A stretch of DNA of 46,191 nt, taken from an uncultured Rickettsiales bacterium (GTDB lineage: Bacteria > Pseudomonadota > Alphaproteobacteria > Rickettsiales > UBA1997). Position numbers and translations under genes: made by a program. The stretch lies in the NCBI GenBank assembly GCA_944391005.1, contig CALXSB010000118.1, forward strand, positions 1 to 46,191. The letters run 5' to 3'. The notes under the pieces are model-generated. The model was not told the DNA's origin, made no database searches, and worked only from the letters and a program-made list of their open reading frames with translations. Position 1 is the stretch's first letter; each line of letters starts with the position of its first letter. Below are positions 1-46,191 of the stretch, piece after piece.

Positions 1-1
1 T

Positions 2-157
2 GGATATTGTTCTGAAAGTATTCCAGATGTTGAATATGATTCTATGCAACAATATATACCAGAAAACAGCTATGGCGATATTATAACCTATGAGGATTTA
101 GTTGATGCTAGAAGTGGTGCGTGTGATGAGGTAGCTTTTAAGCTAGATTTAAGATAG
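2..157 (+). CDS. 3' end of an unidentified protein-coding gene (truncated by the window edge)
   Basis: An open frame runs from the window edge (GYCSESIPDVEYDS...AFKLDLR) to TAG at 155-157. A strong hairpin follows directly. Confidence 0.4.
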   Translation, partial: GYCSESIPDVEYDSMQQYIPENSYGDIITYEDLVDARSGACDEVAFKLDLR

Positions 158-164
158 TATTTAC

Positions 165-195
165 AAATAACTATTAGTTTTTCTAATAGTTATTT
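165..195. terminator. Bidirectional intrinsic terminator hairpin
   Basis: Perfect 13-bp stem, aaataactattag (165-177) with ctaatagttattt (183-195), and a TTTTT loop. It sits between convergent genes. Confidence 0.6.
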
Positions 196-202
196 GCGGT
201 AG

Positions 203-796
203 TTATTTGTTTATTTTTTGTTTTAGTTGTTCAATAAATTTTTCATAACCATTTTGAGAAAGTGCACTATTTATATCACTTCTTTGACTACTTATAAAGC
301 TTATGCCTTCAGGAATAATGTCTGTTATATAGAGATTGTTATTTTTAACTATTACTCTAAAATTAACATTTATATCTCTGTCGTTTGTGTCTTTTGTTAT
401 TGTGTATACCATATATACTGTATCTTTTTGTTTTACTATTTTGTTGACTTCTAAATCTTTATTGTAATCCTTTAATTTTGGCATGTAATTTTCTAAAAGA
501 TATTCTTTGTAAAGAGTTTGAAATTCTGTTCTTTGGTTGTTGGTTAATTCTTTCCAATGGTTTCCTAAAATAAATCTAGCAACCCAATTTGAGTCAACAA
601 TGTTTTCTGTAAATTTTCTATATTCAGTCTCCTTTTGTTGTTCTGATAATTTTGGATTATTTAAAATTTCCTGTGATTGATTTCCCATATTTTTTATAAA
701 ATTTTCTACATCTTTATTTGTAATTGTATTAGTTTCTGCAAAAGCAGTTGCTATAAATGTAAAAAATAATACTAATATAACATAAAATTTTTTCAT
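203..796 (-). CDS. mlaC: MlaC/Ttg2D-family periplasmic phospholipid-binding protein
   Basis: Start trimmed to MKKFYVILVLFFTFIATAFA (signal peptide), with an AGAGGT Shine-Dalgarno sequence upstream. The FILGNHWKELTNNQRTEFQTLYKEYLLENY region is typical of the toluene-tolerance Ttg2D/MlaC family. The start lies 1 nt after the mlaA stop. Confidence 0.8.
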   Translation of the reverse strand: MKKFYVILVLFFTFIATAFAETNTITNKDVENFIKNMGNQSQEILNNPKLSEQQKETEYRKFTENIVDSNWVARFILGNHWKELTNNQRTEFQTLYKEYLLENYMPKLKDYNKDLEVNKIVKQKDTVYMVYTITKDTNDRDINVNFRVIVKNNNLYITDIIPEGISFISSQRSDINSALSQNGYEKFIEQLKQKINK

Positions 797-797
797 A

Positions 798-1637
798 TTA
801 ATTACCTCTTGCGTTTTTAATTTTATAAGATTGTGATTGACCGTAAGCATCTCTCATCATTATATATGGATCAAAAGATGATTCCATCAAATCGTAAAAA
901 TTTACTACTGCATAGCTTGCGTTATCAACTACGTATAATCCTCCTCTAGTAAAGATTATCCAATTATCAAGTAATGGTCTTTTTCCGCCAATTTTAAATA
1001 TATTATAATCAAATGGATCTATGGCCAATTCTGCACCCCATGTTAATGTTCCTCTTAAATCATTGGGACCTAAAAATGGAAGTATTATATATGGACCAGC
1101 TGGAATGTGATATTTTGCTAAGGTTATGCCTAAATCTGTTGTTGGTGGGGTTGTTCCCTGATATCCGGAAACGTCTAGAATTCCAAATACTCCATAAATT
1201 GTGTTTATTCCAAAACTATATAAAGATTTTGCTGAGTTTTCAAAATCTAGCTGTAATACGTAATTCATAAAAATGATTGGCATTCTAAAGTTTGATACAA
1301 TATTATGTATAGATTTTCTAATTCCGGGAGTTGTTATTTTAACATATACATTATAATATAATGGCTTTACTAGATATTTTAATAAAAATGAATTAAAATT
1401 AAAAATTTTTCTATTCATTTTTTCCCATGGATCCCATACTTTAATATTGTTATTTGATGATTCTGGCTCATAGTCTAAGTCATAAAAATCATCAGCGTCA
1501 TTATATTCTTCTTCCAATAGGTTTTTATTTGTATCAATATCTATCTGTCTTGCTAAAGAAATGTTGTGATAAATAAAAAAAGATAAAAATATAAATAAAA
1601 ACGCTAAATATTTATTTGTTGTCTTTATTATCTTCAT
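798..1637 (-). CDS. mlaA: MlaA/VacJ-family outer-membrane lipoprotein
   Basis: N-terminal signal sequence. The core is VacJ-like: NRKIFNFNSFLLKYLVKPLYYNVY...GINTIYGVFGILDV...PYIILPFLGPNDLR. Confidence 0.85.
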   Translation of the reverse strand: MKIIKTTNKYLAFLFIFLSFFIYHNISLARQIDIDTNKNLLEEEYNDADDFYDLDYEPESSNNNIKVWDPWEKMNRKIFNFNSFLLKYLVKPLYYNVYVKITTPGIRKSIHNIVSNFRMPIIFMNYVLQLDFENSAKSLYSFGINTIYGVFGILDVSGYQGTTPPTTDLGITLAKYHIPAGPYIILPFLGPNDLRGTLTWGAELAIDPFDYNIFKIGGKRPLLDNWIIFTRGGLYVVDNASYAVVNFYDLMESSFDPYIMMRDAYGQSQSYKIKNARGN

Positions 1638-2070
1638 TGTCTTTGTTATCTTGTGTTTCTTTTTTTAGGAATTTATTAACTTTGTTATTATAGTCTGATA
1701 CAATTTTTTGTGTATTATCATTTTCTATGTCGCTTAGTAAGTCCATGGCCTCTTCGTAATCTGGATCTTTAGCTAATATTTTAATTAATAGTTTTTCTGC
1801 TTCGTTATTCATATTTTGTAGAACAAGACAATATGCATACATATACTGAGCCTGTAATTCATTTGGCCAATATCTTTTGATTATTTTAAATCTAAATGTT
1901 GCATCCCAAAGATGTCCATGTTCTAAATGGTATATACCGGTATCATAATTGGTTTGATATAAATTTCTAAATTTTGTTTTACTGTCATCTATAAAAGCTT
2001 TAGCTCGCTGGAATAAAGAAACAGACTGTTTTTTTGTCTTTTCAAAAAATTGTTTAATATTTGTAAGCAT
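1612..2070 (-). CDS. TPR-like repeat protein with a Lys/Asp/Asn-rich tail
   Basis: TPR-like helices (AQYMYAYCLVLQNMNNEAEKLLIKILAKDPDYEEAMDLL). The C-terminus is the low-complexity repeat DNKDNEDNKDNK. It overlaps the mlaA start by 26 nt. Confidence 0.55.
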   Translation of the reverse strand: MLTNIKQFFEKTKKQSVSLFQRAKAFIDDSKTKFRNLYQTNYDTGIYHLEHGHLWDATFRFKIIKRYWPNELQAQYMYAYCLVLQNMNNEAEKLLIKILAKDPDYEEAMDLLSDIENDNTQKIVSDYNNKVNKFLKKETQDNKDNEDNKDNK

Positions 2071-2141
2071 TTTTTTATTTACTTTTATAAAACTATATAA
2101 GAGAATATAACTAGAAAAATATTTATCAAGTAAATTTTTAA

Positions 2142-3173
2142 ATGTTTAATGTTTTAATTATTGGATTGGACTCTTTATCACAGAAAGTGATAAAAGTTCT
2201 AAAGAATGTGGATTGTAATATTTTAGGTTTTGACTTTGATGTTGATAAAATTAATTCATTTTATAGGTCATCCCTTATAACTAATTCACCACATATAATA
2301 TTGAATGATCTATTAAAAGAATCAGATGTTATAATAATAAATATTGAATATTCAAGATATAAAGATGTATTTAAATTAGTTCCATTTATAAAGGAAAGTT
2401 GCTTAATATTGGATACAAATATATATAAGGGTAATATTAATGAAATAAAGAAAATGTTGCAAAATCGTAGAGATAATTTTATACCTTGTAATTTTTTATT
2501 ATTTCCAAATAATATAATATTAAATTATGACACAAATACGAAGATGAATACAATTCGTCAAGCATCAGATTTCTTTCATAAAATAAATTTAAAAACATCT
2601 GTGTTAGATCCAAAAGATAATGACGGAATATTTTGTCGTTTGTATCAAATCCCGTATTTATTTGAGCATGTATTGTTTAAAAATAGTCCATCACATTTTG
2701 TGTTGGATAGTAATAAATATGATGATTATGACTTTTTCTTTAATGATATTATATTAAATAAGTCATCTATTTTAAATGGTATTAAAACATTTTTGTCTAA
2801 TATTCCTGATATGAAGGGAGAATTTGACATTAAAAGATTTTTAGAAGAAAATAGTTTAAATTGTATAAAAACTAAAGTTAATACAAATAAGGTAATTGAT
2901 GACGATGTGGCAATAAAAATTTTGTTTGAAAAAATTTTTATAAAAAGTTTTATAAGTAAAGATTCTGAATACTATATAGATTTATCATATTTGAATTTTG
3001 AGTATCAAAAATATAGTATAAAATCAATTGAAGAATATTATCTAAATAACGTGGAAAATGTAAGAGTTTCATTAATGATAATAAAAGAAAAAATAATTAG
3101 TCTGTCTTCGTTTTTACAATTTGATGATATTTCAATTAGCAAAAAACATATAAAACAATTTTTGAGTAATTAA
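2142..3173 (+). CDS. Hypothetical protein, possibly a degenerate prephenate/arogenate dehydrogenase (TyrA)-like fold
   Basis: 343-aa ORF. The N-terminal beta-alpha-beta segment VLIIGLDSLSQKVIKVL sits where TyrA has GxGxxG. The later stretch DPKDNDGIFCRLYQIPYLFEHVL resembles the TyrA HD...SHLPHL region. The function call is weak. Confidence 0.45.
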   Translation: MFNVLIIGLDSLSQKVIKVLKNVDCNILGFDFDVDKINSFYRSSLITNSPHIILNDLLKESDVIIINIEYSRYKDVFKLVPFIKESCLILDTNIYKGNINEIKKMLQNRRDNFIPCNFLLFPNNIILNYDTNTKMNTIRQASDFFHKINLKTSVLDPKDNDGIFCRLYQIPYLFEHVLFKNSPSHFVLDSNKYDDYDFFFNDIILNKSSILNGIKTFLSNIPDMKGEFDIKRFLEENSLNCIKTKVNTNKVIDDDVAIKILFEKIFIKSFISKDSEYYIDLSYLNFEYQKYSIKSIEEYYLNNVENVRVSLMIIKEKIISLSSFLQFDDISISKKHIKQFLSN

Positions 3174-3177
3174 ATTA

Positions 3178-3209
3178 AAAAGTCTATTGTATAACTACAA
3201 TAGACTTTT
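3178..3209. terminator. Bidirectional intrinsic terminator hairpin
   Basis: Perfect 14-bp stem, aaaagtctattgta with tacaatagactttt, and a 4-nt loop. A/T runs lie on both sides, between convergent genes. Confidence 0.6.
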
Positions 3210-3211
3210 AA

Positions 3212-3775
3212 TTATTCTTCTTCTTTGTCAAAATCTCTGATATATTGGGCTATAGATCCCATAATGACATTAATTGCAGTATCTCTGTTTAGATATGTTG
3301 TATTAATTGTAATATCAGCCTCTCTATAGATAGGCATTTTTTTGTCATAAATTTCTTTTAAAATTTCTTCTTTATTGCCCTGTTCTAATAAAGGTCTTGT
3401 ATTTTTTCTTTTAACTCTTTCAAGTAATGTATCAAATTCAACTTCCAAAAATACGGAAATTGCTTTTTCTTTGATTAATTCTCTAATATCTTTGTCATCA
3501 AATGCACTGCCGCCAATTGATAACACTTGTGGCTGATGGTTGTTTAAAATCTTTGCAATGGTTTTTCTCTCTATCTTTTTGAAATATTCTTCACCCTTGG
3601 TGTTAAAAATATCTACAATGCTCATTCCTTCAGCCTTCTCTATTTCCCTATCGGAATCTATAAATTTTATATTTAATCTTTGTGCAAGAGAAAAGCCAGT
3701 TGTTGTTTTTCCAGCCCCCATCATACCTATTAAAATTATAGTTTTTCTATTAGCTGGGTGTATTCTTTCTTCCAT
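3212..3775 (-). CDS. aroK: Shikimate kinase
   Basis: Walker A motif GMMGAGKTTTG followed by IDSDREIEKAEGMSIVDIF and GEEYFKKIERKTI, the canonical AroK layout. About 185 aa. Confidence 0.9.
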   Translation of the reverse strand: MEERIHPANRKTIILIGMMGAGKTTTGFSLAQRLNIKFIDSDREIEKAEGMSIVDIFNTKGEEYFKKIERKTIAKILNNHQPQVLSIGGSAFDDKDIRELIKEKAISVFLEVEFDTLLERVKRKNTRPLLEQGNKEEILKEIYDKKMPIYREADITINTTYLNRDTAINVIMGSIAQYIRDFDKEEE

Positions 3776-3875
3776 TTTTTAAACAATCCTTTTTAATAAA
3801 AATTAACTTGAATAATTATAAAACATATAATACCTTAAGAATTATAATATTGGTATTGTAATTTTCAAGTAAATA

Positions 3876-4481
3876 ATGCAAAAAATTTTATCTTTTAATA
3901 CAATTTTTGTTGGTGTAAATATAATTTTACAAAATGATAACAGTATAATTAATTGTAAACAATTTGAAAGCAAAAAACAATCTGAAATTTTGGTTTCATC
4001 AATTGAAAAAACACTTATAGAAAGCGGTTTAAAATATAATGATATAGATATATTTTCTTCAATAATTGGTCCTGGAAATTTTACAGGTATTAAAACAAGC
4101 TTAGCCGTTTTAAAAGCGTTAGAAATTTCTACAAATAAAAAAATAATAACAACAGACGTTTTTGAAATTATATCTCATAACATTGATGGGTATGATTATA
4201 TAATTCTAGATATGGCTAATATAAAATATTATATTAAGGATAAAAATAATAACTATTTTATAATTTATAAAAAAGATATTAAACAATTTATGGAAGAACA
4301 TAAAAATAAAAAGTTTTTAACAAATGATAAAAATATAGTTTATAACAATGTTATTTTATCAGAATTTTCTAATGAAAAGTGGTGTAATATAATAAATTAT
4401 AAGGCGAAGAATAAAATTTTTACTACTGATATTATTCCATTATATATTGAAGAAGCTTCTATTACACAAAGAAAAAATTAA
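3876..4481 (+). CDS. tsaB: tRNA threonylcarbamoyladenosine biosynthesis protein TsaB (YeaZ family)
   Basis: IIGPGNFTGIKTSLAVLKALE matches the TsaB GPGSFTGLRIG motif. Size and N-terminal beta-strand layout also fit. Confidence 0.75.
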   Translation: MQKILSFNTIFVGVNIILQNDNSIINCKQFESKKQSEILVSSIEKTLIESGLKYNDIDIFSSIIGPGNFTGIKTSLAVLKALEISTNKKIITTDVFEIISHNIDGYDYIILDMANIKYYIKDKNNNYFIIYKKDIKQFMEEHKNKKFLTNDKNIVYNNVILSEFSNEKWCNIINYKAKNKIFTTDIIPLYIEEASITQRKN

Positions 4482-4518
4482 ATATTTTTTTGTTTTGTAA
4501 TAAAATAAATGTCATAAT

Positions 4519-4550
4519 AAAAATCAAATAAATTATGTTATTTGATTTTT
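4519..4550. terminator. Bidirectional intrinsic terminator hairpin
   Basis: 13-bp stem, aaaaatcaaataa (4519-4531) with ttatttgattttt (4538-4550), and a 6-nt loop. It lies between convergent tsaB and dgkA. Confidence 0.55.
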
Positions 4551-4942
4551 TACTTTTTCAAAAATGAAATAATAGTATTAAAATTTGTATATAATATAGT
4601 TCCCCAAACAGTAATTAAATATAAAAATGATACTAATACTATACAGCTTCCAATATCTTTTGCGATTTTTGATAGCGGATGAATTTCATCTGATATTCTA
4701 TCAATTGTCATTTCAATAGCTGTATTTGTTAATTCTGCTATTATTATTAAAAATAGCGAGCTTAACAAAATTAATTTTTCAACCACTGTTATTGGAAGAA
4801 AAATAGCTACCGGAATTAATATTATAAAAACAAGAATATCTTGCCTAAAAGCTTCTTCAGATTTAAAAGTAGCAATAAAACCATCATATGAATACTTAAA
4901 CGCATTAAGTATTCTAATAATACCTGTCTTTGTAGTTTTCAT
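4550..4942 (-). CDS. dgkA: Diacylglycerol kinase
   Basis: Start trimmed to MKTTKTG. The protein is collinear with E. coli DgkA: RILNAFKYSYDGF, EEAFRQD, ELTNTAIEMTIDRIS and AKDIGSCIVL. Confidence 0.9.
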   Translation of the reverse strand: MKTTKTGIIRILNAFKYSYDGFIATFKSEEAFRQDILVFIILIPVAIFLPITVVEKLILLSSLFLIIIAELTNTAIEMTIDRISDEIHPLSKIAKDIGSCIVLVSFLYLITVWGTILYTNFNTIISFLKK

Positions 4943-5334
4943 ATTATTGTTTATGTTTTTTTTATAGAATATAATATAAAATAAATTTTTCAAATATTTT
5001 TTGTTGATAAATGTCAAAAATTATGATATAATGATATTATGGAACAAATCTTATTATTATGAAAAATAATATAAATACAGTATTTCTATTAAGGTTTGAA
5101 AAAGTTAAATTATGTTTTAATTTTAATAACAACAGACACGCAAAAAATATTTTGTCTGAGATAATGTATCGTTGTATTTTTGGTATGCCGGTTGTTGATT
5201 TAAGAATAATAAACCTAAAATTCAATTTTAAAAAACTAAAAGAAGCTGCAAAATGTTTAAAATATATTTTTCAGTATTTTTCAATATTAAACATTAACTT
5301 TTACAATAATTTTTTATATCAATAAATCTTAAAA

Positions 5335-8127
5335 TTAATTTGCCTCTTCTTGCACAGCGTTCGTGCTAGAAGATTTTACTAATTCATATTGTTCTTTTAT
5401 TGAATTTATATAAGAATTTATTTGATCTAAATTTGAAACAATGTTTATATTTGGAGTTAAGCCTGACATGGCAATTAAAATTGTTAAAGGTATTGTGCTT
5501 TTTAATGTGCCGCTTAATAAAGTAAAGTTTGCATTTGCGTTTTGAATACTTATATAATTGCTGAATAATTCAAAATTTCCAGTAATTTTTCCATTTATTA
5601 AAGGTCTAGAAACGTCAAAACTAAATTGTCCTCCATTCCTTTTTGAATACTTTATATCTCCTGATGATATTTTTTCAAACACAGTCTGATTTTTATCATC
5701 ATACAATATATTATTAGGATTTATATTATTTAATAATTCTTCATTATTATTTATTTCAAATAAATTTGAACTTAATGTCTGCAGTCCAAAATTTTTAATT
5801 ATTATTCCACTTCCTATTATTTGAGTATTTAATATATAACTATTTATAAAATTTTCTAAATTAAATCCCTCTGCATATAATACAGAGCTAAAGCCTATTA
5901 TTCCATTAATATTTTCAATTCCAGTAAATAAATATAGTATTTGAGATATATGTCCTGTGCATCCATTAAAAGTTAAGTTTAATTTTCTATTATATAATAA
6001 ATTTAAAAATCCAGTTATATTACATTCTCCACCAAAACCTTTTATATTAAAAGTTTTTAAATTTATAGCACCATTATTTATATTTGCTAGCATGTCTAAC
6101 GTTTCTATTGATGATTTTCTAAACTTTATATTTTTTCCAGATAATTTTATATTTCCAAAAAATCCATCAAAAGTTGGCAATTTAAATAATAAACTGTTAA
6201 TATCAATATTGTTCATTATTTCAAAATTGTTTAATAAAATATTTGCATTTATTGTTGGCCTTACATTTAAAATATTAATTGATATTGCACCTATAATTTC
6301 GTTGTTTAAATTTATATCATATAGATCAAGTAATCCATGAGATGTTTTTATTACAAATTGATAATTTTCTCCCTGAAAATCCTTATATTTTATATTATTT
6401 ATTTTAAATTTCATATAGGTTGTTAAGTTAAAATTATTTAAGAACAATATTTGATTTTTGAAGGATCTAATATATTGAACATTATCTTTTCTATTGGTTT
6501 CTCCTATTATATTATCAAGATTTAAGTTGTCTATTATTGTATCTATAGCAATATATGATATTCCAGAATCAAATTTAATCTCTATTTTATTTTTTGAAAT
6601 TACATCATTTGTTTCAAATGTTGCGTCATATATTGATAATTTATCATCGGTTATTACTATATTGCCGCTAAGTTTAAAATTATCATTTTTAGATTCTTCT
6701 TCTGTTTTTAGGTTCAAATTACTAGTATTTCTTAAAAAATTTAAAAATGAATTTACATTTTTTCCGGTTATTTGTAAAAGATCATTTTCGCCATTTTTTT
6801 CTATAGAAATTTTTGCTTGCATTGGAAATTCGCTAGAAAAACTTTCAAAATTTATTATTTTTCCATTTTTGTTTGAGTAAGAAAATTTCATAATAGTATT
6901 TAAAATTTCTTTTTGATTAAGAAGTAGTTTTTCTATTTTAATATCAAAAACTGTAGGATTAATTTTTAGATATCTTTCAATATGTCCAAGATATTGATTT
7001 TGAGAAGAGGTTGTTGAAGCTTGATTTTCTAAAAATATTGGTATATTTTTTTCATTCATATTTTTATCAACAATACCCGACATATCTTTTATAATTAAGT
7101 TATCAAGATTTATAGAAGTAATGTTGAAATTTACATTATTTTGACCGTTTTTATTGAAGTTAAATACCATGTTTCCAGTTCCAACTATATTTTTGCCATT
7201 TATATTAATTTCGTTAATATTTAAAATATTATTGTCAAAATTAAAATTTGAAGTTATATCAATATTTGAATTGTCTATAATTCTTTTGAAAAAAATACTT
7301 TCAGGATTAAAAATTGTTCTAGCAAATAACTGAGGGTTTATAATATTAAATTTTGACTGACCATTTGCTTTTTTATTTTTATAATCAATACTTAGATTAA
7401 CATCTACTCTAAATGCTAACGAATTTAGATTAATTTTGCTAGTAAACGTTTCATCTTTTTTTGCTATTGAAATATTGGTATTTAATGTTTGTTTATTTGA
7501 TAACATTGAACCATTTAGGGTTATATTGTTTTTACTGTAGATACCATTTATATTAATTTGTTCAAAATCCCTTGTGTATTTTATACCATTAATTTTTATA
7601 CTATCATTTTTGAGGCTTATTTTAATACTATTATTTTGCAAGGCTCTTTCGTAATAGTTTTTGATTATTTTTGAAATGATATTGTCTTCTCCATTTTTAG
7701 TTTCTTGTAAATTGAAGCTGCCATTTTCTATCTCTATTTTTGTAATAACAAACTTTTTCATTATTAAATTTTTTGGAGATAAAAATAATTTCATTTTATT
7801 TATGTTAAAATTAACTAAAAAGTTATTTTCTGTTAAGTTTGTTGCTGTTATATTGTCTACAATTATATGTGGAGTTGGAAATGATTTAAATGATATATTT
7901 CCATTTATTGTTAGACTTTGTTCCTTGGGAGATCCTAGTTTTATTATATTATATATTTCAGTATTTATTTGCTCTTTATATTTATCAAGCTTTATCATTC
8001 CTTGTAATGAAAGCATTCCAATTAGAATAATAACAAATAATGCTAAGATAGCCATTATAGCTATTTTTGCTATTCCTAGATTATTACTAAAAACAATTTC
8101 ATTAGAGGATTTTTCTTTTGCTGCCAT
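5335..8127 (-). CDS. AsmA-family outer-membrane biogenesis protein
   Basis: 930 aa with a single N-terminal TM helix. This is followed by the AsmA-like YKEQINTEIYNII...LTINGNISFKSFPTPHIIVDNITATN segment and a long Asn/Ile-rich, beta-rich body. Confidence 0.7.
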   Translation of the reverse strand: MAAKEKSSNEIVFSNNLGIAKIAIMAILALFVIILIGMLSLQGMIKLDKYKEQINTEIYNIIKLGSPKEQSLTINGNISFKSFPTPHIIVDNITATNLTENNFLVNFNINKMKLFLSPKNLIMKKFVITKIEIENGSFNLQETKNGEDNIISKIIKNYYERALQNNSIKISLKNDSIKINGIKYTRDFEQININGIYSKNNITLNGSMLSNKQTLNTNISIAKKDETFTSKINLNSLAFRVDVNLSIDYKNKKANGQSKFNIINPQLFARTIFNPESIFFKRIIDNSNIDITSNFNFDNNILNINEININGKNIVGTGNMVFNFNKNGQNNVNFNITSINLDNLIIKDMSGIVDKNMNEKNIPIFLENQASTTSSQNQYLGHIERYLKINPTVFDIKIEKLLLNQKEILNTIMKFSYSNKNGKIINFESFSSEFPMQAKISIEKNGENDLLQITGKNVNSFLNFLRNTSNLNLKTEEESKNDNFKLSGNIVITDDKLSIYDATFETNDVISKNKIEIKFDSGISYIAIDTIIDNLNLDNIIGETNRKDNVQYIRSFKNQILFLNNFNLTTYMKFKINNIKYKDFQGENYQFVIKTSHGLLDLYDINLNNEIIGAISINILNVRPTINANILLNNFEIMNNIDINSLLFKLPTFDGFFGNIKLSGKNIKFRKSSIETLDMLANINNGAINLKTFNIKGFGGECNITGFLNLLYNRKLNLTFNGCTGHISQILYLFTGIENINGIIGFSSVLYAEGFNLENFINSYILNTQIIGSGIIIKNFGLQTLSSNLFEINNNEELLNNINPNNILYDDKNQTVFEKISSGDIKYSKRNGGQFSFDVSRPLINGKITGNFELFSNYISIQNANANFTLLSGTLKSTIPLTILIAMSGLTPNINIVSNLDQINSYINSIKEQYELVKSSSTNAVQEEAN

Positions 8128-8140
8128 ATACTTATACCAA

Positions 8141-9244
8141 TTATTCTAGAACACTATTTATTACATTTAAAATATTATCATCCGCTTCTGGAACTGCTAA
8201 TTTTTTAGCATTTTTTGACATCATTTCAAGCTTATTTTTATCTTTTATTAGGTCAAAAAATAATTTTTGAAAATCTTTTATATTAAAATCTTTCTCTAAA
8301 ACCATTATACCAGCATTATTTTGTTCAAAATTTTGTGCATTTACTTCTTGCCTATTATTTCCTCTATTTGTTAAAGGTATTAAAATACTTGGTTTTCCCG
8401 CGATAGCTGTTTCGCATAAAGTTCCACTGCCGGCTCTCCCAATTATTAGATGTGCTTTTGATAGAAGCTCGTCCATATTATTAAAAAATGGCATTACGGT
8501 TGCATCAAGATTTATTTTGTTATAGTATTCTTTTACAGTGTTAACAAATTCCTCTCTAACTTGATGGTATATTTTTAGTTTTTTTTGCTCGCTTTTATGA
8601 TTTTCATCAAAAATTTTAGGTAGGTATTCACTAAAAATTCTTGCTCCTCCACTTCCGCCAGTTATAAGAGTGATAAATTTTTCGTTTTCTTTTGGATATT
8701 CATAATTAACTTTGTATAAAGCTTTAATATTTTCCCTAACAGGACTGCCTGTATACACAATCTTATTCATATCATCAAAATTTACACCATATAATTCATA
8801 ATATGTTGTCATTATTTTTTTAGCATACTTTCCAAAAATTTTATTAACTTTTCCTATATAAGCATTTTGTTCGTGCAAAATAAATGGTATTTTACACCAG
8901 CAGCACGCCATTAATGTTGGCAGAGTTGCATAACTGCCAAACCCTATTACTAAATCGGGCCTTTCTTCTTTTATTAATTGTTTTGCTTGAAAAAAACCAC
9001 TTAGAATATTTTTTATATCTGAGAAAGATCTTATATTTTTTCCAGCATTTATTATTCTATAATTTAAATTGCATGATGAATATTTTTCGTAAATTTTATC
9101 GGCTACTATACAAATATTATTATTTCTGCTTGTTAGTTTTTCTGCTACAGCTATTGCCGGAAAAATATGTCCACCAGATCCGCCTGTTGCTAAAAAAATT
9201 TTAAATGTTTTATTCTTATCTATCATATTATTCCATCCAAACAT
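8141..9244 (-). CDS. murG: Undecaprenyldiphospho-muramoylpentapeptide beta-N-acetylglucosaminyltransferase
   Basis: ATGGSGGHIFPAIAVAEKL plus C-terminal GRAGSGTLCETAIAGKPSILIP. An alternative start at 9226 (MIDKNK) would remove the overlap with yraN. Confidence 0.92.
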   Translation of the reverse strand: MFGWNNMIDKNKTFKIFLATGGSGGHIFPAIAVAEKLTSRNNNICIVADKIYEKYSSCNLNYRIINAGKNIRSFSDIKNILSGFFQAKQLIKEERPDLVIGFGSYATLPTLMACCWCKIPFILHEQNAYIGKVNKIFGKYAKKIMTTYYELYGVNFDDMNKIVYTGSPVRENIKALYKVNYEYPKENEKFITLITGGSGGARIFSEYLPKIFDENHKSEQKKLKIYHQVREEFVNTVKEYYNKINLDATVMPFFNNMDELLSKAHLIIGRAGSGTLCETAIAGKPSILIPLTNRGNNRQEVNAQNFEQNNAGIMVLEKDFNIKDFQKLFFDLIKDKNKLEMMSKNAKKLAVPEADDNILNVINSVLE

Positions 9245-9587
9245 TTTTAATGTGTTTTATTAATAAATTTTTATTTACTAATATAACATCAACTCTAATA
9301 TTAAAATTAGAATAGTTGTTGTATTTATTCAAGAAAATTTTTAAACAATTCGCTATTCTATATAATTGCCTTATATTGACAGCCTCTCCTACTTGTATAT
9401 TTTTATTGCTTCTAGCTTTAACCTCAATTGCAATTAAATCTTTTCTACGGGTCATTATCAAATCTATTTCGCCAAGCTTTGTTTTATAGCGATGTTTTAT
9501 AAGCCTATAACCTTTAAAAAACAGTATAAATATTACATAATATTCAGCTAACAATCCAAAAAAATAAGATATTTTTTTCTTTAACAT
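9228..9587 (-). CDS. yraN: YraN-family (UPF0102) endonuclease-like protein
   Basis: GLLAEYYVIFILFFKGYRLIKHRYKTKLGEIDLIMTRRKDLIAIEVKAR matches the UPF0102 core (GEIDLI...EVK). Confidence 0.85.
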   Translation of the reverse strand: MLKKKISYFFGLLAEYYVIFILFFKGYRLIKHRYKTKLGEIDLIMTRRKDLIAIEVKARSNKNIQVGEAVNIRQLYRIANCLKIFLNKYNNYSNFNIRVDVILVNKNLLIKHIKNVWME

Positions 9588-10483
9588 TATTGTATTTTGT
9601 TAATAAAATTTTCTAGTTCCTCAAAAGAGTTGTAGTTAATAACTATCTTACCTTTGTTATTTTTGCTGTTAAACTGTATTTTTGATTTTAATTTAAGCTT
9701 GTTTGATAAATTATCCTCAATCTTTTTAAAATACTCCTTATTTATCATATCAATTTGAGCTTTTTTAATTTTATTTTTTAAGTTAGCTTTTTTATTATTA
9801 TAGTCTCTAACTAATTGTTCTGTTTCACGAACACTCAAATTATGTTCTATAATCATGTGGGCTATTTCTACGGCTTTATCACAATTAATTAAGGCTCTTG
9901 CATGTCCCATATCAATTTCTTTTTTGTAAAGCATTTCCTTAACTTCATCAGGCAAATCAAGAAGTCTAACTATGTTTGCTACATGGCTTCTGCTTTTTCC
10001 AACAAAGTTTGCTACATCTTGTTGGGTATAATTAAAATCTTTAATTAATGAGTAGTAAGCTTCTGCTTCTTCCATAACTGATAGATCGCTTCTTTGAATA
10101 TTTTCAATAATTGCTAAGCTTAATGCATCTTTATCGCTAAATTCTTTAATTATTGCCGGCACCACTTCTAATCCAATTAATTTTGCGGCTCTGTATCTTC
10201 TTTCTCCTGCAATAATTTCAAACATTGATAAGTCTTCAGCTAATTTTCTAACTACAATTGGTTGCAGAATTCCATATTCTTTTATAGATAAAGATAAATC
10301 TTTTAATTCATCCTCATTAAAATATTTTCTTGGTTGAAATCTATTCGGTTTTAGCAAATCTATTTTTAATTTTTGAACTTTATCAGCATTTAAATCAATA
10401 GCCATTAAATCGCTATTTAGATTTAATTTTTTTTCTCCTAATAGTGAACTTAATCCTCTTCCCAATTTATTTGTAGTGCTCAT
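9587..10483 (-). CDS. parB: Chromosome partitioning protein ParB
   Basis: N-terminal LGRGLSSLLG, ParB box IIAGERRYRAAKL, and HTH segment QQDVANFVGKSRSHVANIVRLL. Confidence 0.92.
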   Translation of the reverse strand: MSTTNKLGRGLSSLLGEKKLNLNSDLMAIDLNADKVQKLKIDLLKPNRFQPRKYFNEDELKDLSLSIKEYGILQPIVVRKLAEDLSMFEIIAGERRYRAAKLIGLEVVPAIIKEFSDKDALSLAIIENIQRSDLSVMEEAEAYYSLIKDFNYTQQDVANFVGKSRSHVANIVRLLDLPDEVKEMLYKKEIDMGHARALINCDKAVEIAHMIIEHNLSVRETEQLVRDYNNKKANLKNKIKKAQIDMINKEYFKKIEDNLSNKLKLKSKIQFNSKNNKGKIVINYNSFEELENFINKIQ

Positions 10484-10536
10484 GTTTTACTAAAAATTTA
10501 AGACTTAAATAGAGTATAAAATAAAAATATTATTTT

Positions 10537-11130
10537 TCAATTATTATTATATTTATAGTTTTTTAAAATTTTTTCTAGTTCCTTATTATCAAATGTTATA
10601 TTGGCTATTCTACAAAAATCTTCTTTAGATATTCCATATTGTTGTTTGTATAGAATATCAACGCTTCCAAAATATGCTTCTGTTTCAAAATTAAATCCTA
10701 ATTTGTTTGCATAGTATTTTACTATATCTTCACTTAGAGCTTCAATTTCTATATAGCTTTGTAAAAACGGCCATGTATCTATTACAACTTCCGCATCTTG
10801 GTTTGACCATATTTCTCTAAAATTCTCCTGATAGGATCTTTCTTTAAAATTTGTTTGATCTAGCATCTCAGATGCCTTATCAAAGTCATTTACAATAATT
10901 TCTATTTCATTAACGCCATTAATTGATTTATCAACTATGTTCTTATAGGTCATGGTTATCTTATCACCTTCATCTCTAACTCTAAACCATTTTCCATTTG
11001 CTTCAGAATCAAATGTTTTTCTTTTCATTAAAAATTCTTTTTTAATTAAATTAAAATTTAAAGATGATAATTTTCTTCTTATTTCTTCTTTATTATCTAT
11101 AAAAAATTTTGCTTCTATTTCTTTATTCAT
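10537..11130 (-). CDS. CYTH-domain protein (CyaB / thiamine-triphosphatase-like)
   Basis: N-terminal EIEAKF (the ExExK signature of CYTH) and a size of about 190 aa. Confidence 0.75.
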   Translation of the reverse strand: MNKEIEAKFFIDNKEEIRRKLSSLNFNLIKKEFLMKRKTFDSEANGKWFRVRDEGDKITMTYKNIVDKSINGVNEIEIIVNDFDKASEMLDQTNFKERSYQENFREIWSNQDAEVVIDTWPFLQSYIEIEALSEDIVKYYANKLGFNFETEAYFGSVDILYKQQYGISKEDFCRIANITFDNKELEKILKNYKYNNN

Positions 11131-11237
11131 ATTATAAAGTATTAAAAACTATATTTATACTAATTTTTATAAATAAAAATTCAATAAAATAAATTAAAGT
11201 CTATATATTAACAACATAGCTTCATAAAACAAAAAGC

Positions 11238-11266
11238 TTGACTAATTAATTATACAATTATAGATT
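11238..11266 (+). promoter_or_regulatory. Candidate sigma70 promoter for psd-pssA
   Basis: TTGACT (11238-11243), 17-nt spacer, TAGATT (11261-11266), about 30 nt before the psd ATG. Chance matches are common in AT-rich DNA. Confidence 0.3.
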
Positions 11267-11296
11267 TATAACATAAAAAATAAAGAAATAAAATAT

Positions 11297-11986
11297 ATGT
11301 CAGACTTAAAAGATGCATTAAACAGAGTTATAGTTCCAATCAATAAAGAAGGTTATTTTGTTATAGCAGTTAGCTGTGTTATAACATTTTTATTATTTAT
11401 TATAAATTGTTTTTTAGGTGAAATTGGACTTGTTTTGACTTTATTTATAGTTTATTTTTTTAGGGATCCAGTTAGATATTCTCCAGACGATCCAAATGTA
11501 GTTTTAGCTGCTGCCGATGGAACGGTTGATGTAATTGAAAATGTAGAAGCACCAAAAGAACTAGGACTAAATTCAAAAACAAAATATCAAAGAGTTAGTA
11601 TATTTTTAAGCACATTTAACGTTCATGTTCAAAGAATTCCAATGTCTGGCAAAATAGAAAAATTAGAATATATACAAGGAAAATTTTTAAATATCACTAA
11701 TGATAAATATCATGAAGATAATGAAAGACAAATATGTTTAATGAAGACTAAACAAGGTTTTGATATAATATTTGTTCAAATAGCAGGCATGGTTGCTAGA
11801 AGAATAGTTTGCAATCTAAAAGAAGGTCAAGATGTAAGTGCTGGTGAACAATTCGGCTGCATAAAATTCGGTAGTAGAGTTGATATATATTTGCCAAAAG
11901 AAGTTGAATTAAAAGTGAAGGTTGGACAAACCATGATTGCTGGCGAAACAGTAATAGGTATTGTTAATAATAAAAATAATAAATAA
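11297..11986 (+). CDS. psd: Phosphatidylserine decarboxylase proenzyme
   Basis: FFRDPVR, FLSTFNVHVQRIPMSG, and the FGSRVD self-cleavage (G-S) motif near the C-terminus. Confidence 0.92.
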   Translation: MSDLKDALNRVIVPINKEGYFVIAVSCVITFLLFIINCFLGEIGLVLTLFIVYFFRDPVRYSPDDPNVVLAAADGTVDVIENVEAPKELGLNSKTKYQRVSIFLSTFNVHVQRIPMSGKIEKLEYIQGKFLNITNDKYHEDNERQICLMKTKQGFDIIFVQIAGMVARRIVCNLKEGQDVSAGEQFGCIKFGSRVDIYLPKEVELKVKVGQTMIAGETVIGIVNNKNNK

Positions 11987-11994
11987 TAGGTTGT

Positions 11995-12771
11995 ATGATG
12001 AAAATGAAAAAAAATAAAGATGGACAATTAGATTTTATAAAGTTCGTTCCAACAATGTTATCTTTATTGGCTTTATGTTGTGGTGTTTCTGCAATTAGAT
12101 ATTCTTTTTCTGGATATTTTATGTTTGCAGTATCTTTACTTTTATTTGCTTGTTTTTTAGATGGAATTGATGGAAGAGTTGCAAGATTTTTAAATGTTTC
12201 TAGTAGCTTTGGAGCTGAAATGGATTCATTGGCCGATTTAGTTAATTTTGGTGTAGCTCCTGGGTTTATAGTTTATTGTTGGAAAATGAATGAAATTGAA
12301 TTTAATGGTATTGCTTGGTTTGCGGTTATGTTATTGGCTTGTTGTATGGCAATTAGACTTGCAAGATTTAATGTTGACTTAACAACAAAAGATCAAAATG
12401 ATCCATTAGTAAAATATTTTTTTAAGGGTGTTCCAGCACCTGCTGCTGCTGGTTTAGTAATATTTCCTTTAATATTGAATTTTAAATTTGGACATGGCTT
12501 TTGGGTTGAACCAATTTTTGTAGCAATAAATACTTTAGTTGTTGCCCTATTAGCTGGAAGCACTTTGCCAACGCCATGCTTTAAAAAAATTAAAATAAAA
12601 CCACAATACAAAAATGTTGTTTTAATTGTTGCTGCAATGTTTGCTGTATTATTTGTATCTAGTCCATGGTTAGCCTTTTCTGTCCTTGGATTTTTATATA
12701 TATTGAGCATTATTGCAGGTATTTTTGTTTATTTATATTTTAAAAAAGAAAAAAATAATCATGTCAAATAG
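11995..12771 (+). CDS. pssA: CDP-diacylglycerol--serine O-phosphatidyltransferase
   Basis: CDP-alcohol phosphatidyltransferase motif DGIDGRVARFLNVSSSFGAEMDSLADLV, with multiple TM helices. Confidence 0.9.
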   Translation: MMKMKKNKDGQLDFIKFVPTMLSLLALCCGVSAIRYSFSGYFMFAVSLLLFACFLDGIDGRVARFLNVSSSFGAEMDSLADLVNFGVAPGFIVYCWKMNEIEFNGIAWFAVMLLACCMAIRLARFNVDLTTKDQNDPLVKYFFKGVPAPAAAGLVIFPLILNFKFGHGFWVEPIFVAINTLVVALLAGSTLPTPCFKKIKIKPQYKNVVLIVAAMFAVLFVSSPWLAFSVLGFLYILSIIAGIFVYLYFKKEKNNHVK

Positions 12772-13492
12772 TCCATTAAAAATTATAGATTTAAAAAAAC
12801 ATTTTGGAGATCATGTTGTTCTTGATGGTATAAATTTTGAGCTTAAGCAAAATGAAATATTTGGCTTGATAGGTTTAAATGGTGCTGGAAAAACAACATT
12901 AATAAAAATAATTCTTGATTTATTAAACGCTGATAGCGGAAATATTGAAATTTCTGGCATAGCTTCAACTTTAACAAAAAGTAGGGAAAAGTTAAGATAT
13001 TTACCTGAAAAATTTCAAGCATCCTCAATGTTAAAAGGACTAGAATTTTTAAAAATATTTAATGGTTTTGATAAAACCTATAAGCCAACTAATCAGGACT
13101 TAGAAAAAGAAATTTTTAGACTTGCAGACCTTTTATCTTTAAACAAAGATGCTTTAAATTTACGTGTTTCAAAATATTCTAAAGGTATGACTCAAAAACT
13201 TGGCTTGATATCAACATTTTTAGGCGATTCAAACCTTGTTATATTAGATGAACCAATGAGTGGTTTGGACCCAAAGGCTAGAATATATTTAAAAAATTTA
13301 CTTTTAGAAAGTAAAAAACAAAACAAAAGTGTGTTTTTTAGTTCGCATATTTTATCAGATATTGATGAAATATGTGATAGAATTGGAATTTTATGTAATG
13401 GTAAAATTTGTTTTATTGGCACACCAGAAGAATTAAAACAAAAGCACTCAGAGTCATCTCTTGAAAAAGCTTTTCTAAAAGAAATAATGTAA
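12761..13492 (+). CDS. ABC transporter ATP-binding protein (no permease gene adjacent)
   Basis: Start trimmed to the ATG at 12761 (MSNSPLKIIDL), which overlaps the pssA end by 11 nt. Walker A GLNGAGKTT, signature-like YSKGMTQKL, Walker B LVILDEPMSGLD, and H-loop SSHIL. Confidence 0.85.
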   Translation: MSNSPLKIIDLKKHFGDHVVLDGINFELKQNEIFGLIGLNGAGKTTLIKIILDLLNADSGNIEISGIASTLTKSREKLRYLPEKFQASSMLKGLEFLKIFNGFDKTYKPTNQDLEKEIFRLADLLSLNKDALNLRVSKYSKGMTQKLGLISTFLGDSNLVILDEPMSGLDPKARIYLKNLLLESKKQNKSVFFSSHILSDIDEICDRIGILCNGKICFIGTPEELKQKHSESSLEKAFLKEIM

Positions 13493-13516
13493 TTTTATTT
13501 TTAAATATAATGAATT

Positions 13517-13543
13517 AATAAGTTTATTTTTAATAAACTTATT
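13517..13543. terminator. Bidirectional intrinsic terminator hairpin
   Basis: Perfect 12-bp stem, aataagtttatt with aataaacttatt, and a 3-nt loop. It lies between the convergent ABC ATPase gene and mnmE. Confidence 0.6.
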
Positions 13544-13544
13544 T

Positions 13545-14873
13545 TTACTTTCCAATACAAAATTTAGAAAAAATATTATCTAAAATTTCTTCTGAATTAA
13601 TTTTACCAGTAATTTTACCAATACATTCAGCAGCCATTCTTATATTTTCTGCATTTATTTCAATAGGCAAAGAAAAATTAAACATTTGCAAGTAATTTAA
13701 GGCATTTATTAATTCGTGTCTATATCTTTCATTTGTTATTGTAGTGTCAAGATTTGGAGATACAATTGATTCTAATTTATTTTGTAGTTTTTTTATAAAT
13801 ATATCTAGATTTGTTTTATTTGTTAATGAAATTTCTATAATTTGATCACTTTTAAAATTAAATTCTTTTAAATTAATTTTCTTGTTGAGATCAATTTTAT
13901 TTAATAAAATTATTGTATTATCATCCACTAATTCTAATATTTTTTTGTTTATTTTTAGATTGTCAACTGATATAACTAATATTTTTAAATCGGCTATTTT
14001 TGCTTTTTCTATTGCTCTTTTTACACCCTCGTTTTCTATTATATCTTCAGTTTCTCTAATGCCAGCAGTGTCATATAAAATAACAGGTATTCCATTTATA
14101 TCAAGATTGACTTCTAAAACGTCTCTTGTTGTTCCAGCAATATTTGAAACTATAGCAACATCACGTTTTGATAAGTAATTTAAAAGTGTTGATTTTCCAG
14201 AGTTTGGCTCGCCAATTATTGCTATATGAAATCCGTCTCTTATTTTTTCACCAACTCTATTGTCATTTAGATTTTGATTTATTGTATTTATTATATTTTG
14301 TATTTTTTCATTTATTTCGTTTTCTAGATCTTGAGGAATTTCTTCTTCAGGAAAATCAATAAATGCTTCAATTATTGATAAAACTTCAACTATTTTTTCT
14401 CTTAAATGGTTATAAAAATTAGAGTTTTTACCCTGCAGCTGATTTATTGCTAGTTTATGTTGCAGTTCTGTTTCAGACCTTACTAAATCTGCTATTGATT
14501 CGGCTTGCATTAAATCAATTTTTCCATTTAGGAATGCTCTTTTTGAAAATTCACCGCGTTCAGCGAGTCTTACATTTTCCACTGATAATAATATTTTTAT
14601 TACTTTTGCTATTATATAGCTAGAACAATGCAAGTTTAATTCAACTATATCTTCTCCAGTAAAGCTATTTGGTCCCTTAAAATATATTACTAAAGCTTCA
14701 TCCAATGGTTGATTTTTATCATCTTTTAAAACACAGAGAGTTGCTTCTCTGTGTTTTAACTGTTTTGTTATACCAAGTTTTTTTATACACTCATTAACTT
14801 TTTTGCCGGAAATTCTTATAACATAAATACTACAATTTCCCTTTAAAGTTAATGGTGCAAAAATTGTATCCAT
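13545..14873 (-). CDS. mnmE: tRNA modification GTPase MnmE (TrmE)
   Basis: G1 motif GEPNSGKSTLLN, DTAGIR, NKIDL, and the diagnostic C-terminal FCIGK. Confidence 0.95.
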   Translation of the reverse strand: MDTIFAPLTLKGNCSIYVIRISGKKVNECIKKLGITKQLKHREATLCVLKDDKNQPLDEALVIYFKGPNSFTGEDIVELNLHCSSYIIAKVIKILLSVENVRLAERGEFSKRAFLNGKIDLMQAESIADLVRSETELQHKLAINQLQGKNSNFYNHLREKIVEVLSIIEAFIDFPEEEIPQDLENEINEKIQNIINTINQNLNDNRVGEKIRDGFHIAIIGEPNSGKSTLLNYLSKRDVAIVSNIAGTTRDVLEVNLDINGIPVILYDTAGIRETEDIIENEGVKRAIEKAKIADLKILVISVDNLKINKKILELVDDNTIILLNKIDLNKKINLKEFNFKSDQIIEISLTNKTNLDIFIKKLQNKLESIVSPNLDTTITNERYRHELINALNYLQMFNFSLPIEINAENIRMAAECIGKITGKINSEEILDNIFSKFCIGK

Positions 14874-14876
14874 TTA

Positions 14877-15533
14877 CTATTGATTCATTGTATTTTCTTG
14901 AACTTTTTGAGGTGTATTATTATTTATTTGTTGTTGAACCTGTTGTTGAACCTGTTGTTGAGTGTTTAAATTTGGCTGTGCTTGATTATTGTTTGTTATA
15001 ACTGGCTGTTCAACTGTTGTTTGAGTTTGATCTTGACTATTGTTATTATTTGTTGGATTTTGAACAGTATTATTTTGAGGATTCTGATTATTAGTATTCA
15101 TTTCTGTTGTTAAATTCATAGGTTCTACAGTATGAACCGAATTGTCCATGGCATCATTTGAAGTTGGCATTTGATCTTCTTCAATAAATACTCCGATTTC
15201 ATCATTTCCTATATTATCCATTGGTTCAATTACATTAATATCTTCAAAATCTGGATTATCAATATTTTTTACCTCATTTTTTTCTTCTTCTGTCAAAGGT
15301 CTATCTTCATGAGTTAAAGGTTGTCTTTCTTCCTCCATGTCGTGCCTGTCCATAACTCTATAAATCTCTTCTTTAGTGTCGTTAAAAGCTTTATCCATTT
15401 CGTCCTTTATTACGAGTTCATCATCATGTAAATTGCCAACATCTCCTTTAAAAGAACCGGAGAATTTAACACCTAATGCAAAGGCAAAAGCTATAATAAC
15501 AACAAATAATACAAATTTTAAAAACTTAATCAT
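14877..15533 (-). CDS. Membrane-anchored hypothetical protein with an acidic middle and a Gln/Asn-rich tail
   Basis: N-terminal TM helix (FVLFVVIIAFAFALGV), an acidic segment, then NQNPQNNTVQNPTNNNNSQDQTQ...QQQVQQQVQQQ. It lies 3 nt upstream of mnmE on the same strand. Confidence 0.55.
   Translation of the reverse strand: MIKFLKFVLFVVIIAFAFALGVKFSGSFKGDVGNLHDDELVIKDEMDKAFNDTKEEIYRVMDRHDMEEERQPLTHEDRPLTEEEKNEVKNIDNPDFEDINVIEPMDNIGNDEIGVFIEEDQMPTSNDAMDNSVHTVEPMNLTTEMNTNNQNPQNNTVQNPTNNNNSQDQTQTTVEQPVITNNNQAQPNLNTQQQVQQQVQQQINNNTPQKVQENTMNQ
14931..14962. repeat. 12-nt tandem repeat (ttgttgaacctg, about 2.6 copies) inside the Q/N-rich gene
   Basis: Direct reading gives 14931-14942 identical to 14943-14954, then a partial copy. 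It encodes QQVQQQVQQQ on the minus strand. Confidence 0.85.
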
Positions 15534-15694
15534 GGTATAAAAACAAATATTTAACTATCGTAAAAATAATTAATATTTTTTTAAATTGCAAGAAATTTGT
15601 ATTATGTATGTAATAAAAGTTTATATAAAAACTAATATTTTATAATAATTTTTATAATTAATTTATTATGCATAAAATTACCTATAAGTTATGC

Positions 15695-15722
15695 TTGACT
15701 ATAAAAATATTTTTCTTAAAAT
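15695..15722 (+). promoter_or_regulatory. Candidate sigma70 promoter for tyrS
   Basis: TTGACT (15695-15700), 16-nt spacer, TAAAAT (15717-15722), about 60 nt before the tyrS ATG. Confidence 0.35.
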
Positions 15723-15785
15723 CTAAAAGAATATTGAAATAATTTAGTAGAATAAATTATAGTTATTTAATTTTTATATTTTATT

Positions 15786-17048
15786 ATGAGCAATTTTAAG
15801 TCAAAATTTTTGCAGGAATGCGAAGCGAGAGGTTTTTTAAACCAATGCACTAATATTGAAGAATTGGACAAACAATTGTCTGAAGGTAAACCGGTTATAG
15901 CCTATTGGGGAACAGATCCAACAGGAGCTTCGTTGCACGTTGGCCATTTATTCTCTTTGATGATGATTAGACTTTTTCAAAAATGTGGAAATAAGCCAAT
16001 AATTCTAATAGGCGGTGCTACTGGACAAATTGGAGATCCAAGTGGAAAAGATAAATCTAGACCAATGATGAGCCTAGAAACTCTTAATAATAATAAAAAT
16101 GGCATTAAAAAATCTATTGAAAAATTTATAAAGTTTGGAGATGGAGAAACAGATGCAATATTGGTTGATAATTATGATTGGTGGAAAGACACTAATTATT
16201 TGAATTTGCTAAGAGAGATAGCACCACATATTTCTGTTAATAGAATGCTAACATTTGAATCTGTAAAACAAAGACTTGAAAAAGAAGACCACATGAGTTT
16301 TTTAGAATTTAACTATATGATTCTACAAAGTTATGACTTTTATCATCTATATAAAAACTATAATTGCACACTACAATTATGTGGTGGCGACCAATGGGGA
16401 AATGTTGTTGCAGGAGTTGAATTGGTTAGAAAATTACAGTTTGTAAAGGGTGATGTTGAAAAAGGCAAAAAGACAGAAGTTTTAGGTTTTTCAACTCCAC
16501 TATTGCTTGACGCAAATGGTAAAAAAGTTGGAAAATCAGAGGGTAATGCCATATGGATTAATGAAGATCTATTAAGTCCATACGAGTATTTTCAATATTT
16601 TAGAAATGTAAATGACAGAGATGTAATAAGATTTTTGAAAGTATATACAGATCTACCGACTGAAGAAATTAGCAAATTAGCGACACAGAACATAAACAAC
16701 ATAAATAATCTAAAAAAAATACTAGCCTTTGAAGCTACAAAATTATGCCATGGAGAAGAAAATGCTAAAAAAGCTATGGAGCAAGCTGAAAGTATTTTTG
16801 AAAATAATTCAATTGACAATTTGCCAAAACTTGAATACAAAATACAAAATGATGAAAAATCAATTTTTCAACTTTTAAAAAATTTAGAACTGGCACTATC
16901 CGGTGGTGAAGCAAAAAAATTAATTAGAGGCGGAGGTGTAAGGATTAACAATGAAAAGGTTGAAAATGAAAATCTTGACATATCTCAAATGAAAGAATTT
17001 AAATTGTCAGTTGGCAAGAAAAAGCATTTTTTAATAGTGATTAAATAG
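15786..17048 (+). CDS. tyrS: Tyrosine--tRNA ligase
   Basis: HIGH-type motif HVGHL, KMSKS-type motif KVGKS, and a C-terminal S4-like domain (GEAKKLIRGGGVRINNEKV). Confidence 0.95.
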   Translation: MSNFKSKFLQECEARGFLNQCTNIEELDKQLSEGKPVIAYWGTDPTGASLHVGHLFSLMMIRLFQKCGNKPIILIGGATGQIGDPSGKDKSRPMMSLETLNNNKNGIKKSIEKFIKFGDGETDAILVDNYDWWKDTNYLNLLREIAPHISVNRMLTFESVKQRLEKEDHMSFLEFNYMILQSYDFYHLYKNYNCTLQLCGGDQWGNVVAGVELVRKLQFVKGDVEKGKKTEVLGFSTPLLLDANGKKVGKSEGNAIWINEDLLSPYEYFQYFRNVNDRDVIRFLKVYTDLPTEEISKLATQNINNINNLKKILAFEATKLCHGEENAKKAMEQAESIFENNSIDNLPKLEYKIQNDEKSIFQLLKNLELALSGGEAKKLIRGGGVRINNEKVENENLDISQMKEFKLSVGKKKHFLIVIK

Positions 17049-17072
17049 AATTTATATTTAATTTAATTCATT

Positions 17073-17098
17073 GATATATTCTAAATATAGAATATATC
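17073..17098 (+). terminator. Intrinsic terminator after tyrS
   Basis: Perfect 11-bp stem, gatatattcta with tagaatatatc, and a 4-nt loop. A T-rich tract follows. Confidence 0.6.
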
Positions 17099-17115
17099 AT
17101 TGTTTTATATTTTTG

Positions 17116-17143
17116 TTGACTATTTAAAATAAAATTATATCAT
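17116..17143 (+). promoter_or_regulatory. Candidate sigma70 promoter for the LysR-type regulator
   Basis: TTGACT (17116-17121), 16-nt spacer, TATCAT (17138-17143), about 28 nt before the ATG. Confidence 0.35.
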
Positions 17144-17170
17144 TAAAAACAAGATATAAATAAGTGTTAT

Positions 17171-18166
17171 ATGGACTCTGATAAAATATATCAATTATAC
17201 TATAAAGATAATAATCCAATACAGCCAATTAAGGGTTTTTGTGCTGCTGTAGAAAATGATTGCGTTATCAGAAAAGCTGCTGAGAAAATTGGAGTTGAAC
17301 CTGCCACAATTTCAAAGCAAATAAAGGCATTAGAAAGAAAACTTGGTGTTGAATTACTTGAAAATAAAGATAATTCTGATAGAAAGGGCAGTAAATTAAA
17401 ATTAACAAAAGAAGGTGAAAAATTTTATGAGAAAGCTAAACCTATAATGATTGAATTAGATAAGTTGTTTTTAGAATATTCTCATGAAATGAATGTTATA
17501 AATGAGTCTTCTCTTAATATTGCTACAACATCATTTATGGTGCAAAAATTAGTAGATTTTATATATCTTTTTAAGAAAACTATAAGCGATCCAGAATCTA
17601 AAAATATTAATATAATTGCAATAAATCAAGAAGATGGGATAAAGATGCTATTAGATAAAAAAATTGACATTTTTATTTCAAATAGAGAGGAAGCAGTAAA
17701 ATTACCATATAATGTTGAATTTATCAAATTAACAGAATATATACCATATTTAGTATTATATAAAGGACATCCATTGGGAAATGTTAAATCTGAAAATATA
17801 ACTGTTGATGATCTTATAAATAGTGGTTTGGGTTTTAATTATGAAGAAATAACAATAAATACGTTAAAGGGATTAATTGATGACTACAATATAAAAAGTA
17901 AAGTATTAATTACGACATCAACAAATAATTTAGAAATACAAAAAACTTTTATTAGAAATCAAATGTGTGTCTGTATTATATTTAATATATTTTTAAACAA
18001 AGAAGATAGTAAATATTTTATATTTAAAAATATGAAAAAGCTTTTATCAAGTGGCAGCTATGGATATTATGTTCTAAAAAATAATAAAAAAGTATTCTTA
18101 CAAAATTTTATAGACTTTATAAAAAAAGAAAAAAATGTTATATTTGATAATAGTTATCTAGAATGA
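17171..18166 (+). CDS. LysR-family transcriptional regulator (divergent)
   Basis: N-terminal wHTH segment FCAAVENDCVIRKAAEKIGVEPATISKQIKALERKLGVELLE...LKLTKEGEKFYEKAKPI, followed by a substrate-binding-like domain of about 200 aa. Confidence 0.7.
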   Translation: MDSDKIYQLYYKDNNPIQPIKGFCAAVENDCVIRKAAEKIGVEPATISKQIKALERKLGVELLENKDNSDRKGSKLKLTKEGEKFYEKAKPIMIELDKLFLEYSHEMNVINESSLNIATTSFMVQKLVDFIYLFKKTISDPESKNINIIAINQEDGIKMLLDKKIDIFISNREEAVKLPYNVEFIKLTEYIPYLVLYKGHPLGNVKSENITVDDLINSGLGFNYEEITINTLKGLIDDYNIKSKVLITTSTNNLEIQKTFIRNQMCVCIIFNIFLNKEDSKYFIFKNMKKLLSSGSYGYYVLKNNKKVFLQNFIDFIKKEKNVIFDNSYLE

Positions 18167-19077
18167 AAATCTTTTTCTTTTATAGTTACTTGAATATATT
18201 GTCTAATTTCATTTAAATTGTTTAATACATACTCATTTAATTCTTTATTATTTTTTACATTTTTACCATTGTATATAATACAATGCAATGGTGTATTACT
18301 GTGGTAATATATATCGCAATTATTATTTAAAGACATTCTTATAGCAACGGGAATTGTTTCGTCAAATAAATATTTTTTACTTTGTTGTATAAATAAATCT
18401 TTAAAATCTATAACCTCACCTCTTCTTAATAGTCTATTACAAAATGTGTTTGCTTCAAAGTCATAACATCTGTTAATTAAACCATCGGATATTTTCATAG
18501 CAACTTTTAATTTGTTTTCTATATCTTTATATTTTGGATTATTATAGTAATGATTATAGGACATATATTCAAGTTTCGGCATTAAATCTGTTTCTTCAAA
18601 TATGGTTGTAATATCGTTATTAGTTTTAAAACTATCATCTATTTTCTTGTCATTAGAAAAAGAATTAATTCCATCTATATTTTTTAAAAGCCACTCTTTA
18701 CTTTCCTCTAAGCCATCTTGATATGATATATTATCAAACTCTTTTCTTATCTCTAATGGTATTAATTCTTCTTTGTCTATGTTGTGTTTTTTAAAATATT
18801 CAGCACAATGATTATAATAAAAAACATGACGTCTTAATGTATCACCAACCATTAATGTTAATTTATTAACTTTAAATTCTTTATCTTTATATTTTATAAT
18901 TTTACCCTTAAGAAGCTTTTGCAAATCGCTTATAATCATTTTAAAATTATCACCCATATAATAACTGTTTCCAAGGCTTATAAGTAATGTTAAAGTGATA
19001 TTATCAATATTGTTTTTATAGAATCCCTCCAATACTTCAGATAAATTTAAATAATTATAGTATAGTTTATTATCCAT
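18154..19077 (-). CDS. Candidate tRNA-dependent cyclodipeptide synthase (CDPS, NYH subfamily)
   Basis: Four motifs are collinear with AlbC-type CDPS. I-S34-L-G-N37-S-Y-Y corresponds to AlbC GISAGNSYF. MVGDT corresponds to YVDTH. Y236-LFD-E240 corresponds to Y178-x3-E182. Y258-H259-SN-TP corresponds to Y202-H203-ID-TP. The comparison is from memory and needs an HMM check. Confidence 0.55.
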   Translation of the reverse strand: MDNKLYYNYLNLSEVLEGFYKNNIDNITLTLLISLGNSYYMGDNFKMIISDLQKLLKGKIIKYKDKEFKVNKLTLMVGDTLRRHVFYYNHCAEYFKKHNIDKEELIPLEIRKEFDNISYQDGLEESKEWLLKNIDGINSFSNDKKIDDSFKTNNDITTIFEETDLMPKLEYMSYNHYYNNPKYKDIENKLKVAMKISDGLINRCYDFEANTFCNRLLRRGEVIDFKDLFIQQSKKYLFDETIPVAIRMSLNNNCDIYYHSNTPLHCIIYNGKNVKNNKELNEYVLNNLNEIRQYIQVTIKEKDFHSR

Positions 19078-19127
19078 TTTCTTTAAAAGTTTTTAATTTA
19101 ATAAATATTTATTCACACAATAAAAAT

Positions 19128-19156
19128 ATTATATGACATATTTAATAAAATTACAA
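19128..19156 (-). promoter_or_regulatory. Candidate sigma70 promoter for the CDPS-like gene
   Basis: On the minus strand: TTGTAA (19156-19151), 17-nt spacer, perfect TATAAT (19133-19128), about 50 nt before the ATG at 19077. Confidence 0.35.
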
Positions 19157-19259
19157 GCTATTTATTTTTATATAATTAATTATATAAAAATACTGCTTAT
19201 AATTAAAATTCATTTATATTATAAATTATAAACAATATTTTTATTTTTTCAATACAAAA

Positions 19260-20792
19260 CTATAAAGGTAAATTATCGTGCTTTTTTCTTGGCAATCCAA
19301 CTTTTTTATTTCTTAAAAACCTTAAAGAATCACAAATTCTTTTTCTAGTGTTTTGTGGGTGTATAATTTCGTCAATATAACCTCTTGATGCTGCATAGAA
19401 TGGAGTTGAAAATTGTTCTTTATATTCTTCAATTTTTTCTTCCCTATCCTTTCCCTCTAGATTTTTATAAATAATATTTATTGCTCCTTCTGCACCCATA
19501 ACTGCAATCTCTGCATTACTCCATGAATAGTTTATATCGCTTCTTAAATGCTTTGAATTCATAACTATATAAGCACCACCGTAAGCTTTTCTAGTAATAA
19601 CACTGATTTTTGGAACAGAAGATTCTGCATAAGCGTATAATAATTTTGCACCGTGATTAATAACTCCATTGTGTTCTTGATATTTACCTGGCAAAAATCC
19701 TGGGACATCAACAAGAGTAATTAAAGGTATATTAAATGCATCGCAAAATCTTATAAATCTTGCTCCTTTTCTTGAAGAATTTATATCTAAACTACCTGCT
19801 GCTTCTAATGGTTGGTTGGCAACTATACCAACAGTCCTGCCTTCCATTCTTGCAAATCCAACAACTATATTTTTTGCAAAATTTGGCTTTATTTCAAAAA
19901 AATCTCCCTCATCTACAATTTTATATATTAGTTCTTTAATATCATAGGCTTGACTTGGATTTTCAGGAACTAATGTATTTAATGAAGTATCAACTCTTTC
20001 AGCATCATCTTCTGTTTGTAAATATGGAGGTTGTTCTTCATTACTCAATGGTAAAAAGTTAAATAATCTTCTAATCTGCAATAGAGTTTCAATATCGTTG
20101 GAGTAAGAATTGTCAGCAACACCACTTATTTCAGTATGAACTTCTGCACCGCCTAATTCCTCTTTAGTTAATTCCTCATGAGTAACAGTTTTTACAACGT
20201 CTGGTCCAGTTAAAAACATATATGAATTATTGTCAACCATAAATGTAAAGTCAGTTAGTGCAGGAGCATAAACAGCACCACCAGCACATGGTCCCATAAT
20301 AACAGAAATTTGAGGTATGACACCTGAAGCATCAACTATTCTTTGAAAGATTCTACCAAAACCGCCAAGTGCATCAACACCTTCTTGTATTCTAGCACCA
20401 CCAGAATCATATAATCCAATTACAGGAGCTTTAGATTTCATGGCCATAGATATTATTTTTTCAATTTTTCTAGCATGTGCCTCTCCTAAAGATCCTCCGC
20501 TAACAGTAAAATCTTGTGCAAATACAAATACCATTCTTCCATTAATAGTGCCAGAACCTGTAACAACACCATCGCCAGGATATTTTTTTTCCTGCATGTT
20601 GAAATTGATACATCTATGTTCCATAAATATTCCAAATTCTTCAAAAGATCCATTGTCTAATAAAACTTCTATTCTTTCTCTAGCGGTTAATTTTCCTTGT
20701 TTATGTTGTTTTGCTATTTTTTCAGCTCCACCGCCCAAAAGAGCCTCTTCTCTTTTTTGATTAAATTTAACGTAATTCGTATTATTTAACAT
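19260..20792 (-). CDS. pccB: Propionyl-CoA carboxylase beta chain / acyl-CoA carboxyltransferase
   Basis: 510 aa and collinear with the PccB/MMCoA carboxyltransferase family throughout: [48 protein letters not shown]...[15 protein letters not shown]. Confidence 0.9.
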
Positions 20793-20972
20793 AAATTTAT
20801 AAAACTTTTATTCCTTGTTAAAAGATTAATTAGATTTTTGAATTAATCAAGAAAAAAATATTTAATACAATATAATTAACAATTTTTAATATATTTTATT
20901 TTATTTTTTTTATTTTAAGTTGCTATGGTATAGCCTATCTATTTATAAACCAATACAATATTAATTTATTTA

Positions 20973-22217
20973 CTATACTATTTTTGCCCCATTAAACATA
21001 TTTGTTATATTTTGTATTAGATCATCATTTGATGTATTTTGTTGAATATTTGTTTCTTCATCCTGTAATTGTGAATTTTGATTTTTTAAAATATCATCAA
21101 GACTAGGTAATCTGCTGCCATAACAAACGTTTATAATTATTATATCCATAATTTTTTTTGCATCAAAATTATTTCTAAGTTCATTTTCTCCTTTTAAAAG
21201 AATTTTCCAAATCCTCATTAAAGAACTAAGGTTAATTTTGTCAATAGTGTTTTTTATAATATCAACTTGATCCGTTGGCAAATGGGCTGTTTCAAAAAAG
21301 TTTGTTAAAGTTTTTGCCATTATCATATTATGATTTACGTTTAATAGATCCTGCATTAGTGCATTGATATCTAGAGAATAGGAGTATATATTTTCAAACT
21401 GCTGCAATGCCTTCTCAGAATCTCCTTCCAGCATGCTTAAGAATAAATCATATATATTTTTTTTACTGCTTAAACCTAGCATTTCTGATACAGTTTTTTC
21501 TGTTAAAACTTTTTCATAATTGTTATAACTTAGTGCTCTATCTAGTAATGATAGAGAATCTCTAACAGATCCTTCTGCAAAGCTTGACAATACAGACAAA
21601 GCTCCATCCTCAACCTCATAACCTTCTTTTTGGCATATATTCGCTATATGGGATTTAACCTCGTCAAAACTAAGTCGTCTTAAATCAAACCTTTGACATC
21701 TTGATAAAATTGTAATTGGAACTTTTCTAATTTCTGTTGTAGCAAAAATAAATTTTATATAGGATGGTGGTTCTTCCAATGTTTTTAACAGTGCATTAAA
21801 AGCACTTTTTGAAAGCATATGAACTTCATCTATTATAAATATTTTATATCTTGAATTAACCGGTCCATAGGCAGTGCTTTCTATTATTTGTCTAATATCA
21901 TCAACACCTGTATGGCTGGCAGCATCAAACTCTATAACATCTTGATCGCTAGAGTTTGCAATTGCCTTGCAATGTTCGCATTCTCCGCATGCATCAATAG
22001 TTGCACCATCGCTATGGGAACAATTTAGAGATTTAGCAATTAATCTTGCTGTTGTTGTTTTTCCAATACCTCTTATGCCTGTTAATATAAAGGCATGATG
22101 AATTTTATTGTTTTTAATTTCATTTGATAAAGTTTGAACTAGTGCTGGCTGTCCAACTAATTCCGAAAATTTCTGAGGCCTATATTTTCTTGCTAAAACT
22201 TGATATTGTTTTTCCAT
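20973..22217 (-). CDS. dnaX: DNA polymerase III subunit gamma/tau (short, 414 aa)
   Basis: YRPQKFSELVGQ, Walker A GIRGIGKTTTARL, Zn module CGECEHC, DEVHML, SRCQRF. Confidence 0.92.
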   Translation of the reverse strand: MEKQYQVLARKYRPQKFSELVGQPALVQTLSNEIKNNKIHHAFILTGIRGIGKTTTARLIAKSLNCSHSDGATIDACGECEHCKAIANSSDQDVIEFDAASHTGVDDIRQIIESTAYGPVNSRYKIFIIDEVHMLSKSAFNALLKTLEEPPSYIKFIFATTEIRKVPITILSRCQRFDLRRLSFDEVKSHIANICQKEGYEVEDGALSVLSSFAEGSVRDSLSLLDRALSYNNYEKVLTEKTVSEMLGLSSKKNIYDLFLSMLEGDSEKALQQFENIYSYSLDINALMQDLLNVNHNMIMAKTLTNFFETAHLPTDQVDIIKNTIDKINLSSLMRIWKILLKGENELRNNFDAKKIMDIIIINVCYGSRLPSLDDILKNQNSQLQDEETNIQQNTSNDDLIQNITNMFNGAKIV

Positions 22218-22451
22218 TTTATTATTAATTTTTTATACAAGAATAATATAGTAATATTTTTTTTAAAATCAAATTAAAAACTAATAATTTTTAACTACTT
22301 TAATTGTATTTTTGATTAAAGTAATAATTAAAAATAACCATTGGTATTTTTTATAACTAATTACAATAAAAAAATCATAAAATTGATTTTTTTCTTGATT
22401 TTAGTTTTATTAAGAATAATAATATTAATATATAATATATTATATAGAGTT

Positions 22452-22751
22452 ATGGCAGGTGGAAGAATTGATAATGATCCTTTATTTTTAGGACTTACAA
22501 GACCAAGTATGATATTAGGTGTTACCTATGTATTTGCTGGTATGAATGCTCTTGCTTCTCTTATGTTATTTGTTATGACAAGTAATTTCGTTTATCTATT
22601 AGTAGTGTTGCCAACATTACACGGTATAGCATATTTGATATGTTTAAAGGAACCTTTAACACTAGAGATGATTATAATGAAAACAAGTAATTTTATGAAA
22701 TGCAAGAATAAAACTTTTTATGATGGCACGAACTCTTATGATGTTTATTAA
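22452..22751 (+). CDS. virB3: Type IV secretion system protein VirB3
   Basis: Start trimmed to MAGGRIDNDPLFLGLTRPSMILGV (VirB3 LFxGLTRP motif), followed by two TM helices. About 99 aa, directly upstream of virB4. Confidence 0.85.
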   Translation: MAGGRIDNDPLFLGLTRPSMILGVTYVFAGMNALASLMLFVMTSNFVYLLVVLPTLHGIAYLICLKEPLTLEMIIMKTSNFMKCKNKTFYDGTNSYDVY

Positions 22752-22768
22752 ATGGGTTTATATATATT

Positions 22769-25162
22769 ATGATGAAGCTTAGTATTACGCAACCGCCAAA
22801 AGAAAAATATTTTAAATGGGAGACATCAGAGTCTATCTATATCCCATATAAAAGCTTTTGGAATTCTAATACTGTATTGCTTAAAGATAATTCAATGTTG
22901 AGAGTTATAAAAGTTAGAGGATTTTCTTTTGAAACTGCAGATGATGAAGATATTGATATAAAAAAACAAGCTAGAAATAATTTAATGAAAGGTATGTCGT
23001 CAGGTAATTTGGCGATGTGGTTTCATACTATTAGAAGAAGAAGAGAGGCATTTCCAGAAGGTGAAATGTCAAATGTATTCACAAAAAAAGTTAATGATGA
23101 ATGGAGACAGAGACATGATGGTAATAGATGTTTTATAAATGAACATTACATTACGATTATAAGAAAAGAAGACAAGGGTGGTTTAGCTACTATAGCAGCG
23201 TTAGCAAAAAAATTAAGAAACAAGGCTGATTCTGCTGCTGCAGGACGTGATATGAAGGAAAGTTTTAGCGAACTAGAAGAATTGACAGGCAGAGTTTTAA
23301 ACGGTTTATCAAACTATGTTCCAGACCTATTGGATATTAAAGAAACAAATAATGGAATATTCTCTGAAGTTTGTTCTTTTCTTGGATCAATTGTAAATTG
23401 TGGTTATACGCAAAATTATAGATTTATTCCTTATGGGCTTGATAAATATTTGCCAATTAATAAACTATATTTTGGTTCAAAGAATTTTGAAGTGAGATTC
23501 CCATTTGAAACAAAGTATGGTGGAATGGTTTCACTTAAAGAATATAGATCTGCTACTAACGCCGGAATGTTGGATGGATTTTTACAATTACCTTTTGAAT
23601 TTATTATTGCACAGTCATTTCAATTTGTTAATAGAATGATTGCCATTTCAAGTATGCAATTGCAACAGAGAAGAATGATTCAGGCAGAGGATGTTGCTGT
23701 ATCACAGATACAAGAAATTGATGAAGCTTTAGACGCCGCCATGAGTGGAACATTTGCTTTTGGAAAGCATCATTTGACTGTTATGTGTCTTGATGATAGT
23801 ATAAAAAGTGTTGAAAATGCTTTATCAATGGTTATAGTTGAGTTGTCAAATGTTGGTATAATGGCAGTTAGAGAAAAAATTAATATGGAGGCAGCTTTTT
23901 GGTGCCAATTACCAGGTAATTTTAATTATATAGTTAGGGCAGCAACAATTAATACATTAAATTTAGCAAGCTTTGCATCGTTCCATAATTATCCGTCAGG
24001 AAAAATAAAAAATAATCATTGGGGACCTGCTGTTACTGTTTTGAATACGGTATCCGGAACTCCATACTTTTTTAGTTTTCATGTTAGAGACGTTGGACAT
24101 ACAATGATAATTGGTCCTACTGGTGGTGGTAAAACTGTTACAATGAACTTTCTTTGTGCACAATCTCAAAAATTCAATTGTAGAATGTTCTTTTTTGATA
24201 AAGATAGAGGTGCGGAAATATTCATTAGGGCTTTAGGTGGTAAATATTCAATAATTGATTCAAGTAAGGTTTCAGGATTTAATCCACTGGCATTACCGGA
24301 AACAAGTGAAAATAAAGCATTTTTGAATGAATGGTTGAGAGCTTTAGTTACGGTTAATGGAGAACAAATAACTGCAACAGATATAGCTATTATAAATGAA
24401 GCTGTCAATGGTAATTACAAGCTTCCACCAAATAAAAGAATTTTAAGAAATATAGCACCATTTTTAGGAATGTCCGGTCCTGGAACATTAGCAGGGCGTC
24501 TTGAAATGTGGCATTCTGATGGTTCTCACGCCAAACTATTTGATAATGAAAAAGATGTTATTGACTTTTTTTCTGCCAAGGCGTTTGGTTTTGAAATGGC
24601 GGAAGTATTAAAGGACAAAGTTAGTATTGGACCAGTGCTTTTGTATTTATTTCACAGAATTAATAGCTCTCTTGATGGAACTCCAACAATGATTATTCTT
24701 GATGAAGCATGGGCTTTAATTGATAATCCAATATTTGCACCAAAAATTAAAGATTGGCTAAAGGTTTTGAGAAAATTAAATGCTTTTGTGGTATTTGCTA
24801 CACAATCCGTTGAAGATGCTACTAAATCTAGTATTTCTGATACTTTAGTTCAACAGACTGCAACACAAATATATCTGCCAAATTTAAGAGCGACGGAAGT
24901 TTACAAAACGGCTTTTATGTTGTCAGAAAGAGAATTTCAGCTTGTAAAAACTACAGATCCGGGAACTAGATATTTTTTGATAAAGCAGGATAACGGTGGC
25001 GTTATTGCAAGAGTTGATTTATCAGGTATGACTGATGTTATAAATGTATTATCTGGAAGAGCGGAAACTGTCTTATTATTGGATGATATAATTAGAGAGA
25101 TTGGAAGTGATAAGCCAGAAGATTGGTTGCCTATTTTTTATAAAAGAGTGAGGAAAATATGA
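22769..25162 (+). CDS. virB4: Type IV secretion system ATPase VirB4
   Basis: 797 aa. Walker A GPTGGGKT, Walker B MIILDEAW, FATQS. The CagE/TrbE/VirB4 layout holds throughout. Confidence 0.95.
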   Translation: MMKLSITQPPKEKYFKWETSESIYIPYKSFWNSNTVLLKDNSMLRVIKVRGFSFETADDEDIDIKKQARNNLMKGMSSGNLAMWFHTIRRRREAFPEGEMSNVFTKKVNDEWRQRHDGNRCFINEHYITIIRKEDKGGLATIAALAKKLRNKADSAAAGRDMKESFSELEELTGRVLNGLSNYVPDLLDIKETNNGIFSEVCSFLGSIVNCGYTQNYRFIPYGLDKYLPINKLYFGSKNFEVRFPFETKYGGMVSLKEYRSATNAGMLDGFLQLPFEFIIAQSFQFVNRMIAISSMQLQQRRMIQAEDVAVSQIQEIDEALDAAMSGTFAFGKHHLTVMCLDDSIKSVENALSMVIVELSNVGIMAVREKINMEAAFWCQLPGNFNYIVRAATINTLNLASFASFHNYPSGKIKNNHWGPAVTVLNTVSGTPYFFSFHVRDVGHTMIIGPTGGGKTVTMNFLCAQSQKFNCRMFFFDKDRGAEIFIRALGGKYSIIDSSKVSGFNPLALPETSENKAFLNEWLRALVTVNGEQITATDIAIINEAVNGNYKLPPNKRILRNIAPFLGMSGPGTLAGRLEMWHSDGSHAKLFDNEKDVIDFFSAKAFGFEMAEVLKDKVSIGPVLLYLFHRINSSLDGTPTMIILDEAWALIDNPIFAPKIKDWLKVLRKLNAFVVFATQSVEDATKSSISDTLVQQTATQIYLPNLRATEVYKTAFMLSEREFQLVKTTDPGTRYFLIKQDNGGVIARVDLSGMTDVINVLSGRAETVLLLDDIIREIGSDKPEDWLPIFYKRVRKI

Positions 25163-28146
25163 TATTTAAAAAAACCCTTAAAGATATTATAACTATTTTT
25201 ATTATAAGCACAACTCTTACAACGGCTTGTTTTGAAAGTGCTTTTGCATTATCTGACCGAACTAAAGAAACGCGATATTCTGTTACCACAAGAGATGATG
25301 GTGTAAAAATTTTTGAAAGTTCTATTGGTGGGTTAAATATTTTACCTTATCTTTCAGAAACTTCTGGTGGAGATTTATCTGTTGAGCTATCTAATCCATA
25401 TTGTTTGTCATATACAGCAATATATGCTATCGTTATGTATGCTGGAAATTGGGCTGTTAGATTGACTGCCACTGGAATTCTTCTTAATATGGCGGTAATA
25501 ATATATGGTATTGCAGCTTCAAAATTTAATAAATATGAAATTTGCGGAGCTGATTGGCTAAATTGGGGAAGCAATGAAGATGTAGATGCCACAGCCTTAT
25601 CCAATATTAAAAGGTATTATCCCTCTAAAGGTGCGTTTGGCGGATCTAGAAAATTTAGAGTTCAAGAATGTGTTAGCGATATTAGCAAATGCACTTCTGA
25701 TTTAGTTGATAAAAGTTTTATTAGTAAGAGCGGAAGAACAAGATTAAATATAAATGATAAAGCCTATAGAGAAAGAATATATGATGGTGAAGAGGTTGCT
25801 AATACAAATTGTAGAGATCCTCGTGAAGAAGCTAAAGGATATGATGTAAATCAAGATTTAGTTGCAAGAGGTGAGACGCCATATCAATTGTATTATATGA
25901 GAGGGTTTGAGAAAGGAAATTATGCCTGCGACAGATTTTTAGTTGGCAAGCAAGAAGAAGGTGATGAATTTGATCAAGCTTATGATTGCTGTGTTGAAGC
26001 AAGTAGAAGCGTATGCATAAGGCAAAAGACAGGCTTGCTTAGTGATGTAAAATTTTGTTCAATTGATGAAAAAATATGTGATTTTAATGGCGTTGAGATT
26101 GAAATTTTTGCTGGTGAAGATGGAACAAACGATAAATATTGTGCTAGAACCTATAGTCTTTGTCCATATAATTTTAATTTTCAACACGGAACTGAAAAAA
26201 AATTATCTTTCGATTCAAGTGCTACAACTGATGGAAGCGATGGAGTAACAGTAGAAAACGAATGCTATGATGCATCTAATGATGAAACGCTTTCTTGTCA
26301 AGGAAGAATAAAGAATTTTTACCAATACAATAGACATTGCACTATGGTTGAAGAATACGTTGAAGTTCCAGAAGACATAAATGAATCATATCCTCCATAT
26401 GTTGATAAATCATGTATAAACTTTGTTGGCAGTTCACATAATCATATTGACGGCGATTATAAAAGCTATAATGGTTATGATAAAATGTTTAAGACCTACA
26501 ATTCATTTACAGCACCTATTGCTGAATGTTTAACAGAAACATTGAAGAATTTTTTATTTAATAAGGCTGGCCATACTATATGTCAAAAGGAAGGAGAAAG
26601 ACCGAATAGTGAAGAGACGTGTCCAGGTGGTGTTTATGTAACAAAAGGTGATGATTTATTTAAAGTTCAGAGTATATCTTCTCCAACTATGACACTATTA
26701 TCTCGTATTCATACATTAATAATGTTGACTTTGGTATTAATGATAACAATATATGGATTCAATCTTTTAACTAATGTAGATAAATTTCATAGAAGAGACA
26801 TGGTTATAATGTTATTAAAAGTTGTTATTGTTGTTGCTTTTTCAGCTGATGATTGGTGGTATAAACAGATATTTCAATTTACATATGGATTCTCAAATAC
26901 ACTTTCTACAATAACTGGTAAGTTTGGTTTTGATGACACAAAGAGTGCAAAGAAAGAAAGTAGCGACACAGGAGATTCTTTGTTAGGAAGCGATGAGGAA
27001 TATATAAAATATGATGGATGTTATTTTGGAGATCCGCAAAATTTATTAACAGATGAAAATACGACTATATATTTATCAAATAATTATTCGGCATATCCAG
27101 TAGATAGAAGGTATGTCGCATTTTTTGATACGCTTGATTGTAAAATTAATAAATATTTAGGAGTTGGTATGGGTCTAGATGCACCTAATATAATGATGAT
27201 GTTAGGTATATCTCTTATATGGCCGTTTAATATTGGTATCTATTTAGCTGTTGCTACTTTATTATTAGCATTCTTTGCAATTAATTTTGCAATAAAGGCT
27301 GTTTATATATTTGTGGTTTCATCAGTAGCAATGGCCTTGATGCTATATCTAGCCCCAATAATGATACCTTGTATTTTATTCAGAAGAACACATAAAATAT
27401 TCCAAAATTGGCTAAAAAATTTAATAAGTTTTGCTCTGCAACCAATGGTTTTATTCCTATTCGTTGGAATGGCAATTACTGTTATGGATAAATATACTTT
27501 AGGTGATGGTTTATTTGTAGGAAGTGGTATGAATAAAGAATTAGTATGTGGATATGCTTGTATAAGTGATGCTGGAACAGTTATTGATTATACAAACTCT
27601 AGGGGTAGCAGTGTTCTTACGGAATTTACAGAAACTTGTACTAGTGGCGAAGAAAATCAAATACTTGATTTAAAAAGAAATAGTGTATTGTGTTTCTTAA
27701 ATAATATGACAAGCAGTCCTTGGGCATTACTACAGGCATTTGGAATTTTTATTCCAATTCTTAAGGATATATTTTTATCGGATGTTTTAAGCTTTTTAAG
27801 AGTAGCATTTTTGTTCTTTATACTGACACAGGTTCTGAATACTATACCTGGTATTGCTGCAAACTTAACTGGTGGTAAAGAATTGCCTGGAACTAAGGCT
27901 GGAGATCCATTTGAACTCTATAAAAAAGCTGTTGATATTACAAAAGCTCTTTCAAGAGGATTTAAAGGTGCCGTTTCTAAATATGGTGGCGGCTTTACAA
28001 AATGGGGATATGATAAAATTAATAAGTTAAAAGATTACGTTAGTGAAAATAATGAAGCTAAAGAAAGAGCTGAGAAAAGAGGTAATGGCCCTCAAGGAAA
28101 TGGTGGCGATGTTGGCGTTGAAAAAACTGAACAAAAAACAAATTAA
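25159..28146 (+). CDS. virB6: Expanded VirB6/TrbL-family T4SS channel protein (paralogue 1, 995 aa)
   Basis: ATGA overlap with the virB4 stop. Signal peptide and a Cys-rich N-domain. The polytopic core APIMIPCILFRRTHKIFQNWLKNLISFALQPMVLFLF matches the A. tumefaciens VirB6 region PLILVGYIFDRTRDIAAKWIGQLITYGLL. Confidence 0.75.
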   Translation: MIFKKTLKDIITIFIISTTLTTACFESAFALSDRTKETRYSVTTRDDGVKIFESSIGGLNILPYLSETSGGDLSVELSNPYCLSYTAIYAIVMYAGNWAVRLTATGILLNMAVIIYGIAASKFNKYEICGADWLNWGSNEDVDATALSNIKRYYPSKGAFGGSRKFRVQECVSDISKCTSDLVDKSFISKSGRTRLNINDKAYRERIYDGEEVANTNCRDPREEAKGYDVNQDLVARGETPYQLYYMRGFEKGNYACDRFLVGKQEEGDEFDQAYDCCVEASRSVCIRQKTGLLSDVKFCSIDEKICDFNGVEIEIFAGEDGTNDKYCARTYSLCPYNFNFQHGTEKKLSFDSSATTDGSDGVTVENECYDASNDETLSCQGRIKNFYQYNRHCTMVEEYVEVPEDINESYPPYVDKSCINFVGSSHNHIDGDYKSYNGYDKMFKTYNSFTAPIAECLTETLKNFLFNKAGHTICQKEGERPNSEETCPGGVYVTKGDDLFKVQSISSPTMTLLSRIHTLIMLTLVLMITIYGFNLLTNVDKFHRRDMVIMLLKVVIVVAFSADDWWYKQIFQFTYGFSNTLSTITGKFGFDDTKSAKKESSDTGDSLLGSDEEYIKYDGCYFGDPQNLLTDENTTIYLSNNYSAYPVDRRYVAFFDTLDCKINKYLGVGMGLDAPNIMMMLGISLIWPFNIGIYLAVATLLLAFFAINFAIKAVYIFVVSSVAMALMLYLAPIMIPCILFRRTHKIFQNWLKNLISFALQPMVLFLFVGMAITVMDKYTLGDGLFVGSGMNKELVCGYACISDAGTVIDYTNSRGSSVLTEFTETCTSGEENQILDLKRNSVLCFLNNMTSSPWALLQAFGIFIPILKDIFLSDVLSFLRVAFLFFILTQVLNTIPGIAANLTGGKELPGTKAGDPFELYKKAVDITKALSRGFKGAVSKYGGGFTKWGYDKINKLKDYVSENNEAKERAEKRGNGPQGNGGDVGVEKTEQKTN

Positions 28147-28157
28147 AGGAGAGTAAA

Positions 28158-31100
28158 ATGATTATATTGCAAAATAAAAGAATACTAAAAGAAATTAAGG
28201 ATTATTGTTCAATATTTTTATTTTTTGTCCTTATTTGTATAATGTTTTCTGGTAATATGGCGTTTGGTGCGGCCACTTGCACTGCGTTTGATACTTCAAG
28301 TAGCAATTATTATAATGATAGAATGAATAGATGTAAGTCGCAAACATTAGTTCCATCAATTTCAGAAAACACTTCAACTGAGACTTTGAATGGATATAAA
28401 GATTTTGATAATAATATCCCTATAACTTGTGATATAAGTAATATTGAATTTGAATTTAATCCAGATAGTTCCACAAGTGATTATCAATACAACAACAAAC
28501 GTAAAGCATGTTTAGCTATAGCTTTAACATTTCAAAGCGTTTCAGCAGCATCATTTACAACAGCAGGCTATATATGTTCGGAACCCAGCACAATAAGCAA
28601 AGCTAATAAAGTAATATCTACTATTTCTAAAGTAATAGATACTCTATCAGCTATTGCTGATGTTGTTACAACCACCCTTTCTGCTACTTTAACATCATAC
28701 GTAATTGATCCAAGAATAAGTTTTCATACTGAGTTAGCCATTTCTGCAGGAACTTTAGCTGGTACAGCTATTGCAAGGCTTATTTCTACAGCCGGCATGG
28801 ATGGAGCTGCATGGACTTGTTTAGGAACGGCTGTAGGTCTTGTTGCTGTCTTGGAGGGCACATATTATGCTTCTTTAGGAGGACAGTTTGAAACTGCAAA
28901 AAAACAACTACGCAAAGTTAATGTTTGTGGTAATGATTGGTATTCCTATGCTTATACAGAGTATGATATGCAGAGGCCAATAAGAGAATGGTATCCTCAA
29001 CATGGATCGTTTTCAAATTCCTATAGTTATAAACTTAATAAAATAATTTCTAAAGAATATAATTGCGAAGGCTTTTTAGATAACTTAAATGGCGGCGGAG
29101 ATAGTAGTGAAATTAAAGTATCATCGGAAGCTTCAGCATGTAATGAAAGCGTTTGTAAAGCAGAAATTAAACAATGTTTAAGCGAAACAACAACCGCAAT
29201 TGATACAAATGGAAGAGCATTTACTAAAACAAAATCACTATCTGAATGTATTGAAGAAAGCAGTAAGAGCTGTAATTCATATTGTAGAAAATATATTGCT
29301 TCATGCAAGCCAATGATCTCTGCTTTAGATGGAGATGGTATTTGTGATGGTAATGAAGAATTTTGTAAAGATATAAAATCTTATAGTAAAAATTTAAAAA
29401 ATAGATTTTATAGAGAAACTTTATATAAAGGAAAAGAATTTAAGATAACAAAGGAATATAGAGGAAATAAAGATTATTGTTTTGATCCAAGATTGCCAGA
29501 ATCAAAAGGATTTAATGGATTAGAACAAAGGTATTATTTTAGAGGAAAAGAAGCTGCACAATATGCCTGCAATAGGTTTGTATATAGTGGGGGGGGATGC
29601 GTGCTAGGAGATGGAACTGTAATTACAAAAGATGATCTTACTGTGGCTGGTAATATTACACAGGAAATTGCTGATAGTAATGATGCAAAATGTGCTCAAG
29701 CGTTTGAACAGGCTAAAACATGCTGTCAAAATAGAGCAACTCTTGGTATTTGCGTATATGATGAAAGTGCTAATAATAGAAATAATAATACAATGTGCTT
29801 AAGAAGTGCTGATTCTGAAGAAACTGATGAAACATGCACATTAGATACAGAAGGAGGAACGAATCCAAAGTTTATAGCATTTCAGAGTCCAGAAAACAGC
29901 AGTGATACCTGTATAAAAACCATAGGTTATTGTCCATATGATTTCAATGTTGCTGGAGGAACTGTATTAGAAGAACAGTATTGCAACGGAGATTATACAA
30001 GTAGAACATCATGTGGTGATGATTATTATAAAATATGGAAAAAGGGTTCATTTAGAGAACCAACAATGTATTATGGACAGACTAAAAACTTCTGTTTTTA
30101 TAGAGCTCATTGCACAGAAATGGGAACAAGCGATTATGAATTTGCTGATATAACCTCAAGTAGATATTTACCAAAAGTTTGTTCAGACTTTATTGGCGAT
30201 TCACAAAATTTACCTGTGCCTTTTAGCATTATTGATTTAAATGGCACTAAGGACGAGTCAAAAAAATTAGTTGCCGGCGTAGACTTTAGTCTAGGAGAAT
30301 ATAGGGGATTTACTGCACCAATAGCACAATGTATAAGGGAAACTGTATATAATATGTTTAATAATGTAGCCGGACAAAGCTCCTGTAAAGATGGTTCTGA
30401 ACCTAATGATGATGGGTATTGTGGTGAAGATACAGCTGATAGCATCAGAAAAACAAAAATTTGTTCTAAGAATCAGGGAAAATTTTGTACTGATGATGAA
30501 AGTGTATGCGGAGTAAATGACGGTCAATGCGAGTATTTATATTATAATTATATAATGGGTGAAAAATTACCTGACGGTGATAATATATTTTATACTATTC
30601 AATCTAGACTGCAATTAATTATTAAATTGGCTGCCGTTATCGCTATTATAGTAATTGGAATTAATTTTCTTTTAAGAGGCGAAATGGCAATATTTGATGA
30701 TATCAGAAAGCCAAAGTTAATTATTGTTGGAATGTTAAAATTCGCAATAGTATTTTATTTTGCGGTTGGAGAAGCATGGCAGACATATTTTTATAAATGG
30801 ATTGATGCTTCAACTCAATATTTATATTATAAAGCTTTTGATTTATCTTTATTAGATTATAAAGACTATAAAAATCAGGCCGAGGTTAGTGTTTGTGATA
30901 TAACGACAAATACAGAGACCTGTGAACAAATATCATCATTAAAAGATAATGGAGAAATTTGTAAAGACTTCTCCTATACCGGCGGCGAACAGTCTTTTAC
31001 AGTTCCAGATAATGTTGAAAGTATTAAATTAGAGGTTTGGGGTGCACAAGGTGGAAATGGAAAATATTCTACAGGTGGTTTAGGTGGTTATTCTACTGGT

Positions 31101-33710
31101 AAATTAAAAGTGCAGCAAAATGACGTGCTAAAGATTATAGTTGGCGGAGCCGGAGGTTCTTCTGGCGTAGCTGGATACAATGGCGGCGGTAAAGGAAATG
31201 AAGCCGGCGGCGGAGGTGGAGGCAGAACTGAGATTTCTACTGACGATACATTATTAATTGTAGCCGGCGGTGGCGGTGGTGGTGCTGAAGCTGAAGGTAA
31301 AAATGGCGGTGCCGGCGGAGGCGGATCTGAAAGTGGTAGAGCCGGAACTGACAATGGAAATTGTGCAGGTGCTGGAGGTAAAGATGGTATTGGTGGCGGA
31401 ACAGGCACAACTTGTAATACAAGTGAAGTTAAATACGGAAAAGGTGAGGCTAGCAAGGGTGGAGATATATATGTAGAATCTGGATCCGAAAATGACATAA
31501 AACAAATAGTTTATTCCGGTTCAAATGCACAAACTATAGATGTGCCAGCCGGTGCAACTAAAGCAATTATTGAAATATATGGTGCTAATGGTGGAAATGG
31601 AATTAATAATAAATCAAAAGGTGGAAAAGGTGGATATGCAAAAGGTATTTTGAATATAACTGATGATATAAAACAAATTACAGTTGGTATTGGATCTAGT
31701 GGTGGAGATATTACAAAACATAATGGTGGTATAGCTCCTGATATATGTGCTTGTAATGGTGGCGCAGCAAATGCTAATTATGATGATGGTGCTGGTGGAG
31801 GAGCGTGTTCATGTGTAGTTGTAAATGATAAAGTTATCATGATTGCTGGCGGAGGAGGAGGAGGTGATTATTCTATTTTTAGCGATACAGGTGGTTCTGG
31901 AGGAGGTAAAATTGGAGGAGCGAATGGTACTGAAGAAATATTTGGAGGCACACAAAATGGAAGAGGTAATTGTGAACACATTGGTTCATTACAAGAATGT
32001 CCTAATAATAATGGGTATGGATGCAGTCCTATTACTTTTGGAGGTGGCGGAGGTGGCGGATACTATGGCGGATGTGCGGGAACAGCTACTGATTGGGCTG
32101 GAGGCGGTGGAAGTGGTTATATTGATGAAGATATTTTAACTGATGCCTCAATGGCAAATGGTAAAAATGAAAGTAGTGATGGCAATGGCTATGCTAGAAT
32201 CACATTTACTGATGATGATGGAAATATAATTTCTGATGATAATTCAAAGGGTATTGGCACTGGCGGCGGTGGTGCAGGATATGGCGGCGGTGCCAGCGGA
32301 TCATCGGGAAATTCTGGTGGTGGCGGTGGCGGATATGTTAATAAGACAATTTTAACAGAAACTAATGGCGTAACAGGATCAAATGAGGCCACTGGCAATG
32401 GAAAAGCTAGAATATGCTATACAAATTATGAAAAAGTAACTACGGATTATTGTAGCACTTCAGAAGAAACTCTTAAAGAGCAGGAAATAACTGATCTATC
32501 AATATTTGATAATGGCGAATTACCAACGGGACCATATATTATTTCTGAAGATCCTAAGGTAAATAATAATATAACAACAACTGTTGTAAAAACATATAAT
32601 AATTGCACTACAAAACCTAGTGTTGATAGTTCTGGGGCTGCAATATATGATTTTAGTGATAAATATGACGGATGTTATTTTGGTGATGCTAAATATCCTG
32701 AAGGAAAAGAATATTTGTCTATATTTGATAGTCTTGATTGTAAACTAGCTAACTATTTTAATTATGGACCAAGCACTGATTTACCTGGAATATTGCATAT
32801 GATAATATTATCACTAGTTTGGAGTCCATTGGCTTTAATAACTGTGCTTTTAGGATTTTTGATATTTATAATAATGTTAATTATAGTAATAGATATACTT
32901 TATATATTCCTAATGAGTATTATAGCTATTAATTTGTTAATATATGTAAGTCCTATTGTATTCCCTTCTCTATTATTCCATAGATTTGAAAGTATATTTA
33001 ATAAATGGCTAAATTATCTTATGAGCTTCTGTTTACAGTTTATGTTTGTTATAATATATGCTGGATTCTTAATAGGAAATTTAGATAATTTTGCTATGGG
33101 TAGTGCAAAATATGTTGGTCATGATCCAACAACAGGAAGACTCCCTTCTATAGAATGCAGCGGTGCGACAGACAGTATTCTTTGTTTGTTTGCTCCAAAT
33201 ACAAGCAAAGGAGATACTTATCTAATGGGCGAAAAGGTTGGAAAAATTCTTGGACTTGGTCCTATTATTTCAGTAGCCAATGCATTAGTTCAGGACTTTA
33301 CTGGAACAGTATTCACGTTGTTAAAATTCTGTTTAATAATGTATGTTCTAATGGAATTTTTAAAGAAGATGCCAGATTTTGTTGCTAAGTTAACTAATGG
33401 TACTGCTTTAAATGGTAAAAATATAAGTCTTACTGAGACTATGAAGGGAGTAAAAGATGGAGTTGAAACTGTTAAAAGAGGTGCGATGGGTATTTTAAAG
33501 GGTGCTGGTAATAAAGTTTCTAGTGCTGGTTCCTTCTTATATAAAGGTGGCAAGGCGATTGCTGATAAAGTAGAATCAAAGAAAAGAGATGAAGCAAGAT
33601 CTCGTGGCCCTCAAGATAAAGGTGGTGGTGAAGCGAAATCCGATGATAAAAATAGTAAAAGCAATTCTGGTGATGTCGGAGTAAGCTCTGTTGAGGAAAA
33701 AAATGATTAA
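28158..33710 (+). CDS. virB6: Giant VirB6/TrbL-family T4SS protein (paralogue 2, 1850 aa) with inserted glycine-rich modules
   Basis: AGGAG Shine-Dalgarno sequence. Collinear with paralogue 1: YYFRGKEAAQYACNRF, GYCPYDFNV, FTAPIAQCIRETVYNMFNNVAGQS, YDGCYFGD, FDSLDCK, and SPIVFPSLLFHRFESIFNKWLNYLMSF. It also carries an insert of about 485 aa. Confidence 0.72.
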   Translation: MIILQNKRILKEIKDYCSIFLFFVLICIMFSGNMAFGAATCTAFDTSSSNYYNDRMNRCKSQTLVPSISENTSTETLNGYKDFDNNIPITCDISNIEFEFNPDSSTSDYQYNNKRKACLAIALTFQSVSAASFTTAGYICSEPSTISKANKVISTISKVIDTLSAIADVVTTTLSATLTSYVIDPRISFHTELAISAGTLAGTAIARLISTAGMDGAAWTCLGTAVGLVAVLEGTYYASLGGQFETAKKQLRKVNVCGNDWYSYAYTEYDMQRPIREWYPQHGSFSNSYSYKLNKIISKEYNCEGFLDNLNGGGDSSEIKVSSEASACNESVCKAEIKQCLSETTTAIDTNGRAFTKTKSLSECIEESSKSCNSYCRKYIASCKPMISALDGDGICDGNEEFCKDIKSYSKNLKNRFYRETLYKGKEFKITKEYRGNKDYCFDPRLPESKGFNGLEQRYYFRGKEAAQYACNRFVYSGGGCVLGDGTVITKDDLTVAGNITQEIADSNDAKCAQAFEQAKTCCQNRATLGICVYDESANNRNNNTMCLRSADSEETDETCTLDTEGGTNPKFIAFQSPENSSDTCIKTIGYCPYDFNVAGGTVLEEQYCNGDYTSRTSCGDDYYKIWKKGSFREPTMYYGQTKNFCFYRAHCTEMGTSDYEFADITSSRYLPKVCSDFIGDSQNLPVPFSIIDLNGTKDESKKLVAGVDFSLGEYRGFTAPIAQCIRETVYNMFNNVAGQSSCKDGSEPNDDGYCGEDTADSIRKTKICSKNQGKFCTDDESVCGVNDGQCEYLYYNYIMGEKLPDGDNIFYTIQSRLQLIIKLAAVIAIIVIGINFLLRGEMAIFDDIRKPKLIIVGMLKFAIVFYFAVGEAWQTYFYKWIDASTQYLYYKAFDLSLLDYKDYKNQAEVSVCDITTNTETCEQISSLKDNGEICKDFSYTGGEQSFTVPDNVESIKLEVWGAQGGNGKYSTGGLGGYSTGKLKVQQNDVLKIIVGGAGGSSGVAGYNGGGKGNEAGGGGGGRTEISTDDTLLIVAGGGGGGAEAEGKNGGAGGGGSESGRAGTDNGNCAGAGGKDGIGGGTGTTCNTSEVKYGKGEASKGGDIYVESGSENDIKQIVYSGSNAQTIDVPAGATKAIIEIYGANGGNGINNKSKGGKGGYAKGILNITDDIKQITVGIGSSGGDITKHNGGIAPDICACNGGAANANYDDGAGGGACSCVVVNDKVIMIAGGGGGGDYSIFSDTGGSGGGKIGGANGTEEIFGGTQNGRGNCEHIGSLQECPNNNGYGCSPITFGGGGGGGYYGGCAGTATDWAGGGGSGYIDEDILTDASMANGKNESSDGNGYARITFTDDDGNIISDDNSKGIGTGGGGAGYGGGASGSSGNSGGGGGGYVNKTILTETNGVTGSNEATGNGKARICYTNYEKVTTDYCSTSEETLKEQEITDLSIFDNGELPTGPYIISEDPKVNNNITTTVVKTYNNCTTKPSVDSSGAAIYDFSDKYDGCYFGDAKYPEGKEYLSIFDSLDCKLANYFNYGPSTDLPGILHMIILSLVWSPLALITVLLGFLIFIIMLIIVIDILYIFLMSIIAINLLIYVSPIVFPSLLFHRFESIFNKWLNYLMSFCLQFMFVIIYAGFLIGNLDNFAMGSAKYVGHDPTTGRLPSIECSGATDSILCLFAPNTSKGDTYLMGEKVGKILGLGPIISVANALVQDFTGTVFTLLKFCLIMYVLMEFLKKMPDFVAKLTNGTALNGKNISLTETMKGVKDGVETVKRGAMGILKGAGNKVSSAGSFLYKGGKAIADKVESKKRDEARSRGPQDKGGGEAKSDDKNSKSNSGDVGVSSVEEKND
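29589..29596 (+). repeat. G8 homopolymer inside virB6 paralogue 2
   Basis: Direct reading: agtGGGGGGGGatgc, encoding S-G-G-G-C. Confidence 0.95.
30969..32424 (+). other. Glycine-rich (ALK/LTK Gly_rich-like) module region within virB6 paralogue 2
   Basis: There are two module starts: FSYTGGEQSFTVPDNVESIKLEVWGAQGGNG and VYSGSNAQTIDVPAGATKAIIEIYGANGGNG. Poly-Gly runs GGGGGG follow. There are two module ends: GGGGSGYIDEDIL...GNGYARITF and GGGGGGYVNKTIL...GNGKARICY. The region is a local GC-rich island. Confidence 0.6.
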
Positions 33711-33742
33711 TAATATTGAAGTGTAATATTAGTAAGTTTTAA

Positions 33743-34552
33743 ATGATAAATAATAATATAGCACTTCAAATTATAAAAAAATATAATTTATCTACTAAGA
33801 AAAAGTTCGGACAAAATTTCTTAGTAGATGAATCTCTGTTAGATAAGATTGTTTTAAGTGCTGGAGATATAAAAGGTAAAAATGTTCTTGAGGTTGGCCC
33901 TGGTCCTGGTGGTTTAACCTATTCAATTTTAAAACAATTGCCTAAAAAATTAATATCGGTTGAAATAGATAATGATTTAATAGAAATATTAAAAAGTGAG
34001 TTTGCTAAGTATGGTAATTTTGAGGTTCTTAATGATGATGCTTTAAAAATTGATGAGTCTATATATTTTGATGGAAAGATAAATGTTATTGCAAATCTGC
34101 CATATAATGTTGGCACTAGTTTGTTGATTAAATGGATGAAAAATATAAAATATTTTAGTAGTTTTACTTTGCTTTTGCAAAAAGAAGTAGTTGATAGAAT
34201 TGTTGCCTCTCCAAAAACTAAAGATTACGGTAGGCTGTCGATTGTTGTTCAATCATTGTGCTATGTAAAAAAGGTATTTGATATTAAACCAACGAGTTTT
34301 ATGCCGCCTCCTAAAGTTATGTCTTCGGTTGTGCATATTATACCAAAAGATAATACGGATAATATAAATGTTGAAAAACTTTCAAAAATAACCTATTATT
34401 TATTTAATAATAGAAGAAAAAAAATAAAAGGTGCTATGGAAAATTTAGTGTCTGCTAATATTGTTTCTTCTAATGCGATAAATTTAGTTGATGTTAATAA
34501 AAGAGCTGAAGAGCTTTCTGTTGAAGAATTTATTGCTTTATCAAATATGTAA
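33743..34552 (+). CDS. rsmA: 16S rRNA (adenine1518/1519-N6)-dimethyltransferase RsmA/KsgA
   Basis: FGQNFLVD, SAM motif VLEVGPGPGGLT, and NLPYNV. Confidence 0.95.
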   Translation: MINNNIALQIIKKYNLSTKKKFGQNFLVDESLLDKIVLSAGDIKGKNVLEVGPGPGGLTYSILKQLPKKLISVEIDNDLIEILKSEFAKYGNFEVLNDDALKIDESIYFDGKINVIANLPYNVGTSLLIKWMKNIKYFSSFTLLLQKEVVDRIVASPKTKDYGRLSIVVQSLCYVKKVFDIKPTSFMPPPKVMSSVVHIIPKDNTDNINVEKLSKITYYLFNNRRKKIKGAMENLVSANIVSSNAINLVDVNKRAEELSVEEFIALSNM

Positions 34553-34572
34553 AATAAACAATATATAAAATT

Positions 34573-34875
34573 ATGACAATACATCTTGCTGTAGTCCATA
34601 AAATTTTTCTTAATGCAATGATAAATGGTAAAAAAACAATAGAAACAAGGTTTACAAAAGTAAGATGTGCACCATTTGATAGGGTAAATGTTGGGGATAA
34701 AGTTTTGTTAAAGGAAAGTGGAAAACCGATTGCTTTTGAATATACTGTTGATAAAGTAGAATATTATATAAATGAGAATGATGGTCTTTTTGATAAATTA
34801 AAAGAATATTCAAATCAGATTCAAAGTAATTTGATAGAAAATTTTTGGGAAGACAGAAAAGATAAAAATATATAA
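34573..34875 (+). CDS. ASCH-domain protein (5' part; the reading frame continues to 34967 after a 1-nt shift)
   Basis: PUA-like ASCH N-terminus IHLAVVHKIFLNAMINGKKTIETRF...VGDKVLLKESG. The ORF stops inside an A5/TA run, and a stop-free frame carries on as TFIYIKDLK...RKGWVVLCE. Confidence 0.6.
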   Translation: MTIHLAVVHKIFLNAMINGKKTIETRFTKVRCAPFDRVNVGDKVLLKESGKPIAFEYTVDKVEYYINENDGLFDKLKEYSNQIQSNLIENFWEDRKDKNI

Positions 34876-34991
34876 CATTTATATATATAAAAGATTTAAA
34901 ACACGTAATAAAAGATTATAAAATATTTAAAAGGGATAGAAAGGGCTGGGTTGTTCTGTGTGAATAATTTTATTTTCTATGTAATTTATTA

Positions 34992-35020
34992 AAAAAGGAA
35001 GATTTTTATTCTTCCTTTTT
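34992..35020. terminator. Bidirectional intrinsic terminator hairpin
   Basis: 10-bp stem, aaaaaggaag with cttccttttt, and a 9-nt loop. It lies between the convergent ASCH gene and thrS. Confidence 0.6.
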
Positions 35021-35029
35021 ATTTTGTTG

Positions 35030-36955
35030 CTATAGGTCAAAACCGTTGCTTTTTTCTTCAACTTTCTTTTTGAGCTTGGAAATAAATTCGTCAACTCCCA
35101 TAGAAAATTGTTTGTCGCTTCCCAATACTCTTAATGTAATTGAATTGTTTTGTTTCTCTTTGTCTCCAACTATTATTAGGAAAGGAACTTTTGCTAATGA
35201 ATGTTCTCTAATTTTATAATTTAAAGTCTCGTTTGATAAATCTTTTTCAATTCTAAATCCTTGTTCTTTAAATTTAGAATATAATTCATTGCAATAATCT
35301 TCTACGTTTTCGTTTATATTTAAAATTACACCCTGCAATGGATTTAGCCATAATGGGAATTTGCCTTCAGTGTCTTCAATTAAAATACCCATAAATCTTT
35401 CTATTGAACCTAATAAAGCTCTATGAATCATAATTGGCTCATGTTTTTCACCATCCTGTCCGATATAGCTCATCTTAAATCTCTTAGGTAAGTTCATATC
35501 AAGTTGAATTGTTCCAACCTGCCAATCTCTGCCCATGGCATCCTTTAAAACAAATTCAAGTTTAGGCCCGTAGAATGCGCCTTCACCTGGAAATATTGTA
35601 AAGTCAAGATTTAGCTTTTTCATTGCATCGGCTAAAGCTTTTTCTGCTATATCCCAAATTTCTTCACTGCCAATTCTCTTTTCTGGTCTAGTTGAAAGTT
35701 TTATAATGACATTTTTAAATCCAAAATCTTTGTAAATGTTTAAACAAAATTTTGTAGTTTCAATTATTTGTTGTTCAACTTGATCTGGCGTGCAGAAAAT
35801 ATGGGCATCGTCCTGAGTAAATTCTCTAACTCTTAAAAATCCGTTTAGTGCACCGCTTGCTTCGTATCTGTTGACTCTGCCAAATTCCGCCATTTTTATA
35901 GGCAAATCTTTATAGGATTTTATGCCTTGATTATAAATTAAGATACCACCGGGACAGTTCATTGGTTTTACACAGAATTGAGTATCATCTTCCATCTTTC
36001 CGGAATAGTTATGCTCGCCATATTTTTCCCAATGACCCGAGATTTCCCATAAGCATCTGTTCATAATTCTAGGAGTTGAAACTTCAATATATCCGGCGGC
36101 CTCTTGTTTTTGCCTCATGTGGTTTACAAGAGAATTAAATATAAACAAGCCTTTAGGGTGATAGAAAGGTGCACCTGGTGCATATTCTGGATCAAAATGA
36201 GCTAAATCCATAGCTTTTACGATCTTTTTGTGGTCTCTTTTTTCTGCTTCCTGTAAAAATTCAAAATATTTTTCTAAATCTTCTTTGCTAGCCCAAGCTG
36301 TTCCATAAATTCTTTGAAGCATTTTGTTCTTGCTATCGCCTTTCCAATAGGCTCCAGCTACTTTAGTTAGTTTAAAGAATTTTAAATATCTGGCTGATGG
36401 AACGTGAGGACCTCTGCATAAATCTATAAAATCTCCTAGTTTATAGATTGTAAGCTTTTCATCAATGGGCAAATCATTAATTAATTCAACCTTATAAACT
36501 TCACCTTTGTCCTTAAATAATTTTATGGCTTCTTCTCTAGAAATTTCTTCACATGAAAATTTTATATCCTCTTTAATTATTTCGTTCATCTTTTTTTCAA
36601 TGGCAGGAAAATCGTTTTCGGAAAAAGGAGTTTTTCTATCAAAGTCATAATAAAACCCATTTTCAATAGCTGGACCTATAGCAATTAAAGTGTCAGGAAA
36701 TAATTGTTTTACTGCATAAGCCATTAAATGTGAAGTTGAATGTCTAATAATTTCTAGGCCTTCTGGCGAAAATTTATCAATAAATTCAATATTGCAATCT
36801 TTATTAATTTCTTTTGACAAATCAGCTGCTTTACCATCAATTTTCATTGCAATAGAACCTTTTGGAGCATCATCGCCTAAAGCTTTTAATACTTGAAATC
36901 CATTAACAGAATTATCAAATTCTTTAATAGAACTATTTATATTAATCTTGATCAT
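35030..36955 (-). CDS. thrS: Threonine--tRNA ligase
   Basis: 641 aa. TGS N-domain, editing-domain motif HSTSHLMA, class II core (FRVREFTQDDAHIF, GAFYGPKLEF), and a C-terminal anticodon-binding domain. Confidence 0.95.
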   Translation of the reverse strand: MIKININSSIKEFDNSVNGFQVLKALGDDAPKGSIAMKIDGKAADLSKEINKDCNIEFIDKFSPEGLEIIRHSTSHLMAYAVKQLFPDTLIAIGPAIENGFYYDFDRKTPFSENDFPAIEKKMNEIIKEDIKFSCEEISREEAIKLFKDKGEVYKVELINDLPIDEKLTIYKLGDFIDLCRGPHVPSARYLKFFKLTKVAGAYWKGDSKNKMLQRIYGTAWASKEDLEKYFEFLQEAEKRDHKKIVKAMDLAHFDPEYAPGAPFYHPKGLFIFNSLVNHMRQKQEAAGYIEVSTPRIMNRCLWEISGHWEKYGEHNYSGKMEDDTQFCVKPMNCPGGILIYNQGIKSYKDLPIKMAEFGRVNRYEASGALNGFLRVREFTQDDAHIFCTPDQVEQQIIETTKFCLNIYKDFGFKNVIIKLSTRPEKRIGSEEIWDIAEKALADAMKKLNLDFTIFPGEGAFYGPKLEFVLKDAMGRDWQVGTIQLDMNLPKRFKMSYIGQDGEKHEPIMIHRALLGSIERFMGILIEDTEGKFPLWLNPLQGVILNINENVEDYCNELYSKFKEQGFRIEKDLSNETLNYKIREHSLAKVPFLIIVGDKEKQNNSITLRVLGSDKQFSMGVDEFISKLKKKVEEKSNGFDL

Positions 36956-37269
36956 TTTTATTATTTTAATTTATTTTTAAAATAAAACACATACAGTGCG
37001 GTGGGGTCAGGTCGCTATTTAGAGACCCGATATGGTGGTAATGAATAAAGTTTTAAAATTAACCATAATATTTTCTAATTTATTCACATATAATATAATA
37101 ATAAATATTTTTTAAAATGCAATAATATATTTTATAATTTTAGATTATATTAATTAAGTATCAAAATTTGTTATTATTTTTTTAGATTTTTTTATATAAT
37201 TTATATAAAACATTATTAAAAGCTTATTTTTCAATATAAGAAATTTTTTAATTTTTTTTAATTTTTTTC

Positions 37270-37298
37270 TTGACTATTAAAATTTTACGTTTTATAAT
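37270..37298 (+). promoter_or_regulatory. rRNA promoter P1
   Basis: TTGACT (37270-37275), exact 17-nt spacer, perfect TATAAT (37293-37298). An A/T-tract UP-like region lies upstream. Confidence 0.6.
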
Positions 37299-37386
37299 AG
37301 ATGAGGTGAGATTCGGAAAATCTTTTAAGTTGTTTTAAGAATTTATATTTTTTTTGAAAAATTTTTAAAAAAAATTAAAAAATTTC

Positions 37387-37415
37387 TTGACTTTTATTTT
37401 TTTCTGTTTTATAAT
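37387..37415 (+). promoter_or_regulatory. rRNA promoter P2
   Basis: TTGACT (37387-37392), exact 17-nt spacer, perfect TATAAT (37410-37415). Its context duplicates P1 (aaaaatttCTTGACT versus tttttttCTTGACT). Confidence 0.6.
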
Positions 37416-37443
37416 AAATCTCGCATGTTGTTTTTTATTGTGA

Positions 37444-37459
37444 ATTAATATTAGTACAA
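37444..37459 (+). repeat. 5' arm of the long-range 23S processing helix
   Basis: attaatattagtacaa is the perfect reverse complement of ttgtactaatattaat at 40394-40409, bracketing the 23S gene. Confidence 0.7.
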
Positions 37460-37577
37460 AGTATTAAAAAGAGTTCAGAATTATTTGTAATTTAATATTG
37501 GTTTTTACTGATTTTAAACGAAAGATAATTAAGTTATAGATTTAATTCTATATATAGTTAATTTACTTTGTATACTC

Positions 37578-40326
<2,749 letters not shown>

Positions 40327-40393
40327 ATAAAAGTATATAAAGTAACACTATATATAGTGTTAAGTCTATAATATAAGTGAACAAGGGTATATA

Positions 40394-40409
40394 TTGTACT
40401 AATATTAAT
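40394..40409 (+). repeat. 3' arm of the long-range 23S processing helix
   Basis: Perfect 16-nt complement of 37444-37459. A second, inner complement links tctaaaaaagc (37576-37586) with gcttttttaga (40317-40327). Confidence 0.7.
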
Positions 40410-40438
40410 AGTTATTTATTGATAACCGTCTTTAAATA

Positions 40439-40554
40439 GCTTGGTAATTATAATGATGTGGAACCACTCGATACATTCCGAACTCGCCAGTGAAACGCAA
40501 ACCATGCCGATTGTACTATGGTCTCTACCATGGGAGATTAGGTCATTGCCAAGC
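40439..40554 (+). rRNA. rrf: 5S ribosomal RNA
   Basis: Helix I gcttggtaa/ttgccaagc. Conserved ccgaactc...agtgaaacg and a gtactatgg...ccatgggaga core. About 116 nt. Confidence 0.9.
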
Positions 40555-40556
40555 TT

Positions 40557-40578
40557 TTTAAGGACGGTTTTTTGTTTT
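40557..40578 (+). terminator. 5S-flanking helix arm plus U-tract (processing stem and probable operon terminator)
   Basis: tttaaggacggtt (40557-40569) pairs with aaccgtctttaaa (40424-40436) over 13 bp with one G-U pair. The tract ttttttgtttt follows. Confidence 0.45.
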
Positions 40579-40663
40579 AAATATTGTCTTTTTAATTTTT
40601 CTCTTGAATAAATTTTATTTTAATTTTATTTTATATTATATACAGTAAATTTTTGTTATTGTA

Positions 40664-40954
40664 ATGGAAAATTTTAAAACTGCTGGTAGTGAACAAAATT
40701 TGAAAAATTATTTCAATAGAATATTTTTTGATGGAAAAGCAGATATAGAACAAAACAAAATAGATTTTGTTGCGAATAATATAACTTTTGAAAGTAAATA
40801 CAATGATCCAAAAACTTCCTTATTGGAAATGTACGTGCAGTTGATAGCAACTCATAAAAAACACAATATACCTTTTAAAAAGTATATAGGGGTTTTAATG
40901 AAAATGAAATATCCTTTATGGAATAAAAAGTTGTTAAAAATAGAATTGACCTGA
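40664..40954 (+). pseudogene. Detached N-terminal fragment (PD-(D/E)xK-like) of the downstream methyltransferase gene
   Basis: 96-codon ORF containing D34-x8-E43-S-K45 (KIDFVANNITFESK). The frame of the downstream ORF is open back to 40927. A single 1-nt indel between 40927 and 40951 (A5 run at 40936-40940) would therefore fuse the two ORFs. Confidence 0.5.
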
Positions 40955-41061
40955 TAAATGATATAGATTGGAAAAACCTAACACCATCCAAAATTAAAAG
41001 TGATGAAAATATAAAAAGAAAAATAATAGAGCAAATTCCAAATGAGGATAAACATTTTGAT

Positions 41062-42633
41062 TTGACGGTAAATAATATACAGACAATTAAAAATTATATC
41101 ACTAAAATTGAATCAAATAAACAGTTAGAATTAAAAGAAGAAATTAGCGAGGACGAGCTTAAAAAAACTATAAACAATCTAAATGAGAGATTGCATAAAA
41201 TAAAAACACTTAAAGATACAGATAGAAGTTTATTTTTTAGTGCTATAATGATAGCTATAAGAGAAAAATCACCAATATATGAGGTTGAAAAGCAAATATC
41301 AATTTATGAAGAAAGACTTGCAGATACTCCAAGAGAGGAAAGAAAAGTAAAAAGTGCAGAATTTAACAGAGAAGCTATATATGCTATTTCTAATTCAATC
41401 ATTGATATAGTGGACAAATTGATAAAAAGTAAAATAAATACAGAATCAAAACAAAAATGGAAAGATCAGTTTGTGTTTATTAGAAATATAAATATAGATC
41501 TATATAAATATAAAGAAATTATATACCTGATAAGTGAGAAGATTTACAAAACATTTAAAGCAGGACAAAAACGGGATATTCTTGGCAAGGCGTATAAAAT
41601 ATTCTTATCAAGAGCTGGAAAGGTTGATAACAAGAATATAATTTTAACGCCAGATCATATAAAACATCTTATGGTTGAGCTAGCCGATTTAAATATGGAT
41701 GACGTTGTCTTGGATACCTGTATGGGAACTGGCGGCTTTTTAATGGAAGCTATGGAAAAAATGGAATCCTTTGATGGCGTTAATGAAACTAAAAAAGAAA
41801 TTATACATAACCAGCAATTAATAGGAAGTGAGATTGATACAAAGTTATTTGTGTTGGCTTGCAGCAATATGTTTTTGCATGGTGATGGCAGAAGCCAATT
41901 GTACGATAAGGATACTCTAAATGATGATGTGACCTTTAAAAATGGCGAAGGATTTTTTAGCTATATAAAATCCCTAAAACCAACAAAATGTATAATAAAT
42001 CCGCCATATGAAGGGAATAATTGTTTTGATTTCACTAAACAGGCATTAGAATTTTTAGATATCGGTGGAAAGCTGATAACTATTATCAAAGAAAATACAT
42101 TTCAAAAAATAAATAAAAATATAGAGGATCTGTTAAAGAGTAATACTCTAGATTTTTATATCAAAATGCCAAATAATCTATTTAGCGAGCAAAACAGATC
42201 TGTGGCTACTGCTATTTTTGGCTGGACGAAGGGCATTCCGCATAATCATAACAAATATGTAAAATTTTATAATTTAAGCGATGATGGTTTTGAAAATATA
42301 CCACATAATGGTAGAATAGATACAAAAAATATCTGGAGAGATAAAGAAAAAGAAATTATAGAATATATATTGTATGATAAGGATATAAATGAGAAAAATA
42401 CGGCATATAAAGAGAAGATTTTTGATTGTGATAATCTATTGCCGATATATCATCACTTTGTAGAAGATATAGAACCAGTTTATATGGAAGATTTTGAGGA
42501 TACAATTTTTGATTATTTTGTATACAAACAGGATCTTGTGGGGGGGGGGCAGCTTAGTAAACTCATTAAAGAGATTGATAATAGAGCTATCAAAAGATTT
42601 ATAATTAAGGAGATGAAAAATGGAAAAAATTAA
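41062..42633 (+). CDS. Gamma-class N6-adenine DNA methyltransferase module (HsdM / BcgI-A-like)
   Basis: Motif I VLDTCMGTGGFLMEA lies upstream of motif IV IINPPYEG. There is no ATG near the 5' end: the ORF-track start is TTG and the first internal Met is at about aa 62. This is consistent with a 5'-truncated fusion gene. Confidence 0.8.
   Translation: MTVNNIQTIKNYITKIESNKQLELKEEISEDELKKTINNLNERLHKIKTLKDTDRSLFFSAIMIAIREKSPIYEVEKQISIYEERLADTPREERKVKSAEFNREAIYAISNSIIDIVDKLIKSKINTESKQKWKDQFVFIRNINIDLYKYKEIIYLISEKIYKTFKAGQKRDILGKAYKIFLSRAGKVDNKNIILTPDHIKHLMVELADLNMDDVVLDTCMGTGGFLMEAMEKMESFDGVNETKKEIIHNQQLIGSEIDTKLFVLACSNMFLHGDGRSQLYDKDTLNDDVTFKNGEGFFSYIKSLKPTKCIINPPYEGNNCFDFTKQALEFLDIGGKLITIIKENTFQKINKNIEDLLKSNTLDFYIKMPNNLFSEQNRSVATAIFGWTKGIPHNHNKYVKFYNLSDDGFENIPHNGRIDTKNIWRDKEKEIIEYILYDKDINEKNTAYKEKIFDCDNLLPIYHHFVEDIEPVYMEDFEDTIFDYFVYKQDLVGGGQLSKLIKEIDNRAIKRFIIKEMKNGKN
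42540..42549 (+). repeat. G10 homopolymer inside the methyltransferase gene
   Basis: Direct reading: cttgtGGGGGGGGGGcagc, encoding V-G-G-G-Q, about 85 nt before the stop and 70 nt before the overlapping S-gene start. Confidence 0.95.
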
Positions 42634-43174
42634 ATTAATTATAAATAGAATTAAAAGTAATACAAAAACTGAATTACCAAGAGATGTTGAATGGAAAGGA
42701 TTTAGATTGAATGAGATTTTTGAGATAAAAAATGCAAAAAATATAAATTCAACAAAAATAAAATATTCAAATGATAAAAATGACATTCCTCACATATCTA
42801 GACAAACAGAAAATAATGCTATAAAAGGATATGTATCCGATTTTCCTAAGGAAAAAGTGAATTTTGGAAAATGTTTGTGTATTGATATGTTTTTGAACAC
42901 AACTTGGCAAGATAGAGATTTTTTGGCGGTTGATCATATTTTGGTTGCTAGGAATAAAAATTTAAATAAAAATATTGCTTTATTTTGCAAAACTATCATA
43001 GAAAAACATAAATATAAATTTTCATATAGTAATATTTTTTGTGAAGAACGAAGTAATTTTACAATTTTTCTTCCATCAAAAAATAATGAGCCAGACTGGG
43101 AATATATGGATAAATTTATTGAAAGCACACGAAAGGCTATGAGACTTGATTTTTCTATATACACAGTAGAATGA
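42620..43174 (+). CDS. Half-size HsdS-like specificity subunit (single target-recognition domain)
   Basis: Overlaps the methylase stop by 14 nt. HsdS-like EWKGFRLNEIFEIKNAKN start, then a TRD, then the conserved-region tail LPSKNNEPDWEYMDKFIESTRKAM. Confidence 0.75.
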   Translation: MEKIKLIINRIKSNTKTELPRDVEWKGFRLNEIFEIKNAKNINSTKIKYSNDKNDIPHISRQTENNAIKGYVSDFPKEKVNFGKCLCIDMFLNTTWQDRDFLAVDHILVARNKNLNKNIALFCKTIIEKHKYKFSYSNIFCEERSNFTIFLPSKNNEPDWEYMDKFIESTRKAMRLDFSIYTVE

Positions 43175-43713
43175 GGCTTATAAACAAAATTAAAGATAAT
43201 TTAAAGATTAAATTATTAGATATTATAGAATGGAGAGAATTTTCCCTTAATGAAATTTTTTATATATCTGGCAGTAAAACAACTTTAAAGCAAAAGTTAG
43301 AAGAAATTGGAAATGAGGCTATTCATATGCAACCACACAGGCAAATAATAATTGATGTTTTGATTATTATAATATTTTTGGACTCAATTTGGTAATTGTC
43401 TGACTATTGATAGCGCTGTTCTTGATGCTTGTTTTTATCAAGAGAAGAATTTTACAGCTAGTGATCATACAGAAATTTTAAGATCAAAATATGAAAAATT
43501 TAATAAAAATATTGGGCTTTTTATAAAAACTATAATTTTAAAGACTATAAAAACAAATACAATTATACAAATAAATTTAATCAAACTAAAATTAAAAATA
43601 CAAAAATTTATCTTTCATCAAAAAATAATGAACAAGATTGGGACTATATTGACAAGTTTATTCAAAATATAAGAAATACTTTAAATATAAGAAATACTTT
43701 AAAAGTAATATAA
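43171..43713 (+). pseudogene. Second HsdS-like half-subunit, disrupted by several frameshifts
   Basis: ATGA overlap with the first half. It is paralogous (EWREFSLNEIFYISGSK; FNKNIGLFIKTII; LSSKNNEQDWDYIDKFIQNIRNTL). These pieces lie in at least four different frames, with shifts near 43320, 43360, 43390 and 43545. Confidence 0.65.
43666..43701 (+). repeat. Perfect 18-bp tandem duplication at the 3' end of the HsdS-like pseudogene
   Basis: aatataagaaatacttta at 43666-43683 is repeated exactly at 43684-43701 (encodes NIRNTL twice). Confidence 0.9.
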
Positions 43714-43876
43714 AATGTTTTGTTCTATTGTATGAACCAAAATGATATTGTTTAATGCGTAATTTATTAATATTCCGCTACTAGAATATAATTTTTCTAT
43801 TATAATTATCTCTTGATTGTTATAAAATAAAATTTAAATTATATGTAATAATCAGTCAAATATCTAATTAAAGTTT

Positions 43877-44413
43877 ATGAATAATATATATTGTGTTTTT
43901 TTAAAACAAGTCTATTTTTGCAAAAAATTTATAAAAATGGATGATTTAAAAAAATTTTTTGAAAATGTTGGTTTTGATAATGTAAAAACTGTATTCACGA
44001 GTGGAAATATTATTATAAATTCTGATAAGGATGAAGAATATTTAAAAAATAAGATTTCTGATGAACTTGCTAAATATTATTTTTATGATATTGATGTGTT
44101 TGTTATGGATTTAAATTCTATTGAAAAAATTATAAATAATAATCCATTTGAATTGGAGAAAGGCTATTATAATCAAGTTTTTTTATGTAATAAGGATTTT
44201 GAAAAAATTCTATTTGAAGAATTCTCTAAGGTTAATTTATGTGAAAAAGAAAAATTTGGTATGGTTGATGGAGTGCTGTATTGGAAATATAAGAGGGATA
44301 AGGGAGTTTTTAGCAATATTCTTAAACTTTTATCCAGAAATTCGTTAAAACATGGTTTTACGCTTAGAACTATTGGAACTTTAAATATGATTGTTAATAA
44401 AAATATTATATAA
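43877..44413 (+). CDS. DUF1697-family protein
   Basis: Layout IKMDDLKKFFENVGFDNVKTVFTSGNIII, then DIDVFVMDLNSIEKIINNNPF, then TLRTIGTLNMI, matches the DUF1697 pattern MAxLR..LGF..V.TYIQSGNVVF...NPF...T.RNW.T. The usual N-terminal GINVGG is not conserved. Confidence 0.6.
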   Translation: MNNIYCVFLKQVYFCKKFIKMDDLKKFFENVGFDNVKTVFTSGNIIINSDKDEEYLKNKISDELAKYYFYDIDVFVMDLNSIEKIINNNPFELEKGYYNQVFLCNKDFEKILFEEFSKVNLCEKEKFGMVDGVLYWKYKRDKGVFSNILKLLSRNSLKHGFTLRTIGTLNMIVNKNII

Positions 44414-44452
44414 TATTTATTTTATATATTTTGAGTTTTACATTAAAAAATC

Positions 44453-44481
44453 TTGAAATATATAAAATACTTATTTAAGAT
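44453..44481 (+). promoter_or_regulatory. Candidate sigma70 promoter for pyk
   Basis: TTGAAA (44453-44458), 17-nt spacer, TAAGAT (44476-44481), about 37 nt before the ATG. Confidence 0.3.
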
Positions 44482-44517
44482 TAAAGTATTATTATTAAAC
44501 TAATAAAAGTAATCAAA

Positions 44518-45912
44518 ATGAAAAGAACTAAAATTGTTGCTACTATAGGACCTAAATCTGAAAGTCCTGAGATTTTGAAAAAATTGTCAGAAGTTGGGGT
44601 AAATGTTTATAGATTGAACTTTTCTCATGGTGACTATCAAGAACATGGGGCAAGAATAGACAATATAAGAAAGATGAACTTGCCGGGTGGTATATTGTTG
44701 GATACTAAAGGACCAGAAATTAGAACTGGAGAAGTTAGAGGTGAATTGCCACTTAAACCTGGCGATAAATTGGTATTTACAATTGATAAGGGTGTTTATG
44801 AAGATACTGGCAAGGTATCCGTTAATTATCCGGAATTTATAAAAGATGTAAAAGTTGGAACAATAATTGTTATTGATAGCGGTGTTATTAAGGCACAAGT
44901 TAAGGAAATAAAAGGTAATGATGTTATATGTGAGATAGTTAGTGGAACTGGAAAAATTACCACAAAAAGACATATTAATTTGATGGGTGAACATGTATCA
45001 TTACCAACTGTTACAGAAAATGATTGGAAAGATATAGATTTCGGTATAGAGAAAAAAGTTGATTTTATAGCTTTGTCATTTGTTAGAACAGCTAAGGATA
45101 TTGAAGAAGTTAGAAATTATTGTGTAAAGAAAGGTCATGTGCCTCACATTATTGCAAAAATTGAAAATAATGAAGCTGTTGAGAATTTGGAAGAGATAGT
45201 TGAAGCTTCTGATGGTATTATGGTTGCTAGAGGAGATTTAGCTTGCGAAATTCCTTTTTCAAGAGTTCCTCAAATTCAAAAAGATATTATGGATTTATGC
45301 GATATATATGCTAAACCTGTTATTGTTGCAACTCAAATGTTATTATCAATGGTTGATAATATAACTCCTACAAGAGCTGAAGTATCCGATGTTGCTAATG
45401 CAGTTTATGAGGGGACTGATGCTGTTATGACTTCTGATGAAACAACTAAAGGAACTGATCCTGTTAATGTAATTGAAACTATGGCTGAAATAGTATCTGT
45501 TAACGAAGAAGATTCTATTGCTGAGACATCTGAAGATACTACTGATGACGATACAATTAAATATGAGTTAGCTAAATCTGCTATTAGATTTATTGATTAT
45601 GTTGAAGGTGTAGATGCAATAGTTGTAATCACTAAATCTGGAAAAATGGCACAACAGCTTTCAAATGAAAGACCTGAATATCCAATTTTCGCATTTACAG
45701 ATAATGATTTAGCTTGTAATACAATGTCTCTTTTGTGGGATGTTTTCCCTTCAAAAATTGTTTTTGATACGAATGATTACGAGAAGACTGTTCAAAATGC
45801 TGTAAATATAATAAAATCAAACAAAGATTATAAAGTTAGAAAATATATATTGGTTTCTTATTATAAAGTTAACGGAAAAGAATATCCTTTAATTACAGTA
45901 AGAGATATATAA
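44518..45912 (+). CDS. pyk: Pyruvate kinase
   Basis: MKRTKIVATIGP, NFSHGDYQEHG, LDTKGPEIRTG, MVARGDLACEIP, ATQMLLSM. Confidence 0.95.
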   Translation: MKRTKIVATIGPKSESPEILKKLSEVGVNVYRLNFSHGDYQEHGARIDNIRKMNLPGGILLDTKGPEIRTGEVRGELPLKPGDKLVFTIDKGVYEDTGKVSVNYPEFIKDVKVGTIIVIDSGVIKAQVKEIKGNDVICEIVSGTGKITTKRHINLMGEHVSLPTVTENDWKDIDFGIEKKVDFIALSFVRTAKDIEEVRNYCVKKGHVPHIIAKIENNEAVENLEEIVEASDGIMVARGDLACEIPFSRVPQIQKDIMDLCDIYAKPVIVATQMLLSMVDNITPTRAEVSDVANAVYEGTDAVMTSDETTKGTDPVNVIETMAEIVSVNEEDSIAETSEDTTDDDTIKYELAKSAIRFIDYVEGVDAIVVITKSGKMAQQLSNERPEYPIFAFTDNDLACNTMSLLWDVFPSKIVFDTNDYEKTVQNAVNIIKSNKDYKVRKYILVSYYKVNGKEYPLITVRDI

Positions 45913-45931
45913 TTTAATTAATACTAAAATT

Positions 45932-45956
45932 AACCCATCAGTTTAAGTGGTGGGTT
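45932..45956 (+). terminator. Intrinsic terminator after pyk
   Basis: 8-bp stem, aacccatc with ggtgggtt (one G-U pair), and a 9-nt loop. The sequence agTTTT follows. Confidence 0.55.
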
Positions 45957-46191
45957 AGTTTTCGTATTATCGTATCTATCCATATATGAATTGCCACACC
46001 CAACATTTCAAAGCTGTCAAGTAGTCTCTCTTCTATCTCCATTCTCACTGTGAAGGTTGTATATATATATTTCTCTATTATACCTATGAAGGGGATTATC
46101 TCAATCACAATATAGAAACCTAATCTTTGTCATCTGTGAAGGATACTCATATATATAACTCTGTAAAAGTCTCACAATATACAATACATAT

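Follow-up and report, generated by a model that had tools for sequence, protein, structure and literature searches.

A divergent candidate cyclodipeptide synthase and its conserved LysR-type neighbour in an uncultured Rickettsiales bacterium

The window analysed here, a stretch of 46,191 nucleotides from an uncultured Rickettsiales bacterium, contains a gene on the minus strand (positions 18154 to 19077) that starts with ATG, encodes a protein of 307 amino acids and lacks annotation. The product is a divergent protein with the predicted fold of the tRNA-dependent cyclodipeptide synthases (CDPSs), and is nearest to the XYP-type enzymes. Its neighbours are pccB and, on the plus strand at positions 17171 to 18166, a convergent gene for a LysR-type regulator of 331 amino acids. 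Both genes of the convergent pair are under purifying selection, with dN/dS values of 0.107 for the CDPS-like gene (relative to the orthologue at locus L001) and 0.087 for the LysR gene. Their 3′ ends overlap by 13 nucleotides (18154 to 18166), and no terminator-like sites were found at the junction. Similarly tight junctions were observed at other loci, with overlaps of 4 nucleotides at L001, 17 at L005 and 7 at L016, and gaps of 3 to 5 nucleotides at L013 and L018.

A previous sequence-only reading of the window had described the 13-nucleotide overlap, the lack of a tailoring gene alongside, the location of tyrS two genes away and the presence of a type IV secretion system (T4SS) in the genome. 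All of these were recovered, with tyrS at positions 15786 to 17048 and genes of an rvh-type T4SS (virB3, virB4 and virB6) from position 22341 onwards, 3 kb from the CDPS-like gene. The proximity of tyrS was given no weight as support for the CDPS assignment. The idea that a neighbouring aminoacyl-tRNA synthetase gene might point to the substrate (tyrS here, aspS at L005 and cysS at L009) was also dropped, because no such gene was found near the pair at L001 and L003, which were annotated with Pfam, or at L013 to L018, where only ORFs were inspected. The same reading had regarded a CDPS as unexpected in such a streamlined genome. However, there are precedents from intracellular bacteria: the CDPS structures recovered in the fold comparison described below include those of Rickettsiella grylli, Fluoribacter dumoffii and Ca. 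Glomeribacter, several of the XYP enzymes come from intracellular bacteria, and 'Ca. Megaira' is predicted to have CDPSs too (PMC10132079).

The intergenic region upstream of the CDPS-like gene (19078 to 19259, minus strand) contains promoter-like sites and the element AGCAGTATTTTTATATAAT. The promoter proposed earlier exists as a sequence, TTGTAA-17-TATAAT at positions 19156 to 19128 on the minus strand, with 10 of 12 matches to the consensus, and a better site, TTGAAA-16-TATAAT with 11 of 12 matches, was identified at 19252 to 19225. The number of such sites in this stretch of 22% GC was not clearly above that in shuffled sequences (34 found versus 25.7 ± 4.7 expected), so the proposed promoter carries no weight, and MAFFT did not align it with the orthologous intergenic region at L001. 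The element AGCAGTATTTTTATATAAT at 19197 to 19179 resembles a conserved CTAGCATTATTT box located upstream of the clade-2 genes; this likeness is only a lead, because the pattern used in the search had been derived in part from the window itself.

The sequence-only reading had suggested a search with CDPS profile models, and taken literally this check failed: the 307-residue protein gave no matches at E ≤ 10 to Pfam PF16715 or the NCBIfam CDPS models, and the best result among 26 homologues was a single protein at E 0.23. Nor were useful matches obtained against PDB sequences (with phmmer, or with hmmsearch and the family profile), PADLOC or PHROGs, and weak matches to PqqC (E 0.059) and eIF2B-gamma (E about 1) were set aside as noise. 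The failure is a matter of sensitivity, since a family profile does reach XYP CDPSs and an hhalign comparison of the 26-member family alignment (A1) with an alignment of 22 XYP CDPSs (A3) gave a probability of 98.6% (E 1.3e-15, 191 columns). In an exhaustive hmmsearch of 1.84e9 sequences, the family HMM retrieved P0066 (E 3e-4) and P0068 (E 9e-4), which are clear XYP CDPSs with E values of 2e-36 to Fdum-CDPS and 8e-24 to Nbra-CDPS. The curated family model is insensitive on the XYP-like branch, because P0066, itself a bona fide XYP enzyme, falls short of its cut-off (22.7 versus 27 bits). A search started from AlbC recovered only close relatives in Streptomyces and Nocardiopsis, and no bridge to the family was found.

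The AlphaFold2 model inferred from the 26 homologues had a pLDDT of 93.7 and a pTM of 0.90, whereas the model from the single sequence was uninformative (pLDDT 41). When the former was compared with the PDB using Foldseek, the matches ranked 1 to 42 (E ≤ 1e-3) were all CDPSs, including Nbra-CDPS, Rgry-CDPS, BcmA, YvmC, Rv2275 and AlbC; the top match was 5ocd (E 4e-9, TM score 0.75 normalised to the target), and the next match after the CDPSs had an E value of 0.15. The predicted fold thus agrees with the synthetase- or CDPS-like fold anticipated in the sequence-only reading; CDPSs have a Rossmann-type domain that is related to the catalytic domains of class Ic aminoacyl-tRNA synthetases. TrpRS appeared at E 0.5 only, and neither a HIGH nor a KMSKS motif was found in the CDPS-like protein.

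To locate the catalytic and tRNA-contacting positions we used an alignment of 70 sequences, 50 of which belong to the family and its intermediates and 20 to XYP CDPSs. The motifs reported earlier, I33-S34-L-G-N37-S-Y39-Y, V77-G78-D79-T80 and Y236-L-F-D-E240, are present at those residues, as is Y257-Y258-H259-S-N-T-P263. This arrangement of motifs exceeds chance, because they occupy columns that do not vary within the family and that line up with catalytic residues of CDPSs of known structure. The predicted acyl-enzyme nucleophile Ser34 (codon at 18976 to 18978, minus strand) corresponds to S37 of AlbC and S34 of Nbra-CDPS, the latter being replaced by Ala in the structure 9iam (PMC13062777), and was found in 70 of 70 sequences. 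The Tyr236-x3-Glu240 pair (18358 to 18372, minus strand) corresponds to Y178/E182 of AlbC and Y172/E176 of Nbra-CDPS, an assignment with which the hhalign columns agree. Glu240 is present in all 70 sequences and Tyr236 in 69, namely in 50/50 family members and intermediates and 19/20 XYP CDPSs, one canonical XYP enzyme having Phe. The earlier identification of Ser34 and of Y-x3-E as CDPS catalytic residues is supported by this conservation. The pairing of Y258-H259 with AlbC Y202-H203 proved to be one residue off. Tyr257 (codons of Tyr257/Tyr258 at 18304 to 18309, minus strand) is the equivalent of AlbC Y202 and Nbra Y194 according to MAFFT and is invariant (70/70), whereas Tyr258 occupies the position of the XYP Pro or NYH His. 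Since hhalign places a gap here and shifts the register by one, to Y258, the assignment rests on MAFFT and on invariance, and the residue is Tyr either way. Position 258 is Tyr in 24, Ser in 1 and Phe in 1 of the A1 sequences, and Phe, Tyr or Trp in the wider family, versus Pro in 20/20 XYP CDPSs; H259 is variable within the family.

The residues that contact the tRNA 3′ end in Nbra-CDPS (PMC13062777, PMC11580168) have counterparts as well. Tyr39 (codon at 18961 to 18963, minus strand) is equivalent to Y39 of Nbra-CDPS, which stacks on C74/C75 of the tRNA (PMC13062777), and was present in 26/26 sequences of A1. Similarly, Phe212, Arg215 and Arg219 (18421 to 18444, minus strand; 26/26, 25/26 and 25/26 in A1) align with F149, R152 and R156, which stack on or form salt bridges to A76 (PMC13062777), and C169 of Nbra-CDPS corresponds to a conserved Ser233. 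Judged by alignment, the CCA-end contacts of Nbra-CDPS are kept in the CDPS-like protein. Two other positions have changed: Q69 of Nbra-CDPS, the Gln of the DTLQRH motif that is invariant in XYP enzymes, is Asn in the family and R82 in the 307-residue protein, and N72 is Met in the family and V85 here. It had also been pointed out that Leu replaces the usual Gly two positions before the Ser. Leu is indeed found there but is no anomaly, because a Gly is not to be expected at this position of XYP CDPSs, which is Leu in Nbra-CDPS (L32) and mostly Pro or Gln in the others.

CDPSs are currently divided into the NYH and XYP subfamilies, a third proposed group, SYQ, having later been merged into XYP (PMC5816076). 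Based on N37, the sequence-only reading had placed the protein in the NYH subfamily. This assignment was rejected, because hhalign gave no match between the family and the AlbC-type alignment (probability 0.08); the residue is Asn in only 2 of the 26 A1 sequences and Lys in the other 24. The NYH enzymes AlbC (3OQV), Rv2275 (2X9Q) and YvmC (3OQH) resemble the 307-residue protein in overall fold (Foldseek E 1e-4 to 6e-4), in all four catalytic residues and in the Asn that it happens to have at the position of N40, but differ in the Lys consensus of the family at that position, in having His at H203 where Tyr258 is located, and in the lack of similarity at the profile level. The XYP CDPSs Nbra-CDPS (5MLQ/9IAM), Fdum-CDPS (5OCD), Rgry-CDPS (5MLP) and SsBcmA (9J61) matched best in structure (E 4e-9 to 1e-6), and this subfamily gave the sole significant profile match. 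Shared features include the catalytic Ser in an I-S-[VL] strand, the motifs D-T-L-x-R-H and G-x-x-W-x-x-N, the A76-binding F-x-x-R-x-x-x-R, Y-L-x-[ED]-E and the cyclisation Tyr. The family differs from the XYP enzymes in that Tyr, Phe or Trp replaces the Pro after the Tyr and Asn or Arg replaces the Gln of DTLQRH, in its length (307 amino acids versus about 225 to 250, through three insertions of about 60 amino acids), in not being detected by PF16715 or NCBIfam, and in having a LysR gene rather than tailoring enzymes as its genomic partner. Only the intermediates P0052 and P0055 have kept the signature Pro after the Tyr, which is found neither in A1 nor in the wider family. Judged from these alignments, the family is a putative new CDPS subfamily that is nearest to XYP, yet without the XYP signature. 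SsBcmA has been classed as XYP despite an Asn at the X position (PMC11580168), and the signature therefore tolerates variation; the rules by which XYP pocket residues are related to substrate are unreliable even on canonical enzymes (PMC5816076). The missing PF16715, NCBIfam and NYH matches, the residue other than Pro or His after the Tyr and the altered Q69/N72 equivalents were all counted against the CDPS call.

The distance from Ser34 to Tyr236 is 202 residues, as compared with 141 in AlbC. The excess of about 61 residues agrees in length with the insert of roughly 60 amino acids noted before, although it is made up of three insertions rather than one. Insertion 1 (residues 55 to 68; 18874 to 18915, minus strand) is a β-hairpin extension with strands at 60 to 63 and 66 to 77 in the AlphaFold2 model, and corresponds to gaps in at least 80% of the XYP sequences. 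Insertion 2 (residues about 88 to 115; 18733 to 18816, minus strand) is a helical extension, modelled as helices 80 to 98 and 108 to 132, in the region equivalent to alpha4/CP1, and is missing from P0052, P0055 and the canonical XYP CDPSs. Insertion 3 (residues 142 to 166; 18580 to 18654, minus strand) is an extra β-hairpin with a strand at 156 to 160 that includes the invariant motif ITT.FEET; it is present in P0052 and P0055 and missing from the canonical XYP CDPSs. The intermediates thus contain graded subsets of the three insertions. All three are located close to the face that binds tRNA and might alter substrate or chemistry, which was likewise counted against the CDPS call.

In total, 42 representatives of the family were identified among 1.84 billion sequences, mostly in Rickettsiales MAGs, some of which contain two or three copies of the CDPS-like gene, and a LysR gene is located beside most copies. 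The regulator in the window, whose tail-to-tail orientation had been noted earlier, has a clear HTH_1 domain (Pfam; E 4e-11, 43.1 bits against a cut-off of 26.6), and its residues 25 to 320 are covered by full-length models of the LysR-type transcriptional regulators (LTTRs) CysB, HcaR and GltC. The C-terminal substrate-binding domain (PF03466) was not called on this protein but was called on the orthologues at L003, L005 and L009. A LysR homologue was located downstream on the opposite strand at all of the 11 other distinct loci with readable downstream DNA; it directly adjoins the CDPS-like gene in all but one readable locus, where it is close by. The pairing holds even for paralogues with only 31% to 35% sequence identity, the two proteins have diverged in step (r 0.85, Mantel p 2e-4), and the pairs at L015 and L016, which belong to one MAG, were duplicated jointly. 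The LysR gene is the obligate partner of the CDPS-like gene, and its product most likely has one of two roles: to regulate expression of the synthase gene or to sense the synthase product. We noted that the convergent orientation is unlike the divergent arrangement of a classical LTTR, and this was counted against the regulatory reading. No shared operator was found across the clade-1 promoters, and in a search for inverted-repeat, LTTR-box-like motifs upstream of 13 family genes the best dyad occurred at 4 loci, equal to the 95th percentile of the shuffles (4).

Taken together, the fold, the profile match and the catalytic residues support the earlier suggestion of a CDPS candidate placed tail-to-tail with a LysR gene. 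We estimate at about 0.7 the probability that the 307-residue protein is a functional, highly divergent tRNA-dependent CDPS whose subfamily is small, had no earlier annotation and occurs mainly in uncultured Rickettsiales. If it works as its homologues AlbC and Nbra-CDPS do, a first aminoacyl-tRNA would dock through its CCA end, with A76 sandwiched by Phe212 and Tyr236 and its phosphate bound by Arg215 and Arg219, while C74/C75 would be stacked by Tyr39. The aminoacyl group would then move to Ser34, and a second aminoacyl-tRNA would give a dipeptidyl-Ser34 intermediate, whose cyclisation to a 2,5-diketopiperazine would be helped by Tyr257 together with Glu240 and Tyr236. The product is probably an unmodified cyclodipeptide, since no tailoring gene is consistently located nearby.

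An enzyme with the same fold and the same use of aminoacyl-tRNAs might catalyse a different reaction, in which a linear dipeptide is released or the Ser34-bound aminoacyl group is passed to another acceptor, with the second half-reaction redirected by the insertions and by the change of residue after Tyr257. Such a change would fit with the aromatic residue at the hallmark Pro/His position, with the loss of the Q69 and N72 side chains that bind the aminoacyl amine and carbonyl, with the three insertions in the CP1/alpha4-equivalent region and with the scores of the family below the threshold of every curated CDPS model. We nevertheless consider it unlikely: Tyr257 is invariant and the Y-x3-E pair virtually so, which is unexpected if only the first half-reaction has been kept, SsBcmA attests to a tolerant signature (PMC11580168), and no conserved gene in the vicinity could supply an acceptor. 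An even less probable alternative, compatible with CDPS chemistry and different only in the site of action, is that the protein is a substrate of the T4SS and uses host aminoacyl-tRNAs, yielding a host-directed diketopiperazine or draining the host tRNA pool. The rvh-type genes are only 3 kb away, the family is for the most part confined to Rickettsiales-like MAGs, and the homologue P0028 (934 amino acids) has an effector-like, low-complexity C-terminal extension of 600 amino acids. However, no secretion signal was recognised with the tools used, the T4SS genes are unlinked to the pair at other loci, and a strictly co-inherited, co-evolving cytoplasmic transcription factor fits better with a circuit inside the bacterial cell.

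The strict adjacency to and co-divergence with the LysR gene, in combination with the extreme divergence from active CDPSs, would also be expected if the fold were catalytically dead and served as a tRNA- or ligand-binding partner of the regulator, for example as an anti-activator. Yet the catalytic and A76-binding residues, which are normally lost in pseudoenzymes, are invariant or near-invariant across about 50 members under purifying selection, and we regard this explanation as very improbable. Finally, the lack of matches in Pfam, NCBIfam, the PDB sequences, PADLOC and PHROGs and the uninformative single-sequence model are what a chance likeness of motifs in an AT-rich, lineage-specific ORF unrelated to CDPSs would produce. 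This scarcely credible explanation is already refuted by the specificity of the Foldseek matches, the hhalign probability, the sequence bridge through P0066 and P0068 and the invariant catalytic columns.

If the protein is a CDPS as we propose, the family would add a genuine third signature type, X-Tyr-aromatic, distinguished by three insertions close to the face that binds tRNA. The whole family is missed by the standard genome-mining models (Pfam, NCBIfam), which means that surveys of uncultured host-associated bacteria probably underestimate their CDPS diversity. We consider the LysR pairing to be the more interesting part of the finding. Because the neighbour is constant and co-evolving, the two genes may together form a signalling unit based on a small molecule. 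A tentative and more specific reading, which we put forward as a possibility rather than an expectation, is that of a cyclodipeptide synthase/receptor system, in which the enzyme makes a specific untailored diketopiperazine, the LysR protein acts as its cytoplasmic receptor and the duplicated, co-diverged pairs of a single Rickettsiales genome form orthogonal channels. If so, the pair would be the first CDPS-based autoinducer-type system to be genetically defined and also the first autoinducer-type system of obligate intracellular bacteria, with which they could sense either their own density inside the vacuole or cytoplasm of the host, or the host itself. Since the late 1990s it has been debated whether diketopiperazines act as true bacterial signals that have dedicated receptors, and to our knowledge a clean synthase-receptor gene pair on which to examine the question has been lacking; the two genes here total about 2 kb and are testable by heterologous expression.

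Known systems resemble the pair to different degrees. Untailored CDPS genes beside a sensor or regulator were also found at P0116/L027 and at P0120/L028, the latter a CDPS-PAS-histidine kinase fusion, and PAS proteins near CDPSs have been described by Skinnider et al. 2018 (PMC5767969), an arrangement which suggests that the cyclodipeptide is a signal. Those loci contain membrane or PAS histidine kinases, response regulators and a PQ-loop protein, whereas the family in the window has a convergent cytoplasmic LysR-type regulator and no transporter gene. The LysR pairing, along with CDPS-histidine kinase fusions in the nearest canonical relatives, suggests that this branch serves signalling and not antibiotic-type biosynthesis. 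In Bacillus, the pulcherrimin locus yvmC-cypX is likewise accompanied by a dedicated adjoining transcription factor, the MarR-type regulator YvmB/PchR, but it differs from the LysR pairs in its NYH-type enzyme, in the family of the regulator and in having a P450 tailoring enzyme and a transporter. A signal receptor of the LysR type is known in PqsR, and the LuxI/LuxR pairs of the EsaI/EsaR type consist of convergent, 3′-overlapping genes for an autoinducer synthase and its receptor. The protein families and the chemistry are unrelated, and the likeness to the latter would be one of architecture only: both are two-gene modules of a synthase and a transcription factor, convergent and often overlapping, in which synthase and regulator co-diverge and of which several paralogous pairs may occur per genome.

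The 307-aa ORF on the minus strand at 18154-19077 had been taken for a cyclodipeptide synthase (CDPS) from its motifs alone, and both the ORF and the motifs were present at the residues assigned to them in that sequence-only reading (I33-S34-L-G-N37-S-Y39-Y40, V77-G78-D79-T80, Y236-L-F-D-E240, and Y257-Y258-H259-S-N-T-P263). The identification was correct in substance, as fold, homology, and catalytic residues agree. The profile search of the Pfam/InterPro type that had been proposed as a check gave no Pfam or NCBIfam match, nor did the protein match PDB sequences, PADLOC, or PHROGs. A word-indexed search retrieved 26 homologues with 43% to 81% identity, the sole deposited one labeled by NCBI as a hypothetical protein of a Rickettsiales bacterium. 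The profile of these homologues had no match among PDB sequences, and only 1 of the 26 touched PF16715, with an E-value of 0.23.

The AlphaFold model of the single sequence was uninformative (pLDDT 41), and the model inferred with the alignment of the 26 sequences reached a pLDDT of 93.7 and a pTM of 0.90. In line with the structural test suggested earlier, the first 42 Foldseek matches to this model in the PDB were all CDPSs, beginning with enzymes of the XYP subfamily, namely Fdum-CDPS (5ocd, E 4e-9, target-normalised TM 0.75), Nbra-CDPS, Rgry-CDPS, and SsBcmA, and continuing with the NYH enzymes BtCDPS, YvmC, Shae-CDPS, AlbC, and Rv2275. The E-value then jumped from 6e-4 to 0.15, with TrpRS at 0.5. 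The predicted fold is specifically that of a CDPS and not a generic Rossmann fold. An hhalign comparison of the window family with 22 XYP CDPSs, several of which were named "tRNA-dependent cyclodipeptide synthase" by their sources, gave a probability of 98.6% and an E-value of 1.3e-15 over 191 columns, and no match was obtained to an AlbC-type NYH alignment (probability 0.08; the AlbC sequence used is identical to 3oqv over residues 2-239). The weakest matches of an exhaustive hmmsearch, P0066 (E 3e-4) and P0068 (E 9e-4), were ordinary XYP CDPSs of 223 to 248 aa, with E-values of 1.5e-20 for P0066 against Nbra-CDPS and of 2e-36 and 8e-24 for P0068 against Fdum-CDPS and Nbra-CDPS. Intermediates between the XYP CDPSs and the window family were also identified, with a Y-P motif and one large insertion in P0052 and P0055, and with more of the insertions in P0041, P0045, P0046, P0107, and P0108.

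Residue equivalences were examined in an alignment of 70 sequences to which Nbra-CDPS and Fdum-CDPS had been added, with residue roles taken from PMC11580168 and PMC13062777. The acyl-enzyme serine (Nbra S34, AlbC S37) corresponds to S34 of the window protein and was invariant (70/70), and Nbra Y172 and E176 (AlbC Y178 and E182) correspond to Y236 (69/70) and E240 (70/70). The cyclisation tyrosine (Nbra Y194, AlbC Y202) had been placed at Y258-H259, which is one residue out of register; Y257 was invariant in all 70 sequences. The hhalign register sets Y258 opposite the tyrosine and Y257 opposite a gap; we preferred Y257 because it is invariant, and two members have Ser or Phe at position 258. 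The tRNA-binding residues were also recovered among the 26 family members, with Y39 for Nbra Y39, which stacks on C74/C75 (26/26), F212 for F149, which stacks on A76 (26/26), R215 and R219 for R152 and R156, which bind the A76 phosphate (25/26 each), and S233 for C169, which binds the A76 base (26/26). The retention of these matches argues that the CCA end of an aminoacyl-tRNA would still be the substrate of the family.

The proposed membership in the NYH subfamily did not hold, as the "N...YH" pattern is a coincidence of this one sequence: 24 of the 26 members have Lys at the X position, and Asn is confined to the window protein and its closest relative. The family also differs from the XYP enzymes. 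The Pro that follows the tyrosine in 20 of 20 XYP sequences is replaced by Tyr258 in the window protein (Tyr in 24 of 26 members; Phe, Tyr, or Trp in the wider family). In the DTLQRH motif, the otherwise invariant Gln gives way to Asn in the family and to Arg in the window protein, and Val85 stands where Nbra-CDPS has N72. The insert of about 60 aa noted earlier between the Ser motif and Y-x3-E resolves into three separate insertions that add up to about 60 residues (55-68, about 88-115, and 142-166). All three come after the Ser strand and before the strand that precedes the Y-x3-E helix, around helix alpha4, which faces the tRNA in canonical CDPSs. No HIGH or KMSKS motif was found in the window protein.

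The exhaustive hmmsearch retrieved only 42 proteins from 1.84 billion cluster representatives. A scan of GTDB species genomes identified 11 loci, 7 in MAGs labeled Rickettsiales, 1 in Alphaproteobacteria, 2 in Rhizobiaceae, and 1 in Gammaproteobacteria, with 2 to 3 gene copies in each of 3 MAGs. Human gut metagenomes (Hadza, Nepal) are among the samples in which family members occur, suggesting that the carriers are endosymbionts of gut protists. Gene turnover is ongoing in the family: locus L014 contains a tandem (272-997 and 1774-2718) with a truncated or frameshifted first copy, and frameshifted or degraded copies were seen in L019 (547-1472), L020 (390-986), and L021 (6001-6810), the last in the MAG labeled Gammaproteobacteria. 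One member of 934 aa, P0028, carries the CDPS-like domain in residues 1-320, followed by a K/N/E/I-rich extension of about 600 aa without a Pfam match, possibly a tail of effector-like or scaffolding type.

As described earlier, the gene is tail-to-tail with a LysR-type gene (17171-18166, plus strand, 331 aa), the 3' ends overlapping by 13 nt; the regulator matched HTH_1 with an E-value of 4e-11, and full-length LTTR models also aligned. On the LysR side are tyrS (15786-17048), a 218-aa ORF (14877-15533, minus strand) and mnmE (13545-14873), and on the other side a pccB-like carboxyltransferase gene (19260-20792), dnaX (20973-22217), and virB3, virB4, and several virB6 genes (22341-33710), followed by ksgA, thrS, and the 23S and 5S rRNA genes. 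The 218-aa ORF, which has no Pfam match, is hydrophobic near its N terminus and ends in a low-complexity tail rich in Q, N, and T. Two VirB6-like ORFs of the rvh-type T4SS block are very large (995 and 1850 aa), and the 23S-5S pair (block 37579-40554) has no adjoining 16S gene, as is typical of Rickettsiales. The GC content is 20% to 30% outside the rRNA genes.

All fetched loci were surveyed for downstream LysR genes with tblastn and by ORF analysis; L002, L010, L017, and L021 end too near the gene to be counted. A LysR homologue was found downstream on the opposite strand in the window and at every one of the 11 other distinct loci with readable downstream DNA (L001/L011, L003, L004 (partial), L005-8, L009/L012, L013, L014, L015, L016, L018, L019, and L020), even at paralogues with 31% to 35% identity to the window protein, and the flanks beyond the pair varied from locus to locus. 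The junction was usually tight, with an overlap of 4 to 17 nt or a gap of 3 to 5 nt and no predicted terminator. In ten complete pairs, the pairwise identities of the two proteins were correlated (Pearson r 0.85, Mantel p 2e-4), and both proteins fell into the same two clades. The L015 and L016 pairs (MAG DATIQT01), with identities of 76% for the CDPS-like proteins and 68% for LysR, were evidently duplicated as units. Relative to an 80%-identical orthologue, dN/dS was 0.107 for the CDPS-like gene, 0.087 for LysR, and 0.016 for pccB, with dS near saturation; the first two values indicate purifying selection on both genes of the pair.

Aminoacyl-tRNA synthetase genes were located within 1 to 2 genes of the LysR side in 3 contexts (tyrS in the window, aspS at L005 10139-11956, and cysS at L009 3801-5147) and in none of the other 8, and this proximity is probably due to chance in small genomes. 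No tailoring enzyme was consistently near the pair across the surveyed loci. A radical-SAM-like ORF with a CNFNCIYC motif (L019 2415-3245) separates a frameshifted CDPS-like gene from its LysR, and a radical SAM and SPASM pair lies 5 kb upstream in L005/L008 (L005 1087-2408); these may represent an occasional tailoring function.

The promoter reported for the gene is present at 19156-19128 (minus strand), but such sites are not commoner than in shuffles (34 versus 25.7 +/- 4.7), and a better match lies 70 nt upstream. Within the fetched loci, the 12-mer CTAGCATTATTT has exact copies only 75 to 95 nt upstream of clade-2 genes, in three MAGs (L014 188-199 and 1690-1701, before each tandem copy; L016 5861-5872; L017 2903-2914), where it overlaps a -35-like position and could be a promoter or operator element. 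A related AGCAGTATTTTTATATAAT at 19179-19197 (minus strand), 102 to 120 nt upstream of the window gene, is a lead only, because the window itself had contributed to the search pattern. Across all promoters, no shared dyad motif rose above shuffles.

The analysis establishes the fold, the homology, the residue conservation, the selection, and the conserved, co-evolving LysR adjacency; what the enzyme uses, what it makes, and how LysR is tied to it by regulation are inferred. We consider it likely, with a probability of about 0.7, that the ORF encodes an active tRNA-dependent CDPS of a new subfamily that would follow the standard ping-pong mechanism and yield a diketopiperazine without tailoring, with LysR as its putative dedicated regulator or sensor. 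A true synthase/receptor signaling pair, with the paralogous pairs as orthogonal channels, is a more tentative idea.

The substitutions relative to the XYP enzymes might reflect altered chemistry on the same fold, which we regard as unlikely in view of the retained cyclisation tyrosine and Y-x3-E pair. That the enzyme is secreted and acts on the host is compatible with CDPS chemistry and less probable again. The constant pairing could also be that of a pseudoenzyme partner of LysR, a very doubtful interpretation for a protein with invariant S34 and Y257. Chance resemblance to CDPSs, for which the lack of database matches might speak, is effectively refuted by the Foldseek and hhalign results.

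A CDPS had been called unexpected in a reduced genome; this argument needs correction, as such enzymes are already known from structures in the intracellular bacteria Rickettsiella, Fluoribacter, and Ca. Glomeribacter, all among the Foldseek matches, and are predicted in "Ca. Megaira" (PMC10132079). The intermediate-clade genes of P0045 (L023 1644-3250) and P0108 (L024 90-1744) have no LysR pairing and instead overlap the preceding ORF, about 220 aa long, by 4 nt. This ORF is of the XRE/HTH_3 type in L024 and without a Pfam match in L023, where HTH_3 is encoded by another gene, downstream of the CDPS-like one. Large serine recombinase genes flank L024, a possibly mobile locus. Among canonical relatives, P0109 belongs to a cluster of conventional appearance that includes an FAD monooxygenase, on an island flanked by an integrase. 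The ORF before it, with which it overlaps (the two at L025 3346-4672), has exactly the same length (223 aa) and no Pfam match, and could be another, divergent CDPS in tandem arrangement.

P0120 (L028 5001-6788) joins a CDPS domain with canonical XYP motifs (ISVGQNVHEG, DTLQRH, YLLEECAV, and VYPS) to a PAS-HisKA-HATPase sensor kinase; its gene has an 86-aa PQ-loop gene before it and a response regulator gene after it. Seven related clusters (P0122-P0126, P0132, and P0133) contain the same fusion, and the fusion proteins range from 550 to 595 aa. The P0116 cluster (L027 1665-6613), which adjoins IS transposase genes, has the same theme in separate genes, encoding a PQ-loop membrane protein, an XYP CDPS, a PAS hybrid histidine kinase, an HTH_3 protein, and two response regulators. 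The fusion to a histidine kinase points to cyclodipeptide signaling; PAS domains near CDPSs have been noted before and quorum sensing suggested (Skinnider et al., PMC5767969). We found no paper linking CDPSs and LysR regulators as gene pairs or describing the window family, which adds to the known CDPSs a new subfamily whose conserved regulatory partner had not been described before.

What the first reader, a model, noticed from the sequence alone, without database searches (positions are those of the whole stretch)
30969..32424. ALK/LTK-type polyglycine (Gly_rich) modules inserted into the periplasmic loop of a 1850-aa VirB6
Paralogue 2 of VirB6 is collinear with paralogue 1 except for an insert of about 485 aa. 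The insert lies between the second TM helix (PKLIIVGMLKFAIVFYFAV...) and the shared YDGCYFGD / FDSLDCK block. Paralogue 1 has only about 40 residues at that position (FGFDDTKSAKKESSDTGDSLLGSDEEYIK).

The insert reads FSYTGGEQSFTVPDNVESIKLEVWGAQGGNG...IIVGGAGG...GGGGGG...LLIVAGGGGGG. A second copy follows: VYSGSNAQTIDVPAGATKAIIEIYGANGGNG...IMIAGGGGGG...GGGGSGYIDEDIL...GNGYARITF. An extra duplicated C-terminal element comes last: GGGGGGYVNKTIL...GNGKARICY. The pattern YTG-x2-Q-x-F-x-VP-x-x-V-x-x-I-x-[VI]-x-GAxGG plus hexaglycine runs and a closing GNG-x-[AV]-x-I is, to my recollection, the signature of the bacterial and viral glycine-rich-protein family. That family is homologous to the glycine-rich ligand-binding domain of the ALK/LTK receptors, which forms a polyglycine-II helix lattice.

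Topology can be inferred from a signal peptide, a Cys-rich periplasmic N-domain and two TM helices. This places the insert in the equivalent of the large periplasmic loop of A. tumefaciens VirB6, which contacts the translocating substrate. I am not aware of a binding-type polyglycine module fused into the T4SS inner channel subunit. It could gate or decorate the channel, or be displayed to the host. The insert is a local GC-rich island using many GGC codons in an otherwise AT-rich genome.
Basis: partly seen in the sequence, partly recalled or inferred. Interest (0 to 1): 0.8.

Follow-up and report, generated by a model that had tools for sequence, protein, structure and literature searches.

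The report
ALK-type glycine-rich domains inside VirB6
A membrane subunit (VirB6) of a type IV secretion machine from an uncultured Rickettsiales bacterium carries, in its outward-facing central loop, two copies of the glycine-rich binding domain known from the human ALK receptor and from phage tail fibres, one copy probably nested inside the other; this gives an identity to one of the unexplained extra domains of "extended" VirB6 proteins.

Summary
The 1850-aa ORF (28158-33710) is the second of two tandem virB6 genes after virB3-virB4. It is collinear with the 995-aa first paralogue, except that 620 aa replace 42 aa between TM2 and the YDGCYFGD block. Residues 938-1422 match Pfam PF12810 (ALK_LTK_GRD) at E 6e-35. 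An AlphaFold model of the complete copy finds only ALK/LTK structures as top PDB matches (TM about 0.5) and phage virion or tail-fibre proteins (TM up to 0.71).

It is not a chimera. An independent assembly is 99.96% identical across the gene, with no differences in the insert. The same insertion occurs in at least eight 50%-identity clusters of uncultured Rickettsiales VirB6. It was probably gained once and lost once.

Two corrections apply. The "extra C-terminal element" is most likely the C-terminal quarter of the first GRD, split by a complete second GRD nested within it. The "GC island" is only glycine codon composition (GC3 0.177 vs 0.174).

Hydropathy, charge and cysteine distribution place the loop in the periplasm. 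The function is inferred: a binding or structural head on the VirB6 platform, possibly filling the role of VirB5, which Rickettsiales systems reportedly lack. I rate it a new variant of the known extended-VirB6 class.

The parts
22341..22751 (+). virB3 (the longest ORF is 136 aa; the independent contig calls a 99-aa product equivalent to 22452-22751)
   Evidence: Pfam PF05101 VirB3, E 5.8e-22; gene call on L033
22769..25162 (+). virB4 ATPase, 797 aa
   Evidence: Translation; Pfam VirB4_TrbE_N and CagE_TrbE_VirB on the identical gene of L033
25159..28146 (+). virB6 paralogue 1 (short, 995 aa), with only about 42 aa between TM2 and the YDGCYFGD block
   Evidence: Pfam TrbL, E 9e-17; collinearity with paralogue 2
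28158..33710 (+). virB6 paralogue 2 (long, 1850 aa): an extended VirB6 with GRDs in its central loop
   Evidence: Pfam TrbL plus ALK_LTK_GRD; 11 full-length homologues
28158..28268 (+). N-terminal signal-peptide-like segment (aa 1-37; K/R n-region, hydrophobic 19-37, AFG/AA)
   Evidence: Hydropathy scan; sequence. Cleavage is not tested.
28269..30614 (+). Cys-rich N-terminal domain (aa 38-819, 40 Cys), predicted periplasmic. Its C-terminal ~470 aa are shared with paralogue 1. No Pfam family matches.
30615..30773 (+). TM1 (aa 820-838), short cytoplasmic loop LRGEMAIFDDIRKPK, TM2 (aa 854-872)
   Evidence: Hydropathy and charge
30798..30968 (+). N-side linker (aa 881-937; Cys 913, 922, 935). Residues 909-933 are modelled as one long beta strand.
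   Evidence: AF2 loop model, strand E48-72; per-10-residue pLDDT across this strand is uneven at about 66, 90, 57; Cys positions
30969..31469 (+). Outer GRD, N-terminal three quarters (aa 938-1104; model positions 4-197)
   Evidence: pLDDT 85-96 in the loop model
31488..32219 (+). Inner GRD, complete (aa 1111-1354; model positions 2-262), nested in the outer GRD
   Evidence: AF2 pLDDT 79.5, pTM 0.82. Foldseek hits to ALK/LTK, E 5e-9, TM 0.5. Phage virion proteins, TM up to 0.71.
32244..32432 (+). Outer GRD, C-terminal quarter (aa 1363-1425; model positions 202-262; ends GNGKARICY)
   Evidence: Cys1420 covaries with Cys935
32433..32657 (+). C-side linker (aa 1426-1500; Cys 1432, 1483), modelled as long beta strands at aa 1422-1444 and 1472-1487
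   Evidence: strands E561-583 and E611-626. pLDDT is about 54 at the start of the first strand and rises to 83-91 from aa ~1432 through the second strand. Cys positions.
32658..33437 (+). Conserved VirB6 core (aa 1501-1760): YDGCYFGD and FDSLDCK motifs, hydrophobic helices, TrbL match
   Evidence: weak match to TrwI 7o3v_F
33438..33710 (+). K/R-rich C-terminal tail (aa 1761-1850), predicted cytoplasmic, plus the stop codon

Best explanation
The gene encodes the long member of a conserved pair of VirB6 subunits of a Rickettsiales-type (rvh-like) type IV secretion system.

Anatomy. The loop that follows the second membrane helix corresponds in position to the large central periplasmic loop reported for A. 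tumefaciens VirB6 (my recollection, not checked here). It faces the periplasm and has been enlarged to about 67 kDa. It consists of a cysteine-containing beta-ribbon that carries an ALK/LTK-type glycine-rich domain at its tip. A second complete GRD is nested in a surface loop of the first.

How it most likely works. VirB6 forms the pentameric platform at the base of the periplasmic stalk, so five such loops (ten GRDs) would sit in the central periplasmic chamber of the machine. I think they form part of the stalk or central cylinder. There they would act as a rigid binding head, doing at least part of the job that the VirB5 pentamer does on top of VirB6 in canonical systems. Candidate roles are docking the pilin or the outer-membrane complex, or contacting the target.

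What is shown: the domain identity; the insertion site; conservation across species; the single origin.

What is inferred from sequence: the periplasmic topology; the nested architecture.

What is speculative: the place in the assembled machine; the VirB5-like role; the ligand.
For: Domain identity:
- PF12810 at E 6e-35.
- Every top PDB fold match is an ALK/LTK GRD.
- There are 181 viral matches, with TM up to 0.71.

VirB6 identity and operon:
- TrbL hits, with virB3 and virB4 directly upstream.

Site and topology:
-. There are 60 Cys in the predicted periplasmic segments and 0 in 142 cytoplasmic residues (p about 0.007).

Conservation:
- The GRD sits at the same site in 10 homologues in the protein search (9 by PF12810 and one only by a sub-threshold PF21722 Gly_rich_2 hit) and in 7 genome loci.
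- The 8 best of 150 representatives from a 1.84-billion-protein library carry it.
- The GRD is as conserved (45-55%) as the N-domain (50-58%) and nearly as conserved as the core (57-63%).

History:
- A neighbour-joining tree gives a single gain with one loss.

Nesting:
- HMM coordinates.
- The same pattern occurs in L003 and P0145.
- The outer copy is 73% identical between window and L003, the inner copy 51%, and outer against inner 39%.
- GC3 is 0.248 in the outer copy against 0.115 in the inner (p 2e-4).
- The first-strand and last-strand cysteines co-occur (12 units have both, 9 neither, 1 only one). In nested proteins they lie in pieces 1 and 3.

Binding-type context:
- GRD relatives occur in phage tail tips and fibres (9d93, 7ypx) and in prepilin-type proteins.
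- The same VirB6 loop carries a PF21722 Gly_rich_2 domain, and a weak ConA-like match, in other lineages.

Machine context:
- A VirB6 pentamer carries a VirB5 pentamer in the R388 stalk (PMC9259494).
- rvh systems are reported to lack VirB5 and to have multiple VirB6 copies of unknown purpose (PMC11077975; bioRxiv 10.1101/2025.08.29.673095).
Against: - There is no expression, localisation or interaction data; every sequence comes from a metagenome.
- Topology rests on a hydropathy scan, charge and cysteine distribution, not on a dedicated predictor or an experiment.
- In the R388 structure only two N-proximal helices of VirB6 cross the membrane, so mapping onto older topology models is uncertain. 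The sequence match of the core to TrwI is weak (E 0.65).
- The whole-loop AF2 model is poor (pLDDT 64). It paired piece 1 with the C-terminus of the inner copy because of how the alignment fell, so the nesting has no structural confirmation.
- TM-scores to ALK/LTK are only about 0.5. The polyglycine-II lattice itself could not be inspected because no coordinates were available.
- Absence of VirB5 could not be checked for this genome, since only 46 kb are in hand.
- One close relative (L008) does without the GRD, so the domain is not indispensable.
- Ten GRDs plus five 86-kDa N-domains may not fit inside a canonical periplasmic chamber.
Confidence: 0.5

Rival explanations
1. Surface or host-contact adhesin. 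The GRD-bearing loop is released by proteolysis, or is pushed through the outer-membrane complex with the pilus or channel. It would then act outside the bacterium as the receptor-binding tip that recognises the eukaryotic host (probably a gut protist), as GRDs do on phage fibres and pilins.
For: - GRD relatives sit in phage tail tips, fibres and virion proteins and in prepilin-type proteins.
- One related MAG encodes a pilin-like GRD protein 3 kb from its VirB6-GRD gene.
- The inner GRD evolves faster than the outer one (51% vs 73% identity), as an exposed head might.
- VirB5, the usual tip adhesin, is reported missing in rvh systems (PMC11077975).
- Processing of extended VirB6 paralogues has been reported in Ehrlichia (Bao et al. 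2009, cited in PMC12857230; the detail is from my own recollection).
Against: - The loop is anchored on both sides by membrane helices, so display needs two cleavages or a large rearrangement. I did not look for, and cannot name, a cleavage motif.
- In the R388 model VirB6 stays at the pilus base (PMC9259494).
- There are no localisation data.
Confidence: 0.2
2. Periplasmic docking site for cargo or cell wall. The GRDs bind a periplasmic ligand rather than forming the stalk. Candidates are peptidoglycan, a periplasmic effector intermediate (two-step secretion as in the pertussis toxin system), or the pilin.
For: - The location is predicted periplasmic.
- The GRD is a ligand-binding fold in ALK/LTK (PDB entries).
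- From my recollection, the corresponding central loop of A. tumefaciens VirB6 was reported to be needed for substrate contact. I could not verify this in the library.
Against: - There is no evidence for any ligand.
- ALK/LTK ligands (ALKAL cytokines) have no bacterial counterpart.
- This reading overlaps heavily with the best explanation and cannot be separated from it by sequence.
Confidence: 0.12
3. Tolerated passenger. The TM2-to-core loop is simply a permissive site that accumulates insertions. The GRD would then have no specific role in secretion.
For: - The same site holds unrelated inserts of 280-870 aa in other lineages, against a median of 29 aa.
- L008 lacks the GRD.
- GRDs are promiscuous mobile modules.
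Against: - The GRD is retained across at least 8 clusters at 50% identity, with intact family motifs and Pfam-significant scores.
- It is about as conserved as the N-domain.
- Its codon usage is fully ameliorated.
- Reduced endosymbiont-type genomes at 27% GC rarely keep 1.5 kb of useless glycine-rich coding sequence.
Confidence: 0.08
4. Assembly chimera or frameshift artefact joining a glycine-rich gene to virB6.
For: None found. The only hint was the local GC rise.
Against: - An independent assembly from another sample is gap-free and 99.958% identical over 16.8 kb, spanning both junctions.
- The same architecture occurs in many MAGs from different studies.
- GC3 in the insert equals that of the rest of the gene.
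Confidence: 0.01

Closest known systems
ALK/LTK glycine-rich (TG) domain, Pfam PF12810; PDB 7nx1, 7nx3, 7lrz, 7n00, 7ls0
   Same: - Significant HMM match.
- The same motif order: YTG..Q.F.VP, LEVWGAxGG, IVAGGGGG, GGGGGGYYGG, GGGGSGY, closing GNGxAxI.
- Every top PDB fold match is ALK/LTK, with probability 1.0 and E down to 5e-9.
   Different: - Identity is only 20-24% and TM about 0.5.
- The protein is bacterial and the domain sits inside a polytopic membrane protein rather than in a receptor ectodomain.
- There is no EGF-like or kinase module.
- The ALKAL ligands do not exist in bacteria.
- One GRD is nested in another.
Phage and giant-virus GRD proteins (virion structural, short tail fibre and tail-collar proteins; Bxb1 tail tip 9d93_Qb; cyanophage Pam3 fibre 7ypx; PHROG 7388/1589/5811)
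   Same: They share the GRD fold, with closer structural agreement than to ALK (TM 0.6-0.71, rmsd 4-7 A; PHROG E 2e-32). They suggest a receptor-binding or virion-surface role.
   Different: Those are soluble fibre or virion proteins. Here the domain is a loop of an inner-membrane secretion subunit. Most of those families have no tested function.
Extended VirB6 proteins (Rickettsia RvhB6a-e, Ehrlichia/Anaplasma VirB6 paralogues, F-plasmid TraG, Legionella DotA as VirB6 analogue)
   Same: - A VirB6/TrbL core plus large hydrophilic domains.
- Tandem multicopy virB6 after virB3-virB4.
[quoted passage not shown]
   Different: - Here the central domain has a recognisable fold (GRD), a defined insertion point and a datable origin.
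- There are only two paralogues, not four or five.
- Both carry an additional Cys-rich N-domain.
- I found no report of a GRD in any VirB6.
VirB5 (TrwJ/TraC) stalk and pilus-tip subunit
   Same: The proposed position is on top of the VirB6 pentamer in the periplasmic stalk, with a proposed binding or adhesin role. VirB5 is reported absent from rvh systems.
   Different: There is no sequence or fold similarity: VirB5 is helical and the GRD is beta plus polyglycine. The GRD is covalently part of VirB6. The analogy is functional and speculative.

Membership tests
ALK_LTK_GRD (Pfam PF12810) | Profile HMM match above the curated gathering score | tested here: met
   121.7 bits against a cut-off of 24.5, E 6e-35, two stretches, best covering profile positions 12-242 of 243. 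Nine homologues also pass.
ALK_LTK_GRD (Pfam PF12810) | Fold of the solved ALK/LTK TG/GRD domains (beta sandwich plus glycine-rich subdomain) | tested here: met
   The AF2 model of aa 1106-1356 has pLDDT 79.5 and pTM 0.82. Its 19 best PDB matches are all ALK/LTK, with E 5e-9 to 8e-6 and TMq 0.47-0.52. The TM is borderline, but the hits are exclusive to this family.
ALK_LTK_GRD (Pfam PF12810) | Hexagonal lattice of polyglycine-II helices formed by the Gly runs | tested here: inconclusive
   The Gly runs (IMIAGGGGGG, FGGGGGGGYYGG, AGGGGSGY) are present and are invariant in the alignment.
ALK_LTK_GRD (Pfam PF12810) | Binding of a protein ligand (ALKAL-type cytokine) by the domain | not testable with these tools
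   No ligand is known for any bacterial or viral GRD, and there is no ALKAL homologue to look for.
VirB6/TrbL (Pfam PF04610) | Profile HMM match above the gathering score | tested here: met
   P2 scores 32.1 bits against 25.9 (aa 1559-1646). P1 scores 61.9 bits.
VirB6/TrbL (Pfam PF04610) | Several hydrophobic helices; polytopic inner-membrane protein | tested here: met
   The hydropathy scan finds segments at 820-838, 854-872, 1542-1608, 1621-1639 and 1714-1735.
VirB6/TrbL (Pfam PF04610) | Encoded with other T4SS genes | tested here: met
   virB3 (PF05101, E 6e-22) and virB4 lie directly upstream on the same strand.
VirB6/TrbL (Pfam PF04610) | Similarity to the solved VirB6 (TrwI, R388) and pentameric stalk base | tested here: inconclusive
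   The core profile hits TrwI 7o3v_F only weakly (E 0.65; profile 75-148 against TrwI 154-226). The oligomeric state is not testable here.
Rickettsiales rvh-type T4SS with extended, multicopy VirB6 | Tandem virB6 paralogues with large hydrophilic extensions downstream of virB3-virB4 | tested here: met
   There are two tandem paralogues of 995 and 1850 aa. The short-plus-long pair is conserved in the related loci where both genes could be examined.
Rickettsiales rvh-type T4SS with extended, multicopy VirB6 | No VirB5 analogue; duplicated VirB4, VirB8 and VirB9 elsewhere in the genome | not testable with these tools
   Only 46 kb of the genome are available. I noticed no virB5-like gene in the window, but only a subset of its ORFs was scanned against Pfam. 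The hallmarks are taken from PMC11077975.
Rickettsiales rvh-type T4SS with extended, multicopy VirB6 | Organism belongs to Rickettsiales | tested here: inconclusive
   Most related loci come from MAGs labelled Rickettsiales (one Deianiraeaceae); a few carry other or less specific labels. The window has about 27% GC and a 23S-5S pair without a 16S gene. No phylogenomic placement of the window itself was done.

The most novel reading that the evidence does not exclude
In this clade of VirB5-less Rickettsiales, the VirB6-borne double GRD is the functional replacement of VirB5. Five beta-ribbon stalks would lift ten GRDs to form the distal stalk or cap of the secretion channel. The faster-evolving inner GRD would be the host-recognition head that contacts the eukaryotic (protist) membrane, after cleavage or extrusion. 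This would be a domain-in-domain-in-protein solution to building a T4SS tip. It would also be the first assigned role for the central domain of an extended VirB6.
Probability: 0.2. Interest if true: 0.8.

Novelty: new variant of a known kind. Interest (0 to 1): 0.58.

Why it matters
Extended VirB6 proteins are a long-standing puzzle. A 2025 review states that how their extra domains contribute to T4SS structure or function is not known (PMC12857230). The Wolbachia in-situ study calls the VirB6 expansions a mystery and asks how pili form without VirB5 (bioRxiv 10.1101/2025.08.29.673095).

Here one such extra domain gets four things:
- a recognisable fold with solved relatives;
- a precise insertion site;
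- a dated origin;
- natural controls: the GRD-less short paralogue, relatives with other inserts, and a relative that lost the domain.

That makes hypotheses about the periplasmic stalk of rvh-type systems testable by modelling, cryo-ET and domain swaps.

The finding also extends the known range of the ALK/LTK GRD fold to a secretion-system membrane subunit. It gives a probable example of one GRD nested inside another.

The limits are that the organisms are uncultured and the function is inferred.

Tried and rejected
1. Assembly chimera. Rejected by the independent contig and by the many homologues.

2. Recent horizontal transfer suggested by the GC rise. Rejected, because GC3 in the insert equals that of the rest of the gene.

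3. Less likely than nesting, given the HMM coordinates, the Cys covariation, the different GC3 and the different divergence. P0003 does show a true tandem duplication, so both modes occur.

4. Whole-loop AF2 model as a test of nesting. It was uninformative. MAFFT aligned the homologues' C-terminal parts to the inner copy, and the model paired piece 1 with it.

5. A third protein search with the VirB6 core returned one hit only, because of the word-index limit, and was wasted. The exhaustive HMMER search replaced it.

6. A protein search with the insert was swamped by free GRD proteins and did not list the VirB6 relatives.

7. NCBIfam gave no match.

8. An exact look-up of the window protein found nothing. 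The near-identical P0001 worked.

9. BLAST self-comparison of the insert with default filtering showed nothing. A direct pairwise comparison without composition correction showed 31% identity, E 4e-23.

10. A literature search for the A. tumefaciens VirB6 topology paper found no usable source in the library. Any statement about that protein's central loop rests on my recollection only.
Full report
**1. What is in the window**

The window has about 27% GC. On the + strand it carries four secretion genes:
- virB3 (22341-22751; PF05101, E 6e-22)
- virB4 (22769-25162)
- a 995-aa virB6 (25159-28146; PF04610, E 9e-17)
- an 1850-aa virB6 (28158-33710; PF04610, E 1e-7, plus PF12810 ALK_LTK_GRD, E 4e-30)

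These are followed by rsmA/ksgA, with thrS on the opposite strand, and then a 23S-5S rRNA pair with no 16S gene. Most related loci found in public genomes come from MAGs labelled Rickettsiales; a few carry other or less specific labels.

**2. Check of the observation**

BLASTP of the two paralogues gives two collinear blocks: P2 412-881 with P1 197-574, and P2 1502-1850 with P1 617-995. Between them P2 has 620 residues where P1 has 42.

An independent assembly from another sample (ENA, 22,340 bp) is collinear with window 18158-34974. It is 99.958% identical with no gaps, and it has no differences within the insert. The feature is therefore real and is not a chimera.

The local GC rise (0.425 vs 0.320) is a consequence of 29% glycine. 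GC3 is 0.177 in the insert and 0.174 in the rest of the gene. GGT and GGA outnumber GGC.

**3. Anatomy of the insert**

I built a 264-position GRD HMM from single-copy VirB6 GRDs plus the complete window copy. It splits the insert into three pieces:
- aa 931-1110 (model positions 4-197)
- aa 1106-1354 (positions 2-262)
- aa 1352-1425 (positions 202-262)

Pieces 1 and 3 together make exactly one domain, and piece 2 is a complete domain sitting between them. Five observations favour a nested (domain-in-domain) architecture over 'two copies plus a spare end':

- (a) The same three-part pattern is present in two relatives, L003 and P0145.
- (b) The outer unit is 73% identical between window and L003, the inner unit only 51%, and outer against inner only 39%. 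The outer unit is closest to the single GRDs of other VirB6 proteins (47-50%).
- (c) GC3 differs: 0.248 outer against 0.115 inner, Fisher p 2e-4.
- (d) A cysteine just before the first beta strand (C935) and one in the last strand (C1420, 'ARICY') co-occur across the family. Both are present in 12 units, both absent in 9, and only one is present in 1. In all three nested proteins the first lies in piece 1 and the second in piece 3, while the inner copy has neither. This fits a disulfide clamp closing the outer domain.
- (e) The site where the inner copy sits is also where P0009, P0011 and P0012 carry a Cys-rich insertion of about 70 aa. In the model of the inner copy the equivalent stretch is the least confident part.

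Structural confirmation failed. In the whole-loop AF2 run the alignment placed the homologues' C-terminal parts on the inner copy, and the overall model is poor (pLDDT 64).

That model does predict long beta strands flanking the GRDs, at aa 909-933, 1422-1444 and 1472-1487. Confidence along them is uneven. Per-10-residue pLDDT is roughly 66, 90, 57 across the N-side strand and about 54 at the start of the first C-side strand. It rises to 83-91 from aa ~1432 onward. The two flanks contain Cys 913, 922, 1432 and 1483. I read them as a disulfide-stapled ribbon that lifts the GRDs off the membrane.

**4. Fold**

The inner copy alone (aa 1106-1356, 32-sequence alignment) gives pLDDT 79.5 and pTM 0.82.

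Against the PDB, the 19 best matches are all ALK or LTK TG/GRD structures (E 5e-9 to 8e-6, TMq 0.47-0.52, 20-24% identity). Next come the mycobacteriophage Bxb1 tail tip, an invertebrate ALK GRD and the cyanophage Pam3 fibre.

Against predicted viral structures there are 181 matches at E <= 1e-3, with TMq up to 0.71. Several of the named ones are virion structural, tail-fibre or tail-collar proteins. Three PHROG families of unknown function also match.

The polyglycine-II lattice could not be inspected because coordinates are not exposed.

**5. Topology**

A hydropathy scan gives this order:
- a signal-like N-terminus
- a 782-aa segment with 40 Cys
- TM1 (820-838)
- a 15-aa loop with 4 K/R
- TM2 (854-872)
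- the 669-aa loop with 18 Cys
- a 67-aa hydrophobic block
- a short basic loop
- one helix
- a 74-aa loop with two conserved Cys
- one helix
- a K/R-rich tail

All 60 loop cysteines fall in segments predicted to be periplasmic. None fall in the 142 residues predicted to be cytoplasmic (p about 0.007).

In the R388 cryo-EM structure only the two N-proximal helices of VirB6 cross the membrane, and the rest forms the periplasmic stalk base (PMC9259494). On either model the segment after TM2 is periplasmic.

**6. Distribution and history**

- Eleven full-length homologues (30-49% identity) were found. Nine carry PF12810 upstream of TrbL. One (P0002) has only a sub-threshold PF21722 Gly_rich_2 match on Pfam but is matched by my GRD HMM. 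One (P0010) lacks a GRD. The only named one is annotated merely 'glycine-rich protein'.
- In one-genome-per-species contigs, the short-plus-long virB6 pair is conserved in the loci where both genes could be examined. The GRD is present in the long paralogue of seven related loci (L002-L007, L010) besides the window. It is absent from L008 and from a sister clade (L017, L019, L021, L024, L027) whose loop is 150-175 aa. Short paralogues have about 30 aa at this site.
- An exhaustive HMMER search of 1.84 billion representatives with the core profile gave 2374 hits. Of the best 150, only the eight top-scoring carry the GRD. The median loop length is 29 aa.
- A neighbour-joining tree of N-domain plus core makes the GRD bearers one clade, with L008 nested inside it. 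That implies one gain and one loss. The tree has no bootstrap and is indicative only.
- The GRD is about as conserved between orthologues (45-55%) as the N-domain (50-58%), and a little less than the core (57-63%).
- The same loop holds other large inserts elsewhere: 870 aa of coiled-coil-like sequence in L012; a PF21722 Gly_rich_2 domain in P0287; a weak ConA-like match in P0180; and 700-870 aa of unassigned sequence in three others.

The loop is thus a recurrent site for adding modules to the long VirB6.

**7. How it probably works**

VirB6 forms a pentamer at the base of the periplasmic stalk. In canonical systems it carries a VirB5 pentamer, and the pilus is proposed to grow between the two (PMC9259494).

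Rickettsiales rvh systems are described as lacking VirB5 and having several VirB6 copies of unknown purpose (PMC11077975; bioRxiv 10.1101/2025.08.29.673095). Extended VirB6 proteins with central hydrophilic domains are a recognised class whose function is unknown (PMC12857230).

Combining these reports with the anatomy above, I think the ribbon-plus-GRD loop (67 kDa per subunit) most likely forms part of the central periplasmic stalk or cylinder. There it would provide a rigid binding surface. It may take over VirB5-like tasks. The steps that concern the assembled machine and the ligand are speculative.

The rival readings are:
- display to the host after cleavage or extrusion
- a periplasmic cargo or cell-wall docking site
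- a tolerated passenger
- an assembly artefact, which is effectively excluded

**8. Comparison and novelty**

The module is a member of PF12810 by HMM and by fold. The host protein is a VirB6/TrbL by HMM, hydrophobic helices and gene context.

I found no paper linking VirB6 to a glycine-rich or ALK-type domain. Because extended VirB6 proteins with central domains are already known, I rate this a new variant of a known kind.

What is new:
- the identity of the domain
- its single origin in an uncultured, apparently gut-associated Rickettsiales clade
- the probable GRD-in-GRD nesting

I give it moderate to fairly high interest (0.58). It makes part of an open question testable, but the function is not established and the organisms are uncultured.

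Noticed in passing
L010 20413-22671 (+): A separate 753-aa ORF with a pilin-like hydrophobic N-terminus and one GRD lies about 3 kb downstream of that MAG's VirB6-GRD gene. It could be a second GRD display protein or a relative of the donor.
   Followed up: partly
L012 9518-15115; proteins P0287, P0180, P0231, P0208, P0232, P0279: The same TM2-to-core loop of VirB6 carries other large inserts in other lineages:
- about 870 aa of coiled-coil-like sequence in L012
- a PF21722 Gly_rich_2 domain in P0287 (E 4e-9)
- a weak ConA-like match in P0180
- 280-870 aa without any Pfam match in the rest
The median loop is 29 aa.
   Followed up: partly
window 37579-40554: The 23S and 5S rRNA genes have no 16S gene upstream (thrS lies at 35030-36955 on the minus strand). 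An unlinked rRNA arrangement is, to my recollection, typical of Rickettsiales.
   Followed up: no
window 5335-8127 (-): A 930-aa ORF with no Pfam match at E <= 0.001.
   Followed up: no
window 28269-30614 and 25159-26880: Both VirB6 paralogues share a large Cys-rich N-terminal domain that is predicted periplasmic (40 Cys in P2, many invariant across the family). It has no Pfam family. The long paralogue has an extra ~215 aa at its N-terminus.
   Followed up: partly
proteins P0023-P0142 (free GRD proteins, mostly unnamed MAG proteins; the few named ones are from Bacilli MAGs): The closest non-VirB6 GRDs are tandem-GRD proteins of about 700 aa. Several have prepilin N-methyl N-termini (PF07963). 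Many have a Cys-rich 'MYCYNC...STKTISTTC' insertion before the last strand.
   Followed up: no
proteins P0009, P0011, P0012 (GRD region); alignment A1 columns ~1975-2100: These VirB6 GRDs carry a Cys-rich insertion of about 70 aa at the same place in the GRD where the window protein has its nested second GRD. That surface loop therefore seems generally permissive.
   Followed up: partly
protein P0003 (2114 aa): This homologue has two GRDs in a true head-to-tail tandem, with the linker sequence repeated. It is an independent duplication, different from the nested arrangement in the window.
   Followed up: partly
window 41062-43174 (+): An N6 DNA methylase gene (PF02384, E 2.5e-21) is followed by an overlapping 184-aa ORF. 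It may be part of a restriction-modification system.
   Followed up: no
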